Origin: an uncultured Pseudomonadota bacterium
GTDB lineage: Bacteria > Pseudomonadota > Alphaproteobacteria > Rs-D84
DNA: 64,000 bases
Direction: 5' to 3'
Assembly: GCA_949298405.1 (NCBI GenBank)
Contig: CASFWA010000001.1
Location: 231-64,230 of the forward strand
In this document: one piece after another, positions 1 to 64,000 of the stretch
Position numbering within the stretch: position 1 is the stretch's first letter
Layout of the letters: each line of letters begins with the position of its first letter
Position numbers and translations under genes: made by a program
The notes under the pieces: model-generated
What the model was told of the DNA's origin: nothing
Seen by the model: the letters and a program-made list of their open reading frames with translations, nothing else
Database searches by the model: none

Positions 1-382
1 TGGATATTTCCAAATTCAACTGTCTGCATATCTCTTCTTGAACAGATTTTTGAATAATTCAAAAAATCTTTTGATGAGCTGCTTTTATTCACAATGTTTG
101 CGTAATTAACAAGAACCCTATTCATTTGGTCGTTCCGTTAACCGCAGAATTTCAGGGGTTGAGAGTTTTTTTGATTTATTCCCAACTTGAAAGCCCGCAT
201 AGTATGTGCGCAAATCGTCAAAAAGTCAAGCGATTTTTCAAAAATAATTTTCATATTTTTTATCCACTCACCAAAAACGCCGGAAATCCGCCATTTTTTG
301 TTTTAATTTTTTTTACTTTTTTGCTTTTTATTCCACAAGTACGATTCGTAATCCTTACTTTTATGATTCGAATTAGCACCAG

Positions 383-420
383 AAAAAAAATAAAAGACTG
401 CCGATTCGACAGTCTTTTTA
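383..420. terminator. Hairpin AAGACTG-N9-CAGTCTT with flanking A/T runs; bidirectional rho-independent terminator downstream of the minus-strand OMP gene
   Basis: Perfect 7-bp inverted repeat at 394-400/410-416 followed by TTTTT; preceded by an A8 run. Confidence 0.55.
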
Positions 421-443
421 ATCAACCAAATAAACAAAGGACT

Positions 444-1355
444 CTAAAAACGGTACATAAAGCCTATTTTTACCATAGGATAGAATTTTAACTTATCCAA
501 CTCGTCCTGAGCATCTGCCAGCGCATCGCGCTTTGCTTGCTCAAATTCGGCTATACCGTTTAACTCCACTTTTTCCCAACCAGAACCATTCCATTTCTGC
601 AAATTGTCTGTCGGTAAATCTAAACCAAGTTGCGCAGTCTTATTTGTAAACACTACGCCCGCATCCATATATATCTTCAGTCCTGCAAACAGTCCCAAAT
701 CAAACCCCGCACCTAAATAAGGCCCGCGATAATTCCAGTCGGCATTGGCCGTTCCATGAATCTGATTCCCAATATATTTATAATCTGTACCATTCAATTC
801 AAATGCAAACTCAGAATCTGGCAACCCGTCAACACTACCTGTTAAATTTGCTTCTAAATTTAATTTTCCAAAGTAATAACCACCTGAAATCCTTATTCCG
901 CCAAGAAACCAAGTATCACCAAACGGATAAAAATCTACTAATGCCGCAATATGTTGACCTTTGATATTTCCGTCTTTTATTTTTAAACCGTCACCTAAAT
1001 CAATGCCTTCATCCCCCATAACAGCATCAACCCCAGAATTTATCATGGACTTTACTGGTTCGGTACTAGCAAAATCTAAACGGAACCCAAGCCGCTTCCA
1101 CCAAAACGAATCGAAGTTTTTATTTGCATATCCCACAAAACCATTTAGCCCACTAGTTGCAGACACACCTACACCAAGTTGCAAACCATGTGGGAATTTT
1201 ATATCCGGATTTACGATTTCTTTTTCTGAAGAAACAGAAACTGCACTTTCTGTATTTGAAGTCGCTTCAACTTTTTCTTCTGGCAGCCCAGCCTCTTCTG
1301 CAACCGCAGGCATTACCAATGTTGCCAATATAGCAAAAACAGAAATTTTTTTCAT
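444..1355 (-). CDS. Outer membrane beta-barrel protein (porin/OmpA-like), exported
   Basis: N-terminal signal peptide (MKKISVFAILATLVMPAVA), alternating amphipathic strands and a C-terminal aromatic ending ...FMYRF typical of OMPs. Start moved to the MKK Met inside the track ORF. Confidence 0.6.
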   Translation of the reverse strand: MKKISVFAILATLVMPAVAEEAGLPEEKVEATSNTESAVSVSSEKEIVNPDIKFPHGLQLGVGVSATSGLNGFVGYANKNFDSFWWKRLGFRLDFASTEPVKSMINSGVDAVMGDEGIDLGDGLKIKDGNIKGQHIAALVDFYPFGDTWFLGGIRISGGYYFGKLNLEANLTGSVDGLPDSEFAFELNGTDYKYIGNQIHGTANADWNYRGPYLGAGFDLGLFAGLKIYMDAGVVFTNKTAQLGLDLPTDNLQKWNGSGWEKVELNGIAEFEQAKRDALADAQDELDKLKFYPMVKIGFMYRF

Positions 1356-1489
1356 ATTTTCCCCCATTAAAAATTTCTTTAACTCTTCTTTTACAAACTA
1401 TAACAGATTAAAGATTTTTATCTCAACCAAAAAAACAACTTAAATTTGTGTTCAAAACATCTGTTTTTTGTGATATTATTCAAAGTATG

Positions 1490-2800
1490 AAAAGCAGAAT
1501 TATTATTTTTTCGTCCCTGCTTTGTTTGTGTGGGACGACATCTGGTTTCGCATCAGAATGCATGGGGCCAGAATGCAATATAGAACCTATAAATATGCCA
1601 GTCATTTCTGAACCGACTGTTTTAGGAATGCCGCAAGCGGTTCCCGTTGTTGCTGAATATGCGCAGCCTGTGGAATATGTTTATGCACAGCAAATCCCTA
1701 TGCGGGAAGTGAAATTACTGTCTATCAAACCAGTACCCGAAGACACACGCCCACCTGTGTGGGACGGTACCGCAGGCGACTATGACCCACGTGGTTATGA
1801 TAAAACTGTCGATTGGCGTGACGGAGTTCCTATTTGGGACGATTCCATATCAAGTTATAAATATAAAGATTTTACAGATTGGTTCTTGCAACCAATGACA
1901 GAAGTTTATATTCGTGACGCAAGCGATGTTCAAACAATGCCTGTTGCACAACAACAACCAACTGTACAACAAGAAAACATTGATGTAATGGCACTATATC
2001 GCCAGAACATGGCCGACGCTGCCGCAACACGCGCACGCGTAGAAGAATTGCTATCCCCACAAAAACCTTCTGGAAATCTATGGGGATGCGCGGACGAAAA
2101 TGTGACAGAAACTGTTTCTGAAAAAATTGAATTGCCTGCACCGAAACCAGAATATGTGGCACAAGACCTAACAGAAGTTGTCAAGGTCACTTTCGGTCGT
2201 ACAGACGGATGTCCTTTTGAAACAGAAACAGAATGCGAAATATGGCGCAGGAAACCAATTGTTATCGAAACAGTTTCCCCACGTAGCCCCAAGATTCGTG
2301 CAGACAAAATGAACGAATTTATAAACGCGGCACGTTGCAACAATGAAATCACAGCAAATGAAGCTGTTTCGGCCCCTCTGTTGGAACGTTATAAAATACT
2401 TATGAAGTCCGCACAAGCTTGCTGCACAGACGGTATGGCTTACGCGCTTAAAAAAGCAGGTGCAACAGATGGTCTGGTTTACAAATTCTTGGCAGATGAT
2501 GCAAACTTCTATGGGTTCGGCGCGCGTTGCCTTATGACAACAGACGAAGAACTAGATACAAAATATCCAAATACTTCTACTGCAGCAGTTGTAGCAGATG
2601 TTAGAAACGGATGTTTATGCCGCGGTCGCCAATGGTTCGAAGCAATGCTGGCACCTTTTAAAGATGTTTATAAAGCATTGCCAGAATTTGCGAACGAAAA
2701 GTTCTACTACACTTACACCGATGGTTTGCAGCGCGAAATAACAGTATCTGTAAACAACGATGTTCAGAATGTGTTGAACCAACTAGAACGGTGTCCGTAA
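1490..2800 (+). CDS. Hypothetical exported Cys-containing protein
   Basis: ORF with a signal-peptide-like N-terminus (MKSRIIIFSSLLCLCGTTSGFA) and many Cys; no recognisable family. Followed by a terminator hairpin at 2821-2846. Confidence 0.5.
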   Translation, partial: KSRIIIFSSLLCLCGTTSGFASECMGPECNIEPINMPVISEPTVLGMPQAVPVVAEYAQPVEYVYAQQIPMREVKLLSIKPVPEDTRPPVWDGTAGDYDPRGYDKTVDWRDGVPIWDDSISSYKYKDFTDWFLQPMTEVYIRDASDVQTMPVAQQQPTVQQENIDVMALYRQNMADAAATRARVEELLSPQKPSGNLWGCADENVTETVSEKIELPAPKPEYVAQDLTEVVKVTFGRTDGCPFETETECEIWRRKPIVIETVSPRSPKIRADKMNEFINAARCNNEITANEAVSAPLLERYKILMKSAQACCTDGMAYALKKAGATDGLVYKFLADDANFYGFGARCLMTTDEELDTKYPNTSTAAVVADVRNGCLCRGRQWFEAMLAPFKDVYKALPEFANEKFYYTYTDGLQREITVSVNNDVQNVLNQLERCP

Positions 2801-2820
2801 TAAAACATAGTCATGTAAAT

Positions 2821-2846
2821 AATCCCCGCAGAAGTGGGGATTTTAT
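2821..2846 (+). terminator. Rho-independent terminator (AATCCCC-loop-GGGGATT-TTTT)
   Basis: 7-bp perfect stem plus T-run immediately after the stop of the 1490-2800 ORF. Confidence 0.65.
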
Positions 2847-2870
2847 TAATGAAAATCTTCTATAAGGAAC

Positions 2871-2897
2871 AAAAAAACGCGTCTAGGCGCGTTTTTA
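2871..2897. terminator. Palindromic hairpin AAAACGCG-TCTAG-GCGCGTTTTT, bidirectional terminator
   Basis: Perfect palindrome with an A-run 5' and a T-run 3'; lies at the 3' end of the minus-strand gene 2895-3665. Confidence 0.6.
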
Positions 2898-3665
2898 TCT
2901 TTGTTGTGTATTTGTATTTTGTCGCGATTTATTTTGCTGGTCTTCTATTGCCTGCATAACTGCGATATTTAATGCATACGCACAGTTATTTACCGCATCA
3001 CGTTGTGCCGACAAATTAGTACACGCCTCTGGTTTTGTATATTTATTGTTATTAGCATCATATAAAACCCCGCTAATAGAATACGCCCTGGCAAATTCTA
3101 AATCTTTCTGCAACTGACGATATGCTTCACCAATATTACCCGCACTTACTGCCTGCAAAACTATACGAATATTATTCTGTATACAAGACAAACCATCTGA
3201 TGTACTAGATTTTAACAAACAATTTTCAGCACCTATTAATACAACATTTCTATCGCTGGAAGCAGAACTGCTTGAAGAAGACGAACTTGGTGCACCTGCG
3301 GCCTCTAATTGCGCAGTTAAAACCGCTTTCTGCAACTGGGTTTTAAAACGGCTTATTGTCGCCTCTAAAAAGTCATATTGCTTCTTTAACTGCTGCGTCA
3401 TTATAGTTGTCTTTAATGCAACCACATCACGCATTAATTGTTTATCAGAATCATTAGTCGGATTAGATACCAACCCAATATTATAAACGTGTGTACTGCA
3501 TAATGCCAATTCTGGCGTTATACGGTCATTATTATCATCACCGCAACCATTATCTGTTGCAGAATACGCAGGTAATGTAAACATCAATGCACTAATTATG
3601 CCCCCAAACGCAAGCGCACGTCCCGCATCAGAAAACACAGAAAAGATGTTTTTTATCGACTTCAT
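2895..3665 (-). CDS. Exported hypothetical protein with coiled-coil and poly-Ser tract (Cys-rich family member)
   Basis: Signal-like N-terminus, SSSSSSSSASS run and Cys pairs. Start codon directly abuts the stop of the upstream 3666-5852 gene. Confidence 0.5.
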   Translation of the reverse strand: MKSIKNIFSVFSDAGRALAFGGIISALMFTLPAYSATDNGCGDDNNDRITPELALCSTHVYNIGLVSNPTNDSDKQLMRDVVALKTTIMTQQLKKQYDFLEATISRFKTQLQKAVLTAQLEAAGAPSSSSSSSSASSDRNVVLIGAENCLLKSSTSDGLSCIQNNIRIVLQAVSAGNIGEAYRQLQKDLEFARAYSISGVLYDANNNKYTKPEACTNLSAQRDAVNNCAYALNIAVMQAIEDQQNKSRQNTNTQQR

Positions 3666-5825
3666 TTACTTCAAAAGACCCTCTAATAAATTTGTAGAAC
3701 TACCTACAGAAAATATACCGCCACTAATTATACCATTCTGGCACCCATATCCCAATGTATAACTTAATACTTTAGAACCACACATGCATTCATCTGCGTT
3801 CATTATACCACCTGCAGCTTCACATGCATCCTTATCAAAATCCCAAACACGAGAAACCGAAGTTGTAGCAACAGAAGAATTACTTGTCATAATCTCGCAA
3901 GTTCTTTTTATATTTTCATCCGATATTCCACTGCAATCACAAGTTGATGTAGCGCTATTCCACTTTGCACCATAAGAAGAATTATCTTCACAAATTTCTC
4001 TTATTAAGCCACCAGAATTTGTGAAATACTTAGTGTCCTCTGCTGATTCGCCCTTAGAATTTACGCACATAGCACGTTCATAATCAAATGTAGAATACTC
4101 ACCACCACCTGGACAAGTGCATTCACCTTCCCCGTTCTTAGCATCTTTTGCAGGTACCCATTGAGAATTCTTACTTAAACTATTATCACATACACACTTA
4201 AGGTAATTATAACCTTGCAAAGCAGAACATTTCATCATTACGCTTTGTGTGCTTGCGCCAGTATCACCTTGGGCAATCTTACCGTCAGAAGTATATAATC
4301 TTTCTAAATCATCATCACGAACACAAACTCTATCTGGCAACTGCTTTAAACTTGCATACTTTTGTAAATCTTGAAATGTTGTAGCATTCACTGCGCAATA
4401 TTTTACACCATCTGGGTCTGCACTTTTATTCTGTCCAAACCGATTGCCACCAAATACAGCAGGTGCATCCTGTTCTATCATACGTTGCAAGACTTCTATG
4501 TCAATAGATGCCTGCTTCTTACGATTACGGAACAACGCGGAATTATCCAATGCTTCTGATGCGCAACCTACGCGAACTTGTACACCATCAACTGTTCCCA
4601 TTTCTGGATATAACCAATTCCTTTGAACTTCTGCTTCATCTGTCAACATCTTTATCAACTGACAACCACCATCTGACATAGGAACGACTTGCCCGACTTC
4701 GCACTGCGCGCCACCACGAACAGCACCTTCTGCAGTTGCAACAGATACAGACCTACCGTTTACACAATTAGTTCCATTATAATGCATTACTTGCCCAGGC
4801 CCGCATAAATACTGTCCCCAAACATTGCAAGTACCATTCAGCATCATATAAATATCTGTTATATCAACCCCGACAGATTGCGCCAAAATCAATGCGTCAT
4901 ACAGCTCATCTAAAACGTTATTATATGGTTCAAAGAAATTCATCGCTTTTTGCTTGAACGTCTTTACACGTTTCGGTCCTGTACAATTATTTCCAGTTGT
5001 ATCACAACCTGCATATTCAAATGCAGTATTCATTGCCGCTTTTACCTCTTTTAAAGCGACTTCTGCATTTTCTATTTTTGATAAAATTTGCCCTGAAATC
5101 TGTTCGCGCGCAATAACATCCGCAGAAACACCCGAAGCCGCAGCAACACTTTGTGCAGTGGTCAGACCACCAGATTCTGAATTATTTGATGCTGTTGTAG
5201 AAGTTGAAGCCGATGTACTTGGTTGTGCGGTATTAGTATTAGCCTGTGCAATTGCCTGGGCAGTTAACTGTTTCTGTTCTTCCAATGCGGCCTGTAATTG
5301 CGCTGTGGTTTCCGCGTTTTGCTGCTGCATTTGTGTTTGCATTTGCTGCATCTGAGCCTGCATTTGTTGCAACTGTTGTGCACTTTGCTGTGCCGCCGCC
5401 TGAGCCGCAGCAACCTGCGCATCAGCGGCCTGCTGATTTGCTTTTGCTGTGGAATTCGCCACTATCTGTGCAGAAATATATTCTATTAAATCGTCGCCGT
5501 ATTCTTTACAGGATTCATTAGATTCAACACACCCCGCAACAATAGGACGCGCAATTTCCAATGTTGTACAACCACCTGTCGCACACTTTGGTTGTGCACA
5601 ACGCAATATAAGCGCATTACAATTACCAAAATCTGCCGCTGGCGCGTTTGCCATACTATTCGAACGAGCATTTACAAAATTATTCCAAACATTATTATTT
5701 ATCGACCCCGATGTCGGATTATACGCAGTCAAATTACTGCCCGCCGTAGTTGCAACAGGTGCAGAAATAGCATCTGAAGACACTAATGCTAAAGCAACTA
5801 GCAAAAATCTGGATATATTCTTCAT
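3666..5825 (-). CDS. Large exported Cys-rich protein with N-terminal 6-Cys module, Q/A-rich coiled-coil and S/T-rich linker
   Basis: Signal peptide (MKNISRFLLVALALVSS), module C-x6-C-x4-C-x4-C-x12-C-x5-C at about nt 5490-5630, and a QQMQAQMQQMQTQMQQQ tract encoded by CTG/CAG-rich DNA at 5270-5450. Confidence 0.55.
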   Translation of the reverse strand: MKNISRFLLVALALVSSDAISAPVATTAGSNLTAYNPTSGSINNNVWNNFVNARSNSMANAPAADFGNCNALILRCAQPKCATGGCTTLEIARPIVAGCVESNESCKEYGDDLIEYISAQIVANSTAKANQQAADAQVAAAQAAAQQSAQQLQQMQAQMQQMQTQMQQQNAETTAQLQAALEEQKQLTAQAIAQANTNTAQPSTSASTSTTASNNSESGGLTTAQSVAAASGVSADVIAREQISGQILSKIENAEVALKEVKAAMNTAFEYAGCDTTGNNCTGPKRVKTFKQKAMNFFEPYNNVLDELYDALILAQSVGVDITDIYMMLNGTCNVWGQYLCGPGQVMHYNGTNCVNGRSVSVATAEGAVRGGAQCEVGQVVPMSDGGCQLIKMLTDEAEVQRNWLYPEMGTVDGVQVRVGCASEALDNSALFRNRKKQASIDIEVLQRMIEQDAPAVFGGNRFGQNKSADPDGVKYCAVNATTFQDLQKYASLKQLPDRVCVRDDDLERLYTSDGKIAQGDTGASTQSVMMKCSALQGYNYLKCVCDNSLSKNSQWVPAKDAKNGEGECTCPGGGEYSTFDYERAMCVNSKGESAEDTKYFTNSGGLIREICEDNSSYGAKWNSATSTCDCSGISDENIKRTCEIMTSNSSVATTSVSRVWDFDKDACEAAGGIMNADECMCGSKVLSYTLGYGCQNGIISGGIFSVGSSTNLLEGLLK

Positions 5826-5925
5826 ATTCTCTCTTAAAATCAATTTTAGCATAAAAAATATGCTCTGAAAAGATAAAAATCACGCAACAAACCCAATACA
5901 CAACAAAATTATCCTTAAAAATAAT

Positions 5926-7737
5926 TTGACAAAATATCTTTTTGTATATACCATTGTTTGCATGATTATACAAGATGGCGTTCTTTCTGATGCAAATATT
6001 AAAGACCTTGATTCCGATGGTGCTTTGCACATTCCGGAAGGTGTACAAATTGTCGCTTCTGACATTTTAACAAACTGCCCTAAATTAAAAGCAATATATT
6101 TTCCAGAAAGTGTAAAAAAAATTTTTGACAACGCCTTCAACGACAACAAAAACCTAGAAACTATTTATTTCGGAGAAAACACAAAAAGACTTTCTTCTGA
6201 ATCTTTTAGCGGATGTGACAATATAAAATTTATAAAAGTAGCCAGAAAGTGGAAAGGAAATTTCATAAACTTTTTCTTTTACACCTGTAATAACTTACAA
6301 AAAATAATTAGAAAAAATACCGATGGCGCGCTTGTCGAATATGAAATATACAATTTTAAAACTCATACTTTTTTAAAAAAGAGCCAACATAACATCGGTG
6401 ACACAGAAGTTGCCACAGTCCAAAACATATCTTTTGACGGCGATAAAATAAATGGGGATACTTTTTATATTATAAAAACCCCAAAAATAGGTGTTATGGA
6501 AGTGTCTTTGGAAAAAGCACTTAAACGCGCAAAACAACTTTTAATAATCAAGGAATTTAAACGACAAATATGGTTGGCAAAAACAAAAAACAATATTACA
6601 GATGATTCTTTAAATATTGAAACCATATTAGTTTCTGCATTAGATAAAACACTGACAACTAATAAAATATCTTTAAAAAAGAATAATTATATTTTAATCA
6701 AAGGCTTTTTTAAAAATTTACCTAAATATATCAAATATATATCTTTGATGCAGAAAAAATATCCAAACGCAAAACAAAATCTAGACGAATTGACAGATGT
6801 CTGCTTGGAAGACTTAATTAAAATTATTACCCCAAAAAGAAAGTCATTAAATAAATCTTGTACACACCTACTAAAAAAACACCCTGTTTCTAACAAAGAA
6901 ATGCAAAACATGGTTTCCATAGGGTTCAAAAACCCAGGTGCTTTTCCTGTTTCTTGGCTACGCAATCTTCCCAAAGAAAAATATGGGGATGCTACAAAAA
7001 AACTACACAACCTATTAAAAAACGCAGCATCAAAAATGTATTCCACTTCTGTTAAAAGCATATTTCCAGAAGAAATGGAAAAACTTGCAAAAAATATAAC
7101 AAAAATTATAAAGCAACACATAGAAATACAATACCTATCAGCGGGCCACTTTTCAAAAACTTACACTCTGCAAATACCTGGTGATAAAAAATACGTATGG
7201 AAAATATATCATTGTGATAATGGGTACAACTATATGTCTTCTTGGGGACACGACACAGAATTACAAAATTCTTTCTTATTATCTGGGAAAAAATATACAG
7301 GCAATATAAAATTTAGAAAAATATCTACGGCTGGTATTAGTAATCAACGTGGTGAAATATATTTAATTTACCCATTTACAGAAGACATACCAAAACAAAT
7401 AAATATTCAGACCAAATATATAAAATTTAAACGCGCCGTTGTATATGATGAAAATATTATTAGTAATTGTATAAATCGTACTTTTATAGACTTGGGTTCT
7501 ATTCATATAAATCAAGAAAGATGGTACCAACCGCTTCCTATTAGAAAAATTGCAAACACAATTTTATACCATTCTTGGAAAGAACTTTCTTATGTACTGA
7601 CAAATTATTCTTCGGACCAAATAAAATCCGCCACAGATTTTATAGAAAGAAACATGTCAAAAGAACTTATAACAGAAGGCATACTTAATAAAAAAATAAA
7701 TTATCTAAAAATAGAACTACAAAAACGAATAAGATAA
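5926..7737 (+). CDS. BspA-type leucine-rich-repeat protein with long N/K-rich C-terminal region; no signal peptide (candidate secreted effector)
   Basis: N-terminal about 110 aa show the BspA-like LRR pattern (ILTNCPKLKAIYFPESVKKIFDNAFNDNKNLETIYFGENTKRL...CDNIKFI). Gene is markedly AT-richer than its neighbours. Track start is TTG; an in-frame ATG lies at 5962. Confidence 0.5.
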   Translation: MTKYLFVYTIVCMIIQDGVLSDANIKDLDSDGALHIPEGVQIVASDILTNCPKLKAIYFPESVKKIFDNAFNDNKNLETIYFGENTKRLSSESFSGCDNIKFIKVARKWKGNFINFFFYTCNNLQKIIRKNTDGALVEYEIYNFKTHTFLKKSQHNIGDTEVATVQNISFDGDKINGDTFYIIKTPKIGVMEVSLEKALKRAKQLLIIKEFKRQIWLAKTKNNITDDSLNIETILVSALDKTLTTNKISLKKNNYILIKGFFKNLPKYIKYISLMQKKYPNAKQNLDELTDVCLEDLIKIITPKRKSLNKSCTHLLKKHPVSNKEMQNMVSIGFKNPGAFPVSWLRNLPKEKYGDATKKLHNLLKNAASKMYSTSVKSIFPEEMEKLAKNITKIIKQHIEIQYLSAGHFSKTYTLQIPGDKKYVWKIYHCDNGYNYMSSWGHDTELQNSFLLSGKKYTGNIKFRKISTAGISNQRGEIYLIYPFTEDIPKQINIQTKYIKFKRAVVYDENIISNCINRTFIDLGSIHINQERWYQPLPIRKIANTILYHSWKELSYVLTNYSSDQIKSATDFIERNMSKELITEGILNKKINYLKIELQKRIR

Positions 7738-7748
7738 AGCACAAATAA

Positions 7749-7778
7749 AAAGAAACGCCCAAACGGGCGCTTCTTTAT
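7749..7778. terminator. Bidirectional terminator hairpin (AGAAACGCCC-AAAC-GGGCGCTTCTTT)
   Basis: Long stem with one mismatch between convergent genes (LRR gene + and 1052-aa gene -). Confidence 0.6.
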
Positions 7779-10700
7779 TCCATACTGGTGCTAATTATAT
7801 CACCATACATACCAACCTCGTCTGCACCTATATAGCAGCGGATGTGCTTACCAACACTATCCATCCATTCGTTATATGCCGCTTTTTCTGCAGAATCCAA
7901 ATTAGTATCTTGGATATCACGAGTCAACTTATTTACAATCAATGTACCAACAACACCCGACGCAACTGCACCGCCTAAGTTAATCAAAGAACGAGTTCTA
8001 TTTTCTTTTGTTGCATCTGCATTTTGTGTTGTATTAGCACTGCCTGCTGCAACACTTACTGCGTTTTTCAAAGAATCCAATTCATTATTCGCCGCAGTTT
8101 TTGCTGCTGTCTTGGCCGCAGTATCAACAGTATTGTCGTCTTTTACAAACGAGCCAGCCGCTGTTGTCACTGCCTTGCGTGCAGAATCAATATTTGCAGA
8201 AGCAGCCTTTGCATTCGTTGCCAAAGTGATTAATGCTTCACCATATGTCAGCGCTTTTGCTCCATCTGTTTCTGCTTTATAAAAAGCCAAGATTCTGTCA
8301 TATTCTTCTGTTACATTTTGTGTATTAACTGTGTTTGCACTAGCAGATTTAGAACTTGAATTGCCTATTAAACCACCCAAGAAATCGCCATCTTGCATTG
8401 AATCAAACAAGTATCCACCACCAATTGCAGAACCTAGACCACCCAATACAGTCAACCATGTACGTGTACGTTTTTGTGACTCCGCTTTGTCTTCTACACT
8501 TTCTGCAGCAATAGCATTACCGATTTCTTCCAGCGCACTTGATGGTATCCAACTGCCACAAGTAAATGTATCACCTGCTGCAAAGTATGCATTTGACCAA
8601 TCACTACCTTCACGTATAGCATCCTGAATATTCTTATCATCAGACTGAATTGTTATACGGATACGGCAGAACGAACCATACAAATCATTACTTGCAACGA
8701 AATCCTTGGTTTCCAAACCTGCAACACTATAATTTGTAGGAACTTTGTTGTTTTTCAACTTTACCCACATATATGTACTGCCCATATCTTTGTTACCGAC
8801 AATACCACCCGCATTGCTGGACATACACATATTCTGTTGCTTTGTCAGTTTCGCATTGTACTTTGCCTGCGCTTCCATTTCCAAATCCGCAATTAAATCA
8901 CGGAAGATTTGTCTTTCAGCCAAATTCTGTGCATATGTTGTCTGAGAAACCATCTTTGGATATATATACTGACCACTGGCATCGTCACAACGACCTGTCA
9001 CACCATCACCGTTATCAGCGGTTGTACACAACAGATTTCCATCTGCATCAATATCCTGAACTTCCGCTGTAATGCTGTAATTACCAGCATCTAACCAACC
9101 TTCACGAACAGTCGTAATACCACTGCCCCATGAATTTGCTGTATAAGATGAATTTGCAGAACTACGCGCCATTTCAGCTTTGATATGTTCTTCACATACA
9201 CTATTATTCTTTACTGTATTCAAGCACAATCCCAAAACAATTGTATGATCTAAAACACCGCCAACTTTATTCATACTGCTATCAAAACTATCATTACCTG
9301 TATTCGTCAGAGTTGAATATATATCTGTACGATTGCGATAACAATTCTGATAATCTGTACCACACATAGACTTTACACAACTTGTCGCAATAGATTGACA
9401 CTGCTTCTTCATCTGGTCTAATGCAGATTGATTATAAGAAGTAGACAAACTTGCATTCAATGTTGCAACCGCACCAACCGGGTCAGGATTTGACGCATCC
9501 ACATCATCTGGCGCAGTAAACAACTTGTCAAATATGCTATTTTCTTCAAATATCAAAGCACCAGTCACACTATCGAATGTAGCCGCTGCATACTGGCAAG
9601 CAGTATCATTATTTACAACCGCTTCACACCCCATTTTTATACCTTCCATTGTAGAAGGATTTGTGACACCTTTTACCTTATTTGCACTATTAAATGCAGA
9701 CGCATAACACGCCGCGCCACTTCCTTCACCACAAGTACGCATAGCACAAGAAACAATTGTTTCCGAGCAACGTTCTTTTACTTTTTTATCGAATTGCGCA
9801 ATTAAATCGTCAATCTTTGCACGCATAGAATCATTCATACGCGAAGAATATGCTTCTGAATAAATTGCATCTTTATTATCTTCATCACGCAACTGAGAAT
9901 TTGTCGGCATAACACCATTGCTTAAAAATGTTGCATAGCAATATTTGTTGGCACCAATTGTATCCAAACAAGCATTCTTCAAGAATCCAGAAACTTCGCT
10001 ACGACTAACAGTTGTCTGAACCAAATCACTTGTAGATGTGCTTACCAATGTGCCATCTGTGCTATTTACATTTTCTACATATTTTATAATTTCCTGAGAA
10101 CTACCTTCCTTGCACTTATAAGGATTTGACGCACACGCGTTCAAGAAACATTGGTCAACAACCTTATAGCAAGTAGACACCGCATTTACTGCCGCCAACG
10201 CCGCACCTTCTGAAATCATAATACCGATACGGCTGTTGCTTGTAGGATTCGCAGAAGTATTTGTAGAACCAAATAATTCATTCAACCCATCATCCTGGCA
10301 GCGTGCTAATGTTGATTCACAGAATAATTTCTGCTTTTTGAATTCTGTATTGCTTGTGCACAATTCAAAGTCTGTACCACAAACATCTTCTTTCTTTAAA
10401 CAGTTTGTATATCTTCTGACACAGTCACTTGTATCCAAACGATTGCTAATGGACGCGGCCTCAATCAACTGACCCAAAACACTGCCATCTGTTGGGTAAA
10501 CATATTCACCATCAGAATTCTTATTCGTAAACAATGTCTGATTGCTTGTACCAAACAAAGAATTCACACCAGATGTGCTACATTGCAACAAGGTACTTGC
10601 ACACAATGGACGTTTCGAAAAGAACAATGTTTTGTTTGTACATTCTTCAAAATTAGCACCACAAACATCAGAACCCTTTAAGCAACTTGTATATGCTTCG

Positions 10701-10888
10701 ATACATTCTGCGTTTGCCAGCAACGACGATGTTGTCGAAGATGTACTGCCACTTGTAATATAAGCAGTCATCGTTGGCATACGTGAAGACGCAGTACCTA
10801 TTACACTAGGACGCGCCGTCAATGCAAAAGCCGCCGGAACAACGCCGAAAGCAGCCATAAATCCCATTGTTTTTTTCAGAAGACTCAT
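7775..10888 (-). CDS. Very large exported Cys-rich protein with tandemly duplicated 6-Cys module, helical A/T/K-rich region and C-terminal hydrophobic segment
   Basis: Start placed at the MSLLKK Met preceded by GGAGTGAG (RBS-like). Signal peptide present. The module C-x6-C-x6-C-x6-C-x12-C-x6-C occurs twice (aa about 75-130 and 169-224). Confidence 0.55.
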   Translation of the reverse strand: MSLLKKTMGFMAAFGVVPAAFALTARPSVIGTASSRMPTMTAYITSGSTSSTTSSLLANAECIEAYTSCLKGSDVCGANFEECTNKTLFFSKRPLCASTLLQCSTSGVNSLFGTSNQTLFTNKNSDGEYVYPTDGSVLGQLIEAASISNRLDTSDCVRRYTNCLKKEDVCGTDFELCTSNTEFKKQKLFCESTLARCQDDGLNELFGSTNTSANPTSNSRIGIMISEGAALAAVNAVSTCYKVVDQCFLNACASNPYKCKEGSSQEIIKYVENVNSTDGTLVSTSTSDLVQTTVSRSEVSGFLKNACLDTIGANKYCYATFLSNGVMPTNSQLRDEDNKDAIYSEAYSSRMNDSMRAKIDDLIAQFDKKVKERCSETIVSCAMRTCGEGSGAACYASAFNSANKVKGVTNPSTMEGIKMGCEAVVNNDTACQYAAATFDSVTGALIFEENSIFDKLFTAPDDVDASNPDPVGAVATLNASLSTSYNQSALDQMKKQCQSIATSCVKSMCGTDYQNCYRNRTDIYSTLTNTGNDSFDSSMNKVGGVLDHTIVLGLCLNTVKNNSVCEEHIKAEMARSSANSSYTANSWGSGITTVREGWLDAGNYSITAEVQDIDADGNLLCTTADNGDGVTGRCDDASGQYIYPKMVSQTTYAQNLAERQIFRDLIADLEMEAQAKYNAKLTKQQNMCMSSNAGGIVGNKDMGSTYMWVKLKNNKVPTNYSVAGLETKDFVASNDLYGSFCRIRITIQSDDKNIQDAIREGSDWSNAYFAAGDTFTCGSWIPSSALEEIGNAIAAESVEDKAESQKRTRTWLTVLGGLGSAIGGGYLFDSMQDGDFLGGLIGNSSSKSASANTVNTQNVTEEYDRILAFYKAETDGAKALTYGEALITLATNAKAASANIDSARKAVTTAAGSFVKDDNTVDTAAKTAAKTAANNELDSLKNAVSVAAGSANTTQNADATKENRTRSLINLGGAVASGVVGTLIVNKLTRDIQDTNLDSAEKAAYNEWMDSVGKHIRCYIGADEVGMYGDIISTSME
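10261..10711 (-). repeat. Intragenic tandem duplication (about 282-nt period) encoding two copies of a 6-Cys module
   Basis: Two about 56-aa segments align with identical Cys spacing (ECIEAYTSCLKGSDVCGANFEECT... / DCVRRYTNCLKKEDVCGTDFELCT...). The duplication is also visible as similar antisense ORF translations at 10236-10472 and 10542-10763. Confidence 0.7.
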
Positions 10889-10981
10889 TAGACTCACTCC
10901 ATACTTATTATTTAAGTATAACATAAAATACATTTTTGATAAAGAAAAATATACGCAAAAATAAATACTTTTAACAAATTT

Positions 10982-11008
10982 AAAAGGGGCTTTTGCCCCC
11001 CTTTTTCA
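10982..11008. terminator. Hairpin AAGGGGC-TTTT-GCCCCCC with T-run; terminator for rluD (-)
   Basis: GC stem flanked by A/T runs just 3' of the rluD stop. Confidence 0.55.
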
Positions 11009-11009
11009 C

Positions 11010-11972
11010 TTATCCTATTTCATCAAGAATACATTTTAATTCTTGCATATCATCGGGCATATGCGCCTTAAAATGCATTTCCTTTCCCGTCACAGGATGT
11101 TTGAAATCTAAAATCTCGGCATGCAACATCTGACCCGTATGTTCTTTTATAAATTCTAATAGTTCCGGATTTTTTACACTGCCTAATCTTGAAGAACCAC
11201 GTCCGTATACGGGGTCACACAAAACCGGAAAACCATGTGCCGACAAATGTACCCTTATCTGATGCGTTCTGCCCGTTAATAAATTACACCTGAACAACGA
11301 AACGCCTGCACGCGTCCACACATCTGCAACTGTCACTTCTGTATGAGCAGGTTTACCACCCGTCTTTACCATCGACATCTTCTGACGGTTCCTTGATGAA
11401 CGCGCAATATTACCTGTTATATCTGCGCTTTCCCAATTAGGAACACCCCAAACAAACGCAATATATTTTCTTGTCAAATCGTGTTCAGAAAAAGTCTTTA
11501 CCAACCCACGAAATGCCGCATCAGATTTTGCAAAAACCATTACACCACTGGTATCCTTGTCCAATCGATGAACAACACCTGGACGCGTCGCCCCACCCAG
11601 CGCAGACAAACTTGTATACGACAATATATTCTGAACCAAAGTCCCTGTTTTATTCCCAGCAGACGGGTACATAACCACACCACGCGGCTTATTTATTACA
11701 ATAATGTCTTCATCTTCGTATAAAATATCTAAATCAAAATCTGACGATATATTTTCTGCGGCAATATCTGTTTTTCGTTCTGGTATATCAACAACCACAA
11801 TATCCCCTAATTTTAACCGTTGTGAAAATTTTTCAGCAGAACCATTTACAGAAACATTAAATTTCTGTATTTCACTACGAGAAAAATCAGAAAGTTGTGC
11901 AACCAAAAATTTATCTAGCCGCAACCCGACTTCTTCTTCTGATACCACAAATTTTAAATTATCTTGTCGCAT
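11010..11972 (-). CDS. rluD: 23S rRNA pseudouridine synthase, RluA family (RluD-like) with N-terminal S4 domain
   Basis: S4-like N-terminus plus RluA catalytic motif HRLDKDTSGVMVFAK and downstream conserved blocks. Confidence 0.8.
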   Translation of the reverse strand: MRQDNLKFVVSEEEVGLRLDKFLVAQLSDFSRSEIQKFNVSVNGSAEKFSQRLKLGDIVVVDIPERKTDIAAENISSDFDLDILYEDEDIIVINKPRGVVMYPSAGNKTGTLVQNILSYTSLSALGGATRPGVVHRLDKDTSGVMVFAKSDAAFRGLVKTFSEHDLTRKYIAFVWGVPNWESADITGNIARSSRNRQKMSMVKTGGKPAHTEVTVADVWTRAGVSLFRCNLLTGRTHQIRVHLSAHGFPVLCDPVYGRGSSRLGSVKNPELLEFIKEHTGQMLHAEILDFKHPVTGKEMHFKAHMPDDMQELKCILDEIG

Positions 11973-11980
11973 ATAAAAAT

Positions 11981-12472
11981 CTACTTTATATCTTTCCAGT
12001 CTGTGCCTTTTTTACATTCGGACAAATTTATTGTTAATTCCCTGTCTTCACTTTCAACCGGGCATGTTAATAACCCTGTACTAACAGCCTGATCCGCTTC
12101 ACGCGTGGCATTCCGCCAAGTAAAATTTATCTCTTTCGGAGGATAGATACACGCAATTCTTAGTTCTCCTTCATGTTTGTCGTTCGGCCCCAACCAAACA
12201 CGCACACCTTCGCCAAGACCATAGCAAGGAAAACCATCTAAATAATATAAAACAAGCCCCTTGCCAACAAGACTTGATGAAGTTATAAATTTTCCACGAT
12301 ATTCATGATAAGACAATCCTGTAAGCCCTTCCCAATCCGTACTGGTAGAAAAAATACTAATACGCGGTTGGGGTGCAGGCGTTTCGCGATACCCAGGCCT
12401 ATTACCAGTCGCAGCCCAAGAACCAGACATACAAAGAAGTACCATAACAAATACGAAACCTAAATATTTCAT
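11981..12472 (-). CDS. Small exported hypothetical protein, operonic with pilin-like genes
   Basis: Signal peptide (MKYLGFVFVMVLLCMSGSWA). Its start overlaps the upstream gene stop as ATGA (12469-12472). Confidence 0.45.
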   Translation of the reverse strand: MKYLGFVFVMVLLCMSGSWAATGNRPGYRETPAPQPRISIFSTSTDWEGLTGLSYHEYRGKFITSSSLVGKGLVLYYLDGFPCYGLGEGVRVWLGPNDKHEGELRIACIYPPKEINFTWRNATREADQAVSTGLLTCPVESEDRELTINLSECKKGTDWKDIK

Positions 12473-12996
12473 TTTCCCCCCCCTGTTTTTTCTAGTTCTA
12501 CTGCTATTTTCTTTACATTCTGTGTCGGAACAGATAACACATGCATAAACTTTGCATTACTGCCAGAATCAAGTAATGTAGCAGGCGGCATAAAACGTTG
12601 TCTATCAACAACTTTACCAGAATCATCATAAGAAACTATTATTATCCAAGGCACACCATAAATCTGGTCAGACCTGTTATGAACCTGACCACTAACCACA
12701 AAACGAACAATACCAGAATCATCTGTGACTGTGTTTATTTCCGAAACCTCGGCTATTAAAGGGTTTTCTTGTATTATTTTTATTCGATGTTGTGCAATAA
12801 CCGCAACTGCAAAAACACCAGCCGCCAATAAAGCGCAACAAGCAGCAATAAATGTTAACCACGCATTACGACGAGGAGGCCTTTGTACAGTCCATGTATT
12901 ACCACATACCGCACACTTTACTGGCCCCTTGGGAACAGAATCTAATGAATATTCTGTTTTACAAAAATTACAAACTGTTTTCATACGACGATTCAT
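12469..12996 (-). CDS. Zinc-ribbon (MJ0042-type CxxC...CxxC) single-pass membrane protein, DUF3426-like
   Basis: N-terminal CNFCKTEY...CAVCGNTW, then a TM helix (LTFIAACCALLAAGVFAVAVIA) and a C-terminal domain; translationally coupled on both sides. Confidence 0.6.
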   Translation of the reverse strand: MNRRMKTVCNFCKTEYSLDSVPKGPVKCAVCGNTWTVQRPPRRNAWLTFIAACCALLAAGVFAVAVIAQHRIKIIQENPLIAEVSEINTVTDDSGIVRFVVSGQVHNRSDQIYGVPWIIIVSYDDSGKVVDRQRFMPPATLLDSGSNAKFMHVLSVPTQNVKKIAVELEKTGGGK

Positions 12997-13004
12997 AGCA
13001 TATT

Positions 13005-14327
13005 TTATTCCAAATTCAACTTTCTATATTTCGCACTAACTGTCTTTTGTATATCTTTTATCGCATTCATATAGTCGGATACTGTGGCATTACTATTTGC
13101 AGAAACCGCACTAAATATTCTTCCAGACTCTGTATTTTTCCCGTTTTCTTCATAAGTCGCCATAACCGCCATACGATTTAAATCTTCAAATTCTACATCT
13201 AAAAAATTTGCAACCCCCAATTTTACATCCCAGTAATAATTAGGATTAATCGAATCTTCTATTCTATTATAAACAACCAGACGAGGAGTAATAGACCCAG
13301 CAAAACCAACCGTGACATACATTGTATCTATACGTCCTGATGTCATATCAATAGACTTATTAACCTTTAAAACAACAGGCTCATTATCATATGTATACGA
13401 TGAAAAACCACCCAAAGTCATATTAGAAACCCATAAATCATCAGTTGTAAAACTAGAAAACTTCGCGGTATCATCTAAACTTAACACGCCAGAAACTTCC
13501 ATAGTTCTGGAATCCGCAGACATAATGCCAGACACAGTTGCACTTGCCGTCTCGAAAGATTTATCTATTGTTGTTCTATTTTCAAAAATCGTATTATTTG
13601 CAACCGCAACCCCCAAAGTCAATGTTTCATCAAACTGTGCACCAGAAGCATTAAAGAAAGACGTATTTATAATATCATGCCCACCTAAATTTAACCCCGA
13701 TAGCATTGTCGCATCAGACGGATTTTCTGACGGGACCCGCCACAAATATAATGCATTGTCACGATTAACAGATGTTGTTTCTACGATACCACCAGAAACA
13801 GTTAAACCTAAATCAACAGTATCAATATGCCAAGCACCAAACGTACCATATGCACGATTACCTTCGATAAACCCCATAGAATCCCCACCAAGCGCAACTA
13901 TTTCACGTGTTCTAAGCGGTGAAATTTCATCAGAATTAAAAACTATAACTCCCTGCAAGGTGGCTTTGTCATCAAGGTCATTAGACTTTAAGATTCTTAA
14001 TTGATAGTTATCTGCTGACGCTTCAACCAAATCAGCCGACACACCATAATCTACCAAATCCGCTAAATTAACTCTTGTGATATTTCTACCAACTGTATTT
14101 AATAAAGTTTCGCGATTATCAAGAATATAACGTTCCAGCGCAGTCTGTATATTCCCCATCTGATTTGTTATTGCTATATTCTCTGCACGTAATGCAGCAT
14201 TTTTCTGATATTTGAAAATAAACGGCATTACTATTGCTGCCAATGCGACACTCATCAGCAACTCTATCAACATACTACCCTGTTGCATATCGTTGTTTCT
14301 GAAAAAAATCTCTTTTCTTTTCTTCAT
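13005..14327 (-). CDS. Giant pilin/pseudopilin-like protein, paralog 1 (class III signal G|SMLIE)
   Basis: N-terminus ...QQG-SMLIELLMSVALAAIVMPF with Glu at +5 and a hydrophobic helix. The start at the MKKRK Met forms an ATGA overlap with the upstream gene stop. Shares a central LxxLNLGG motif with paralogs 2 and 3. Confidence 0.6.
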   Translation of the reverse strand: MKKRKEIFFRNNDMQQGSMLIELLMSVALAAIVMPFIFKYQKNAALRAENIAITNQMGNIQTALERYILDNRETLLNTVGRNITRVNLADLVDYGVSADLVEASADNYQLRILKSNDLDDKATLQGVIVFNSDEISPLRTREIVALGGDSMGFIEGNRAYGTFGAWHIDTVDLGLTVSGGIVETTSVNRDNALYLWRVPSENPSDATMLSGLNLGGHDIINTSFFNASGAQFDETLTLGVAVANNTIFENRTTIDKSFETASATVSGIMSADSRTMEVSGVLSLDDTAKFSSFTTDDLWVSNMTLGGFSSYTYDNEPVVLKVNKSIDMTSGRIDTMYVTVGFAGSITPRLVVYNRIEDSINPNYYWDVKLGVANFLDVEFEDLNRMAVMATYEENGKNTESGRIFSAVSANSNATVSDYMNAIKDIQKTVSAKYRKLNLE

Positions 14328-15526
14328 CTGACTTCCTTTGGCATAGCAGACTGCCATCCCTTAGACAATATTACTTTAAACGATTCTTTTGATGGCGCAG
14401 ACGGTTTTTCAGCACGACTTAATGTCAAAGATGCAAATCGTGGAGGCGTAAGCGACGGGAACACCCACGAGCCTATTTTTAGCGGTGCGGTTGTAGACAT
14501 CAATAATTCGCCAGATATTGTTAACCCAAAATTATCATAAAAAACTATTTCTTCTGTTGAAACATAAGATGTTGTCACAGAATGCGCCGCAATACCAGTA
14601 AAAGCACTTATCGTCCTAGATGTATCAGACTTTAAATTTAAATTATTTGCAATATTTACAGAATTATTTACTGTCGCCCTATCTGTAATTATACGCCCCT
14701 TGGTAGTATATTTATTTCCATTTAATGAATTAGCATATATATTTCGAAACCCAGATATATCACCAGTCACACGCAAACTACCTAAATATGCAGTATCCCC
14801 ATAAAGATTGGCACCAGAAGAAAAATAAATCGTATTAGATAATAAACTACCACTTTCAATAAACGAAGTAGACGCATTCTTTATTTCTGCTGATTTTGCT
14901 ATTACCCCACCAACACCAAAGACATTTTTGTCATCCATATTTAAATCACGCAACATCATATTTAATTTGTCTTCACCATTAGTTGTACGGTGTAAATATT
15001 TTGATTTGTCTTCCCCTTCTATATCACGCGATATACGATATATTAAATCCCCTTCTTTAAAATCCGGCGCAGCAACCGCCCATGTATCACCATATGCAAC
15101 CCCGTCAATTCCAACTACTGCCGCATCCATACCTATATGCTTTGCAACTTGCATTGTGCGCAAATCGCTTTCATCTAAATCAAAAGACAAATAAACATCT
15201 GTAACTGTCGCACCATTTACATAATACTTATCAATAAATCCTGTTGACGGTAATTCCGATATCTCATCTAATTCTTCATCAGACAACTTTATCTGCGCAA
15301 TATCTGGCCAACTCGCCTGATTTAACCTTACATAATTTAAAACATCATCGCGCAAAGATATTATCTTTTTCGCCTCTACCATATCTCGTAAAGAATTATT
15401 TGTTTCACTAATCTGACTGTATAAAAACGGGGTTGCCATAGCAACAATAGCCATAGCCAGTAAAACTTCTAGCATACTGGAACCATGTTCAGATTCTAAA
15501 AATTTCTTTGTTTTATAAACAGCCAC
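14324..15526 (-). CDS. Giant pilin/pseudopilin-like protein, paralog 2 (class III signal G|SSMLE)
   Basis: N-terminus ...EHG-SSMLEVLLAMAIVAMATPF with Glu at +5. Central motif LRDLNMDD..VFGVGG. Overlaps the upstream gene by 14 nt. Confidence 0.6.
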   Translation of the reverse strand: MAVYKTKKFLESEHGSSMLEVLLAMAIVAMATPFLYSQISETNNSLRDMVEAKKIISLRDDVLNYVRLNQASWPDIAQIKLSDEELDEISELPSTGFIDKYYVNGATVTDVYLSFDLDESDLRTMQVAKHIGMDAAVVGIDGVAYGDTWAVAAPDFKEGDLIYRISRDIEGEDKSKYLHRTTNGEDKLNMMLRDLNMDDKNVFGVGGVIAKSAEIKNASTSFIESGSLLSNTIYFSSGANLYGDTAYLGSLRVTGDISGFRNIYANSLNGNKYTTKGRIITDRATVNNSVNIANNLNLKSDTSRTISAFTGIAAHSVTTSYVSTEEIVFYDNFGLTISGELLMSTTAPLKIGSWVFPSLTPPRFASLTLSRAEKPSAPSKESFKVILSKGWQSAMPKEVR

Positions 15527-16868
15527 TTTTACCTTCCAACAAACACTGCTTTATGTCTATTCTTTTCTCTAATCTTTGCCAAAATACATACTGGCAAATT
15601 ATATATTGTGATAAAGACTTCTGATTATAACGACCTTCTAAATCTGTTATTATTGATTTGCAATCAACTGTTTTTCCATCGTCTGACGAAGGTTTATCAA
15701 TAATAGCAAAAACAGAATTATCAACTGAATCCAATAACGCATCCGGCAAAACAGATGTCCCAGCAGGCCTGATATCTAAAACAACAGCACCTGTTTCACC
15801 CCTATTTAACGCATCAGATGTTTGGTCACGCATCGTGATATTCGATGCAGCAATATACCCCGTTTCTATTCCACTTCTAGAACTATATAGTAGATTATCT
15901 GGATCAATATAAACGTCTTGTCCACGCGACACATTTATAAAAGAATCAACCTCAAGTCTTTCTAAACTAAAATTGATATTATCCGTAATAACATCACCAC
16001 CAACATTCCATTTTGTCGGTCCATAAAAACTATTTTTACCTGCACTCATTGCAAAATCATATACAGACGCAGAAAACGATTCAAAATTCCCCGTATCACC
16101 AAATTTAGAAATAGTCTTTGCATTCACAGAATTAACGAACAAAGTACCACGCGTGACGGACAAAGCAGCCTCGCCTGATTGACTTTGAAATACCGCTTTT
16201 TCAGAAGCCATTACTTCTATTTCATTTTTTGTTTTACGACCGTTTTCTTCCCCGAACAAAGATAATGTACCAAATTGCCCAGTTTCAAACTCACCACGTC
16301 TTGCAAAAACATCCCCCGCATTATTAAAAACAAAACCTCCCATATTCAAATCAGTCAAAAACGCACTATTATCTAAATTCTTTTCATTCCTTTTTACAAC
16401 ATCAGAATAAACTTCATTTAAAGCCAAGCCGACTATCACCCTGTCGCCTTCGGCCGCTGCATAAAAACCTATTCTACGAACAAGTTCCGCAATCTGAATC
16501 CCCGATAAATCACCACCCGTCAATTCAAGATACGCACTTACTTGTGTAGCATCTTTATTTATAACCAAAGCAATATCCTGCCCAAGTGCTGTACGCGGGA
16601 CAAAACCTAATGGCAAACCATATGGTTCTAGCAAATCGGCAAAAGCGTTGCCAGAAATTACAGTCGTATTATAAGGTAAATCATTAGCACGTTCGCGAAT
16701 AAAAATTCGTGCCGCAGTCTGTGCAGTTTCTACCTTTCGCGTAGAAGAATACATCTGCGCATCCACATCCCTTGAACTTAACCGTTGCGCAAAAAATGGG
16801 ATAAAAGAAAACATTAATGTCAATGCTAACAAAGCTTGTAATAAAAAATTTCCACTTTGTTTTTGCAC
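15513..16868 (-). CDS. Giant pilin/pseudopilin-like protein, paralog 3 (atypical leader G|NFLLQ)
   Basis: N-terminus MQKQSG-NFLLQALLALTLMFSFIPFF with Gln instead of Glu at +5. Central motif LTDLNMGGFVFNNAGDVF shared with paralogs. First gene of the operon. Confidence 0.55.
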   Translation of the reverse strand: MQKQSGNFLLQALLALTLMFSFIPFFAQRLSSRDVDAQMYSSTRKVETAQTAARIFIRERANDLPYNTTVISGNAFADLLEPYGLPLGFVPRTALGQDIALVINKDATQVSAYLELTGGDLSGIQIAELVRRIGFYAAAEGDRVIVGLALNEVYSDVVKRNEKNLDNSAFLTDLNMGGFVFNNAGDVFARRGEFETGQFGTLSLFGEENGRKTKNEIEVMASEKAVFQSQSGEAALSVTRGTLFVNSVNAKTISKFGDTGNFESFSASVYDFAMSAGKNSFYGPTKWNVGGDVITDNINFSLERLEVDSFINVSRGQDVYIDPDNLLYSSRSGIETGYIAASNITMRDQTSDALNRGETGAVVLDIRPAGTSVLPDALLDSVDNSVFAIIDKPSSDDGKTVDCKSIITDLEGRYNQKSLSQYIICQYVFWQRLEKRIDIKQCLLEGKSGCL

Positions 16869-17015
16869 TATCTTCCTCCTACACCTGCAAGAATAGCAAC
16901 TGAAAAAAAATATTGCAATCAGTTTTAAGATACTTTACTATTTAACTTGTTGATAGATGATAACGAATAAAAACGTTATTATTTAAGTTATAATTTCCTA
17001 TAATAAAGAAAAGAA

Positions 17016-17360
17016 ATGCAAAGTAAAAAAAATCAATCGTCTGTTGGGCTGATGATTCAGCGCTGCCACAAATGGCGTCAAAAAAGAAAACAATATATGG
17101 ATTTAGCACGTCAAACTGCTGATGAAATCGAACGCGAAAGACTAATGCAAGCAGCAGAGCATTACGGTCGTATCGTAACCGCAGAACAAGGTAAAATTGA
17201 TTCTACGCGCGACCCAAAAGATAAAGCACCTGCTATCGAAGAAACAATCGACAGTACTGATATAGTAGATTCAGCAGAGTCAGTTGACTCTACAGATACC
17301 GCAGACACAACAGATGAAGAAGAAACAACTTTCCCAGACTTTATAACAGATTTAAAATAA
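17016..17360 (+). CDS. DUF4167-like small basic/acidic protein
   Basis: N-terminal basic region then RERLMQAAEHYGRI motif and an acidic S/T/D tail; this family is common upstream of dnaX in alphaproteobacteria. Confidence 0.5.
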   Translation: MQSKKNQSSVGLMIQRCHKWRQKRKQYMDLARQTADEIERERLMQAAEHYGRIVTAEQGKIDSTRDPKDKAPAIEETIDSTDIVDSAESVDSTDTADTTDEEETTFPDFITDLK

Positions 17361-17439
17361 TAAACTGCATTTAATTTCATACTTTATTTGTTGAAATTTA
17401 ACGGCGTTTTGCTATGCTTCCCACAAAGGAAGTTTTAGC

Positions 17440-18984
17440 ATGAGTAGTAATTACACTGTTTTAGCCCGCAAATATCGCAGTCAGGATTTTAATTCTCTTA
17501 TAGGTCAGGAAGTTTTAGTAAAAACTTTAACTACTGCAATTAATACGGGGCGTATTGCACACGCTTATATTTTTACTGGCATTCGTGGTACAGGTAAAAC
17601 AAGTACCGCAAGAATTCTGGCAAAGGCGTTAAACTGTTTGTCTTCTGACGGTCCTACTGCAACACCATGCGGAAAATGTGAAAACTGTAAGGCAATTACA
17701 GCAGGTCAACATATTGACGTTCTTGAAATTGACGCCGCTTCACATACCGGTGTTGACAATATGCGCGATATATTAGATGCTGCACAATACAGACCAACAA
17801 ATGGCAGATACAAAATATATATTATCGACGAAGTACACATGCTTTCTATCCCGGCGTTTAACGCATTACTAAAAACGTTGGAAGAACCACCTGCTCATGT
17901 AATCTTTATTCTGGCAACAACAGAAATCAGAAAAATTCCTGTCACAATATTATCGCGCTGTCAAAGATTTGACCTTGTTCGCGTTCCTGTTGAAACACTT
18001 AAAAAACATTTTGCATGGATTGCAGAACAAGAAAAAATCGAACTATCTGATGGCGCAAACGAATTATTAGCACGCGCAGCAGACGGTTCTGTACGCGATG
18101 GACTGTCATTATTAGACCAAGCAATCGCTCAGACAGGCGGGAAGGTAGATGAAAAAGCCGTTTTAAATATGTTAAAACGCGCTGACCGCGGTGTTGTTGT
18201 CGATTTTATGAAAATATTGCTATCTGGTGATACTGCTGCGGCACTTGAAAAAGCAGATGAAATTTATACTAACGGCGCAGATTTATCCATGCTATTAAGC
18301 GATATGATGGAATGGACACATTGGGCAACACGTATGCATCCTGCTTTACATGCGGGCGATATACAAAACTCTCCGTACACAATTGACCAACGCGAACAAA
18401 TAAAAGAAATTAATTCTAAGGTTTCTTTAAATACTCTTTCACGCATTTGGCAAGTAATGGTTGCCGCCGTTCCTGAAATGCAGGCCGCAGGCAATCAAAA
18501 ACAATGTTTTGATATGTTGGTCGTCAGATTGATGCATATTGCAGATATGCCTTCAATTCCTGAAATACTAAAAAAACAAGAAAGCATAAAGCAGTCTGCT
18601 GAACCTAAAACTTCCAAACCTTTACCGGATGCACCGGTTGCAGATAAACCTAAAATTTCTTCAGCATCTGAATTAGCAACCGCACTACAAAGTTCAAAAG
18701 AAATATTACTATACTCTTATTATAGCAGTAATATAGAAATCGTAGAGTTTTCTGACGGAAAAATAAAATACTTTGATAGAAAAGGTGATTTAGATTTTAC
18801 ACAAAAATTATCCACTTGGTTATCTGAAAAAACAGGTCATCCTTGGATTCTTGAAAGACAAATGGAATCAACGCATACACAAACCGTCACAGAACAAAAA
18901 CAAGAAGAACTTGAAGCAGACCCCATGGTCGCAAGTGCTATGAGTCTTTTTGAAGACGCAGAAATTGTCGGCGTGTCAAAATAA
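17440..18984 (+). CDS. dnaX: DNA polymerase III subunit tau (and possibly gamma)
   Basis: AAA+ clamp-loader motifs (GIRGTGKTS, CxxCxxC zinc module, DEVHML, SRC-motif TILSRCQRF). Confidence 0.9.
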   Translation: MSSNYTVLARKYRSQDFNSLIGQEVLVKTLTTAINTGRIAHAYIFTGIRGTGKTSTARILAKALNCLSSDGPTATPCGKCENCKAITAGQHIDVLEIDAASHTGVDNMRDILDAAQYRPTNGRYKIYIIDEVHMLSIPAFNALLKTLEEPPAHVIFILATTEIRKIPVTILSRCQRFDLVRVPVETLKKHFAWIAEQEKIELSDGANELLARAADGSVRDGLSLLDQAIAQTGGKVDEKAVLNMLKRADRGVVVDFMKILLSGDTAAALEKADEIYTNGADLSMLLSDMMEWTHWATRMHPALHAGDIQNSPYTIDQREQIKEINSKVSLNTLSRIWQVMVAAVPEMQAAGNQKQCFDMLVVRLMHIADMPSIPEILKKQESIKQSAEPKTSKPLPDAPVADKPKISSASELATALQSSKEILLYSYYSSNIEIVEFSDGKIKYFDRKGDLDFTQKLSTWLSEKTGHPWILERQMESTHTQTVTEQKQEELEADPMVASAMSLFEDAEIVGVSK

Positions 18985-19000
18985 ACACAAGGATAAAAAA

Positions 19001-29204: not shown

Positions 29205-29855
29205 ATGGCATCTATTTTGGAAAGAAATAAAGACGTTAAACCAAAGAAAAAAACTCGCGAAGAATACGCAGAAGACGCACTGTACCGCGAAGTCTGGGAA
29301 GAAGTTAATAATGAAAAGACTCAGGCCTTTATAAAAAAATATTCAAAATATTTAATTGCAGGCGCGTTGGGAATTCTTATAATCGCAACCGCCATACAAA
29401 TCGGCGTCAGAACACACCGCAGTAATAAAATCGCGGTTGCTACAAATTATGAAACCGCAGTAGAAAATTTAGACGCTAATGCTTTGGCGGCACTGGCTGA
29501 TAACACTTCTGGCGCAACCGCTGATTTAGCATTATTTCAATCTTATATGTTGGATAACGATGTAGCAAAATTAGAAAAACTGGCAAACGATGGACACACA
29601 CGCGATTTTCGTGACTTGGCTAAAATCCACATGATAAGCATTAAAGGCGATAATATGTCTGCACAAGAAGTTGAAGAATATCTTGAACCTTTAAACACAA
29701 AAAATTCGCCTTTTTATTATAACAGTCGTTTACTTGTTGCAAAAAAGTATCTAAGTGTAGGTGACGAAGAAAATGCAAATAAATGGTTGGACAAAATCAT
29801 AAACGATAAAGAGACACCAAGTTTGATTTCTGCTGATGCACAAGCATTAAAATAA
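29205..29855 (+). CDS. YfgM-like single-pass membrane protein (UPF0070)
   Basis: Cytoplasmic N-terminus, one TM helix and a helical periplasmic domain; sits immediately upstream of a bamB-like gene and near der (conserved yfgM-bamB-der order). Confidence 0.45.
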   Translation: MASILERNKDVKPKKKTREEYAEDALYREVWEEVNNEKTQAFIKKYSKYLIAGALGILIIATAIQIGVRTHRSNKIAVATNYETAVENLDANALAALADNTSGATADLALFQSYMLDNDVAKLEKLANDGHTRDFRDLAKIHMISIKGDNMSAQEVEEYLEPLNTKNSPFYYNSRLLVAKKYLSVGDEENANKWLDKIINDKETPSLISADAQALK

Positions 29856-29865
29856 GGAACTTATC

Positions 29866-30594
29866 ATGCGAAAAACCGCCGCAATAATTACCTGTCTTGC
29901 TCTTCTTAGCGCATGTTCTGAACATGACCCTATTCTGCCAGGAACACGTACCGCGATTTTTGAAGGAGAAAATCTAAATATCTTAAATCAAGACATTCCT
30001 GATTTACCAGAAAATATAACAGAAGCCACAAAAGCAGATTGTCCGTACACGCAAGATTCTTCAAACGTTATCTGGAAAGGAGACAGAAAAATATTCAGCG
30101 GTTTTCCTACAAGTAATTCTGTAAAAAGCAATCAAACACCTGTATGCAGCGGAAAATATGTTTATGCAGGACTTACAACCGGGGAACTAGTAAAAGTAAA
30201 CCCTGCAAATAAAAACATTGTTTGGATTGCAGACATTTATCGCGCAAGCAATATGACAGGTGGTGCTTCTATCTTGGATATAATAGCACCAATTGTTATA
30301 CAAGATGGTTCTGTCTATGTTGGTGGTCTAGGTGACGCTTATTGTCGCATAACTGCTTCTTCGGGCAGCAAAAAGTGGTGCCTGCCTATTGGGGTTGCAG
30401 TACCATTTATAACAACAGAAAAAGTAAGTTTTGTTGTTGCAACAGATAACTACTTATATGCAATTAGAAATTCTGATGGGGCGGTTTATTGGCGCACAGA
30501 GATAAAAAAACAATCTGAACCAACTTATCAAGACAAAATAATAACTGTTGGCAAACAAAAGATAAATGCAGAAACAGGTGAAGAATTAAAATAA
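29866..30594 (+). CDS. bamB: BamB-like PQQ-repeat beta-propeller lipoprotein (short, 242 aa)
   Basis: Lipobox LALLSAC and WxxD/YAxxxDG-type blade repeats; about 60 percent the length of canonical BamB. Confidence 0.5.
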   Translation: MRKTAAIITCLALLSACSEHDPILPGTRTAIFEGENLNILNQDIPDLPENITEATKADCPYTQDSSNVIWKGDRKIFSGFPTSNSVKSNQTPVCSGKYVYAGLTTGELVKVNPANKNIVWIADIYRASNMTGGASILDIIAPIVIQDGSVYVGGLGDAYCRITASSGSKKWCLPIGVAVPFITTEKVSFVVATDNYLYAIRNSDGAVYWRTEIKKQSEPTYQDKIITVGKQKINAETGEELK

Positions 30595-30597
30595 AAA

Positions 30598-30624
30598 AAT
30601 CCCTTTCAAAAGGGATTTTTTTAG
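30598..30624. terminator. Terminator hairpin AAATCCCTTT-CAAA-AGGGATTTTTTT
   Basis: Stem plus long T-run after the bamB-like gene. Confidence 0.65.
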
Positions 30625-30636
30625 ATTCTTTATTGC

Positions 30637-31230
30637 TTATAGCAAACATGCCAATGTAGCACTGGTATTCTTTAACATAAACCAACCTATATGGTAATCT
30701 GTTGCATATACAGTTGCCAAGAACAATGCCAAAATACCGATAACTATAATAACATTTACTTTCTTACCACGCATGCAATACAACGCAATATTATAGAACA
30801 AGAACAATACATACACATCAACCAATAAACTTATAATCCACATTGATGTACAATTAAACGCCAGCGCATTTAATACCAATATTACAGGATATATAAAGAA
30901 TACTGATGCAAGTCCTTTAATCGCAATTTCCCAGTCTCTTTCACCACCTGTAATTTCAGATACCAGCATCAACAATCCGCCCATGACGAACAATAATGCA
31001 ACCGCCAGAACAGGCACAATAATAATCGCTGTAAATACCGCGCTGATTGTAATTGTTGCCCCACCAATTAAGCGTAATAACAAAACCAAAACACCACCGA
31101 TAAGACCATATATAAAGGCCTTTAACATGGATTCTTCCATATTACCGTCAGCAACAATTTTTGTAAAATAGCGCTTTGGATTAATTAATATATCTTTTAT
31201 ATGCTTAAACGCTTTTTTTATTTTTTTCAT
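30637..31230 (-). CDS. Polytopic integral membrane protein (Yip1-like), hypothetical
   Basis: Five predicted hydrophobic helices; no catalytic motifs. Confidence 0.45.
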   Translation of the reverse strand: MKKIKKAFKHIKDILINPKRYFTKIVADGNMEESMLKAFIYGLIGGVLVLLLRLIGGATITISAVFTAIIIVPVLAVALLFVMGGLLMLVSEITGGERDWEIAIKGLASVFFIYPVILVLNALAFNCTSMWIISLLVDVYVLFLFYNIALYCMRGKKVNVIIVIGILALFLATVYATDYHIGWFMLKNTSATLACLL

Positions 31231-31260
31231 ATTACCGCCTCTATTTGATTATTTATATTT

Positions 31261-32628
31261 TTGCTTTATAATAAAAAAAAATCAATGGAAAAAGTAATGT
31301 TTAAAGTGACTATTGCAGGACGACCAAACACAGGTAAGTCCACTTTATTTAACGGTTTAACAGGCACACGTGATGCCCTTGTTCATGACAGACCGGGTGT
31401 CACCCGTGATACCATCGGTGGCACTATGCGCGACCGCCCATACCAAGTTTTCGATACCGCAGGATTGGAAAACGCAAAAACTGGTATCGCTTCGGATTCA
31501 ACTAATATGGCAATCGCATCTATAATGAATTCTGACGCAGTTCTATTCGTCGTAGACGGACGCACAGGCCTTACAAATGAAGATCTTGACTGGGCGCGTC
31601 TGGTGCGCAGAAAAACAAAAGCACCTGTTCTATTGCTGGTTAATAAAGCAGAATCAGAAAAACGCTTATCTAATGTTCATGATTTCTATAAACTGGGTTT
31701 CGGTGAGCCTATTATGATTTCCGCAGAACATAAGCGCGGATTCGATGAAATTTATGACTTCTTGGATAAAATTGCAGGTGATACCGTTAAAACAACAGAA
31801 GAAACTGCACCACAGCAAAAACTAAAAATTGCGGTACTGGGGCAGCCTAATGTTGGAAAATCTACGCTAGTGAACAAAGTACTTGGTGAAAAAAGACAAA
31901 TCGTTATAGACGCACCAGGTATTACACGCGATACAGTAAAAATACCAACTAACTTTTATGGTCGTGACATAATTTTGATGGATACTGCTGGACTACGCAG
32001 AAAAGCTGGTGTAAAGGACGATGTTGAAACGCTATCCGCTTTAAAATCTTTGGACGCGATAGAAAAAGCAGACGTTGTTATTCTGGTAGTAGACGCAACA
32101 AAGAACATAGAAAATCAAGCATTGGGTATCGCTGCGCGCGTTTATGATGCAGGTAAAATATTATGTGTTGCTTTAAACAAGTGGGACCTGATAGACCAAG
32201 CAGAACGTGATGAAAAGTTATTAAAATTAAAACATCAATTTACTAATTCTTTTCATCAGATTATAAAACCTATGATATTAGCAATCTCTGCTGAAACAGG
32301 TACAGGGGTTCAAAACTTATTCCGCCGAATATATGAGCAGTGGGATATATCTAATAGTGACGCACCAACAAGTTTGATTAATAGAATACTTGAAAAGTTG
32401 ATTGAATCACGTCAACCACCTATGTCCAGATTAAAGCGACCAATGAAAATAAAGTTCGCTCGTCAGACAGGGCGTCACCCTATGAAAATCACAATTAATG
32501 TGGGTGGTGCATCTGATATACCGGAATCTTATACAAGATATTTACGTCGTGGTTTAGCAGAAGCATTAAAATGGGAACACCTACCTATTGTAATTGAATA
32601 CAAAAAAGACGATAATCCATTTGATTGA
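31261..32628 (+). CDS. der: Ribosome-biogenesis GTPase Der (EngA), tandem G domains + KH-like C-terminus
   Basis: Two P-loops (GRPNTGKSTLFN; GQPNVGKSTLVN), DTAG motifs and NKxD. Confidence 0.9.
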   Translation: MLYNKKKSMEKVMFKVTIAGRPNTGKSTLFNGLTGTRDALVHDRPGVTRDTIGGTMRDRPYQVFDTAGLENAKTGIASDSTNMAIASIMNSDAVLFVVDGRTGLTNEDLDWARLVRRKTKAPVLLLVNKAESEKRLSNVHDFYKLGFGEPIMISAEHKRGFDEIYDFLDKIAGDTVKTTEETAPQQKLKIAVLGQPNVGKSTLVNKVLGEKRQIVIDAPGITRDTVKIPTNFYGRDIILMDTAGLRRKAGVKDDVETLSALKSLDAIEKADVVILVVDATKNIENQALGIAARVYDAGKILCVALNKWDLIDQAERDEKLLKLKHQFTNSFHQIIKPMILAISAETGTGVQNLFRRIYEQWDISNSDAPTSLINRILEKLIESRQPPMSRLKRPMKIKFARQTGRHPMKITINVGGASDIPESYTRYLRRGLAEALKWEHLPIVIEYKKDDNPFD

Positions 32629-32699
32629 TAAATAACATTATCAATCTGTACCGACATAGTAAGCGACCTGTATTCAAACGCAGGTCGTTTTTTTATAAA

Positions 32700-32728
32700 A
32701 AAGACCGCCCAAAAATGGGCGGTTTGTT
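32700..32728. terminator. Terminator hairpin GACCGCCCA-AAAA-TGGGCGGT
   Basis: Between convergent der (+) and infB (-). Confidence 0.6.
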
Positions 32729-32742
32729 GTTTCTGTTGTATA

Positions 32743-35151
32743 TTACAATTGTGCGCGAACTTCTTGAACTTCATAACATTCAACGCGATCGCCTTCTTTT
32801 AAGTCATTGTACTTATCAAAAGACATACCGAATTCAACGCCTGCGCCAGATACTTCTTTTACTTCGTTCTTTTCACGACGTAATTCACCGATCTTACCGT
32901 CATAAATAACAACATTATTACGCAGCAAGCGAACAAAAGCGTCTTTCTTTATAACACCTTCTGAAACACGGCAACCAGCAACGCGGATACCCTTGCCTAC
33001 TGTGAACAAAGCAATAACATCTGCGTAACCAATAAAGTTTTCTTTTCTTTCTGGCGCAAGTTTACCAGATAAGATTTCTTTTATTTCATCCGTTATGCGA
33101 TATACAACACTGTGATAACGTATATCAACCCCATTCGCGCGCGCCATATCACGAACCATGCTATCTGCACGTACATTAAATGCAATTATAACTGCACCAG
33201 AAGCAGACGCTAAACGTATATCTCCTTCGGTAATCTGACCTACACCAGAAGACAATACCTCTACCCCTACTTTATCTGTGTTGATTTCTTTCAACATATC
33301 TGTAATTGCTTCAACACTACCCTGTACATCTGCGCGCAAAACAATTGGCAATATTAACTTCTTGTTTTCATCGCGTTTCGCAAACAATTCTTCTAATGAA
33401 GAACGTTTAACCGCATTTGCCTTATCTTTTGCCTTCTGGACACGGTATGCAGCAACTTCACGTGCCTGCGCTTCTGTTTCCATAACATGCAAATCATCAC
33501 CGGCACTAGGGACAGAATTTAATCCCAATACCACCGCAGGTTGTCCCGGTTTTACAGACTTTACACGTTCACCATTCGAATTTATTAACCCGCGAACGCG
33601 CCCATATGTTTCACCAGCAACAAATACATCACCGATAGATAAAGTACCCTGACGCATTAAAATCGTTGCAACTGCACCAAGACCTTTTTCCATTTTTGCT
33701 TCAACAACATATGCAACCGCAGGCATATCTGCGTCCGCTTTTAAATCCATAAGCTCAGCTTGTAATAAGATAGCCTCTTCTAACTTATCTAACCCTATAT
33801 GCTTAGTTGCAGAAATTTCAACGCACTGAACATCACCGCCCATTTCTTCAACCTGCACTTCTTGCTGCAACAAGTCCATTTTTACACGTTGTGGATTTGC
33901 TTCTGGCAAGTCTATTTTATTTATAGCAACAATGAAAGGCACTTTTGCTGCACGAATATGATTAATTGCCTCTATCGTCTGCGGCATAATAGAGTCATTC
34001 GCTGCAACAACCAAAACAACGATATCTGCCATTTGCGCACCACGTGCACGCATAGCAGTAAATGTTTCATGCCCCGGTGTATCCAAAAACGTAATCATCT
34101 GACCTGATTTAGATTTAACTTCGTACGCAGAAACATGCTGTGTAATGCCACCCGCTTCGCGTGCGGCAACATTTGCATGACGAAAAGCATCCAACAACGA
34201 AGTCTTACCATGGTCAACATGCCCCACGACAGTCACAACTGGTGCACGATGTACTAAATTATCTGGGTTTGGTTGGCGTTCCAACTGTTCGGCATAAGGC
34301 TTTACATCAACACGCTTTACTTTTGCACCAAACTCACTTGCAATAAGTTCTGCGGTATCAGCATCAATTGACTGGTTCTGAGATGCCATCATACCCATTT
34401 CCATCAATTTCTTGATAACATTCCCAACCTTTTCTGCCATCGCAGCGGCCAAATCTTTTACGGTTATTGTATCACCCAATGTGACAACATGTTCCACCTT
34501 CTGCGGTGCAGAAAATACTGCACGCGCCTTTTCACGAAACCGTTTTAATGATGCTTCTGAACGACGACGATTTGCACCACGCAATCCGATTTCGTCTTCA
34601 TCGTCACCATCACCAATTACAATGTCATGTAAAGATATTTTCCCAGATTTCTTAAAGTCTTTTTTAGAGTTATTAAACTTTGATGGGCGCATTTCTTCGT
34701 CATCACGCGCAAACTTATTTCTGGAATTAACCTGCTGCTGATTTTCAGATTGATTAAAATGCTTCTTTTGTGCAGGTGCAGAATTCTGAACAGGCGCAAC
34801 CTTTTCTTCTTCTTGCACAGTGGCAACATTTTCACGTGCAGCAAGTTGTTCTTTTACCTGTTCATATTCACGATTTTCACGCGCAATTTCTGCTTCACGA
34901 GCCGCACGCTGTGCTTCTTCTTCAGCCTCGCGCTTTTTACGTTCTTCTTCACGCGCACGCGCTGCTTCTAATACCGCACGCAACTTTTCATCTGCTGCAT
35001 TACGAGGCGCAACCGGTTTTTCCGGTTCTTCGCGCAATTCTTTGCTGCCTGGTGCAACAACGCGACGGCGACGTTCTACAAATACTGCATCGCCCTTTTT
35101 GCTTTGTACCGCATCTATCGTTACTGATTTTCCAAGTGTTAATGTTGCCAT
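32743..35151 (-). CDS. infB: Translation initiation factor IF-2
   Basis: G-domain ([25 protein letters not shown]) with a charged E/R/K-rich N-terminal region; 802 aa. Confidence 0.92.
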
Positions 35152-35201
35152 ATTCCAACCTTTGTATGTTCCGCGGAATATCCCGCGGATTCAAACCTTT
35201 T

Positions 35202-36740
35202 TTATTCTTCACCCTGCGTTATACCATAAGCCAATTCACGTGCCTTCATGATGACACGACCTGCTAAACGCGCACTCATAGTATCTTCACCCAAGATTTC
35301 TACCAATTCATCCGTAGACAAATCTGCCAAATCTTCTAATGACTTAATACCTGCATTACCTAACTGCATTATTATAGGACGCTTGATGAAGTCAAAATTC
35401 AACAAATCATCTGACATACCTAATTTATGACCTTCGTCCTTATAATCCTGTTCTTGCTTTTTTAAGTACGCTTTTGCACGATTCTGCAATTCTGTTGCCA
35501 GTTCTGCATTAAAGCCTTCGATGCTTTCTAATTCACTTACATCAACAAAAGCAATTTCTTCGATTGTTCTGAAACCTTCTGTTATCAATAAATGAGCCAA
35601 CATTTCATCAACGTCCAGCCCACGGATGAACAATTCTGTTTTTTCTTTTACTTCTTTTGCACGTTTTTCTTGTTCTTCGGCTTCATTCATAACATCAATC
35701 TTCCAACCTGTTAACTGGGACGCCAAACGAACGTTCTGACCACGACGACCAATTGCCAAAGATTGCTGGTCTTCGTTTACAACAATCGCTGCGCTACGCG
35801 TATCTTCATCAACAATAATCTTTGCTACTTTCGCAGGTTGCATAGCATTGACGATAAATACTGCTGGGTCTTCTGAATACAAGATAACATCAATTTTTTC
35901 ACCATGACATTCGTTTATCACAGGTTGAATTCTTGTACCCTTAATACCAACCGTCATACCTACTGCGTCAATAGATGGGTCTTGTGTTTCAACTGCTATT
36001 TTCGCATGACTACCTGGTGCACGTGCAACAGATTTAATTTTGATTATCCCTTCATAAATTTCTGGAACTTCTTGTACAAATAATTTTTCCATAAACATAG
36101 GATGTGTACGAGTCAAGAAAATCTGCGGACCAGAATTAGAACGCGCAACATCCATAATCAAAGCACGAACACGATCGCCAACTGCTAAACGTTCCCCAGG
36201 GATTAGTTCTGTACCCTTGATATAGCCTTCTGCCTTGCCATTAATATCAACAAATACATTCCCGAATTCAATACGTTTTACAACACCACTTACAATGTCA
36301 CCGATATTATCTTTGAATTCTTCATATTGACGCCCTTTTTCTGCATCACGAACGCGGGCAGTCATAATCTGACGCGCTGTCTGAAATGCCATACGCCCAA
36401 ATTCCGGTTCTGGTAATGGGTCTTCTACAACATCGCCAACAACAGGATTCTTTGAATACTTTTTGGCCTGAGCAACCGTCAACATTGTGTTTGCATCGTA
36501 TTCTTCACCCTTTGATTCTGGTGATTCAATGACTTCAAATAAACGTTTTACATGTATTGCACCATTCTTACGGTCAATTTCGGCAGTAATCTTAAACTCT
36601 TCACCGTATTTATGCTTTGCTATTTTTGCGATTGCCGCTTCTAGTGATTCAATAACTATATCACGGTCAATCTGCTTTTCCTGTGCCAATGAATCAATCG
36701 CCAGTAATAAATCTTGACGAGGCATAGAAACAAAAGACAT
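35202..36740 (-). CDS. nusA: Transcription termination/antitermination factor NusA
   Basis: S1 and KH domains, C-terminal acidic repeats and a position upstream of infB. Confidence 0.9.
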   Translation of the reverse strand: MSFVSMPRQDLLLAIDSLAQEKQIDRDIVIESLEAAIAKIAKHKYGEEFKITAEIDRKNGAIHVKRLFEVIESPESKGEEYDANTMLTVAQAKKYSKNPVVGDVVEDPLPEPEFGRMAFQTARQIMTARVRDAEKGRQYEEFKDNIGDIVSGVVKRIEFGNVFVDINGKAEGYIKGTELIPGERLAVGDRVRALIMDVARSNSGPQIFLTRTHPMFMEKLFVQEVPEIYEGIIKIKSVARAPGSHAKIAVETQDPSIDAVGMTVGIKGTRIQPVINECHGEKIDVILYSEDPAVFIVNAMQPAKVAKIIVDEDTRSAAIVVNEDQQSLAIGRRGQNVRLASQLTGWKIDVMNEAEEQEKRAKEVKEKTELFIRGLDVDEMLAHLLITEGFRTIEEIAFVDVSELESIEGFNAELATELQNRAKAYLKKQEQDYKDEGHKLGMSDDLLNFDFIKRPIIMQLGNAGIKSLEDLADLSTDELVEILGEDTMSARLAGRVIMKARELAYGITQGEE

Positions 36741-36771
36741 TTGCTTTCTCCTTGTTTATATCTTTTACCGA

Positions 36772-36802
36772 AAGGGCGGGGTCTTTCAACCCCGCCCTTA
36801 AA
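36772..36802 (-). promoter_or_regulatory. Stable GC hairpin (AAGGGCGGGG-N8-CCCCGCCCTT) in nusA 5' leader region; not a canonical terminator on either strand
   Basis: 10-bp perfect stem 30 nt upstream of the nusA start; no 3' U-run in the minus-strand transcript. Confidence 0.4.
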
Positions 36803-36943
36803 AAAACTTTTAAGAACATACATATTATTAACATCGAATCGATTAAATTGCAAGAAATTTCTATGTTTTCTAAGAAATATTAATACTTTTTTAATTAAAT
36901 ATATTTGACGGTACCTATTTTGGGCTTTATACTGCAAAATATG

Positions 36944-37999
36944 AAAATACTGGATAAATATTTTACCAAGCAATTAGTTACCATATTTATTATGCTATTG
37001 CTGGTCTTAACAGGGCTTGCATGGATGGTTCAAATCATGTCCATGATGAAATTCTTGTTAAATTATGGTATCGAATTAACCAGTTTCTTGGGGCTTACAG
37101 TCCTGATGGTTCCTTTTATTGTTTCTATTATCGTGCCTTTTGTGACATTTATCGCGGTCATTTTCGTTTATAACAAGTTAATATCAGATAATGAAATAAC
37201 TGTTATGGCCGCATCTGGGCTTTCTCCTAACCAAATAGCAAAACCCGCACTAATTGTTGCAACTATATTGGCAGTTTTACACCTGTGCCTTAATTTATGG
37301 ATTGTTCCTTCGACACAGGCAAAGTTTTATAGCACACAATGGAATTTAAGATATGGTTTAGCACATATGAAACTGCAAGAAGCGGCCTTTACACAACTTG
37401 CAGATGGACTTGTCGTATATGTTGATAAAGTTTCAGGTCACGATTTATCACAAGTTATGTTATCTGATATGCGTGATGAAAAATCCCCTATTACCATTTT
37501 TGCAGAAAAAGGAAAACTTGTTTCTACTGTGCGTGGTCTATCCATTGTTATGACTAATGGGGCTTTGCAAACTAATGGTGACACAATGACCACTGGTACA
37601 TTTGATAGTTTTGATATGGATTTAAATGTTGCAGACAAAGAAGGCGACTCTGTTTTTAAAGTTCGAAGAATTCCTACAAATACTCTGATTAAAACTATTT
37701 TGGATTCACCATCAGAAAAACAGCATAAAATGGTTCTGGCAGAATTAAGCACTCGTTTCTTGGCACCACTGATGAATATAATTCTGGCTGCGCTTTGTAC
37801 CGTTATATTGCTTAGAACTTCTTTATTGCGCCGTCGGGCCAGTATGGCGCCTGCATTAGCAGTTGCTGCAATGGCAGTCACAATGTCTTTGTTTATGTCT
37901 GCGTCAAACATTATTGGCAGCCTGACCGCATTCGGTTTATTAACACTAACCTTGTTTATTGCATTAGGTGGAATTTTGTTTATATTATTTAAGAAATGA
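36944..37999 (+). CDS. lptF: LPS export permease, LptF/LptG (YjgP/YjgQ) family
   Basis: N-terminal KILDKYFTKQL motif, six TM helices with a large periplasmic loop; upstream of lptD. Confidence 0.7.
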   Translation, partial: KILDKYFTKQLVTIFIMLLLVLTGLAWMVQIMSMMKFLLNYGIELTSFLGLTVLMVPFIVSIIVPFVTFIAVIFVYNKLISDNEITVMAASGLSPNQIAKPALIVATILAVLHLCLNLWIVPSTQAKFYSTQWNLRYGLAHMKLQEAAFTQLADGLVVYVDKVSGHDLSQVMLSDMRDEKSPITIFAEKGKLVSTVRGLSIVMTNGALQTNGDTMTTGTFDSFDMDLNVADKEGDSVFKVRRIPTNTLIKTILDSPSEKQHKMVLAELSTRFLAPLMNIILAALCTVILLRTSLLRRRASMAPALAVAAMAVTMSLFMSASNIIGSLTAFGLLTLTLFIALGGILFILFKK

Positions 38000-40008
38000 A
38001 AAAAATCATCCCATCTTTGCTATTCTGTATGATGTTTTGCCGCGCATACGCGGCATCTATTGACGTTGATACACCAAAAACTATTACAGCAGAAAAAATT
38101 GAATACGATGTAAAGTCAGAAACAATAAAAACATCTGGTGAAACAGAAATAGTTAATGCTTCTGGTCAACGTATGACACTTACAGATTCTTATTTATCTA
38201 AAGACGGTTCTAGTTTATCAGGTGACGATATAAAACTATGGTTAGGTAATCACGTATATATAGAATCTGACAATATCACCCGTGAAGGCGATGAAACCGT
38301 TGCGCTTAAAGCGACATTTACCGCTTGTGACAACTGCGATGCTTATGGTGATGCTTGGAAGATTTCTACACGCAAAATAGTGCATGATATGGAATCACGA
38401 ATGTTGCGTTTTTATAACCCTGTTCTTTGGACATACAATATCCCTGTGTTCTGGTTGCCTTTCTTTGAAATGCCAGACCCAGGAATTAAACACAAAACAG
38501 GATTCTTAACCCCAGATTTTGAATCGACCAACAATATGGGCACACAGATAAATATTCCTTTTTATATTTCTATATCTGATACCCATGATATGACAATTAC
38601 AACGTCTTACCTTACGCAAGAAAACCCATTATTTCAGGTAGAGCATAGATTAAATATGCCTCATTCTGAATATAGAACAAGTGGTGCTTTTACTCGTAAT
38701 AAAGAAGGCGAAAACCGCTGGTATATTTTTAATAATGACGTTATAGAACTTGGTGAATATGCACGTGCAACAGTTTTCTTAGAAAGAGCATCAGATAAAA
38801 CTTTCCTACAAAAATACGGGTTCTATGATGACCAACCATACTTAGATTCTGGTGCAACACTAGAACTTTTTGGGCAATCTGGATATGTTGTTGCAGATGC
38901 TCATATATTCCAGGAATTACGTAGTACTTCTGGTTTCTATTCTGCACCAACTGGTAATATTTTACCTAATATACGTGGCGTTTATCAAACTGCGCCGATA
39001 TATAAAGAAACTTATGCAACTTTTAGCGCGGACGTTCTTGGTATTGTCGGGTCTACAACCTCTTCTCAGCGACTGAGTGGTGACGCAAGAATTGTGTCGC
39101 CTTGGACAATATGGGGCGGGAATAGAATTACTGCAAGTTTATCCACTAGATACGATGTTTATAATTTCGATAATACAGAAATGATTAATAAACAAACTTT
39201 TTCTGGCCTAAAAAATCGCTTCTTGCCAAGCGGATATCTTGAATGGGGGTTGCCTTTATTTAAACCAACAGATACTTGGACACAAGTAATAGAACCAAAA
39301 GCCAGATTAACTGTTATGCGCCATTTGGATGAAGACCAATTCGCTTTAAATAACGATTCCGCAGGTGCTTTTTTATCTGATACTACCCTATTCTCTGATA
39401 ATCGTTTTGCTGGTCTAGACTTATGGGAAAACGGTACTTATGCAGACTATGGTGTGCGTTGGGCTGCATTCAATCAAGATGGACAAAATTTTGAATTATT
39501 CTTAGGTCAAACTTACGACTTCAAAGATCGCGAATCAACTGACCCAAATAGTGGTTTTCATAATGGTGCATCTGATTATGTCGGACGTATTGAATACAAT
39601 AATATGAAATGGCTTGATGTAACCAGCCGTTTTAGACTGTCTGAAACAGATTTATCTTTGCGCCATGTAGAAACAACTGGTGTTATAGGTAATTCTCGCA
39701 ATTTTATAAATATAGGTCATATATGGTCACAGCAATTCATAGATGCGTATACAGAAGACGACAGCATAAATGAAATGACCGCGGGATTTGGTTTGCAATT
39801 AACCAATCGTTGGTCTTTACGTTTCAATGCAATATATAATATGACTTACGGACAGTTCCAAAGACATACAGGCGGTTTGTTCTATACTCACCCTTGCTAT
39901 TATTTATCTGTTGAATATCGCCACGATAACGCAATAAAAGATGACTATGTCGGGACAACTACATTCCAATTCAGATTTGGAATGAGCATTGATGGTCAAC
40001 GCTATTAA
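37996..40008 (+). CDS. lptD: LPS-assembly outer membrane protein LptD (OstA)
   Basis: Signal peptide, N-terminal OstA-like domain and the conserved LPFF/PYY...TGFLTP...IPFYISISDTHDMTITTSY blocks; C-terminal beta-barrel. Confidence 0.8.
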   Translation: MKKIIPSLLFCMMFCRAYAASIDVDTPKTITAEKIEYDVKSETIKTSGETEIVNASGQRMTLTDSYLSKDGSSLSGDDIKLWLGNHVYIESDNITREGDETVALKATFTACDNCDAYGDAWKISTRKIVHDMESRMLRFYNPVLWTYNIPVFWLPFFEMPDPGIKHKTGFLTPDFESTNNMGTQINIPFYISISDTHDMTITTSYLTQENPLFQVEHRLNMPHSEYRTSGAFTRNKEGENRWYIFNNDVIELGEYARATVFLERASDKTFLQKYGFYDDQPYLDSGATLELFGQSGYVVADAHIFQELRSTSGFYSAPTGNILPNIRGVYQTAPIYKETYATFSADVLGIVGSTTSSQRLSGDARIVSPWTIWGGNRITASLSTRYDVYNFDNTEMINKQTFSGLKNRFLPSGYLEWGLPLFKPTDTWTQVIEPKARLTVMRHLDEDQFALNNDSAGAFLSDTTLFSDNRFAGLDLWENGTYADYGVRWAAFNQDGQNFELFLGQTYDFKDRESTDPNSGFHNGASDYVGRIEYNNMKWLDVTSRFRLSETDLSLRHVETTGVIGNSRNFINIGHIWSQQFIDAYTEDDSINEMTAGFGLQLTNRWSLRFNAIYNMTYGQFQRHTGGLFYTHPCYYLSVEYRHDNAIKDDYVGTTTFQFRFGMSIDGQRY

Positions 40009-40019
40009 AGGAAAGAGAG

Positions 40020-40841
40020 ATGAAAAAAATCGGAATTTCACTAATTTCTTGCTTATTTGCTTTTCCAGCATTTGGCGCAACAGTGGTTGCAAGCATAAAC
40101 GGGAATCCTATTACTGATACGGATATTACTGCACGCACAACACTGATGAACAAACAAGGAAAATCATCCACAGACAATAGACGACAAGCATTGCAAAATA
40201 TTATCGATGATAATGTAAAATTAGCATACGCGTCTAATTTTGGTGCGGTACCAGATGACGATGAAGTCGAAAAAGAACTAAAAAAAATGAATCTGGGTGA
40301 ATTATCCGCTTCTGAAAAAGCAATGGCTTTATCCGCACTAAAATCTGATATTGCATGGCAGATAGTCGTTGCACGAACAATTCTGCCAACCGTTGATGTT
40401 TCAAAAGAAGAAATAAACGCAGAAAAAAATTCATTGGCCAAAGAACACGGGCTGCCTATTGAAATGACTTTGATAAGGTTAGTCGATATTCCCGCAGATG
40501 TTGCAACAAAACTTACAAAACCTAACAGTTGCGATGATGCTATAAAGATGGCAGAAGACCTGGGGGGTGCACCACAAAAATTTACTGCGCTTCAATATGA
40601 ATTATCAGAAGATATTCGTGAAAGAGTAGTAAATTTACCAAATCTAACATGGTCGCCAGTTGTTGACCGTTCTGTTCTGCTGGTATGCAGCACAAAAAAG
40701 ACAGACGAATACGGTAAATTAGATGAAGTAATAAAACAAAATGCATTGTATAAACAGGCTATGTTTATCGCAGACCAGCAACTTAAACAATTACGTCGCA
40801 AAGCGGTAATCGTAATAAATGACGACAGATACAAACTATGA
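40020..40841 (+). CDS. SurA N-terminal-domain periplasmic chaperone-like protein (no PPIase domain)
   Basis: Signal peptide; VASINGNPITDTDITART pattern like the SurA N-domain; location after lptD. Confidence 0.45.
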   Translation: MKKIGISLISCLFAFPAFGATVVASINGNPITDTDITARTTLMNKQGKSSTDNRRQALQNIIDDNVKLAYASNFGAVPDDDEVEKELKKMNLGELSASEKAMALSALKSDIAWQIVVARTILPTVDVSKEEINAEKNSLAKEHGLPIEMTLIRLVDIPADVATKLTKPNSCDDAIKMAEDLGGAPQKFTALQYELSEDIRERVVNLPNLTWSPVVDRSVLLVCSTKKTDEYGKLDEVIKQNALYKQAMFIADQQLKQLRRKAVIVINDDRYKL

Positions 40842-41938
40842 AACCTATACTTTTTAACTTCACAGACAGTGAACTGATAGAATTTTTAGAAAAATTGGGA
40901 CAACCAAAATTTCGTGCAAAACAAATTCGCGAATGGCTATTGCGCGGTGCACCAGATTTTGCCTCTATGAAAAACTTACCAGAAAATTTGCGCAAAGATT
41001 TAGATAACTCTGCACAAACTCTGCCCGTAAAAATAGTAAAAAAACTTGAATCTTCTGACGGGCAAACCACCAAATTCCTATTGGAACTACATGATAATGA
41101 ACAAATCGAATGTGTCCTGATGCGTACAAGTTATGGTAATAGCGTATGCGTAAGTTCCCAGGCTGGTTGCGCAATGGGCTGCAAATTCTGCGCAAGTACT
41201 TTGTTGGGACTTAAACGTAATTTGACCGTAAATGAAATATTCTCTCAAATCCTTGTAGCACAATGGGAATTACGTTCAGATAGATTCTCGGACCGCGCTA
41301 TTAGACCTAATGGCGACGCCAATAACGAAGATGTATCACATATAGTCATTATGGGAACTGGCGAACCCCTACAAAACACAGAAAATGTTATCGGATTCAT
41401 AGAGCGCGCAAATAAAGATATGGGTATAGGATGGCGGAAAATTACCGTTTCTACTTGCGGTATTGTGCCAGGAATTAAAGATTTAACTGCTTGGGGCAGA
41501 CCTATAAATCTTGCAATATCTCTGCATGCGCCAATCGACGAATTACGCAGTCAAATTATGCCGATTAATAATAAATATAAGTTGGCTGAGGTATTAGATG
41601 CCGCTTTTGAATTTTCAAACCTGCACAACCGTCAATTAATGATTGAATATATATTACTTGGGAAAAAGAACTCTGACGGCGAAACAGAGTTATTTAACTG
41701 CACACCAGAATATGCAGAAAAATTGTCTAATTTACTAAAAGACAAAAACTGTATGGTAAACTTAATACCATGGAATGCAGTTGATGAACGTGATTTTGCT
41801 TCCCCTTCTGGGAATGCGGTTCACAGATTTCAAGATATTCTTATTAAAAATGGTATTCATACCAGAATACGACGCGAACGCGGTCAGGATATAGGGAGTG
41901 CTTGTGGTCAATTGCGTCTGAACAACAAAAAGGCATAA
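40838..41938 (+). CDS. rlmN: 23S rRNA/tRNA m2A methyltransferase, radical SAM
   Basis: CxxxCxxC cluster (GCAMGCKFCAS), MGxGEPL and a C-terminal Cys (GSACGQL). Confidence 0.88.
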   Translation: MKPILFNFTDSELIEFLEKLGQPKFRAKQIREWLLRGAPDFASMKNLPENLRKDLDNSAQTLPVKIVKKLESSDGQTTKFLLELHDNEQIECVLMRTSYGNSVCVSSQAGCAMGCKFCASTLLGLKRNLTVNEIFSQILVAQWELRSDRFSDRAIRPNGDANNEDVSHIVIMGTGEPLQNTENVIGFIERANKDMGIGWRKITVSTCGIVPGIKDLTAWGRPINLAISLHAPIDELRSQIMPINNKYKLAEVLDAAFEFSNLHNRQLMIEYILLGKKNSDGETELFNCTPEYAEKLSNLLKDKNCMVNLIPWNAVDERDFASPSGNAVHRFQDILIKNGIHTRIRRERGQDIGSACGQLRLNNKKA

Positions 41939-41940
41939 AT

Positions 41941-42684
41941 ATGAAATTACGTTATATAACCTGCTCTGACCCACGTGAAGATACACCTATTGAAGATATC
42001 TTGCGCCTGTCACAAATTGCACCGAATGTGGAAATCGCTGTGCAAGCGCACCCATCAAAAATGTCTTTTGATATGCCTAGACGTAAATGGTTCGAATCCC
42101 TTTTAAAAGAATCTTTAAGTATGCCAACAGCACCAAATCTTGCTGTGCACTTAAACTTAGACTGGTGCGATAAATTTTGCCAAGGAATATTAGCACCCGA
42201 TTTACTAGACTTATTCTTTTTACTTCGCGAAGATGGCACGCCTGCTATTCATCGTTGGCAAATAAATATTCATGGAAGTAAAACTAAATTATTTAAACCA
42301 GATAATATTGCTAGAATATTAAATAACTATTCTGGTCGTGAATTTATTTTCCAATATGGTGCTTCTGAATACCACAGAATGCAAAGACTTGATAATACAG
42401 GAACAAAATTCTCGGTATTATACGATACATCTGGTGGTGCAGGTAAACTTACAAAAAACTGGCGTGCACCTTTATTTGAAGAACACCCACAAGGTTATGC
42501 AGGCGGTCTGTCACCAGAAAATGTCTCAGGCAACCTTGATAAAATTGCAAAAGTTGCGGGCAACCGAACAGATACATGGATAGACGCAGAAGGAAAATTA
42601 AAAACACCAGGTACAAAAACATTTGATATAAAAATAGCAAAGCAATATATAAACGCCGCATTAAAATGGCAAAAAACAAAATAA
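41941..42684 (+). CDS. Hypothetical TIM-barrel-like protein with weak phosphoribosylanthranilate-isomerase (TrpF)-like signature
   Basis: Motif VLYDTSGGAGKLTKNW resembles the LLDS-GG(T/S)GK-FDW block of PRAI-family proteins; otherwise unassigned. Confidence 0.3.
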   Translation: MKLRYITCSDPREDTPIEDILRLSQIAPNVEIAVQAHPSKMSFDMPRRKWFESLLKESLSMPTAPNLAVHLNLDWCDKFCQGILAPDLLDLFFLLREDGTPAIHRWQINIHGSKTKLFKPDNIARILNNYSGREFIFQYGASEYHRMQRLDNTGTKFSVLYDTSGGAGKLTKNWRAPLFEEHPQGYAGGLSPENVSGNLDKIAKVAGNRTDTWIDAEGKLKTPGTKTFDIKIAKQYINAALKWQKTK

Positions 42685-42709
42685 AACCCGCTTACGCGGG
42701 TTTTATATT
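42685..42709 (+). terminator. Terminator hairpin AAAACCCGC-TTA-CGCGGGTTTT
   Basis: Perfect stem plus T-run after the stop at 42684. Confidence 0.65.
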
Positions 42710-42711
42710 CA

Positions 42712-43359
42712 TTACTTATTTGGAATGATTTTGATTTCTACCCTGCGATTCTGCTGGCGACCTTCGGCTGTCGAATTAGACGCGATTGGATTAGATGAAC
42801 CTAGTCCCATAATCTCAAACCTTGAAGACTTTACGCCCTGCCCTTGCAAGTATGCAGCAACTGCGTTTGCACGCTGCTGTGATAATGTCTGATTATATTC
42901 TGCACTACCTGTACTATCTGTATAACCCAGCACCATTACAGTTGAATTATCATACTTGTTTAATACCTTCGCAACAGAGTTCAATGTCGAATAAAATCCT
43001 GCATTTATATCAGAAGAATCTGTCTTAAATGTAATATTACCTGGCATAATCAAACGAATACTATCACCGTCACGAACAACACTTACACCTGTTGAAGCCA
43101 ATTCCTGACGCAATTCCGCTTCTTGTGCGTCCAAATAATAACCAACACCACCACCAAGTGCAGCACCTGCTAACCCGCCAACCAAAGCACCTGCACCATG
43201 ATTATTTGATACTAATGCGCCTGTCGCGGCACCCGTCGCAGCACCAATTGCAGTTCCCCATACCGCTTTTGATGTTTGTGCTTCACCAGTATAAGGATTT
43301 ACTGTTGCGCATGCGCTTAACATAGAAACTATCATTAAACCTGCTAATAATTTTTTCAT
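42712..43359 (-). CDS. OmpA-family lipoprotein with glycine-zipper N-domain
   Basis: Lipobox MLSAC, Gly-zipper (GAATGAATGALV...GGLAGAALGGGVGYY) and OmpA C-domain (GYTDSTGSAEYNQTLSQQRANAV...NRRVEI). Confidence 0.75.
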   Translation of the reverse strand: MKKLLAGLMIVSMLSACATVNPYTGEAQTSKAVWGTAIGAATGAATGALVSNNHGAGALVGGLAGAALGGGVGYYLDAQEAELRQELASTGVSVVRDGDSIRLIMPGNITFKTDSSDINAGFYSTLNSVAKVLNKYDNSTVMVLGYTDSTGSAEYNQTLSQQRANAVAAYLQGQGVKSSRFEIMGLGSSNPIASNSTAEGRQQNRRVEIKIIPNK

Positions 43360-43437
43360 AAATCTTTCTCCTTTTTCTTAATACCAGTTTATTGTAAACA
43401 TAATATTTATAAATTTCAAAAAAATATTCTAAGAAAA

Positions 43438-43463
43438 AACCGCAGTTTTCTGCGGTTCTAATT
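43438..43463 (-). terminator. Terminator hairpin (AACCGCAG-AAAA-CTGCGGTT + U-run on the minus transcript) downstream of tRNA-Val
   Basis: Stem and T-run read on the minus strand immediately 3' of the tRNA. Confidence 0.6.
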
Positions 43464-43464
43464 C

Positions 43465-43541
43465 TGGTGGATGTTGAGGGACTCAAACCCCCGACCCTCT
43501 CGGTGTAAACGAGATGCTCTAATCAACTGAGCTAAACATCC
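43465..43541 (-). tRNA. tRNA-Val (anticodon TAC)
   Basis: Reverse complement folds as a cloverleaf: acceptor GGATGTT/AACATCC, D-arm TAGCTCAGTTGATTAGAGC, anticodon loop TTTACAC, T-arm GGGGGTTTGAGTCCCTC, 3' CCA encoded. Confidence 0.8.
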
Positions 43542-43589
43542 GAAACAGCGCGCATATAATAAACCATTTTTTTGCGCTTGTCCAGTATT

Positions 43590-43889
43590 TTATTCTGGAA
43601 TCGGCATTCCCGCAGTTGCATCCCCCATAACTTGGTCTATCATATCATCTGCTTTTGCCTTGGCATCACGATATGCAGCAGAAACAACCGCCGCAACCCC
43701 CGCTGCACCACGCGATAAAACATCTTCCCTTATCTTCAAATCAAACAAGTCATATTTACCAGACATATCTATTATGCATGCACCATCTTCGGCAATGCCC
43801 TTTATGTGCATTTGACCAAGTTTATCCTGCGCAGCCGCAACTTTTTCTTGCAATGCACTTGCTTGTGCCATTAATGCTTCCATATCCAT
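43590..43889 (-). CDS. ybaB: Nucleoid-associated protein YbaB/EbfC
   Basis: 99 aa with characteristic M-rich ends and a central helical dimerisation region. Confidence 0.7.
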   Translation of the reverse strand: MDMEALMAQASALQEKVAAAQDKLGQMHIKGIAEDGACIIDMSGKYDLFDLKIREDVLSRGAAGVAAVVSAAYRDAKAKADDMIDQVMGDATAGMPIPE

Positions 43890-43941
43890 ATTTGACTCTC
43901 CCTTGTCAGATTAAATTCCCCGCTTTTACGGGGAATTTTTA

Positions 43942-46110
43942 TTACTTCTTTATTTCTTTACCTGTTTTCTGATCTATACCAACCATTGACATACGTGTTT
44001 TACCACGTTTGTCTGCACCAAGGTATTTAACAAAGACTTTATCGCCTTCTTTAATTTTCGCGTCTTCTATTTTTGCAAGCCTTTCACCTGTAATTTCAGA
44101 AATATGAACCATGGATTCAAAACCGTTTAAGATTTTTACAAACAAACCAAAGTCTTTGATACCAGATACTGTACCTTCATAAATTACACCAACTTCTGGT
44201 TCTGCAACGATGTCTTTGATACGTTTCATCGCTTCTTCTGCTTCTTCCTTGGTTGTTGCCATAATTTTGATATTACCATCATCGTCTAGGTCTATCTGAG
44301 TGTTTGTTTCACGCGTCAAAGCCTGAATTACTGACCCTCCCTTACCTATAACATCACGTACTTTATCTGGGTTGATTTTCATAGAATATGCCTGTGGTGC
44401 AAATTCTGATACGTGTGCACGTGGTGCCTTGATTGCTTTTTCAATCTTACCCAAAATGTGCATACGACCATCTTTTGCCTGTGCCAAAGCCTTTTCCATA
44501 ATTTCGAATGTAATAGATGTGATTTTAATATCCATCTGCAACGCAGTAATACCTTGGTCTGTACCTGTCACTTTAAAGTCCATATCACCTAAGTGATCTT
44601 CGTCTCCCAAGATATCTGTTAAAATTGCATAATCATCACCTTCTTTTATCAACCCCATGGCAATACCTGCAACAGGACGTTTTAATGGTACACCACCGTC
44701 CATCATAGCAAGTGTTGCACCGCATGTTGTCGCCATAGAAGAAGAACCATTAGATTCCAAAATATCGGAAACTACACGGATAACATAGTCGAATTCTTCA
44801 CGACTTGGAACCATTGGATGTAATGCGCGCCATGCCAAGTTACCATGACCAATTTCACGACGGCCTGGGGACTTTAAACCTTTTGCTTCACCAACAGAAT
44901 AACCTGGGAAGTTATAATTCAAAATAAAGTCTTTTTCTTCGGCGCCGTCCAAAGATTCAATAGGCAAAGCATCTTTACCACCACCTAATGTAAGTGATAC
45001 CAAAGCCTGTGTTTCACCACGTGTAAACAATGCAGAACCATGTGCGCGTGGTAAAATACCCAATTCAATTTCAATCGGACGAACTGTCTTGTTATCACGA
45101 CCGTCAATACGTGGTTTTCCAGCTAAAATATTACTACGCATAATATGAGCAGTTAAATTTTCAACAATTTCATCCGCCCATGATTCCAAAGTAGATGTCG
45201 CAGTTGTTGTTTCTGGGAATAATTCAGGAATCTTTGCTTTTGCTTCCGCATGAATATTGCCCAAAGTTTCCAAACGAACCAACTTTTCTTTTATCTGTAA
45301 AGCAGATTCTATTTCACCCGCAAAAGATTCAAATTCTTTCTGCATCGTGACATATTCTGCAGATAATTCTGGTGTTGCCCAACGTTCTTTGCCTGCTTTT
45401 TCTGCCAGTTCGTTAATTGCACCAATTACTGCCTGTTGTGCATCAAAACCGAACTTTACCGCCCCCAAAGTTGTTGCTTCGTCTAATTCACCGATTTCTG
45501 ATTCAACCATCAAAACACCGTCTTTTGTTGCGGCAACAACCAAATCCATTTCGGATTCTTCTGTTTCTTTCTTTGACGGATTCAAAATATATTTACCATC
45601 CATATAACCAACACGCGCTGCACCAATAGGTCCCTGGAAAGGAACGCCAGACAATGCTAATGCCGCAGAAGACGCAATCATAGCCAAAATATCGGGCTGA
45701 TTCTTTTTATCATACGAAAAAACCTGCGCAATAATTTGAACTTTGTTTTTAAAAGTTTCTGGGAACAAAGGACGAATTGGTCTGTCAATCAAACGAGCAA
45801 TCAAAGTTTCACCAGTAGAAGCCTTGCCTTCACGTCTATCACGAGAACCAGGTATGCGACCTGCTGATGCGAACTTTTCTTGATAATCAACAGTCAACGG
45901 GAAGAAATCTTGACCTTCTACTGCCGTTTTTTCTGCACATACAGTCGCCAAAACCATGGTTCCGCCCATAGTTGCAAGAACAGAACCATTTGCCTGCTTT
46001 GCCATGCGTCCTGTTTCCAAACGCAACGTTTCCTCGCCATACTTTATTTCAACCGCAACAGGGTTGTTTAAATGCGCTTTTTCATCTTTATTAAATAAAC
46101 CAAATAACAT
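43942..46110 (-). CDS. pnp: Polyribonucleotide nucleotidyltransferase (PNPase)
   Basis: Two RNase PH domains, KH (GKGGSVIQ) and S1 C-terminus; downstream of rpsO. Confidence 0.93.
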   Translation of the reverse strand: MLFGLFNKDEKAHLNNPVAVEIKYGEETLRLETGRMAKQANGSVLATMGGTMVLATVCAEKTAVEGQDFFPLTVDYQEKFASAGRIPGSRDRREGKASTGETLIARLIDRPIRPLFPETFKNKVQIIAQVFSYDKKNQPDILAMIASSAALALSGVPFQGPIGAARVGYMDGKYILNPSKKETEESEMDLVVAATKDGVLMVESEIGELDEATTLGAVKFGFDAQQAVIGAINELAEKAGKERWATPELSAEYVTMQKEFESFAGEIESALQIKEKLVRLETLGNIHAEAKAKIPELFPETTTATSTLESWADEIVENLTAHIMRSNILAGKPRIDGRDNKTVRPIEIELGILPRAHGSALFTRGETQALVSLTLGGGKDALPIESLDGAEEKDFILNYNFPGYSVGEAKGLKSPGRREIGHGNLAWRALHPMVPSREEFDYVIRVVSDILESNGSSSMATTCGATLAMMDGGVPLKRPVAGIAMGLIKEGDDYAILTDILGDEDHLGDMDFKVTGTDQGITALQMDIKITSITFEIMEKALAQAKDGRMHILGKIEKAIKAPRAHVSEFAPQAYSMKINPDKVRDVIGKGGSVIQALTRETNTQIDLDDDGNIKIMATTKEEAEEAMKRIKDIVAEPEVGVIYEGTVSGIKDFGLFVKILNGFESMVHISEITGERLAKIEDAKIKEGDKVFVKYLGADKRGKTRMSMVGIDQKTGKEIKK

Positions 46111-46244
46111 TTATTTCTCCATTTTATTAGTTCAATAATATGCGAAGAAAAATTATTCGTTTTTGCATTCTGCTAACAAATGCAAGAAAGAACAATTTCC
46201 CCTTCGCAATCTGGATTATAAAGGATATTTAACTGTTTGCAAAT

Positions 46245-46274
46245 AAAAAACCGGCATTTAATTACCGGTTTTTT
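46245..46274 (-). terminator. Hairpin AACCGGTAATTAAATGCCGGTT + U-run on the minus transcript; rpsO terminator/pnp attenuator region
   Basis: Located between the rpsO stop (46276) and the pnp leader; a second small hairpin TGCAT-N11-ATGCA lies in the pnp leader at about 46165-46190. Confidence 0.55.
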
Positions 46275-46275
46275 C

Positions 46276-46548
46276 TTATTTACGTAGACCTAATTTTTTA
46301 ATCAGTTCTTCATATTCTGTTACATTGCGTTTCTTTATATACGCAAGCAATTTTTTACGACGATTTACCATCATCAACAAACCACGTTCTGAATGATGGT
46401 CTTTGTGATTTGCTTTCATGTGTTCCGTCAAATTGCGAATACGTTCTGTCAAAACTGCAACCTGAGAAGCAGCAGAACCACCGTTATCTTTTTCAGTAGT
46501 TTTAAACGCATTAATCAATTCTGTCTTTTTTTCTTTTGTAACGGACAT
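46276..46548 (-). CDS. rpsO: 30S ribosomal protein S15
   Basis: 90 aa, conserved S15 sequence ([29 protein letters not shown]). Confidence 0.93.
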
Positions 46549-46567
46549 TATTTTTCCTTTTTTTTAT

Positions 46568-47440
46568 TTAAATTGTTCGTTTTGGACGCAATTCCCCGCC
46601 AGATACTACACCTATTCCAACGAAGTCTTTTTCGTTGTATACGCGACAAAATCCGTCAGATGCGTCTGTTTTGATAAATCCACCATGTTTATAAAAATTA
46701 GTCGATTTATCATCCAAATTTAGAACCGGAATGTCCCCCAGTCCAAAATCAATTGGTTTCAAGATTCCCTTGAAATCTGCACCATTATTAAACAGATTTT
46801 CTAAAAAATCAAGTTTTACCGCATTTTTTATATCAAAACCATTTGTTCCGGTTCTGCGTATCATATCAACCGTCGCAACCGTACCGCATAATTGCGCAAT
46901 ATCACGCGCTAATGCACGAACATACGTTCCACGACCGCAAACTACTTTAAAACACCATGAATCTTCTTTTTTTCCAGTATATTCTAAGGAATATATTTTT
47001 ACTTTCCTTGCAGGTATATCTATCTCTTTGCCACTGCGCGCTAATTCATATGCTCTGCGCCCCCCAATATGTACCGCACTATAAACAGGAGGCACTTGTT
47101 CTATATCTCCCACAAGTTTTGGCAACACAGATTCAACCAATTTTTCATCTGGAATAATATCTGTTCTCTTAACTTCTTTTCCTGTTATATCAAGACTATC
47201 TGTTTCATATCCGAATTTTAATGAAAATAAATACTCTTTTTTCCCATCAGAAAAATCTTCTATAAACGGTATCATCTTAGTCGCAGACCCCAGCGCAATC
47301 GGCAACACACCAGACGCCATTGGGTCAAGCGTGCCTATATGCCCAAAAGTTTTTGCACCAAGCATACGCGCAATGCGCCCCCCTGCAGTGCGACTAAACA
47401 TGCCTGACGGTTTATCTAAGATTATCCACCCAGAAGCCAA
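46568..47440 (-). CDS. truB: tRNA pseudouridine-55 synthase
   Basis: Catalytic motif GHIGTLDPMASGVLPIALG and a PUA-like C-terminus. Confidence 0.9.
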   Translation of the reverse strand: MASGWIILDKPSGMFSRTAGGRIARMLGAKTFGHIGTLDPMASGVLPIALGSATKMIPFIEDFSDGKKEYLFSLKFGYETDSLDITGKEVKRTDIIPDEKLVESVLPKLVGDIEQVPPVYSAVHIGGRRAYELARSGKEIDIPARKVKIYSLEYTGKKEDSWCFKVVCGRGTYVRALARDIAQLCGTVATVDMIRRTGTNGFDIKNAVKLDFLENLFNNGADFKGILKPIDFGLGDIPVLNLDDKSTNFYKHGGFIKTDASDGFCRVYNEKDFVGIGVVSGGELRPKRTI

Positions 47441-47956
47441 TTAACGTTCCTTTATTACATATTTTTTTTCAAATGCTTTTTCTAGGAATTCGTCTAATAA
47501 ACTTTTGCCATTAGTTATCGGAGGATATACTTGCTCTAAATTTTTCTGGTTTATAACGATTAATTCTTCGTTTTCTTTTTTATTTACTGTATATTTTTCA
47601 AAATGATTTCGTCTAACAAAAGGACTTTCTATTTCATAAATATAATCATTATTTACTCTTTTTAACTCTTTTATAGAACGTCCAACCAAAGCCTCTAATC
47701 CCCAAACAGGTTCAGATTTTAATGTCTTATCACATAAATCAAAAGAAAATTTTATCCCCAATTTAAAAGACTGCGGTCTATCATAAAAAATAAAAGAACC
47801 CGATGTTCGCTTGCCAGATATTGTATATATTTTGGTAAAATCAAACTTTTTTAAAAATTCTTTTACTTTTTCTGGGTCATCAAACTCTTTACGAACTATA
47901 TTTAATAAATTTGTTTCAAATACTACAGATGATTTAATATTCATAACCGCCACCAC
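47441..47956 (-). CDS. Hypothetical protein, tandem paralog A (171 aa)
   Basis: ORF with no family signature; shares the block F[KR]LG..F..DC..L.KS...WG...LVGRS with the adjacent gene. Confidence 0.45.
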   Translation of the reverse strand: MVAVMNIKSSVVFETNLLNIVRKEFDDPEKVKEFLKKFDFTKIYTISGKRTSGSFIFYDRPQSFKLGIKFSFDLCDKTLKSEPVWGLEALVGRSIKELKRVNNDYIYEIESPFVRRNHFEKYTVNKKENEELIVINQKNLEQVYPPITNGKSLLDEFLEKAFEKKYVIKER

Positions 47957-48449
47957 GCATTTTATTATTAATTTTTTTTAATTTTTCTGCCATTGCTAAA
48001 TATTTTATAAATTCGTTCTGATTAACCTCTCTTTTGGGCCAAATTTGACGCAATTTATTTATATCAAAAATAGCATCTGCCATTCCCCTATAAAAACGAA
48101 TTTCTTGATAATCTCTGTAAACAACAGGTGAATATTCTGAATCTGTATGCACGTCCATAGGAACATCAGCAAATATTCGCCCCTTTGAATCAGTACGAAC
48201 AGAACGTCCAACCAAAAACTTTGGCCCCCATGTTATATCAGACTTATATAACTCACCGCAATCTTCAACAAATAACCTTGTGCCCAGACGGAATTCTGGC
48301 AGACATTTAAACTTTTGCGGAATACCAGGAGATAAAAAATCAACTTCCTCTAAAAACTGCTTTAAATAACGCGAGTTAAAAAATTCCTCATAAGTTGATA
48401 TGAAGTCCGATTTAAAAACATACAGCGGTTTTATTTTTGGCATAAACAC
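47934..48449 (-). CDS. Hypothetical protein, tandem paralog B (171 aa)
   Basis: Same length and conserved block as paralog A; overlaps it by 23 nt; located between truB and mutS. Confidence 0.45.
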   Translation of the reverse strand: MFMPKIKPLYVFKSDFISTYEEFFNSRYLKQFLEEVDFLSPGIPQKFKCLPEFRLGTRLFVEDCGELYKSDITWGPKFLVGRSVRTDSKGRIFADVPMDVHTDSEYSPVVYRDYQEIRFYRGMADAIFDINKLRQIWPKREVNQNEFIKYLAMAEKLKKINNKMRGGGYEY

Positions 48450-48452
48450 CCC

Positions 48453-50987
48453 TTATCCGAATAGATTTAGTTGCGCGCCCCCCTTCGGCTCGGAAATCTT
48501 GTTATGTACCTGTGTTTTCTTTGTCACTGTTGCAGGTGGAATATCTTCACATAATGTCGCTTTATGTTCTTCTAACCCCGCCAACACACTTTCTGCACGT
48601 GCAACAACAGATTCCGGCATTCCCGCCATCTTCGCTACATGTATACCATAGGACCTATTTGCTACGCCCGCAACTATTTTATGCATAAAGACAATCTCAT
48701 TATTATGCTCGCGTACATCTATAGTCAGGCAAGATACATTCTGCAACTGACCAGAATTACACCCAACCAGTGCTGTCAATTCATGATAATGCGTTGCAAA
48801 AAGTGTTCTTGGCTGCAAATCATTCAAATATTCTAATACCGCCTGCGCAATTGCCATACCGTCATAAGTTGCAGTTCCACGCCCTATTTCGTCAAAAATT
48901 ATAAATGACTCTTTTGTAGCACGACGCAATATGTTTGCAGTCTCACTCATCTCGACCATAAAAGTAGACTGCCCTGCGGCCAAATTATCTGATGCACCTA
49001 CACGACTAAATAATTGGTCACAAATACCGATTGTGGCACTTGTTGCAGGAACAAAAGACCCCATATGCGCCAAAACAACCAATAACGCATTCTGACGCAA
49101 ATATGTCGATTTCCCTGCCATATTGGGACCAGTTAATAACGCAATAGACTTGGCATTCAAATTGCAATCATTCTTAACAAAATTATCCCCATGCTTGCGC
49201 AATACCGCTTCTATAACAGGATGACGACCACCAACAATATCAAAAGCATTGTCTTCGGTCATATTTGGGCGCACCCATGAATATCTATCCGCAGTCACCG
49301 CCAAAGAATACCAAACATCTAAATCTGCTAATAATTCTGCCGTTGCAAGCAAATCATCAGACACTTCACGTATTTTCTGAATCAAATTACTTATAATATC
49401 CGCTTCTATTGCTGCGGACTTTTCCGCGGCACTACGAACATCGTTATCAAGGTCTATTAACTTCGCTGTTGTAAAGCGCATATTCCCTGCCATTGTCTGA
49501 CGATGAATAAAACCTGATTCTGGCTTCATAAGCGCATCTGCACGCGCACTTGGAACTTCTATAAAATAACCTAAGATATTATTATACTTTATCTTTAATG
49601 TATGAACACCTGTCGCGGCGGCATACTCTGCTTGCATACTTGCAATCGTTTCCTTTGCACCATGCGCTAGCCCACGCATATGATCCAGTGATACATCAAA
49701 ACCAGTTCTTATAACGTCACCATCTCTAAAGAAAGTAGGCAATTCATCTGCCAGCGCAGAATTTAATTCCCATGCCAAATTATCATGAGTATTTATCTCT
49801 GCAAATCTTGCAGCAAAATTAGAATCCAGCCTTGTAGCAAGCATCTTTGAATTAGGTAATTCTATTAGAAAATCCGCAATATGACGCATATCACGTGGCG
49901 TACCACGCCCAGCAAGCAAGCGCGATAAACTACGCCCCACATCTGGTACAGATGCCAATGCAGAAGAAACACTTGCCATAACATCTGGATTTAACAAAAA
50001 GTGTCCGATATGTTCTTGTCTGCGACGTATTTCATCTATATCACCAGATAAAGTGCGCAAATAAGCCCGTAATTTTCTGGCACCTGCAGCAGTTTTAGTA
50101 TTGTCTAGTACATCTATCAGGCATGTTCCACCATCATTAATAGGTGCGTCTATTTCTAAACTTTTCCAAGTTGCGGAATCTATTAATAATTGCCTGCCAG
50201 ATTTATAAACATATGGCGCACGAAAAGCAATTGACGCACCACGCTGAGTATTAAATAAATACCCTGCCAACAAACCGACCGCATTTTCACAATTGGTCGT
50301 CTCGTTTTCGGTTCTAACCGCACCACCGAAAACCTGTGAAACAATTTTATCTATATCTGCACGATGATAAAGTTTCTCGTATACTGGCGTAGTCTTAAAA
50401 ATGTTACGTAACTGTAACACAGTTTCATTTTCTGCCAAAGATTCAGGATAAATTACCTCTGCAGGATTAATACGAACTAAGTCGTCCAAAACTTCCGCTG
50501 TTTGACCGACAAAAAATTCACCCGTTGAGATATCACAACCAGCAATATCAAACTTTCTGTCATCTAACGCAATAATCGCTACCAAAAAATTAGAATTCTT
50601 TGGCGTTAATAAATTTTCATCTGTAAGTGTACCTGGTGTTAAAACACGAATTACTTTTCTTTCTATAAATTTATGACCGCGCGCCTTAGCCTCTGCCGGG
50701 CTTTCCATCTGTTCTACCAATGCAACCCTGAACCCTGCCCTGACTAAACGTCCGAAATAATTATCTGCGGCGTGCCATGGAATACCGCACATTGGTATAT
50801 TTTCACCGTCTGCATCCGTACCACGTTGAGTCAAAACTAAACCTAAACTTTCACTAATAATTTTTGCGTCTTCAAAAAACGCTTCATAAAAGTCCCCAAG
50901 CCTAAACATCAACAGCGCGTCCGGATTTTCCGATTTCATATCAACGTACTGTTGCATAACAGGTGTCAATTTACTCTTATCCGCCAC
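48453..50987 (-). CDS. mutS: DNA mismatch repair protein MutS
   Basis: N-terminal mismatch-binding domain (GDFYE), Walker A GPNMAGKST and a C-terminal ABC ATPase; 844 aa. Confidence 0.93.
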   Translation of the reverse strand: MADKSKLTPVMQQYVDMKSENPDALLMFRLGDFYEAFFEDAKIISESLGLVLTQRGTDADGENIPMCGIPWHAADNYFGRLVRAGFRVALVEQMESPAEAKARGHKFIERKVIRVLTPGTLTDENLLTPKNSNFLVAIIALDDRKFDIAGCDISTGEFFVGQTAEVLDDLVRINPAEVIYPESLAENETVLQLRNIFKTTPVYEKLYHRADIDKIVSQVFGGAVRTENETTNCENAVGLLAGYLFNTQRGASIAFRAPYVYKSGRQLLIDSATWKSLEIDAPINDGGTCLIDVLDNTKTAAGARKLRAYLRTLSGDIDEIRRRQEHIGHFLLNPDVMASVSSALASVPDVGRSLSRLLAGRGTPRDMRHIADFLIELPNSKMLATRLDSNFAARFAEINTHDNLAWELNSALADELPTFFRDGDVIRTGFDVSLDHMRGLAHGAKETIASMQAEYAAATGVHTLKIKYNNILGYFIEVPSARADALMKPESGFIHRQTMAGNMRFTTAKLIDLDNDVRSAAEKSAAIEADIISNLIQKIREVSDDLLATAELLADLDVWYSLAVTADRYSWVRPNMTEDNAFDIVGGRHPVIEAVLRKHGDNFVKNDCNLNAKSIALLTGPNMAGKSTYLRQNALLVVLAHMGSFVPATSATIGICDQLFSRVGASDNLAAGQSTFMVEMSETANILRRATKESFIIFDEIGRGTATYDGMAIAQAVLEYLNDLQPRTLFATHYHELTALVGCNSGQLQNVSCLTIDVREHNNEIVFMHKIVAGVANRSYGIHVAKMAGMPESVVARAESVLAGLEEHKATLCEDIPPATVTKKTQVHNKISEPKGGAQLNLFG

Positions 50988-50998
50988 GACCTAATCCA

Positions 50999-51202
50999 TT
51001 ATGCTTGTGTTGTACCGACTTTCAAAGTTTCTATCTTTAATTCTGCTTCTTTTAATAATTGCTCGCAATATGCTTTTAACTTTATCCCCTGCTCGTATGC
51101 AGCAACAGAATCAGACAAAGATAATTCACCCGCTTCCATTTTTTTCACAAGTTCTGTAAGTTGTTTATAAGCCTCTTCAAATGACAACTTTTTTTCGTCC
51201 AT
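50999..51202 (-). CDS. xseB: Exodeoxyribonuclease VII small subunit
   Basis: 67-aa helical protein with the conserved FEEA...LE.IV..LE.G.L.L..S....E.G pattern. Confidence 0.7.
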   Translation of the reverse strand: MDEKKLSFEEAYKQLTELVKKMEAGELSLSDSVAAYEQGIKLKAYCEQLLKEAELKIETLKVGTTQA

Positions 51203-51291
51203 TTTTATTCCTTTTATTTGTCAGAAAAGATACAAAATAAAAACCTAAAACGCAAATAAAATAACTTAAATAAAACACAAAAAAATCAAAA

Positions 51292-51322
51292 AACGCCCCG
51301 TTTTTACGGGGCTTTTTTATTT
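51292..51322 (-). terminator. Terminator hairpin (CGCCCCG-N6-CGGGGCG + U-run on the minus transcript) after infC
   Basis: GC stem with T-runs on both sides immediately 3' of the infC stop. Confidence 0.65.
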
Positions 51323-51829
51323 TGCAGGGGCAATTAATATCGACTTCGTTCTTTCATCTGGCTTAGATTTAGTTTCTAACGTCCCCTTGTCACCGATTAA
51401 CTCTAAAATTCTTGCAAATAACTCTGGTACTGCATCTTTACCACGCGCTAAAACCTTTTTTGAACCGCGAGTCATAACTGAAATTTTTACCTTATTGCCT
51501 TCGCCTAAAAATTCAAAAACTTTCTTAAGTTTTATATTCAAATCGTTTTCTTCAATAAAAGGCTTTACCCAAACTTCTTTTACTTCGACAGTCTTTTGAT
51601 TTTTTCTTGCTTCACTGGCACGTTTTTTCTGTTCGTACTTGAACTTTCCATAGTCCATAATTTTTACAATAGTGACAGCACCATTTGAATTCATTTCAAC
51701 TAAATCCAAGTCTTCATCTGCTGCCATCTGCAACGCCTGCGGAGTCGGCATAACGCCAAGATTTTGACCTGTTGAACTTATTACTTGCACCGTTTTTGCA
51801 AATATTCTGTTATTTATACGCGGACCCAT
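51317..51829 (-). CDS. infC: Translation initiation factor IF-3
   Basis: Conserved IF3 N- and C-domains (IMDYGKFKYEQKK...VKEV); 170 aa. Confidence 0.9.
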   Translation of the reverse strand: MGPRINNRIFAKTVQVISSTGQNLGVMPTPQALQMAADEDLDLVEMNSNGAVTIVKIMDYGKFKYEQKKRASEARKNQKTVEVKEVWVKPFIEENDLNIKLKKVFEFLGEGNKVKISVMTRGSKKVLARGKDAVPELFARILELIGDKGTLETKSKPDERTKSILIAPAK

Positions 51830-51901
51830 GTCACGACGATTATCACGGTTATTATTTGGTTTAATGGTATACTCCTTTTATGTTTATGCCGAAATTATTG
51901 A

Positions 51902-52699
51902 CTATTCATCAGAACTTTTCAACAAATTTTGCACTATTTGCAACGCATTCCATGCATCTCGTTTGGCAGCGGGTTTTAGCATTAAATAGTTCGGATGAAA
52001 TATCGGCATACATACTGCCCCCGATTCCAGACTTACCACAGAACCATGACCACGCGGCAAACTTACCCCTGCAATCTCGCTTGCAGCAAGTGTCCCCAAT
52101 GTAAGAATTACACGAGGTGCTAATAATTCTAATGCTCTATTAACAAAAGGATGCGCCAAATCAAGTTCTGACCTTGATGGTGTTCTGCCACCAGGTGTAC
52201 GCCAGAACACCAATGGAATTATAGAAACATTTTCACGCGTCATTCCTATGGCCAACAACATTTTATCCAATAATTCACCCACTGCACCAGACAATATCTT
52301 CCCATTAGCATCATCTTCTGCACTTGGAATGTCTGTCACAATCATCAAACCATTTGGTTTAACCGCAATATTAGGCAAAACCACATTTGTTGCACCCGCA
52401 CGCAAAGGATGATTAAACTCAGCAATCATTCTGCTAAGTGCGGATATATCCGTCGGACGTGCAGCCATCGCAACCGCTGTATCCACAGACATAGGCATAG
52501 ATGGTGCCACTGGCGGCACAATAGAAGTCTGTGTTCTTGCTGTAATCTGCGACTGTACAGCCCCCCCTTCTGAGTCAGCAGACGAAGTATTTATTCTGGC
52601 CACTGTCATAGGAATATCATTTAATTCCCATCGCACACCAGCCAAGGATAAATACTGTAAATCATTGTCTTGCACTTTTGATTTCCCTTGATTTTTCAA
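51902..52699 (-). CDS. Uracil-DNA glycosylase superfamily protein (family 4/5-like) with divergent motif A
   Basis: C-terminal HPNYLMLKPAAKRDAW (HPS/AYLLR-like) and central blocks match family-4 UDGs, but the usual GE(A/G)PG motif reads TDIPSAED. About 90-aa N-terminal extension. Confidence 0.55.
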   Translation of the reverse strand: MKNQGKSKVQDNDLQYLSLAGVRWELNDIPMTVARINTSSADSEGGAVQSQITARTQTSIVPPVAPSMPMSVDTAVAMAARPTDISALSRMIAEFNHPLRAGATNVVLPNIAVKPNGLMIVTDIPSAEDDANGKILSGAVGELLDKMLLAIGMTRENVSIIPLVFWRTPGGRTPSRSELDLAHPFVNRALELLAPRVILTLGTLAASEIAGVSLPRGHGSVVSLESGAVCMPIFHPNYLMLKPAAKRDAWNALQIVQNLLKSSDE

Positions 52700-52752
52700 A
52701 CCTTTTGTTATAGACTAGAACACGAGCAACAAAAACTCAAGGGAGTATTTTC

Positions 52753-53169
52753 ATGAAAATTAAAAACTTTGCTATATTGGCTGGTGTTGCAGGCATGTTG
52801 GCCGCATGTGGTGGTTCCAGCATTGTTGAACCAGCAGATTTGAATGATCAGCGTGTGTTCTTTGCGTTCAATTCTTCTGAAATTTCTGAAGAAGCACGCG
52901 ACAATTTGTTGGGTCAGTCTTTGTATATGAAGAATCATCCAGATACAAAAATCCAAATTGCAGGTAACTGCGACGAACGTGGTTCCACAGAATATAACTT
53001 AGCATTGGGCGCACGTCGTGCAAACGCTGCTAAAGACGTTATGGTAAAAGACGGTATCGATTCTAAACGTATTTCCACAATTTCTTATGGTAAAGAACGC
53101 CCATTAGTTCAAGGTACAGGCGAAGAAGTCTGGAAATGGAATCGTAACGCAACAACAACAGTTAAATAA
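52753..53169 (+). CDS. pal: Peptidoglycan-associated lipoprotein
   Basis: Lipobox GMLAAC and OmpA-like domain (NCDERGSTEYNLALGARRANAAKD). Confidence 0.85.
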   Translation: MKIKNFAILAGVAGMLAACGGSSIVEPADLNDQRVFFAFNSSEISEEARDNLLGQSLYMKNHPDTKIQIAGNCDERGSTEYNLALGARRANAAKDVMVKDGIDSKRISTISYGKERPLVQGTGEEVWKWNRNATTTVK

Positions 53170-53192
53170 TAATTGTTGAAACAAATAAAAAA

Positions 53193-53221
53193 ACACCGGT
53201 AAATACCGGTGTTTTTTATAA
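53193..53221 (+). terminator. Terminator hairpin CACCGGTAAATACCGGTG + T-run
   Basis: Perfect palindrome after the pal stop. Confidence 0.65.
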
Positions 53222-53246
53222 ATAAATTTTAATATATATTTATATA

Positions 53247-53276
53247 AAAAACCCGGCAAAAGCCGGCTTTTTTATT
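53247..53276 (-). terminator. Terminator hairpin CCCGGCAAAAGCCGGC flanked by A/T runs (serves parB on the minus strand)
   Basis: Stem with a U-run on the minus transcript just 3' of the parB stop. Confidence 0.6.
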
Positions 53277-53280
53277 ATTT

Positions 53281-54156
53281 CTACTTTATTAGTTTTTCGA
53301 TTAACTCTTGCATTTGAACACGTGTAGCAAATGACAAGACAATATTACCGGCGCCACCGCGTTTTTCTTGCAATTTAACCGGGACACCTAATGCAAATTT
53401 TATTTTGTTTTCTATATCACGAACAGTATCTGCATCTATCGTTTTAGAAACATATGCACGACTATTTGTAGAACGAGCAGAATTTTTTACTTTCTTCTCG
53501 GTTTCTGCAACGGACATCTTTTTGTCTATTATCTCATGTGCCAAAGCCACAGGATTTTCTGCAACAGCGATTGTACGTGCATGTGATGCAGATAAAACAC
53601 CCTGCTCTACCATACTTTTTACCTCAACAGGCAAATCCATCAGACGCATGGCATTTCTTATATAACTCTCTGATTTGCCTATCAGCCTTGAAACATCAGA
53701 CAATGCATATTCACACTTTTCCATAAGATTTTTATATGCGGCCGCTTCCTCTATTGGGTTTAAATTTTCACGTTGTACATTTTCTATCAATGCTATTTCC
53801 ATAGCATTTTCATCAGTCAAAGTTTTCACCAATGCAGGAATTTCATTTAAGCCCGCCATTTTACTAGCACGGAAACGACGTTCACCCGCAACAATTTCAT
53901 ACATATACGGTTTTCCTGTTACGGCACGCAACAATATTGGTTGCAAAACCCCCTTCTCTTTTATAGAAGCGGCTAAATCAGACAACTCTTCATCAGAGAA
54001 AGTTTTACGTGGCTGGTCCGGATTTGCACCAATCTGAACAAGAGGTATCTGTTTTACAACAACGCGCTCACTACCCGTCAAAATCGAAATATCAGGAATG
54101 CTGCCTATCTCTTCCTTTAAGTCTGCCAAACCACGCCCTAATCCGAATTTACTCAT
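53281..54156 (-). CDS. parB: Chromosome partitioning protein ParB (Spo0J)
   Basis: ParB box GERRFRA, HTH and a C-terminal dimerisation region. Confidence 0.9.
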   Translation of the reverse strand: MSKFGLGRGLADLKEEIGSIPDISILTGSERVVVKQIPLVQIGANPDQPRKTFSDEELSDLAASIKEKGVLQPILLRAVTGKPYMYEIVAGERRFRASKMAGLNEIPALVKTLTDENAMEIALIENVQRENLNPIEEAAAYKNLMEKCEYALSDVSRLIGKSESYIRNAMRLMDLPVEVKSMVEQGVLSASHARTIAVAENPVALAHEIIDKKMSVAETEKKVKNSARSTNSRAYVSKTIDADTVRDIENKIKFALGVPVKLQEKRGGAGNIVLSFATRVQMQELIEKLIK

Positions 54157-54941
54157 TATAAAACCTCTTTTTCTGTTTTTTGAACAACTTCTGTTGCGAC
54201 CCTTAAATACGCTTGCGCACCAGCAGAATTAAAATCATAAAACAATGCGGGCTTTCCATGACTCGGTGCTTCTGACACACGAACATTACGCGGAACAACC
54301 GTTTTAAAAACCCTGTCGCCAAATGTACCGCGTACATCGTCTTCAACCGCACGTGTTAACCCGTATCGTTTATCATACATGGTTAACAAAACACCCAAAA
54401 CTTCTAAATTAGGATTCCACTTGTTTTTTATTTCTTTTATAGAATTAACCAAATGACTAATACCCTCCAATGCATAAAATTCACACTGCAAAGGTATAAT
54501 AACATAATCCGCAGTAGTTAACGCATTTAAAGTCAAGAAGCCCAATGCCGGTGGACAATCCAATAAAATATAATCATAATGTTCCATTATTGGTTTTAAA
54601 GCATCCCGCAACCGGTATTCACGGTTTTCAACATCCAACAAATCGACTTCTGCGCCCGCCAATGCCATTGTCGAAGGCAATATATGCATTCCTTGTACTG
54701 CAGTTGATAAAATATTGTCCGCCGCATTCGCGGTTCCCATTATAACCCCATAAACACTTTGACGATGAGACGCACGAACAAACCCCAAACCAGTACCGGC
54801 ATTTCCCTGCGGATCTAAATCAATTAACAAAACCCGTTTCTTAATCGCAGCCAGCGAAGCACCAATATTTATTGCCGTAGTAGTCTTACCAACACCACCT
54901 TTTTGATTAGCAAAAGCAATTATTTTTGTCATTCCTTCCAT
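54156..54941 (-). CDS. parA: Chromosome partitioning ATPase ParA (Soj)
   Basis: Deviant Walker A KGGVGKTT; 261 aa; 1-nt overlap with parB. Confidence 0.92.
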   Translation of the reverse strand: MEGMTKIIAFANQKGGVGKTTTAINIGASLAAIKKRVLLIDLDPQGNAGTGLGFVRASHRQSVYGVIMGTANAADNILSTAVQGMHILPSTMALAGAEVDLLDVENREYRLRDALKPIMEHYDYILLDCPPALGFLTLNALTTADYVIIPLQCEFYALEGISHLVNSIKEIKNKWNPNLEVLGVLLTMYDKRYGLTRAVEDDVRGTFGDRVFKTVVPRNVRVSEAPSHGKPALFYDFNSAGAQAYLRVATEVVQKTEKEVL

Positions 54942-55110
54942 TCCTAACTATCTATTTTAACATCTTTAGAATATAATAAACCAAACGATTCGGTCAAGGC
55001 AATATATTTACAATTATAAAAAACTAAATAAAAACAATATAATAAACTCAATTTCACATGAAACAACTAACTCTATTGACAAATAATATTTTTTGACTAT
55101 ATTTAAAAAT

Positions 55111-56043
55111 ATGAAAATAAACATCGCTTATTCTTTGGTATTTACTTTTTCCCTTGGTCTAGGGGTCGGTCTTTTCATAAACAAATCTTCAACAGAAACA
55201 AACAACAACAAAACCACAAATACAAAAATCAGCACATCTACTATACAATACCCAGATATAACATTCAAAACTGACACTGTTCTTATAACAGACGAAATGA
55301 TAAAAAACAAAAAAACTATTGCAGCGGGACTATTTATCCCCAGCAGTAATTCTATAAAATTATTTTATTTAACAACAAATAGCAAAAAAGAAAACATACA
55401 AAACTATTGCAACAACAATAACACCCAGATGCGTCTTGTATTGCGACACGAACTAGAACACGCACGAAAAGCAAATATGACCAAAAACACACGTTTCTTT
55501 CCTGCAGAAATACGCGCCGCAATTGCTGCACAAAACGAAATTATGGCACCTGCTTCAGAAATAATAGAAGCAATGGATTACAAATATGAAACCGGTTTCT
55601 CTTTTCCAACAAACAAATATTTTATTCAAAAAGCCGACCAGCAAATATCTTCTCTTATCAAGAAAGAACACTTAACTTATCCAATAGATTTCAACAACCA
55701 AAAGATAGCAGATATCACCATAGAATGCGCACTTGAAAGATTTTTAAGCGAAACAAAACGCGGATTATATAAAACAACAATGCTGCGCGCATACAACAAT
55801 GAATATCTAGACAAACCTTTTGTTCCGAACTCGTCCTGTAATTCATACCACGCAATTCTATTTAATCCAACAATCGGTATGTGGGACCCACTTTGGACAT
55901 TCGACTCAAAGAACGGGAAGGCAAACGTATGGCGTGCCGCAAGTTCAAAACAAAGACAAAAAGTTCTCAACAAAATAGATTCATTAACAAAAGAAATTAC
56001 CGGTCAAAACCACAATATTTACACATATCAAAAAATACACTAA
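55111..56043 (+). CDS. Hypothetical N/K/T-rich membrane-anchored protein with HExxH motif (putative zincin-like metallopeptidase)
   Basis: N-terminal hydrophobic anchor, low-complexity N/T tract, HELEH at nt 55447-55461 (context LVLRHELEHARK). AT-rich; flanked by 13-mer repeats. Confidence 0.45.
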   Translation: MKINIAYSLVFTFSLGLGVGLFINKSSTETNNNKTTNTKISTSTIQYPDITFKTDTVLITDEMIKNKKTIAAGLFIPSSNSIKLFYLTTNSKKENIQNYCNNNNTQMRLVLRHELEHARKANMTKNTRFFPAEIRAAIAAQNEIMAPASEIIEAMDYKYETGFSFPTNKYFIQKADQQISSLIKKEHLTYPIDFNNQKIADITIECALERFLSETKRGLYKTTMLRAYNNEYLDKPFVPNSSCNSYHAILFNPTIGMWDPLWTFDSKNGKANVWRAASSKQRQKVLNKIDSLTKEITGQNHNIYTYQKIH

Positions 56044-56075
56044 ATACAAATCATTACGCAAAATTTCACATGAAA

Positions 56076-56636
56076 TTACCGGGTGTTTTCTATAACAATA
56101 ATAAAACCATCCCCAGTTTTTGATGAAATTAATTCATAATCAAATTTGTATTTTTTTTGTGCTATTTCGATTTCTTTTTTTACATCCCGGCCTTTTAGTA
56201 AAAAAAGCCGGTATTTTGTTTTTGCAACATAATTCAAAATATCTATTAAAGATGCAAATGCACGTGCAGTAAACACAATATCTTTTGCGTTACGGGGCAG
56301 GGTGGGGACCAAGGTTTCTAACCTGCCATGATATATATTCAAATTATCTAAATTTAATTTATTTTTTACCTCGTTTAAAAAAGCAACTTTTTTACCGATA
56401 GATTCAACACATGTGACACGCCAGCCTAAAATAGCCAACACAACCCCTGGGAACCCGGCACCACTACCTAAATCTATGACCCTTACATCGTGTGGCAAAA
56501 CATCTGCTAATTGTGCAGAATCGGCAAAATGCCTGTTTTCTATATCCGCCAAAGTACTGGGTGCAACTAAATTCATGCGTTTTGACCAATCACACAGCAA
56601 TTCTTTATATAAAATAAATTTCTCTTTATTATTCAT
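56076..56636 (-). CDS. rsmG: 16S rRNA m7G527 methyltransferase RsmG (GidB)
   Basis: SAM-binding motif VIDLGSGAGFPG and size 186 aa; conserved linkage to parAB. Confidence 0.88.
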   Translation of the reverse strand: MNNKEKFILYKELLCDWSKRMNLVAPSTLADIENRHFADSAQLADVLPHDVRVIDLGSGAGFPGVVLAILGWRVTCVESIGKKVAFLNEVKNKLNLDNLNIYHGRLETLVPTLPRNAKDIVFTARAFASLIDILNYVAKTKYRLFLLKGRDVKKEIEIAQKKYKFDYELISSKTGDGFIIVIENTR

Positions 56637-56662
56637 AAAGATTATTGTAGCATAACTTTCAC

Positions 56663-58279
56663 ATGAGAAAAACAGAAACTTTATTCGTTGGTGTTGCGTT
56701 AATTGCTATCATCGCTGTGATGGGGGGTGCGTTTTGGTACCACAATTATTCAGACAACACACAAAATAACTTTAAATATCCAGAAACAAACTATGGTTCT
56801 TTTTTGGCGGCACAACATGCGATATATGTAAATGATTTTGAAAATGCCGCTAAGTTTGCTAATCAAATAAAAGATGTTGATTATGCTACCATACAATCTA
56901 CAAAATTCTTATCTGAATTTTTAAGTGGTCGTATGCCTGAAAATGCAAATCTATTAAAAGACGAAAAGGCAACTTCATCCAGATTGATTTATGATGCGTA
57001 TATAATAACAAAAGACAATTGGGAAGAACTTTATAAGCGTCACAAAAAGGACGAGTCTGCATTGGCAGCACCATTACGCATATGGGCATCTATTGCAACA
57101 GACCACAAAACAGACGCGCTTAAATTTATAGATAAATTACCAACAAATGAATCCTGGAAAGATTTTGTTCGCGGTCAAATATACGCAGAAACTGGCGATA
57201 ATGAAAAAGCAGCAGAATATTTTTCCAAAGTTCGTTCGGATTTTATGAATATAAACGACTATTTATATATAATGTCATTTTATAACCATAACAATCTGAA
57301 TGACAAGGCACAAAATTTAAAAGAAGATTTTACATCAAGACCTGGTGGAATGTTTATGTTGGACTATGACGCTATACCTGATTGGTCTTTATATTCAGGT
57401 TATAAAAACGCTTTGGCTTTTAGTCTGATTCAAAACGTTTCACACACACAAATTATGATGTATTCTGATTTGTCTATATTGCTTTTGCGTTTTGCCCAGA
57501 TAGTAGGGCCTAGTTTTAATGAAAACAGCGATGCAATAAATTATTATCTGGGGCAATTCTTCTTTAACACAACAGGGAACTATAAAAAGCACTTTGAAAG
57601 AATAAAATCAGATAGTCCTTTTTATCTATTTTCTGTGCTGCGTATGGCAGAAAAAAGCGGCGATATGAAAGCATTGGAACGTGCTATAAAAGAAAATCCT
57701 TTGTTCGTTCCTGCTGTAAATAAATTAATTGCGTATAACATTCAAAATGGAAACCGCAGGGCTGCTTTACGAACCGCAAATATGGCATTAAATGACAAAA
57801 ACTTAAATGAAGTAGGGCATGCATTTTTCTTGAAGAGCAGGGCACAAATTCACTTTGTTTTTGACGATTTAGACGCAGCACAATCAGATTTACATGACGC
57901 ATCTGTAATTCTGCCTTTGGATGCAGAAATCATTTCTTTGCAGGCAAAAATATGGGCCAAACAAAACAGAGAAATCGAAAATGCGTATGATTACGCAATG
58001 ATGCTTGTAAAACAAGATCCTACAGACATAATGGCTTGGGATACTTTGGGATATGTTGTCGCACAACGTGAAGGCACAGAAGCAGCGTTAGAAGTTCTTG
58101 CCAGGGTAGGGGAGGTGTCCGCAACATGTTCTTCTTTGTTCGAACATCTAGGTGATTTATATACAAAAACCGGTGAAAAACAATTAGCGCGCGACGCCTA
58201 TATGCGCGCGATTGAATTATCTGATGATGGATTAACTATTGTACCGGAATTAAAAAAGAAACTAAGGAAAATAAAATGA
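56663..58279 (+). CDS. Membrane-anchored TPR-like helical repeat protein
   Basis: N-terminal TM (LFVGVALIAIIAVMGGAFWY) and a long helical repeat region; 4-nt overlap with gpsA. Confidence 0.5.
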   Translation: MRKTETLFVGVALIAIIAVMGGAFWYHNYSDNTQNNFKYPETNYGSFLAAQHAIYVNDFENAAKFANQIKDVDYATIQSTKFLSEFLSGRMPENANLLKDEKATSSRLIYDAYIITKDNWEELYKRHKKDESALAAPLRIWASIATDHKTDALKFIDKLPTNESWKDFVRGQIYAETGDNEKAAEYFSKVRSDFMNINDYLYIMSFYNHNNLNDKAQNLKEDFTSRPGGMFMLDYDAIPDWSLYSGYKNALAFSLIQNVSHTQIMMYSDLSILLLRFAQIVGPSFNENSDAINYYLGQFFFNTTGNYKKHFERIKSDSPFYLFSVLRMAEKSGDMKALERAIKENPLFVPAVNKLIAYNIQNGNRRAALRTANMALNDKNLNEVGHAFFLKSRAQIHFVFDDLDAAQSDLHDASVILPLDAEIISLQAKIWAKQNREIENAYDYAMMLVKQDPTDIMAWDTLGYVVAQREGTEAALEVLARVGEVSATCSSLFEHLGDLYTKTGEKQLARDAYMRAIELSDDGLTIVPELKKKLRKIK

Positions 58280-59142
58280 TAAATGTCGGTGTTATCGGTG
58301 CAGGCGCGTGGGGTACGGCCTTGTCAATCATCTCTGCAAAAGGTGGAGCAAATGTAATATTGTGGTCTTATGATGGTGAAAGCAAAACATTTGACGATGT
58401 AGAAATCCCAAATAATATAAAAATAACTTCTGATATGGAACAATTAAGAAATTGTGATGCTTGGTTAATTGTCACACCTGCTGCATATTTCAGAGAAACT
58501 GTCCGCAAAGCACGCGACTTCTATAATAACCAATCAATTATAATTTGTACAAAAGGTGCGGAAAGTTCAACTGGTGATTTTATGTCAGAAATCATAAAAA
58601 AAGAACTACCAGATGCAAAAGAATTTGGCGTTTTATCTGGCCCACAATTTGCCGCAGAAGTCGCACGTGGTGTGCCGACTGGTTCTACACTTGCAGGTAC
58701 ACCAAAAGCACTTGAAGTAGGTAAAGAAATATTGAATCAATTGTATTTAAATGAAAGTGATGACATTATCGGCGCTGAAATGTGTGGTGTTGGCAAGAAT
58801 GCGGTTGCTTTAATATGTGGATATAATTCAATTGCATCAAAAGGTGAAAATGAACGCGCGATGATATTTACCCGTGCTTGGAACGAGGTTATGCACCTAG
58901 GTTTAGCAAATGGAGCAAAAATGGCAACTTTCTTAGATTTGTGCGGGATAGGGGACTTGTTCTTATCCGCGACATCTGCAACAAGTAGGAACTTTGCGGG
59001 CGGTATGTCCATAGCAAAAGGAGAAAAACCCGCAGGTACCGTTGAAGGCATATTTGCATTACATGGTCTAATTCATAGAGCTGAAAAAGCAGGAATTGAA
59101 ACCCCAATTTTAAAAGAAATGCTTAAAAATTTAAATATATAA
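58276..59142 (+). CDS. gpsA: NAD(P)H-dependent glycerol-3-phosphate dehydrogenase (short form)
   Basis: N-terminal Rossmann motif GVIGAGAWGTALS and conserved catalytic region (CTKGAE, NxxG). Confidence 0.75.
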   Translation: MINVGVIGAGAWGTALSIISAKGGANVILWSYDGESKTFDDVEIPNNIKITSDMEQLRNCDAWLIVTPAAYFRETVRKARDFYNNQSIIICTKGAESSTGDFMSEIIKKELPDAKEFGVLSGPQFAAEVARGVPTGSTLAGTPKALEVGKEILNQLYLNESDDIIGAEMCGVGKNAVALICGYNSIASKGENERAMIFTRAWNEVMHLGLANGAKMATFLDLCGIGDLFLSATSATSRNFAGGMSIAKGEKPAGTVEGIFALHGLIHRAEKAGIETPILKEMLKNLNI

Positions 59143-59143
59143 T

Positions 59144-59168
59144 CTAGCCGGTAAATACCGGCTATTTC
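59144..59168 (+). terminator. Hairpin AGCCGGTAAATACCGGCT after gpsA
   Basis: Same CCGGTAAATACCGG palindrome as at 53203; weak T-run. Confidence 0.5.
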
Positions 59169-59197
59169 TTAGAATGCAAATAATTTTACAAACAATA

Positions 59198-59226
59198 AAA
59201 AAGCCGGCATTTACCGGCTTTTTTTG
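59198..59226 (-). terminator. Terminator hairpin AAGCCGGCATTTACCGGCTT + U-run (minus transcript) after the permease gene
   Basis: Palindrome with a T-run 3' of the minus-strand stop at 59227. Confidence 0.6.
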
Positions 59227-60444
59227 TTATTCATGTCTTAAACTATCTATTGGGTTCAGTTTTGCTGCCTTTCTTGCAGGAACAACCCCAGATGCAAGTC
59301 CTACAACAACCGCAACACCAACAGATACAACTACTGGCCATGCGCTAAACGGAACTTCATAGCCTAAAACAAAGCGTCCTATTCCTTGTGATAACCCAAC
59401 ACCGATTAACATTCCACAAAAAGACCCCATAAATGAAATCAATATAGATTCTGATAAGAACTGAATAATAATATGCTTTTCTCTGGCACCAATAGCCTTT
59501 CTAATTCCGATTTCATGCGTTCTTTCTGCAACCGATACTAACATCATATTCATAATACCAATAGAACCAACTAACAAAGATACTGCTGCAATTGCTATTA
59601 ATAGCATTGTCATATAACCCGTCACAGTATCCATTGCTTCCATAACCTGCTTCATATCCATAATCTGAAAATCATCTTCTTCATCATCTGTTAAATTATG
59701 TCTGTCGCGCAATAAAGCAGTCATTTGTTCTATCGCCAAATTATTATCTGCGTCTGGATATAATTTCAGCGTTATCATGTTAACTGAATTTGGAAAACGG
59801 CTTCCTTGCAGACGCTTTTTCAACGTAGTAATGGGGATTATAACCATATCATCTTGGCTTCCCATAGCAGAATCCCCACGTTCTTTTGTGACACCAATTA
59901 TCACAAATGGCATATTCTGTATGCGAATGGTTTCACCAACAGGATTTTCTGGCATCTGTAATTCTTCCGCTGTCTGAGGCCCAATAACCGCATAAGTGGA
60001 CCCGTTCCTAACAGCAGACTGGTCAAAAAACATACCATATTTCATTTCTAAATTCTGAACTGTTGCATAACCAGGATATACACCAACCATAGATGATGCC
60101 CAGTTCTGATTTCCATAAATAACCTGCGCTGCCGCATTTTGTACAGGACTTACCGCCATAACATCGGGCAGTTTAGCAATAAATTCTGCGTCCTCGGTTG
60201 TTAGCGTATGTCTGTTTCCAGTTCTTACACCCGCACTCTGCGCTGCACCTGCACGTATCATTATTGTATTTGTACCAAGCGATGAAAACTGGTCGCTTAT
60301 CTGCTTTGATACGGTTTCCCCAACTGCAACCATTATCACAACCGCCATAACCCCAATTACAATACCTAATACGGTTAAAAAAGAACGTATCTTATTACCA
60401 CTAATGGATAACCAAGATTCTTTCAAAATATCATTAAATGTCAT
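59227..60444 (-). CDS. macB: ABC transporter permease, MacB/FtsX family
   Basis: N-terminal TM, large periplasmic domain and C-terminal FtsX-type 3-TM bundle; 405 aa. Confidence 0.75.
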   Translation of the reverse strand: MTFNDILKESWLSISGNKIRSFLTVLGIVIGVMAVVIMVAVGETVSKQISDQFSSLGTNTIMIRAGAAQSAGVRTGNRHTLTTEDAEFIAKLPDVMAVSPVQNAAAQVIYGNQNWASSMVGVYPGYATVQNLEMKYGMFFDQSAVRNGSTYAVIGPQTAEELQMPENPVGETIRIQNMPFVIIGVTKERGDSAMGSQDDMVIIPITTLKKRLQGSRFPNSVNMITLKLYPDADNNLAIEQMTALLRDRHNLTDDEEDDFQIMDMKQVMEAMDTVTGYMTMLLIAIAAVSLLVGSIGIMNMMLVSVAERTHEIGIRKAIGAREKHIIIQFLSESILISFMGSFCGMLIGVGLSQGIGRFVLGYEVPFSAWPVVVSVGVAVVVGLASGVVPARKAAKLNPIDSLRHE

Positions 60445-60463
60445 ATTTTCTCTCGCTTATTTA

Positions 60464-61204
60464 TTATTTCTGTAAAACTTTTTCATCTTTCGGAACTTTT
60501 CCATCATAAGTTATCCGACCATCATAAATATGAATTAAACGATTTGAATATTGCGCAATTTCAAATTCATGGGTAATCATCACAATAGTTATCCCCATTT
60601 CTTCATTTAATTTCTTAAAGAAACTAAGTATCTCGTTACCCATTTTACTATCCAATGCACCGGTAGGTTCGTCAGCAAGTATCAACTTTGGGTCACCTGC
60701 CAAAGCACGCGCAATCGCAACACGTTGTTTCATACCACCCGATAATTGCGTTGGTAAATACGATTCAAAATTTTCTAGTCCTACACGTTTTAACATCTCG
60801 CGCGCACGTCTAATTCTTTCTTCCATCGGAAGCCCACGATACATTAATGGCAACATTACATTGTCCAGAACACTGCGTTTCGACAATAAATTAAACTGCT
60901 GGAAAACAAATCCTATATATTCATTACGAACAACTGCCAATTCATCAGGTGACAAATGGGTGACATCCCTGCCGTACAGTTTATATGTACCACTTGTCGG
61001 CGTATCCAGCGCACCAATAATATTCATACATGTTGACTTTCCACTACCAGAAGGTCCCATAATAGAAACAAATTCACCCTGGTTTACATCAAATGTTATA
61101 TCAAACAAAACCTGCTGTTCTCCCCCCATTTCAACAGGGAAACTTTTACAGATTTTGTCCATTGAAATTATATTTACTTGTTCTTTTTGCTTTTTCATAT
61201 GCAT
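60464..61204 (-). CDS. ABC transporter ATP-binding protein (MacB/LolD-type)
   Basis: Walker A GPSGSGKST, signature LSGGMKQRVAIARAL, Walker B ILADEPTGALD. Confidence 0.9.
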   Translation of the reverse strand: MHMKKQKEQVNIISMDKICKSFPVEMGGEQQVLFDITFDVNQGEFVSIMGPSGSGKSTCMNIIGALDTPTSGTYKLYGRDVTHLSPDELAVVRNEYIGFVFQQFNLLSKRSVLDNVMLPLMYRGLPMEERIRRAREMLKRVGLENFESYLPTQLSGGMKQRVAIARALAGDPKLILADEPTGALDSKMGNEILSFFKKLNEEMGITIVMITHEFEIAQYSNRLIHIYDGRITYDGKVPKDEKVLQK

Positions 61205-61261
61205 TCTCTCTTTACGACAGAATTATATCATCTGATATTAAAATTTTTATAAAAAATATAA

Positions 61262-61292
61262 AAAAAAGACCAGCCTTTTACTGGTCTTTTTT
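61262..61292. terminator. Hairpin GACCAG-N7-CTGGTC flanked by A8/T8 runs between the adaptor and ATPase genes (internal attenuator or bidirectional terminator)
   Basis: 6-bp stem with long flanking homopolymer runs, inside a putative efflux operon. Confidence 0.45.
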
Positions 61293-61304
61293 TGTTCAAC
61301 TATC

Positions 61305-62492
61305 TTACATTCTTGGTCCACCGCCCATACGCATAGAAGAAGACGACGAAGAAGTCTGACCATAACGACCGATTATTATTCTGTCACCTTCTTGTATATC
61401 GTCAGAAATAATTTCTGTTTCGGTTGCTGTGACAAGACCTTTTTCATACGGTACAAGAACTACAGTTGGGGTACCACCGACATTTCTTTGAATTGCCAAA
61501 TGGGTCTTTGTTGTCGCATCACCCGCATCTGCAACAATTCCATCAAAACTACGCAATAATAATGAAGAATTCTGAACTTTCCATACATCCTTTTTTTCTG
61601 ATATCAATATCGTCACAAAAGCGGTCATACCTGGTTTCAACCGCAAATCACTGTTATCAACATCAATTACAACTGTGTAAACAACAACGTTTGATGTTAC
61701 TGTCGGTGATAGACGTATTTGACGAACATTCCCTTCAAATGTTTGAGTAGGGTAGGCGTCAACAGTAAAAGTTACAGTCTGACCTTCTTCTATCATTCCA
61801 ATATCTGCTTCGGATACAGCAGTTTCAATTTGCATTTTTGATAAATCTTCTGCAATTGCGAACAAATCAGGTGTCTGGAACGATGCAGCAACAGTCTGAC
61901 CTACGTCAACCTGACGTGAAATAACAGTCCCGTCAACAGGCGATGTTATGGTCGCATAACCTAAATTAGTCACCGCACGATCATACTGAGATTTCATTTT
62001 ATTAACATTCTGTTCTGCTTGTTCGTACGTTGTCTGAGATTGTTCTAGTTCCGCACGTGCAATAAAACCATCTTCGTATAAAATCTTATTACGTTCATAT
62101 TCACTTTTTGCATAGTCACGTTGAGATTCTGAACTAACCAAAGATGCTTTTGCTTCATCTACAGAAGCCTGCAAAACAGAAGGTTCTATTTTTAATAAAA
62201 CATCACCTTTCTTTACCTTGGAGTTATAATCTACAAATATTTCTTCAATTGTACCACTAACCTGAGAACCAACATTAATAGTATTTAACGGTTGAATTTC
62301 ACCCGTAGCAGTCACAACTTGGCGCAAGTCACCACGTGATATTGTGGCCGTTGCAAAACCCGTTGCTTTATTATCTGTACTACCTGTAAAGAAGTATAAA
62401 AACGCCCCCGCAACAATCAGGAATAAAATCAACCACCATTTACGACGCTTTACCCAACCCCAGATTTTCTTAATTCTTGATTCTTTATTCAT
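61305..62492 (-). CDS. macA: Periplasmic adaptor (membrane fusion) protein, HlyD/MacA family
   Basis: N-terminal TM anchor, coiled-coil hairpin and lipoyl/beta-barrel domains; 8-nt overlap with the upstream tolC-like gene. Confidence 0.8.
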   Translation of the reverse strand: MNKESRIKKIWGWVKRRKWWLILFLIVAGAFLYFFTGSTDNKATGFATATISRGDLRQVVTATGEIQPLNTINVGSQVSGTIEEIFVDYNSKVKKGDVLLKIEPSVLQASVDEAKASLVSSESQRDYAKSEYERNKILYEDGFIARAELEQSQTTYEQAEQNVNKMKSQYDRAVTNLGYATITSPVDGTVISRQVDVGQTVAASFQTPDLFAIAEDLSKMQIETAVSEADIGMIEEGQTVTFTVDAYPTQTFEGNVRQIRLSPTVTSNVVVYTVVIDVDNSDLRLKPGMTAFVTILISEKKDVWKVQNSSLLLRSFDGIVADAGDATTKTHLAIQRNVGGTPTVVLVPYEKGLVTATETEIISDDIQEGDRIIIGRYGQTSSSSSSMRMGGGPRM

Positions 62493-63810
62493 TTTCCTCT
62501 TCCTCCATCAAACCGTCTTTAATGTCCCCAATTGCTAACGCAAGCGCCGCACGTTTTGTAAACAAATCATACTTCGCCGCATTATTTTGCTTGTGCGCAT
62601 CTGCTAAATCTGCCAATGCAGTCTGCCAATCAAGCATTGTTGCTTTACCTACCTTATACATACCAGCCGTCACATTTTCAGTTTCTTTGGCTGATGCTAA
62701 TAAAGTTTCAGTCTGTTTAAGAACCGTCTGTGCTGTTTTGTAGTTCTGATATGCAGTAAATACATCCAATACCGCCGCATCTTTTGTTGCACGTTCTTGT
62801 TCTTTTGCACGTTCATAATTTGCCTGTGCGGAACGAACATTATACATATTAGCAAAACCAGCAAATATCGGCATAGATGCACGAATACCTATACTGCCGC
62901 TGATATTATCTTGCCCAGAATTATAAACTTCACTAGGCGTATTATTCCAAGATAAACTGCCAGACGCAGAAATACTTGGTAAATTACTTAAAAATGCACT
63001 GTTTCTGCGATGCCAGGCCGCATCTTTATTTGCAGATGCACGTAGCAGGTCAGGGCGCTTTTCTTCGGCTAGCGCAATAAGTTCATCAATATTCTTATTC
63101 TCTGATTCATTGCCAAATTCTGCGGGCATATCCGCAATTTCAATATTCTGGTTTGCAGAAAAAGACAACTTAGATAACAAAGTACCTTTTGCTATTTCAC
63201 GATTATTTTTCGCACGTTCTAAATCTAAAACACGACTTGCAAGCGTTGTATCGGCTTTTAATACATCCGCCTTTGCAACTGCGCCAGCCTTGTATTTCTT
63301 ATCAGCGGTATCCTTTGCAGTCTGTGCAACCACACGCAATGATTCTGCAGTAAACACATCTGCATCCGCATTTAACAGCGCATAATATGCACCAATAATA
63401 CCGTATACATAGTTCTGAACAGACTCGCTATAATCAAAACCTGTCGCACGCCATGTTGAAATTAACTGATTCACATCTGATAATCTTTTACCAAAATCAA
63501 ATATCAAATATGACGCAGAAATAGACGCACTATATGACCAATCAGACCATTCCTTGTTTCTATACGGTAAACTAGCAGAACCAGACGCACTTACACTTGG
63601 TAAATATTGCGCATAACCTGCATTTTTACTGAACCTTGCAGATTCCAAAGACAAATATGCAGATGCAGTTTCTGGATTTCTGCAAAGCCCAAGTTCTATA
63701 ACCTCTTGCAGTGTCAATTTACCTTCTGGGACAGTATTGATAGACATACAATCTTGTGCCGCCCATAACTGTGTCGGCAGCAAGCACAATAAAATCCATA
63801 TTTTTTTCAT
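62485..63810 (-). CDS. tolC: TolC-family outer membrane efflux protein
   Basis: Signal peptide (MKKIWILLCLLPTQLWA) and two-repeat alpha/beta architecture typical of TolC/OprM; 441 aa. Confidence 0.75.
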   Translation of the reverse strand: MKKIWILLCLLPTQLWAAQDCMSINTVPEGKLTLQEVIELGLCRNPETASAYLSLESARFSKNAGYAQYLPSVSASGSASLPYRNKEWSDWSYSASISASYLIFDFGKRLSDVNQLISTWRATGFDYSESVQNYVYGIIGAYYALLNADADVFTAESLRVVAQTAKDTADKKYKAGAVAKADVLKADTTLASRVLDLERAKNNREIAKGTLLSKLSFSANQNIEIADMPAEFGNESENKNIDELIALAEEKRPDLLRASANKDAAWHRRNSAFLSNLPSISASGSLSWNNTPSEVYNSGQDNISGSIGIRASMPIFAGFANMYNVRSAQANYERAKEQERATKDAAVLDVFTAYQNYKTAQTVLKQTETLLASAKETENVTAGMYKVGKATMLDWQTALADLADAHKQNNAAKYDLFTKRAALALAIGDIKDGLMEEEENE

Positions 63811-63908
63811 ATAAACTCTCTCTTACCCCTAAATTATATCATCTATAATATAATTTTTCTGTTGAATTACAATTTTTTTTTGCGTAGTATAGTTACACAT
63901 GACTTAAA

Positions 63909-63982
63909 GGCCTGGTGGCAGAGTGGTTATGCAGAGGACTGCAAATCCTTGTATGCCGGTTCGATTCCGACCCAGGCCTCCA
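63909..63982 (+). tRNA. tRNA-Cys (anticodon GCA)
   Basis: Cloverleaf: acceptor GGCCTGG/CCAGGCC, anticodon loop CTGCAAA, T-loop TTCGATT and encoded CCA; one mismatch in the T-stem. Confidence 0.75.
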
Positions 63983-64000
63983 AAATTTCTTCTGATGATT

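Follow-up and report, generated by a model that had tools for sequence, protein, structure and literature searches.

Sequence analysis of a vertically inherited block of predicted exported, cysteine-rich orphan proteins in a reduced-genome gut alphaproteobacterium

The window analyzed here is a 64,000-nucleotide stretch of DNA from an uncultured alphaproteobacterium of the Rs-D84 lineage. Close to its left end lie six genes, A to F (Table 1), all of which were found at or beside the positions first assigned to them; the start of B is the ATG at 1487, one codon before 1490. The start of F at 10888 is preceded by a GGAG Shine–Dalgarno sequence, and the stop codon of D (3666–3668) is followed immediately by the first base of C at 3665. 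Terminator-like hairpins set apart five transcription units (A, B, D-C, E and F), with 23 such sites in 12 kb versus 8.0 ± 3.3 in shuffled sequences. The original prediction had the block bounded by strong bidirectional terminators. Hairpins are indeed present at both ends, but the left one is of minus-strand orientation only and similar hairpins part every transcription unit. The hairpin between rluD and F implies that F has its own promoter region. The adjacency of the five independent units is a happenstance of this sub-clade.

Table 1. Genes, domains and terminator-like hairpins of the A–F block (window coordinates)
Feature	Position	Strand	Description
A	444..1367	-	307 aa, Cys-free, predicted exported; divergent from B
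B	1487..2800	+	437 aa, predicted exported, Cys-rich, orphan family
C	2895..3665	-	256 aa, predicted exported; coiled coil, poly-Ser linker, 6 invariant Cys; second gene of D-C operon
D	3666..5825	-	719 aa, predicted exported; N-terminal 6-Cys module, long Q-rich helical hairpin/stalk, conserved core, C-terminal CxC-rich domain
D hypervariable C-terminal tip, residues 601–719	3669..4025	-	Invariant Cys frame
E	5962..7737	+	591 aa, signal-less, AT-rich; LRR_5 domain (nt 6025–6309) and ~450-aa domain matching no family
F	7775..10888	-	1037 aa, predicted exported, mostly helical (predicted), 36 Cys; best conserved of block
F tandem ~68-aa 6-Cys repeat, 2 copies	10250..10735	-	C-x6-C-x6-C-x6-C-x12-C-x6-C
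F C-terminal anchor region	7934..8458	-	Gly-zipper-like segment (residues 811–828), hypervariable linker, TM-like segment (residues 968–985); from hydropathy
Terminator-like hairpin 3′ of A	392..418	-	12-bp stem, 5 GC pairs, T-run
Two terminator-like hairpins between convergent B and C	2821..2842; 2873..2896	+; both	
Bidirectional terminator-like hairpin between convergent E and F	7749..7776	both	12-bp stem, 6 GC pairs
Terminator-like hairpin between rluD and F	10982..11003	both	

Signal peptides were judged by simple hydropathy and by reading of the N termini. Hydrophobic N-terminal segments are present in A, B, C, D and F and absent from E when its translation is taken to begin at the first ATG (5962). 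From these signal peptides, Sec export is predicted for B, C, D and F. Cysteine makes up 3.2% of B, 2.3% of C, 4.2% of D and 3.5% of F, compared with 0.76% pooled over 46 other genes of the window. F contains 36 cysteines where ~8 would be expected, and A contains none. Hydropathy and cysteine counts thus bear out the initial description of four ORFs with signal peptides and many cysteines. The coiled-coil, Q-rich and poly-Ser tracts that it added are likewise seen in C and D, the low-complexity segments being a Q-rich helical tract in D (residues ~107–330), a poly-Ser tract in C and, in addition, an S/T tract in F. The cysteines are strongly conserved: 35 of 36 are invariant in F (35 sequences) and all six in C, whereas D has 21 invariant and three nearly invariant positions of 30, and B has nine invariant and one nearly invariant. 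Modules of the form C-x6-C-x4-6-C-x6-7-C are confined to real reading frames, with five copies in F and one in D.

No match to A, B, C, D or F was obtained in Pfam, NCBIfam, PHROGs or PADLOC apart from low-complexity noise on the Q-rich tract of D, in agreement with the earlier view that B, C, D and F belong to no recognized family. Searching the PDB with profiles built from alignments of these five families returned coiled-coil noise and nothing else, comparison by fold assigned none of them to a PDB family, and a search for literature on the six proteins found none. Comparison of the six families with one another by blastp and by all-against-all hhalign gave no significant paralogy. The best local match between F and D (E 0.45) coincides exactly with a C-x6-C-x4-C motif; the two appear to have only this shared cysteine pattern, for which homology cannot be claimed. 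The six encoded protein families are mutually unrelated and are restricted to the Rs-D84/Ca. Enterousia lineage.

The protein encoded by A had been described as a porin-like outer membrane protein. An outer-membrane beta-barrel is probable, the support consisting of the signal peptide, the richness in glycine and aromatic residues and an invariant C-terminal Y-R-F, but no outer-membrane protein family was matched in Pfam, NCBIfam or the PDB. The A-B pair is kept in ~30 loci, with tandem paralogues in five, and the 553 homologue clusters of B are all named ‘hypothetical’. E lacks an N-terminal hydrophobic segment and matches Pfam LRR_5 above the gathering score (E 1.7e-12; 47.8 bits, where the cut-off is 27.7), so that its description as a signal-less BspA-type leucine-rich repeat (LRR) protein holds. 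LRR_5 is also matched by 15 of 15 E orthologues, and the E profile recovers PDB LRR structures including 4gt6 and 4fs7, with E values down to 1.6e-38. The dN of E is ~3 times that of its neighbours. A kinase-like fold for the C-terminal domain of E, hinted at by motif order alone (GxFSK...VWK...E...D-x5-N...IDxG), was rejected, as it found no HMM support.

F is present in all 82 loci examined and in 222 GTDB species, yet has only 264 representatives among 1.84 billion proteins. The F of the window has no exact copy on record, and a 99% relative occurs in the conspecific locus L003. Its two tandem repeats align with each other by hhalign at E 7.7e-22 and 43% identity, and conservation falls to 0.16–0.34 across the linker of the C-terminal anchor region. 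The AlphaFold2 (AF2) model is mostly helical (pLDDT 62, low to medium confidence) and places the cysteines of the C-x6-C modules in segments predicted as helices. The gene string P3-P2-P1-Zn ribbon-163 aa-rluD-F is syntenic in 70–72 of the 82 loci. In the most divergent genomes F is no longer linked to the pseudopilin operon. Other genomes have B-A directly after F, or housekeeping genes. A VirB6-like assignment was considered for four tandem membrane genes near F in two loci and set aside, with Pfam support for none of them.

The original prediction called the block an island. Acquisition as a horizontally transferred genomic or pathogenicity island would be in keeping with a cluster of exported proteins that match no family, with terminators at both ends and with the AT-rich gene E (GC 0.292, versus a mean of 0.382, sd 0.028, in other genes). 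However, relatives whose proteins are only 50–60% identical keep the order F-E-D-C-B(-A), F-E-D-C-B being found in 11 loci, and the GC content of A–D and F (0.38–0.44) is close to the 0.382 ± 0.028 of other genes. E itself has orthologues of 31–43% identity, AT-shifted too, at the same site in 16–17 loci (of 82 and 83 examined), and is an old resident of the locus. There are no integrase or transposase domains, flanking repeats are only at chance level, and there is no adjacent tRNA gene, the nearest lying at 43465. All six genes are under purifying selection relative to L003 (dN/dS 0.03–0.11, with 0.032 for F and 0.041 for B). Searches for homologues on plasmids, in phages and in unrelated phyla found none. 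Conserved order, typical GC save in E, purifying selection and the lack of a mobility signature together refute the island label, and we consider horizontal acquisition extremely improbable. The same window holds the core genes dnaX, lpxD, infB, nusA, lptD, pnp and mutS. Judged by sequence and synteny, the block has been inherited vertically and belongs to the core chromosome of the organism, a gut alphaproteobacterium with a reduced genome (Rs-D84/Ca. Enterousia group). Relatives conserve the block and its order, but offer no annotated function for it. E is patchy. Because many relatives lack D-C, B-A and E at this position, the six genes do not have to work as one system.

D and C belong together as a functional unit: here they form an operon, and in five other species one continuous ORF encodes both. 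D has at least 1359 homologue clusters, and its C-terminal tip departs sharply from the rest of the protein. In comparison with L003, dN is 0.33 in the tip versus 0.006–0.018 in the remainder of D, and the tip has the lowest nucleotide identity (69%) in a 17-kb comparison. Among 14 close variants the tip shows the highest entropy, with 30 of 30 cysteines of D invariant; at the species level, tip identity is 0.08–0.4. The tip dN/dS of 0.38 is raised ~20-fold yet stays below 1, and dS heterogeneity next to the tip points to recombination, so that relaxed constraint is also a possible reading of this value. The pattern supports a tip that evolves in the manner of an exposed specificity domain, and we infer that D may be a specificity-bearing adhesin-like protein. 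The AF2 model of D is of low to medium confidence (pLDDT 53) and predicts a long helical hairpin, with fold matches to helical hairpins only.

We tentatively favor a reading in which the block encodes a disulfide-stapled, lineage-specific cell-surface apparatus that contacts other cells, with D as a stalked adhesin-like protein. Pairs of cysteines in C-x6-C spacing on adjacent helices would staple helical hairpins and CxC motifs would staple small beta-hairpin repeats, the disulfides yielding protease-resistant extracytoplasmic proteins. F could be tethered to the membrane by its C-terminal hydrophobic segments and act as an invariant scaffold, whereas D-C would form the stalked adhesin-like protein, whose hypervariable, disulfide-framed tip may bind to some variable ligand that another cell carries, or may face immune or phage pressure. 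A would be an outer-membrane barrel working with B, and E a fast-evolving LRR protein that is either cytoplasmic or secreted. Together they could form part of a surface apparatus for contact of these transporter-poor, probably partner-dependent bacteria with other cells, although a periplasmic as well as a cell-surface placing of the apparatus may be envisaged. The earlier proposal of a surface or host-interaction locus rather than core metabolism thus survives in part: predicted export, lineage restriction, a non-metabolic character and the specificity-domain signature of D fit it, but its island component does not. A bolder version, possible though on the unlikely side, is that F, D-C and B-A work with the adjacent giant pseudopilin-like proteins as a previously undescribed, Rs-D84/Enterousia-specific cell–cell contact apparatus that attaches to a partner cell and draws metabolites from it, the D tip setting partner specificity. 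If true, such an apparatus would give these Alphaproteobacteria a counterpart to the epibiont lifestyle of Patescibacteria, one constructed wholly from new protein families.

It is also conceivable, if unlikely, that disulfides cross-link the cysteine-rich proteins into a lattice in the periplasm or outer membrane, which would stiffen the envelope as chlamydial OmcA/OmcB do, and that the proteins play no part in cell contact. That a bacterium dependent on a host or partner exports proteins with many invariant cysteines would suit such a lattice, as would the extreme conservation and predicted membrane anchoring of F, both to be expected of a structural protein. Against this, RodA, MreB and MrdA are reported to be kept in Rs-D84 genomes (PMC12306168), implying a normal sacculus, and OmpA-family and LPS genes are present. 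Further, the OMP-like protein A is devoid of cysteine, Pfam reveals no similarity to the chlamydial cysteine-rich outer-membrane families, and the strain-level hypervariability of the D tip would be left unexplained.

Its position downstream of three giant pseudopilin-like proteins raises the question of whether F is an accessory, tip-associated or assembly protein of a type IV pilus or T2SS-like fibre made of them, in a PilY1-like position. The synteny of this region across most loci, the G|xxxxE prepilin motifs in P1, P2 and a PilS-like protein, weak GspI, ComGG and PilS matches, and the PilY1-like size and signal peptide of F are all consistent with this role. F shows neither the C-terminal beta-propeller and/or vWA domain nor the co-transcription with minor pilins that characterize PilY1, and we regard a pilus accessory as quite unlikely.

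Less likely still is that the conserved cysteines bind zinc or iron rather than forming disulfides, in which case the proteins would act in metal binding or redox chemistry in the periplasm, as suits an anoxic gut. These anaerobes are said to be without respiratory chains (PMC12306168). Such chains usually re-oxidize DsbB. The spacing of the regular four-cysteine modules also resembles metal-binding knuckles. Yet the signal peptides are of the Sec type and lack a twin-arginine motif, which makes export of a folded, cofactor-bearing protein unlikely, and the C-x6-C cysteines lie within AF2-predicted helices, as is typical of disulfide-stapled hairpins. Nor were His/Asp co-ligand patterns or matches to metal-binding families found in Pfam or NCBIfam.

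One D homologue in UniRef (A0A9D1SM96) carries the name ‘IncF plasmid conjugative transfer protein TraN’, and the gene for a VirD4-like coupling protein lies 17 kb away (22494–24701), suggesting that D might be a TraN-type mating-pair-stabilization adhesin of a conjugative type IV secretion system. D does carry a signal peptide and many conserved cysteines, as TraN does. However, none of 33 D homologues matches Pfam TraN (PF06986) at E ≤ 1, and D alone has no match to it at E ≤ 0.1. The D profile aligned by hhalign to the N- and C-terminal halves of R100 TraN (divided there between two ORFs, with no entry in the record's gene table) gave probabilities of only 0.4–0.6%. A tblastn search of 72,556 plasmids with D found no match at E ≤ 1, a PDB profile search returned no TraN, and among the 51 window ORFs scanned there is no traU, traW, trbC, traF, traH or traG, the VirD4-like coupling protein being the only candidate. 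HMM, profile, plasmid search and gene context rule out membership of D in the TraN family, and a conjugative role of this kind has next to no likelihood; the public ‘TraN’ annotation is misleading and is corrected here.

The surface-contact reading gains interest from the biology of the group. Rs-D84/Enterousia genomes are below 1 Mb and have no TCA cycle, respiration or standard transporters, and a partner-dependent lifestyle is suspected (PMC12306168). These bacteria occur widely in the guts of humans, livestock, birds and termites. For a genome of this size, ~10 kb of strongly conserved exported orphan proteins is a large investment and a natural place to seek the machinery of dependence. 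The analysis yields five orphan families with defined boundaries, invariant cysteine frames and a repeated Cx6C module. The D tip is a candidate specificity determinant that could serve for strain typing, for prediction of partners by metagenome co-variation and as a target for antibodies or for FISH-coupled pull-down.

Among known systems, chlamydial OmcA/OmcB resemble B, C, D and F in being cysteine-rich, Sec-exported proteins of a host-dependent Gram-negative, and OmcB is also an adhesin. The present families have no homology to them detected in Pfam or NCBIfam, and their setting differs in that normal peptidoglycan and rod-shape machinery are apparently kept (PMC12306168) and in the Cys-free OMP-like partner. 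F is similar to PilY1/PilC in its signal peptide, its ~1000-aa length and its location just downstream of minor-pilin-like genes. E has a bona fide LRR_5 domain in its N-terminal ~100 residues, as in BspA-type proteins (PDB 4gt6, 4fs7 and TpLRR 6mlx), but lacks a signal peptide or cell-wall anchor and carries a conserved ~450-aa C-terminal domain matching no known family. TraN is an exported, cysteine-rich protein of ~600 aa whose variable tip determines with which partner it pairs. D is like it (PF06986) in predicted export, size (~600–700 aa), many conserved cysteines and a conserved body with a variable tip; it differs in having no sequence or profile similarity and no F-type tra neighbours, in being chromosomal and part of the core of a reduced genome, and in possessing a long Q-rich helical stalk and the partner protein C. 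Finally, the modules of F (five) and D (one) recall the CHCH or twin Cx9C/Cx3C proteins of the mitochondrial intermembrane space, where cysteine pairs of fixed spacing lie on two consecutive helices, and a hairpin stapled by two disulfides is predicted here as well. The bacterial version uses Cx6C with a turn of 4–6 residues inside very large, predicted Sec-exported proteins, and the likeness drawn here is one of cysteine pattern.

Genes A-F very probably constitute a conserved, lineage-restricted, exported gene set and not an island. The region from 392 to 11003 contains six ORFs, five of which (A, B, C, D and F) carry, judged by hydropathy, export signals in the form of hydrophobic, signal-peptide-like N-termini; no such N-terminal segment was found in E. 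Cysteine accounts for 3.2% of B, 2.3% of C, 4.2% of D and 3.5% of F, compared with 0.76% pooled over the 46 other genes of the window, and A has none. E has a GC fraction of 0.292, whereas the other genes average 0.382 (sd 0.028). Terminator-like sites occur at 23 per 12 kb (8.0 +/- 3.3 in shuffled sequence), and the hairpins, together with a D stop codon that abuts the C start without a gap, mark off A, B, D-C, E and F as five separate transcription units. The dN/dS values against L003, the corresponding locus of a conspecific genome, are 0.064 (A), 0.041 (B), 0.068 (C), 0.107 (D), 0.096 (E) and 0.032 (F), so that all six are real genes under purifying selection. The original prediction had described the sequence correctly (six ORFs, export-type N-termini, a cysteine excess, an AT-rich LRR gene and mostly family-less products), and its ORF B is present, with the start one codon ahead of the proposed position 1490.

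Positions of features in the window and in related records
Feature	Record	Position	Strand	Remarks
A	window	444-1367	-	307 aa
B	window	1487-2800	+	437 aa; start ATG at 1487
C	window	2895-3665	-	256 aa
D	window	3666-5825	-	719 aa
E	window	5962-7737	+	591 aa
E residues 385-560	window	7114-7641	+	
F	window	7775-10888	-	1037 aa; upstream GGAG Shine-Dalgarno
Terminator-like hairpins	window	392-418, 2821-2842, 2873-2896, 7749-7776, 10982-11003		
Small exported Cys protein	window	11981-12472	-	163 aa, 5 Cys
Second identity dip	window	12251-12500		84%
Three pseudopilin-like proteins	window	13005-16868	-	400-451 aa
PilS-like pilin	window	18950-19459	+	169 aa
VirD4/TraG-type coupling protein	window	22494-24701	-	T4SS-DNA_transf, E 1.7e-50
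Overlapping ORFs	window	47441-47956, 47934-48449	-	171 aa each; GC 0.269 in the first
Aligned conspecific segments	window; L003	1-17000; 3891-20905		
D-C fusions	L002	14740-17334		722-864 aa (all five)
	L017	14738-17314		
	L022	14738-17311		
	L033	13161-15569		
	L053	6800-8968		
A paralogues	L065	15019-16002, 16120-16914		
Weak F-profile matches	L068; L079	312-1232; 16771-17658		~300 aa; E 1e-6 and 4e-6
R100 traN	L084 (NC_002134)	4987-6837		two ORFs, 300 + 311 aa

The cysteine frame of F is invariant at 35 of 36 positions across 35 sequences with a mean column identity of 55%. The cysteines form five C-x6-C-x4/6-C-x6/7-C modules, seen in the true reading frame only, and the first two modules lie in a tandem 6-Cys repeat of ~68 residues (hhalign E 7.7e-22). 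The AF2 model, of modest quality (pLDDT 62, pTM 0.39), is mostly helical. Hydrophobic segments at residues 811-828 (Gly-zipper-like) and 968-985 flank a hypervariable linker, after which conservation returns in the final ~40 residues; by sequence, the C-terminus is membrane-anchor-like. When 1.84 billion representative proteins were searched with a profile, just 264 relatives were returned; the remotest of these, likewise 'hypothetical', lack the N-terminal repeat and come from Alphaproteobacteria or Rickettsiales MAGs. Two short proteins, from the related loci L068 and L079, match the F profile weakly. F and the L079 protein have in common a 'TAR(P)S' peptide after the signal peptide, which may serve as a conserved N-terminal motif for sorting or processing.

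D consists of an N-terminal 6-Cys module with a cysteine spacing resembling that of F, a Q-rich helical hairpin (~107-330), a core and, at the C-terminal end, a domain bearing four CxC motifs; here too the AF2 model is of modest quality. The core (residues 240-500) is highly conserved. Identity at the species level is 0.7-0.86 in the body and drops to 0.08-0.4 past residue 520. In the comparison of the window with L003, residues 1-600 are near-identical (dN 0.006-0.018), whereas residues 601-719 give a dN of 0.33, a dS of 0.89 and an omega of 0.38, and the tip is the lowest 250-nt bin (69%) in the 17-kb comparison. Variability among 14 close D variants is highest in the same last 120 residues, with 30/30 cysteines invariant. 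D combines a conserved body and a hypervariable tip. All six cysteines of C are invariant, and the protein contains a coiled-coil segment and a run of poly-Ser. D and C are coupled: in five related loci they form a single ORF that matches both profiles, a Rosetta-stone argument that the two proteins act together. The window and L003 form a mosaic of nucleotide identity, from 100% down to 69% per 250 nt, with dS values of 0.55-0.66 for A and D and 0.14-0.16 for C and F, a pattern that suggests frequent homologous recombination. The second dip in identity falls near the N-terminus of the small exported Cys protein (163 aa) considered below.

B has 553 homologue clusters, nine invariant cysteines and a very conserved C-terminal half, and every occurrence of A is in divergent pairing with B. 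Five loci (L023, L035, L057, L065 and L075) carry tandem A paralogues, the second copy being ~43% identical and at most 3 kb away, and immediately adjacent in three of the five genomes. E combines an LRR_5 domain (47.8 bits; Pfam cut-off 27.7) with a conserved ~450-aa domain of no known family, and its rate of evolution is about threefold that of its neighbors (dN about 0.57 versus about 0.18). Its C-terminal part contains the series G-x-F-S-K ... VWK ... HDTELQ ... YLIYP ... D-x5-N ... I-D-x-G, and the protein has a basic tail, KIELQKRIR, at its end. The motif order resembles a protein-kinase-like fold; HMM and PDB sequence comparisons gave no support for one.

Gene content was compared by running the window proteins in tblastn searches of 82 related loci, which cover the F neighborhood only, so that a D-C or B-A pair absent from a locus may still be present elsewhere in the genome. 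F was found in all 82. The run upstream of it, comprising three large pseudopilin-like genes (P3-P2-P1), a Zn-ribbon/DUF3426 gene, the 163-aa protein gene and rluD, is present in 70-72 loci (72 for the 163-aa protein, a fifth small exported Cys protein, of no family, encoded between the Zn-ribbon gene and rluD). The pseudopilin-like proteins are unusually large and have the prepilin-type N-termini G|SMLIE, G|SSMLE and G|NFLLQ; the last is without Glu5, as is GspK. The PilS-like pilin has G|RSLIE. Matches of these pseudopilin-like and pilin-like genes to GspI, ComGG and PilS are weak, and neither a pilus ATPase nor a secretin is encoded within the 64-kb window. In a published survey of Rs-D84 genomes, the sole mention of type IV pilus genes concerns a different lineage, UBA9783 (PMC12306168).

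We tentatively favor a mechanism, at somewhat under even probability, in which disulfides staple helical hairpins and small beta-hairpin repeats into robust extracytoplasmic proteins. F would be an invariant scaffold tethered to the membrane, D-C an adhesin-like unit on a stalk, with a tip that binds a variable ligand, and A and B an outer-membrane pair, all of them parts of the surface through which a partner-dependent bacterium makes contact. It is unlikely that the proteins form a disulfide lattice with a purely structural role. That F is an accessory of the adjoining pseudopilin system, with which it is syntenic, is doubtful. It is improbable that the cysteines bind metal rather than form disulfides. 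Should these proteins turn out to be what an epibiotic alphaproteobacterium uses for attachment, the finding would gain interest.

The original prediction had called the block a 10-kb island, and here it does not hold. The complete order F-E-D-C-B(-A) recurs where F identity is only 50-60%, for example on the 852-kb scaffold L002 and in L083, a common species present in 88 data blocks. At many other loci part of the block is missing: B is found in 43 of the 82 and A in 30, D (29 loci) and C (28 loci) always occur together, and E is found in 16. In other genomes the genes immediately after F are B-A or housekeeping genes. These variable genes after F argue for a local juxtaposition of independent units rather than an integrated element. 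A domain scan of the window proteins found no mobility domains, and the block has no meaningful flanking repeats and no adjoining tRNA. In low-GC genomes the E orthologues that occupy this site are likewise low in GC, which makes E an old resident, not a recent import. Horizontal acquisition of the block is thus highly improbable.

Enterousia has been assigned to the uncultured order Rs-D84 (PMC12306168). Homologues of F fall into more than 900 clusters; all are full-length, with identities of 45-99%, and without exception 'hypothetical'. With each GTDB species represented by one genome, F relatives were found encoded in 222 stretches, of which 80 loci were kept; nearly all bear labels such as uncultured Alphaproteobacteria, 'Rickettsiales bacterium' or Candidatus Enterousia, and their gut sources include human, ruminant, bird, rabbit and termite. 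L003 (CALXLS010000004.1) shares 92.8% nucleotide identity with the window across 17 kb. Contigs with this locus are also filed under 'Bacteroides fragilis' and 'Lachnospiraceae bacterium' (L022, CAVGNU010000002.1; P0030, MDL2295573.1), probably through mis-binning. The remainder of the window is core chromosome, with dnaX, ompA-family genes, skp, lpxD, infB, nusA, lptFG/lptD, pnp, truB, mutS, infC, parAB and a MacAB-TolC-like pump. Two overlapping ORFs between truB and mutS have no Pfam match, and one is strongly AT-rich. A VirD4/TraG-type gene lies among the housekeeping genes with no other vir or tra genes nearby, a dispersed layout reminiscent of Rickettsiales.

As the original prediction held for the Cys-rich ORFs, no recognized family was found: A, B, C, D and F have no match in Pfam, NCBIfam or PDB profile searches, PHROGs and PADLOC gave only noise on the Q-rich tract of D, and neither blastp nor hhalign relates the six families to one another. 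The sole external lead is a D homologue (P0221) named 'IncF plasmid conjugative transfer protein TraN' in UniRef (A0A9D1SM96), a public annotation made without support. D gave no tblastn match at E<=1 among 72,556 plasmids, and an hhalign probability below 1% against R100 TraN; a TraN-like function, suggested by that name, can be set aside almost entirely. The R100 record itself carries traN as two ORFs and the gene is absent from the PLSDB gene table; it is probably frameshifted or labelled a pseudogene. The papers searched make no mention of the A-F proteins. Their sequences are public yet unannotated. Novelty lies in the families, in the Cx6C module architecture and in the lineage; Cys-rich exported proteins, one of them with a variable tip, are a familiar sort of thing.

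Follow-up and report, generated by a model that had tools for sequence, protein, structure and literature searches.

We consider it somewhat probable that p1052, a 1052-aa protein encoded in the 64,000-nucleotide stretch of DNA analyzed here (the window), is a Sec-exported protein of the envelope or surface that is specific to its lineage and contains five six-cysteine hairpin repeats, that the proteins p728 (728 aa) and p256 (256 aa) are separate from it, and that the roles of these proteins are structural or adhesive. The following features were delineated in the p1052 gene.

7775 to 10933, minus strand: p1052 gene, a Cys-rich 1052-aa open reading frame (ORF listing) with the likely start M16 at nt 10888.
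10820 to 10888, minus strand: Sec-type signal peptide, aa 16-38 (...PAAFA/LTARPSV), an N-terminal hydrophobic stretch without a twin-arginine motif.
10460 to 10729, minus strand: repeat unit 1, aa 69-158, which holds module M1 (Cys pattern, hhalign, AF2).
10580 to 10705, minus strand: M1, Cys 77, 84, 91, 98, 111 and 118 (spacing 6-6-6-12-6).
10211 to 10447, minus strand: repeat unit 2, aa 163-241, which holds module M2 (Cys pattern, hhalign).
10298 to 10423, minus strand: M2, Cys 171, 178, 185, 192, 205 and 212 (spacing 6-6-6-12-6).
9938 to 10171, minus strand: M3, aa 255-332, C-x6-C-x4-C-x6-C ... C-x9-C (invariant Cys, predicted helical).
9596 to 9769, minus strand: M4, aa 389-446, C-x6-C-x4-C-x7-C ... 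C-x9-C (invariant Cys, predicted helical).
9194 to 9400, minus strand: M5, aa 512-580, C-x6-C-x4-C-x6-C ... C-x9-C (invariant Cys, hhalign).
8534 to 9076, minus strand: strand-rich conserved region, aa 620-800, with five more invariant Cys and one long helix (homolog conservation, AF2).
7934 to 8458, minus strand: putative C-terminal anchor region (hydropathy, conservation profile).

The homolog consensus, which for p1052 begins with MxLLKK, makes M16 and, in p728, M10 the likely start sites. Judging from their Sec-type signal peptides, both proteins are exported; the earlier note's term "extracellular" goes further than this evidence. All 36 cysteines of p1052 are invariant among 120 homologs. 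The C-terminal region contains two Gly-rich hydrophobic segments (aa 826-845 and 982-1000), each preceded by RTR(T/S) and separated by a poorly conserved helical stretch; one or both of these segments might hold p1052 in the membrane, and only the second passes a simple transmembrane hydropathy threshold.

An earlier note on this DNA had pointed out two segments of p1052 with the identical spacing C-x6-C-x6-C-x6-C-x12-C-x6-C, and both the spacing and the location that it gave proved correct. The similarity between these segments extends beyond the cysteines: hhalign aligns M1 with M2 at a probability of 99.6% and an E-value of 1.9e-23, and repeat unit 1 with unit 2 at 5.9e-24 over 79 columns, and the non-Cys columns of the two modules score z = 8.6 in a Cys-anchored test. 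By these measures of sequence similarity, M1 and M2 truly go back to an old duplication of a unit of about 90 aa. The near-identity at the DNA level that had been claimed does not hold: the modules are identical at 26 of 56 amino acid positions (46%) and at 56% of the nucleotides, and the antisense-frame translations, interrupted by stop codons, reach only 21-42% identity. Indeed, the duplication, with a spacing of 282 nt, is too diverged for DNA-level repeat detection, which missed it. Among the full-length p1052 members, 158 carry two copies of the module and 27 carry one; the distant relatives are all single-copy, and their lone module is M2-like. As far as such a comparison can tell, M2 is the ancestral-type copy. 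Under the scenario that we propose, the ancestral p1052 would have contained one M2-type module and M3-M5, and the M1/M2 pair would have arisen by tandem duplication of the ~90-aa unit inside the clade that holds the source genome. A search of all six-frame ORFs of the 64-kb window with a regular expression and an HMM detected no further copies in real genes; the lone extra match was spurious and fell in an ORF antisense to the Gln-rich region of p728.

The three additional six-Cys units of p1052, M3, M4 and M5, had been overlooked in the earlier note. The first half of M5 can be aligned with the M2-type module without a shift of register (E-values of 3.7e-4 and 5.2e-4 in hhalign, with probabilities of 31-36%), and an in-register alignment at an E-value of about 5e-4 indicates that M2 and M5 are related. 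Members of the p1052 family share full-length similarity, the 36 invariant cysteines and the arrangement of M3-M5 behind an M2-type module. The homologs that cover the full length number more than 900, and clustering at 50% identity gives 263 clusters.

No known family accounts for these proteins. In Pfam, p1052 matched no family (whole protein, E up to 1; aa 40-520, E up to 10), and p728 yielded low-complexity noise only; neither protein had a match in NCBIfam, sequence and profile searches of the PDB were negative, and Foldseek retrieved no structure from the PDB or BFVD at E <= 0.001. A search of the literature for bacterial helical motifs of the Cx6C type brought up no relevant work. The modules are not EGF-, TNFR- or knottin-like because the model is all-helical, and Pfam likewise gives no match. 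The p1052 modules can thus be described, at the level of sequence, as a new, lineage-restricted domain family. The earlier proposal of a novel disulfide-rich domain family stands insofar as there is a constrained, Cys-rich exported unit that matches no known domain; the inclusion of p728 in this family is not supported.

Several observations suggest that the module is built as an antiparallel hairpin of helices with nested disulfides, in a "twin Cx6C" layout. In the AF2 model of p1052, which is of only moderate quality (mean pLDDT 63.6, pTM 0.36), the modules are helical at pLDDT 70-88, and in unit 1, helices are predicted at aa 69-86, 101-116 and 120-127 (pLDDT 71-79). The cysteine positions fall into an antiparallel register in which the sum of C1 and C6 equals that of C2 and C5 (195 and 195 in M1, 383 and 383 in M2, 193 and 193 in the p728 module). 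Covariation follows the same register: in mean-field DCA of 242 module sequences, an input of about 140 effective sequences that mixes two paralog classes, positions 12 and 46 form the best-scoring pair, which lies on the antidiagonal with a score of 4.5 compared to 2.4 for the next pair, and 4 of the 7 top pairs are within 3 positions of the antidiagonal (p = 0.003). Furthermore, an extra outer pair of cysteines that flanks the module in some relatives is gained or lost jointly (17 with both, 6 with neither and 4 discordant; Fisher p = 0.0017), which fits nested pairing. Under the proposed model, each unit would consist of two antiparallel helices stapled by nested disulfides C1-C6 and C2-C5, the stapling cysteines being seven residues apart on one helix face, and a third disulfide, C3-C4, would shut the connecting loop. 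Together, the repeats of p1052 could form a rigid, protease-resistant rod or scaffold.

Both the formation of the disulfides and their connectivity are inferred from these patterns. Respiratory chains are reportedly missing from the lineage, and the 64-kb window contains neither Dsb nor VKOR genes, so that oxidative folding is an assumption here. The same circumstances, namely, a host lineage that is characterized as strictly fermentative, with no respiratory chains (PMC12306168), and the absence of a Dsb gene from the window, together with the invariance and regular spacing of the cysteines, would suit Zn or Fe-S ligands, in which case the modules would be metal-binding or redox units. We find this quite improbable: the signal peptides are Sec-type rather than Tat-type, CxxC and CxxxC ligand motifs are absent, and no His, Asp or Glu partners are conserved beside the cysteines, whereas the heptad helix spacing and the nested gain and loss of Cys pairs suit disulfide staples. 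Cysteine totals are even in p1052 (36), p728 (30) and p256 (6), and the exported proteins of the window, identified by a crude hydropathy call on ORFs, mostly have even numbers as well, which also speaks against metal ligands.

The predicted stapled hairpin has parallels among characterized proteins. The CHCH proteins, such as Cox17 and the small Tims, reside in the mitochondrial intermembrane space; with their twin Cx9C or twin Cx3C motifs, they form an antiparallel helical hairpin with nested disulfides and two cysteines per helix face, and the modules of p1052 and p728 are predicted to be alike in this respect. The Cx6C spacing (7 residues, about two helical turns) falls between the CHCH spacings Cx3C (one turn) and Cx9C (three turns). 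However, the modules combine Cx6C with Cx6C (M1, M2 and p728) or with Cx9C (M3-M5) instead of the twin Cx9C or Cx3C of CHCH, those of p1052 add a loop disulfide and a third helix, as predicted, and p1052 is a Sec-exported bacterial protein with five repeats in about 1000 aa that does not match the Pfam CHCH profile. The resemblance is architectural, an analogy without detected sequence similarity. Helicobacter Hcp and other Sel1-like proteins, which have been implicated in host interaction, are secreted and consist of all-alpha repeats with a disulfide per helix pair. In these proteins, there is one disulfide per repeat of ~36 aa, in contrast to the units of 56-95 aa with six cysteines and three predicted disulfides in p1052; the Cys spacing differs as well, and neither p1052 nor p728 matched Sel1, TPR-type or other repeat families in Pfam (E up to 1-10). 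Chlamydial OmcB and OmcA, too, are exported and rich in cysteine; they are envelope proteins of Gram-negative bacteria that depend on a host and have reduced genomes. No homology to p1052 or p728 was detected, so that the analogy is only functional, and the even numbers of cysteines and their regular spacing within modules suggest intramolecular staples, as opposed to an intermolecular lattice of the OmcB/OmcA type.

The 728-aa protein and its neighbor show the following organization.

3666 to 5852, minus strand: p728 gene, a Cys-rich 728-aa open reading frame (ORF listing) with the likely start M10 at nt 5825.
5508 to 5621, minus strand: p728 N-terminal six-Cys module, aa 78-115 (Cys 78, 85, 90, 95, 108 and 115), just past the signal peptide.
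5013 to 5516, minus strand: p728 A/Q-rich region, aa 113-280, long predicted helices with an S/T-rich unstructured gap.
3741 to 4229, minus strand: p728 C-terminal C...CxC...C repeats, aa 542-704 (Cys pattern, homolog alignment).
2895 to 3665, minus strand: p256, a 256-aa exported protein, the start codon of which abuts the p728 stop.
2873 to 2896, minus strand: terminator-like hairpin where p256 ends; it includes the final base of the p256 stop codon.

For the module of p728, the earlier note was accurate with respect to the spacing C-x6-C-x4-C-x4-C-x12-C and the location after the signal peptide, except that the last gap is x6, not x5. The module cysteines are invariant in 120 homologs, and the 6-4-4-12-6 spacing is retained in 28 of the 29 neighboring homologs. 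The AF2 model of p728 (mean pLDDT 52.2, pTM 0.27) includes helices in the module at aa 75-90, 98-110 and from 113 onward; pLDDT is low over aa 176-250, and the A/Q-rich region is presumably a coiled coil. The C-terminal repeats vary in copy number among homologs, with the last unit missing in about 85%. In some relatives, p256 is fused to the p728 core, and it is present alongside p728 in 30 of 31 loci; both genes adjoin p1052 in only 31 of 83 loci. The hairpin at the end of p256 closes the p728-p256 unit. We suggest that p728, with its partner p256, is a separate, variably present exported protein that opens with a hairpin of p1052-like architecture, continues through a possible coiled-coil stalk and a core of high conservation, and ends in a variable head of Cys repeats.

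The earlier claim that p728 and p1052 have one module in common fared poorly. The two modules share 3 of the 5 gap spacings, a predicted helix-loop-helix-helix topology and their position, and when the cysteines are aligned, the other columns match no better than shuffled ones (Cys-anchored column permutation, z 0.26 and 0.53; p 0.38 and 0.28). The spacing match is therefore not backed by other conserved positions, and the link between p728 and p1052 modules consists in spacing and predicted topology. It is nevertheless conceivable, if rather unlikely, that the p728 module is a true, very diverged homolog of the p1052 modules, within a single family. The equal gaps (6, 12 and 6), the constant-sum hairpin register in both proteins and the common helix-loop-helix-kink-helix layout would be expected of homologs, as would the nearly identical location of the first cysteine (aa 77 in p1052, 78 in p728), which in each protein comes behind a signal peptide and a disordered but conserved stretch, and the adjacency of the genes in those 31 loci; moreover, the first half of the p728 module (6-4) is like those of M3-M5, and M4 aligns with it in register (hhalign E 0.005). 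However, beyond the shuffled-level columns, alignments of M1, M2 or the 242-sequence module profile with the p728 module are out of register (hhalign E 0.06-0.6), hhalign of the whole families gives a probability of 1.5%, and the reciprocal family HMMs score below 9 bits, with matches in the low-complexity A/Q-rich helices and not in the Cys modules. No intermediate spacing occurs among 189 full-length p1052 and 29 p728 relatives.

A functional lead for p728 was the name that UniRef gives to the homolog P0226 (53% identical to p728), "IncF plasmid conjugative transfer protein TraN". TraN is large, exported and rich in conserved cysteines, and a VirD4/TraG-type coupling protein is encoded ~12 kb beyond p1052 and ~17 kb from p728. 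That p728 is a TraN-like mating-pair-stabilization protein of a conjugation system is nonetheless barely credible: Pfam TraN is matched by neither p728 nor P0226, even at E up to 10; tblastn of p728 and p1052 against 72,556 plasmids gave no match; and the structural searches described above were negative as well, with the proviso that the p728 model is weak (pLDDT 52). The neighbors are core chromosomal genes (RluD, DnaX, Lpt, OmpA, Skp and similar) rather than F-type transfer genes, and nothing in the surroundings apart from the coupling protein is related to transfer. The label is unsupported by Pfam, plasmid tblastn or genomic context.

Two further terminator-like hairpins flank p1052.

10982 to 11003, minus strand: terminator-like hairpin in the gap between p1052 and a pseudouridine synthase gene, here termed RluD.
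7749 to 7776, minus strand: strong terminator-like hairpin with a 12-bp stem that overlaps the p1052 stop codon (7775-7777) and extends just downstream.

The first of these separates RluD from p1052, so that p1052 is probably its own transcription unit. Upstream lie proteins with G/xxxxE prepilin motifs and weak GspI and ComG matches. Three giant prepilin-like genes, a 175-aa Zn-ribbon gene, a 163-aa gene, RluD and p1052 follow one another in this order in 72-74 of 83 loci, which span 45-99% identity. This conservation would be compatible with p1052, with or without p728, being a component or cargo of the upstream type IV pilus or pseudopilus apparatus, where it might be a PilY1-analogous tip adhesin or a secreted substrate. 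We deem such a connection improbable, given that the housekeeping RluD gene and the hairpin intervene between p1052 and the pilin genes, that the block is away from p1052 in loci L071, L078 and L081 and inverted in L080, that small genomes are generally high in synteny, and that searches of Pfam and NCBIfam did not relate p1052 to PilY1, PilC or proteins associated with secretins.

The family is not peculiar to the source genome but spans a lineage: all named hits belong to metagenome-assembled genomes (MAGs) of gut Alphaproteobacteria, to which the p1052 family is confined, several of them labelled Ca. Enterousia. The p1052 of the window is 99% identical to P0001 and to locus L004. According to its published description, Ca. 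Enterousia (order Rs-D84) has genomes of less than 1 Mb with ~850-1000 genes, lacks biosynthesis with no evident route to most metabolites, and has been suggested to lead a partner-dependent lifestyle (PMC12306168). In this setting, p1052 and p728 would most likely have a structural or adhesive role on the surface of a gut bacterium with a reduced genome and a dependence on partners. A far bolder idea, to which we give little credence, is that p1052 and p728/p256 form the core of an undescribed structure for cell-cell attachment or nutrient acquisition, possibly with the giant pseudopilins, that exploits partner cells; if so, the 66 invariant exported cysteines would also imply an unrecognized route of oxidative folding, in bacteria from which respiratory chains and quinone-linked Dsb are reportedly missing.

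In itself, the p1052 module is another lineage-restricted domain. Its definition yields a domain model fit for a new Pfam-type family and a structural hypothesis, the twin-Cx6C stapled hairpin, a bacterial analogue of the CHCH architecture. It also raises the question of how periplasmic cysteines are oxidized, by the dozen, in an anaerobe that does not respire. This gut lineage is uncultured and widespread across human and animal guts, and large, highly conserved proteins that are exported and resemble nothing known are leading candidates for the machinery of its partner dependence.

The cysteine modules of p1052, a 1052-aa exported protein, constitute a real, strongly constrained and previously undescribed family of cysteine-rich helical repeats. 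Three of the five six-Cys units (M1 to M5 from the N-terminus, each with cysteines C1 to C6) were overlooked in the earlier note.

7775-10933, minus strand: p1052 ORF, 1052 aa
p1052 aa 77, 84, 91, 98, 111, 118: M1 cysteines, spacing 6-6-6-12-6
p1052 aa 171, 178, 185, 192, 205, 212: M2 cysteines, spacing 6-6-6-12-6, identical to M1
p1052 aa 255-332: M3, overlooked
p1052 aa 389-446: M4, overlooked
p1052 aa 512-580: M5, overlooked

That note correctly described and located M1 and M2 as identically spaced segments, and their tandem duplication is confirmed by a likeness far above chance: family sub-alignments matched with a probability of 99.6% (hhalign, E 1.9e-23), a longer unit (aa 69-158 versus 163-241) aligned at E 5.9e-24 with an 11-aa indel, and non-Cys columns, with the cysteines fixed, scored z = 8.6 over shuffled columns. 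The duplication is not, as had been claimed, near-identical at the DNA level: nucleotide identity is only 56% (amino acids, 26/56), the supposedly near-identical antisense translations share 21-42% and contain stops, and a repeat finder did not pick up the pair in the DNA. M3 to M5 follow the pattern C-x6-C-x4-C-x6/7-C, a long insert and C-x9-C. Each of the 36 p1052 cysteines is retained in 99-100% of a set of 120 homologs, whose identity to p1052 is 51-99%. Because M5, over its first half, matches the M2-type module in register (hhalign, E 3.7e-4 to 5.2e-4, probability 31-36%; common motif CxxxxxxC-LK/VK-..-CG-D/F..C), the five units plausibly form one diverged repeat family.

Scanning species-representative genomes turned up 216 loci that encode p1052 relatives; of the 80 loci listed, which include one 958-kb circular genome, nearly all bear labels of gut Alphaproteobacteria MAGs ('Rickettsiales' or Candidatus Enterousia). 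An uncultured Alphaproteobacteria MAG has a contig with 99% identity to the window itself. HMMER, run exhaustively over 1.84 billion cluster representatives, yielded only 263 matches at E <= 0.001, the best 150 of which all look like p1052 relatives or their fragments. The M1/M2 duplication is clade-specific, with M2 the ancestral-type copy, because distant full-length relatives (hypothetical proteins of Alphaproteobacteria and 'Rickettsiales' MAGs) carry a single M2-like module followed by M3 to M5; the 189 full-length family members comprise 158 with two copies and 27 with one. The repeat family occurs only in a lineage of gut alphaproteobacteria whose genomes are reduced. Ca. Enterousia (order Rs-D84) is described as having genomes below 1 Mb and reported to lack respiration and the synthesis of most metabolites, and a symbiotic or parasitic lifestyle has been suggested for it (PMC12306168).

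The Cys regions of p1052 and of p728, a 728-aa exported protein, have no Pfam or NCBIfam match even at E up to 10, and sequence and profile searches of PDB returned only low-complexity helical noise. In the moderate AF2 model of p1052 (mean pLDDT 63.6), the modules (70-88) are all-helical; on this prediction they would be neither knottin nor EGF-like, the folds raised earlier as alternatives to a new one, nor of the TNFR type. The novel domain family proposed in the earlier note stands insofar as it is undescribed and matches no known family, but it is restricted to one lineage and extends to p728 only in architecture.

Two further features of p1052 were observed. Directly after the signal peptide (aa 39-57, window ~10763-10819, minus strand) lies xARPS[VI]...(S)RMPTMT, disordered in the AF2 model (pLDDT about 30), the xARPS[VI] part of which is retained in 139 of the 189 full-length members, distant ones included; it may serve as a signal for sorting, processing or docking. 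At aa 822-1000 (window 7934-8458, minus strand), two Gly-rich hydrophobic segments, each preceded by RTR[TS] (KRTRTWLTVLGGLGSAIGGGYLF and NRTRSLINLGGAVASGVVGTLIV), flank the least conserved part of the protein, which is Ala/Thr-rich and helical, and resemble a glycine-zipper-like anchor repeated within the protein.

The case of p728 is different.

3666-5852, minus strand: p728 ORF, 728 aa
p728 aa 78, 85, 90, 95, 108, 115: module cysteines, spacing 6-4-4-12-6
3741-4229, minus strand: p728 aa 542-704, C-terminal four-Cys repeats, C-x11-16-C-x-C-x11-15-C
2895-3665, minus strand: gene for p256, a 256-aa exported protein, its start codon abutting the p728 stop
2873-2896: terminator-like hairpin closing the abutting p728-p256 pair

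The six-Cys module of p728 is present as claimed, except that its last gap is x6 rather than x5. That it is the same module as in p1052 is not supported, since the outcome that the earlier note had named as refuting it was obtained: with the cysteines aligned, its non-Cys columns match M1 and M2 no better than shuffled ones (z 0.26 and 0.53; p 0.38 and 0.28). Comparisons with M1 and M2 (hhalign, E 0.4-0.6) and an enlarged 242-sequence module profile (E 0.063) were out of register, whole-family profile-profile comparison gave a probability of 1.5%, and reciprocal family HMMs scored <9 bits, in A/Q-rich helices only; the best in-register signal, with M4, reached E 0.005 over 17 columns. The sharing is architectural only. 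M1, M2 and the p728 module have in common Cx6C ... Cx6C with C1+C6 = C2+C5, both proteins are predicted by AF2 as helix, Cys-loop, helix, kink and helix (mean pLDDT of the p728 model, 52.2), and the first cysteine falls at aa 77 and 78, respectively, after a signal peptide and a conserved disordered stretch. Although this likeness in architecture and first-Cys position would fit distant homology, the failure of non-Cys columns, hhalign and reciprocal HMMs makes such homology rather doubtful, and a simple stapled hairpin reached by convergence is no less likely.

Among p728 homologs, the first 16 cysteines are invariant and the next six 98-99% conserved. The C-terminal C...CxC...C repeats, which have no Pfam match, differ in copy number, the last being missing from about 85% of homologs; by analogy, such variation would be of the kind known from exposed, fast-evolving heads. 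L002 (14901-17306), a related locus, and its kin have the p728 core (aa 1-515) running straight into a p256-like C-terminus, with the CxC repeats missing; this fusion and the abutting genes indicate that p728 and p256 act as one unit. One homolog bears the UniRef name 'IncF plasmid conjugative transfer protein TraN', an unsupported identity: p728 has no TraN match in Pfam, tblastn against 72,556 plasmids returned nothing, and the surroundings are not those of a conjugative element. Foldseek matched the p728 model to no solved structure, a weak test given the poor model. Antisense to the Gln/Ala-rich region of p728, a spurious Cys-rich ORF (4852-5352, plus strand) fits relaxed Cys-pattern regexes and can mislead scans by pattern.

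Cx6C spacing places two cysteines on one helix face, and C1+C6 = C2+C5, an equality found in M1, M2 and the p728 module, marks an antiparallel hairpin. Two independent lines of evidence point to this hairpin. In mean-field DCA of 242 module sequences (effective number about 140), the dominant pair, positions 12 and 46, lies exactly on the hairpin antidiagonal, and 4 of the 7 top long-range pairs fall <=3 from it (p = 0.003). Furthermore, in many relatives with a single copy, one additional cysteine precedes C1 by 12 residues and another follows C6 by 21-26; the two are gained or lost jointly (17 both, 6 neither, 4 discordant; Fisher p = 0.0017), as expected if they make one more rung on the outside of a nested ladder. 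Given this register, the DCA and the paired outer cysteines, we propose that C1-C6, C2-C5 and C3-C4 would be connected within each module, a bacterial, Sec-exported 'twin Cx6C' analogue of the CHCH architecture. The even cysteine counts (36 in p1052, 30 in p728, 6 in p256), which are in excess among the exported proteins of the window, and the Sec-type rather than Tat-type signals of p1052 and p728 lend indirect support to these putative disulfides. The 64-kb window contains no Dsb or VKOR gene. Several of its exported proteins have many, mostly even-numbered, cysteines, yet Ca. Enterousia is reported to lack respiratory chains (PMC12306168).

The neighborhood combines conserved and variable elements.

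10982-11003 and 7749-7776: terminator-like hairpins flanking p1052
5926-7737, plus strand: 603-aa protein, BspA-type leucine-rich repeat domain (Pfam LRR_5)
13005-16868, minus strand: three consecutive, unusually large prepilin-type proteins (450, 400, 451 aa)
18950-19459, plus strand: 169-aa pilin, across the divergent DnaX gene from these
22494-24701, minus strand: VirD4/TraG-type type IV secretion coupling protein (Pfam T4SS-DNA_transf, TraG-D_C, TrwB)
1448-2800, plus strand: 450-aa exported Cys-rich protein, 12 Cys past the first 35 residues, no family match
444-1367, minus strand: 307-aa exported protein without cysteines, paired with the preceding

With terminator-like hairpins on both sides, p1052 is probably monocistronic. 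The upstream order (three prepilin-like genes, a Zn-ribbon/FxLYD gene, a 163-aa gene and RluD, then p1052) recurs in 72-74 of 83 related loci, p728 and p256 follow p1052 in only 31/83, and the LRR gene, which here lies between p1052 and p728, is present in 18/83. Because of this rarity and the lower GC content of the region it dominates (about 31% against about 39% around), the LRR gene looks like an inserted accessory gene. Elsewhere the window consists of core chromosomal genes (Lpt, OmpA, Skp, a PQQ_2 (BamB-family) protein, DnaX, IF-2, NusA, MutS, ParAB), and the host is a Gram-negative (double-membrane) bacterium. The large prepilin-like proteins, with N-termini G|SMLIE, G|SSMLE and GNFLLQ, have no family match except weak ones to the N-terminal helix (GspI, ComG). 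The coupling gene sits amid housekeeping genes and also occurs near the p1052 homolog in L001, another related locus; the 450-aa/307-aa pair is kept beside the p1052 locus in many relatives (43/83 and 31/83 loci).

Taking these observations at their best-supported reading, p1052 and p728 would be envelope or surface proteins, possibly adhesive, that form a rigid scaffold stapled by disulfides. Only if they turn out to be the attachment apparatus of their partner-dependent hosts, or reveal an unusual oxidative-folding route, would their interest be more than modest.

Follow-up and report, generated by a model that had tools for sequence, protein, structure and literature searches.

PilV is a minor pilin and tip adhesin of roughly 430 aa, which is found on R64/IncI-type type IVb pili (the thin pili of R64/IncI1-IncI2; Shufflon_N, PF04917). 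It has a prepilin-type N-terminus and a variable, receptor-binding C-terminus, whose alternative segments are switched by a shufflon with inverted sfx repeats and an Rci-type recombinase, and its single gene lies in the pil operon beside pilS, pilU, and the assembly genes. In the CFA/III pilus of ETEC, the minor pilin CofB forms a trimeric initiator complex with a lectin domain at the tip, and binds CofJ, a secreted protein from the same operon (PMC6048534). A contribution to pilus biogenesis of another type is made by ZitP of Caulobacter crescentus, which consists of an N-terminal zinc ribbon, one transmembrane helix, and a periplasmic DUF3426-type domain, the latter being required for the biogenesis of polar pili (PMC5182063, PMC5182065). 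ZitP-type factors bind PopZ and recruit pilus assembly factors to the pole; ZitP itself works for the Tad/Cpa pilus via CpaM. Here, we compare these systems with a six-gene minus-strand operon of Candidatus Enterousia (order Rs-D84), a lineage of uncultured gut Alphaproteobacteria with genomes under ~1 Mb. The operon lies within a 64-kb stretch of DNA, which is referred to as the window.

The six open reading frames of the operon are real and located where the original prediction had placed them (Table 1), and its description of the junctions is borne out as well: A and B share 14 nt where A ends and B begins, ATGA overlaps join B and C (14324-14327) as well as the zinc-ribbon gene and the 163-aa gene (12469-12472), and 8 nt separate the 163-aa gene from rluD. 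Translational coupling, the housekeeping context, and the link to a zinc-ribbon/TM/DUF3426 protein are likewise supported. Read from its first ATG, C spans 13005-14357; translation almost certainly begins at a later ATG, at position 14327, because database gene calls give 440 aa and the family alignment begins there. The zinc-ribbon protein likely starts at an internal Met at 12984, where its family consensus begins. Transcription of the six genes as one unit probably ends at a terminator-like hairpin directly 3' of the rluD stop. Upstream of A, a promoter-like site is located in a 147-nt divergent intergenic region, although such sites are scarcely commoner in the consensus scan than in shuffled sequence. 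The G+C content of the operon is similar to that of the remaining window.

Table 1. Features of the operon and of its surroundings in the window.
Feature	Position	Strand	Description
Terminator-like hairpin	10982..11003	-	9-bp stem, 5 GC pairs, T run; consensus scan only
rluD-type pseudouridine synthase	11010-11972	-	last gene of unit; PseudoU_synth_2
Small exported protein	11981-12472	-	163 aa; without known family
ZitP-like zinc-ribbon protein	12469-12996	-	175 aa; bitopic
Paralogue C	13005-14327	-	440 aa from the ATGA-coupled ATG at 14327
Paralogue B	14324-15526	-	400 aa, GTG start
Paralogue A	15513-16868	-	451 aa, GTG start
Promoter-like site	17000..17027	-	TTTACT-16-TATTAT; consensus scan only
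PilS-like major pilin	18998-19459	+	153 aa, MKQESG↓RSLIEV, Glu+5, C-terminal Cys pair
OmpA-domain lipoprotein	19459..20136	+	lipobox LTGC; Pfam OmpA 3.7e-14
VirD4/TraG-type coupling protein	22494-24701		

All 80 species-level genomes that were retrieved have the six genes in this order; where one of them is missing, in a few cases, it is cut by a contig end. The operon belongs to the core of these 80 species, its conservation is even over the entire length, and its order is conserved far beyond chance. The A-B-C triplet occurs in the same order in two unrelated low-GC lineages, and a tandem set that includes a Pfam Shufflon_N protein is present in a 64% GC organism.

A, B, and C start with a class III signal (short basic leader, Gly-1, Glu+5, hydrophobic helix of ~20 residues), with Gln at +5 in the case of A. 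The N-termini, in which ↓ marks the cleavage site, read MQKQSG↓NFLLQ in A (a 6-residue leader), ...ESEHG↓SSMLEV in B, and ...MQQG↓SMLIEL in C. These motifs had been recognized by the original prediction and are conserved in 72-81 orthologues of each paralogue, with Gly-1 and Glu/Gln+5 invariant or near-invariant and the Gln of A invariant in its orthologues. Pro18-Phe19 is found at identical register in all three proteins, and the prepilin signature is kept in nearly all distant relatives. Paralogue A also has four invariant C-terminal cysteines, and its N-terminal domain is modelled with a type IVb pilin fold. The signal of all three proteins and the modelled fold of A are those of the type IV pilin superfamily. 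None of the three exceeds any Pfam or NCBIfam threshold; for Pfam N_methyl, B reaches E 0.06 (13.4 bits vs. a cut-off of 21.2), while A and C have no match. The N_methyl model is short and often misses pilins without Phe at +1.

The internal LxDLNMGG block, which had been taken as a sign of paralogy, exists, but in a looser form than proposed (A LTDLNMGG, B LRDLNMDD, C LSGLNLGG). In pairwise BLASTP, the three proteins show marginal similarity at most, with 22% identity over 188 aa for A and C. Paralogy itself holds at the level of family profiles, where hhalign supports a distant relationship of B and C (probability 98%, E 1e-13, 266 columns), of A and B (90%, E 1.7e-6), and of A and C (91%, E 1.1e-6).

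Among the three, C is the most PilV-like and, by profile and motif alignment, a remote homologue of PilV. It has 847 database relatives, none of them named. Its family HMM retrieves 291 cluster representatives among 1.84 billion proteins and, with E-values of 1e-10 to 3e-8, extends to Pfam Shufflon_N proteins; among them are proteins with strong Shufflon_N matches of 1.9e-73 (P0377, which is 80% identical to an annotated plasmid PilV), 2.3e-45 (P0345), and 3.1e-25 (P0356). In tblastn, the single C sequence finds annotated pilV genes with an identity of 23-26% and a query coverage of 54-76% (E 2e-6 at best), and hhalign of the C family against annotated PilV yields a probability of 96.5% (E 8.5e-10, 203 columns), with a motif-for-motif alignment that reaches well past the hydrophobic helix. 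Homology to the constant region of bona fide PilV covers the first ~240 residues of C, and the constant-region motifs YQLRILKS, GF.EG..AYG.FGAW, and YLWR.P...DATM..LNLGGHDI appear in A/B/C. Pfam Shufflon_N does not match A, B, or C at E <= 1, and A and B have no direct match to plasmid PilV. They are tied to it via C and via weak HMM matches to Shufflon_N proteins in a small database, such as that of the B-family HMM to the Shufflon_N protein L092 (2e-7). Judged by these comparisons, A, B, and C are not a new kind of protein, and the view of the operon as an uncharacterized fibre module is not supported; the suggestion, raised as an objection to that view, that the genes could belong to a known adhesin family holds in part.

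The likeness to PilV includes the prepilin-type N-terminus, a comparable size (414-441 aa in the PilV examples compared, 400-451 aa in A/B/C), and the company of a PilS-like major pilin, which in congeners is joined by PilO and a PilQ-type ATPase with matching gene order. However, C shares only 23-26% identity with PilV, under the Pfam threshold, and the arrangement is different: instead of one gene with a shufflon, there are three paralogues in fixed order and without shufflon, in a chromosomal operon with a zinc-ribbon protein, a secreted protein, and rluD. Only chance-level short repeats occur in 10900-17100, no recombinase is present in the window, and the C-terminal halves are evenly conserved, in contrast to the variable C-terminus of PilV. 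While canonical PilV is encoded next to its assembly genes, the A/B/C operon contains none, and the PilS-like gene is located 2 kb away on the opposite strand. Moreover, A has Gln at +5 instead of Glu, unlike PilV. No sequence similarity of A/B/C was detected to TcpB (Vibrio cholerae TCP) or to CofB, both of which are large minor pilins of type IVb pili. The CofB trimer consists of one gene product, whereas in Enterousia a trimer would have to be assembled from three different genes; CofB also carries a lectin domain, and none is claimed for the C-terminal domains of A/B/C.

The zinc-ribbon protein has a CxxC-x15-CxxC motif with a Trp four residues past the last Cys, followed by a single TM helix and a putative DUF3426/FxLYD domain in the periplasm. 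Its Pfam matches are below cut-off (Zn_ribbon_4 9.6e-5, 22.7 vs. 30.3; DUF3426 7.7e-4, 20 vs. 27.7), NCBIfam FxLYD_dom is above it (25.5 bits, cut-off 23), and in the family, Zn_ribbon_4 is matched by 33 of 34 members and DUF3426 by 16 of 34. The best PDB match of the single sequence is the zinc ribbon of C. crescentus ZitP (2nb9, E 0.033). The two proteins, both alphaproteobacterial, appear to have the same architecture including the position of the Trp, which is equivalent to ZitP W35 and invariant in the family. On the other hand, the similarity is marginal (E 0.006-0.03), the family profile ties 2nb9 (E 0.0064) with ribosomal S27e zinc ribbons (E 0.0059), and with 175 aa the protein is shorter than ZitP (311 aa), as is its zinc-ribbon spacer, by four residues. 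The ATGA-coupled 163-aa protein has a Sec-type signal peptide and four cysteines but no family match in Pfam or NCBIfam; it is found at the same position in 80 of 80 loci, and its mature part shows good conservation (0.73-0.85 per 25-aa block). The rluD product has an RluD-type architecture (PF00849, PseudoU_synth_2, 6.3e-30; weak S4 match, E 0.023), and its gene is likewise present in all 80 loci.

A fourth pilin-like gene, the PilS-like gene mentioned above, had been missed by the original prediction. Its product falls just short of Pfam PilS (2.3e-4, 21.6 bits, cut-off 22; N_methyl 0.01), and R64-type PilS matches 13 of its orthologues at 1e-6 to 2e-4. Its tblastn matches comprise a plasmid "type 4 pilus major pilin" as well as BfpA and a "type II secretion system protein", the best of them with E 3e-5 at 94% coverage. 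The gene is kept after dnaX in 65 loci, and the protein is the probable filament subunit. The OmpA-lipoprotein gene, which shares 1 nt with the stop codon of the pilin gene, always accompanies the latter, and the dnaX-pilin-ompA-skp block is intact even in rearranged genomes; a role of the lipoprotein in the pilus is only a possibility.

The concern that the machinery for a pilus might be missing is relieved in part. As had been stated, Pfam scans of the long ORFs of the window reveal no PilB, PilC, PilD, or secretin. In three congeners (L048, L064, L073), however, the pilin block is followed, in R64 order, by pilO (PAP_PilO 32.0 and 28.0 bits, cut-off 26.7), a gene in the pilP position, whose product is a secreted protein of 233 aa with coiled coils, and the gene for a PilQ-type T2SSE ATPase of >477 aa. 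This cluster is seen in these three congeners only; in the source genome, skp is followed by lpxD-fabZ. An A24 prepilin peptidase is absent from the window, the 10 kb past its right end, and 92 loci except the reference plasmid, and neither a platform protein nor a secretin is seen in the window or the loci examined. A genome survey of Rs-D84 reports type IV pilus genes for another lineage only (PMC12306168).

Three very divergent PilV-type copies have been kept, and the most likely function of the operon is therefore to form the tip of a pilus for cell attachment, an outcome that agrees with the original interpretation in part. A, B, and C are probably ancient paralogues of a PilV-type minor pilin (Shufflon_N superfamily, R64/IncI-like type IVb), which would serve as tip or initiator set in the attachment to partner cells. 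Each protein would comprise a prepilin signal, a ~20-residue helix with Pro18, a pilin-fold head, PilV motifs, and a paralogue-specific C-terminal half of ~200 residues. We infer that translational coupling leads to co-ordinated, near-equal synthesis of the three, that a prepilin peptidase cuts after Gly, and that the mature proteins nucleate and cap the filament, plausibly as one heterotrimeric initiator/tip complex with the Glu5-less A subunit outermost. The filament itself would be polymerized from the PilS-like pilin by an R64-type machine. Given a genome of <1 Mb and a probably partner-dependent lifestyle (PMC12306168), attachment to a partner cell or to a surface is the most likely task of the pilus. 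Its assembly may be positioned or aided by the ZitP-like protein, the 163-aa protein could be a factor associated with the pilus, and the linkage to rluD is probably mere operon packing in a compact genome.

Alternatively, the four pilins could form a short secretion-type pseudopilus instead of an adhesive pilus outside the cell, in which A, B, and C act as a GspK-GspI-GspJ cap and the 163-aa protein or other cargo is pushed across the outer membrane. Such a device would fit a set of three distinct minor pilins with one member devoid of Glu5, as GspK of the T2SS also lacks this residue. Further support comes from the weak match of the N-terminal helix of B to gspI (TIGR01707, E 0.007, 16.8 bits vs. 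a cut-off of 44), from the small exported protein encoded in the operon, and from the major pilin's best plasmid match, which is the one annotated as type II secretion protein; in addition, some type IVb pili secrete an operon-encoded protein (PMC9565799, PMC10120004). Nevertheless, we consider a pseudopilus unlikely. In comparisons of A/B/C with GspK-GspI-GspJ and with the FimU/PilVWX-type minor pilin sets of type IVa pili, there is no match at family level, only weak ones in the N-terminal helix, and T2SSK/J give no match. A/B/C are also 2-3 times larger than GspI/J and mutually homologous.

The operon might also have retained its ancestral plasmid function, i.e., a thin pilus that works with a VirD4-type coupling protein and holds pairs of cells together during type IV secretion or the transfer of DNA, and not a general attachment organelle. 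PilV and PilS indeed stabilize mating pairs of IncI plasmids (PMC9045228), the canonical PilV locus adjoins VirB genes, and a VirD4/TraG-type coupling protein is encoded 6 kb from the operon. Yet the surroundings of the operon contain neither a shufflon nor a gene for a recombinase, a relaxase, or another mobile-element function, its G+C content does not set it apart, and synteny is strict, in a housekeeping operon, across 80 species. This function has a slim chance of being the right one. Finally, A/B/C might be neither processed nor polymerized, their N-termini being signal anchors only, and persist in a new role as periplasmic or surface relics of a lost pilus. The lack of peptidase and machinery in the window and 10 kb beyond, the same lack within 10 kb of the triplets in the two other lineages, and the absence of reports of type IV pili for Rs-D84 (PMC12306168) would fit such a scenario. 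It is very improbable, though, as Gly-1 and Glu/Gln+5 would hardly have stayed invariant through so long a divergence if there were no peptidase cleavage and no filament packing, and as the genus, with genomes of <1 Mb, has still retained a major pilin and genes for pilO and the ATPase.

Beyond the tip set for attachment, which we prefer, a bolder proposal is conceivable but rather doubtful: A, B, and C could be the obligate heterotrimeric tip/initiator of a chromosomal type IVb pilus, which, with a ZitP-like polar organizer and the secreted 163-aa protein as a pilus-bound adaptor, would constitute the conserved organelle by which an uncultured, partner-dependent alphaproteobacterium of the gut attaches to its host. 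If true, no heteromeric tip of a type IVb pilus would have preceded it, because the known initiator complexes (CofB, TcpB) come from the product of one minor pilin gene, and the occurrence of the same triplet in unrelated reduced-genome lineages would point to a widespread, unrecognized attachment module.

ORF calling recovers the six minus-strand genes of the original prediction, which encode three pilin-like proteins (A, B and C), a zinc-ribbon protein, a 163-aa exported protein and RluD. The junctions are likewise as described: A and B overlap by 14 nt, ATGA overlaps lie at 14324-14327 and 12469-12472, and a gap of 8 nt precedes rluD. Judged by sequence, the true start of C is the ATGA-coupled ATG at 14327, because public gene calls give 440 aa and the family alignment starts there. 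A consensus scan gave a good terminator-like hairpin just beyond rluD and, ahead of A, a promoter-like site; both are compatible with one six-gene transcription unit, but do not prove it.

Features of the pilin operon and the PilS-like pilin gene, with coordinates in the window
Feature	Coordinates	Strand	Description
A	15513-16868	minus	ORF, 451 aa
B	14324-15526	minus	ORF, 400 aa
C	13005-14357 counted from first ATG; coupled start 14327	minus	ORF, 440 aa from 14327
Zinc-ribbon protein	12469-12996	minus	ORF
163-aa exported protein	11981-12472	minus	ORF
rluD	11010-11972	minus	ORF
Terminator-like hairpin	11003-10982	minus	directly 3' of rluD; consensus scan
PilS-like pilin	18998-19459	plus	153 aa, MKQESG|RSLIEV, C-terminal Cys pair

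The prepilin-like N-termini proposed for A, B and C hold up: all three align in one register (basic leader, Gly at -1, Glu at +5, ~20 hydrophobic residues, Pro18-Phe19), with Gln in place of Glu at +5 in A, and 72-81 orthologues of each protein show no or almost no variation at these signature positions. An ordinary Sec signal was rejected on account of the length of the hydrophobic stretch, the absence of an AxA site and the invariance of Gly-1 and Glu+5. The suggested paralogy is marginal by pairwise BLASTP, but is backed by profile-profile comparison: B and C align over 266 columns (probability 98%, E 1e-13), A matches B (E 1.7e-6) and C (E 1.1e-6), and the anticipated internal block, 'L..LN(M/L)GG', lines up between A, B and C. 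Pfam and NCBIfam returned no usable match for any of these proteins, their profiles obtained no more than marginal N-terminal helix matches among PDB sequences (to geopilin and PilA), and AF2 models built on 40-47 close homologues are of low confidence.

The family assignment comes from C. Searched with its family HMM, 1.84 billion cluster representatives yielded 291 relatives (105 at E <= 1e-10), nearly all with a prepilin-type N-terminus and many with the motif 'YLWR.PS...DATM.S.LNL.GHDI'. Several distant relatives score strongly with Pfam Shufflon_N, the family of PilV, the minor pilin and tip adhesin of R64/IncI-type type IVb pili (cluster representatives P0377, 1.9e-73; P0345, 2.3e-45; P0356, 3.1e-25), and plasmid genes with the annotation 'shufflon system plasmid conjugative transfer pilus tip adhesin PilV' share 80% identity with P0377. 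In a tblastn search of 72,556 plasmids, C alone matched 194 records, and the top places are almost all annotated pilV genes (23-26% identity, 54-76% of C, best E 2e-6). When the C family was aligned with one 431-aa PilV by hhalign (probability 96.5%, E 8.5e-10, 203 columns), three motifs matched well beyond the hydrophobic helix, reading in C and PilV, respectively, YQLRILKS / YQIRVLEP, GFIEGNRAYGTFGAW / GFVDKGIAKGSLGAW and YLWRVPS..DATMLSGLNLGGHDI / YLYRKSVPGHPELNTMSTALNMGGNDV. Neither A nor B had a tblastn match in the plasmids. Since C matches PilV directly, whereas the A- and B-family HMMs reach Shufflon_N proteins weakly and in a small database, we take C for a remote homologue of PilV, with A and B as its more diverged paralogues. 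The size of all three is normal for this family, as PilV examples have 414-441 aa. The module had been called uncharacterised. Its proteins are unnamed in public records, and they are no new kind of protein but a PilV-family variant.

A PilV-like N-terminal module (G|SMMVEALAMLGLI...) also occurs on proteins of 900-1240 aa, namely P0327, P0343, P0361, ~30 other matches of the C-family HMM and a protein of locus L088 from another genome. P0327 and P0343 (1000-1140 aa) terminate in '...Y(R/N)DPW', and none of the giant proteins scanned has a Pfam domain. They make up a giant branch of the family.

When genomes representing one GTDB species each were searched with a C-family pattern, 94 relatives were obtained. 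The 80 that were kept all come from uncultured Alphaproteobacteria of the gut, often bearing the name Candidatus Enterousia, and the best is 98% identical. The order A-B-C, zinc-ribbon gene, 163-aa gene, rluD is found in 80/80 loci, with gene absences only at contig ends, and identity to the window drops across these loci to ~51-60% for A-C versus 68-84% for rluD. A, B and C are each evenly conserved along their length, lacking a hypervariable end, and a search for shufflon-like repeats gave chance matches only. The G+C content of the operon is that of its surroundings. The six genes are a core operon and not an island; the even G+C content and strict synteny led us to reject a relic of a mobile element or a recent gain by horizontal transfer.

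Divergent from the operon, a gene for a DUF4167-like small acidic protein (17016-17360, plus strand) keeps its position in 72/80 loci. Next after rluD in 64/80 loci is the gene of a 1052-aa cysteine-rich protein (7775-10933, minus strand) with a hydrophobic C-terminal region and no family match, a candidate surface protein whose residues ~850-975 are very variable (0.18-0.41 column identity) compared with the rest. Positions 444-7737 hold genes of 307, 450, 256 and 728 aa without family match and one for a 603-aa BspA-type leucine-rich-repeat protein; conservation of this region between species is poor (34-42% identity for the 603-aa gene where it is not missing altogether), and two public contigs carrying it end there.

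A PilS-like pilin gene lies directly after dnaX in 65 loci. Its product just misses the Pfam PilS threshold (21.6 bits vs 22), is matched by R64-type PilS, and matches plasmid genes annotated 'type 4 pilus major pilin', BfpA or 'type II secretion system protein' (best E 3e-5, 94% coverage). The gene overlaps that of an OmpA-domain lipoprotein by 1 nt (18998-20136, plus strand), and the dnaX-pilin-ompA-skp block stays together in rearranged genomes (L038, L075, L077, L080).

As originally reported, pilB, pilC, pilD and secretin genes are absent from the window, and no assembly gene was found there or in the 10 kb to its right. Comparison of the pil proteins of a reference plasmid with all ORFs of 92 loci identified pil genes directly after dnaX-pilin-ompA-skp, on the same strand, in three other Enterousia species (L048, 1-3390; L064, 1-3357; L073, 1-3327; all minus strand). 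The first gene after skp encodes 422-436 aa (Pfam PAP_PilO 32.0, 28.0 and 26.2 bits; cut-off 26.7), the second a 233-aa secreted coiled-coil protein, and the third a T2SSE ATPase of >477 aa with a ~140-residue N-terminal extension, clipped by the locus end (T2SSE E 1e-53; plasmid PilQ E 5e-37), which is the gene order of R64 pilO-pilP-pilQ. The cluster runs off the fetched DNA, and the next stretch may hold the platform, peptidase and secretin genes; none of the three was seen in the 92 loci, the window or the 10 kb to its right. After skp, the window's genome has lpxD-fabZ instead, and its pilO-ATPase cluster would have to lie elsewhere.

Tandem sets of three also occur in other lineages. In L086 (35% G+C, 7220-11470), genes of 469, 455 and 489 aa between ksgA and recO have their best HMM matches in the order A, B, C. 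In L089 (29.5% G+C, 3039-7249; 469, 446 and 482 aa), the B and C HMMs match their counterparts, and the first protein has Gln at +5 as in A, although the A-family HMM gave no match. L090 (64% G+C, 3-3477) has a tandem run of at least three, which ends with a Pfam Shufflon_N protein. The three-gene set is old and recurs in unrelated lineages in a housekeeping setting. No zinc-ribbon, 163-aa or PilS-like gene lies beside these three triplets and no pilus assembly genes are visible near them, unlike the canonical single PilV, which adjoins PilS and a PilT-like ATPase. A, B and C differ from plasmid PilV in being triplicated, in keeping a set order in distant lineages, and in being chromosomal, shufflon-less and apart from the machine genes. 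Such fixed-order triplication suggests a heteromeric tip complex.

The zinc-ribbon protein (CxxC-x15-CxxC, an invariant Trp four residues past the last Cys, one TM helix, a DUF3426/FxLYD domain) has the architecture of Caulobacter ZitP. The best PDB match of the single sequence is chain 2nb9, whose residue numbers agree with those published for ZitP; this match is marginal (E 0.033), as is that of the family profile (E 0.0064), which is level with ribosomal S27e. A word-based search found no relatives outside its own lineage. We call the protein ZitP-like rather than a ZitP orthologue.

The reading with most support is that of an R64-related type IVb pilus encoded at scattered chromosomal sites, for which the A-B-C operon would provide three PilV-type minor pilins. 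Heteromeric caps with one member lacking Glu5 exist (GspK). CofB forms a trimeric initiator complex, has a lectin domain at the tip and is the binding partner of a secreted protein from its own operon (PMC6048534). By analogy with CofB and GspK-type caps, A, B and C would prime the filament and cap it, perhaps as one heterotrimer; on the CofB model, A would sit outermost and the 163-aa protein may be a factor that associates with the pilus. The three proteins could instead belong to a secretion-type pseudopilus, to a pilus for mating pairs that works with the VirD4-type coupling protein nearby, or be unprocessed membrane-anchored relics, but each of these fits the homology and the observed conservation less well than the preferred reading does.

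The coupling protein, of the VirD4/TraG type of type IV secretion (22494-24701, minus strand; T4SS-DNA_transf 1.7e-50), is encoded in isolation amid housekeeping genes, with no other vir genes in the window. Between mutS and truB, a tandem pair of overlapping 171-aa ORFs (47441-48449, minus strand) has no Pfam or NCBIfam match, and a complete MacB-type ABC exporter operon (TolC-like OEP, HlyD-type adaptor, ABC ATPase, MacB/FtsX permease) occupies 59227-63810 on the minus strand. The clustering of parB, parA and gidB (rsmG) at 53281-56636 suggests a replication origin nearby; GC skew is negative across most of the window.

Our literature search found no paper linking Rs-D84 to pili and none mentioning Shufflon_N. 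Enterousia, placed in this order and common in human and animal guts, has genomes of ~0.75-1.0 Mb without respiration or flagella and with little biosynthesis, and a partner-dependent lifestyle has been proposed for it; type IV pilus genes were reported in the Rs-D84 survey for a different lineage only (PMC12306168). In a genome of <1 Mb, investment in such a pilus would point to partner-cell attachment. Four previously unnamed core genes are assigned here to a type IVb pilus, together with a pilO-ATPase cluster in congeners, making this pilus a concrete candidate for the partner-contact organelle of Enterousia. For the PilV adhesin family, known from plasmids, the range extends to chromosomal, shufflon-less, triplicated forms, and the PilV constant region is common to several hundred clusters recorded as 'hypothetical protein', among them relatives of 1000-1200 aa.
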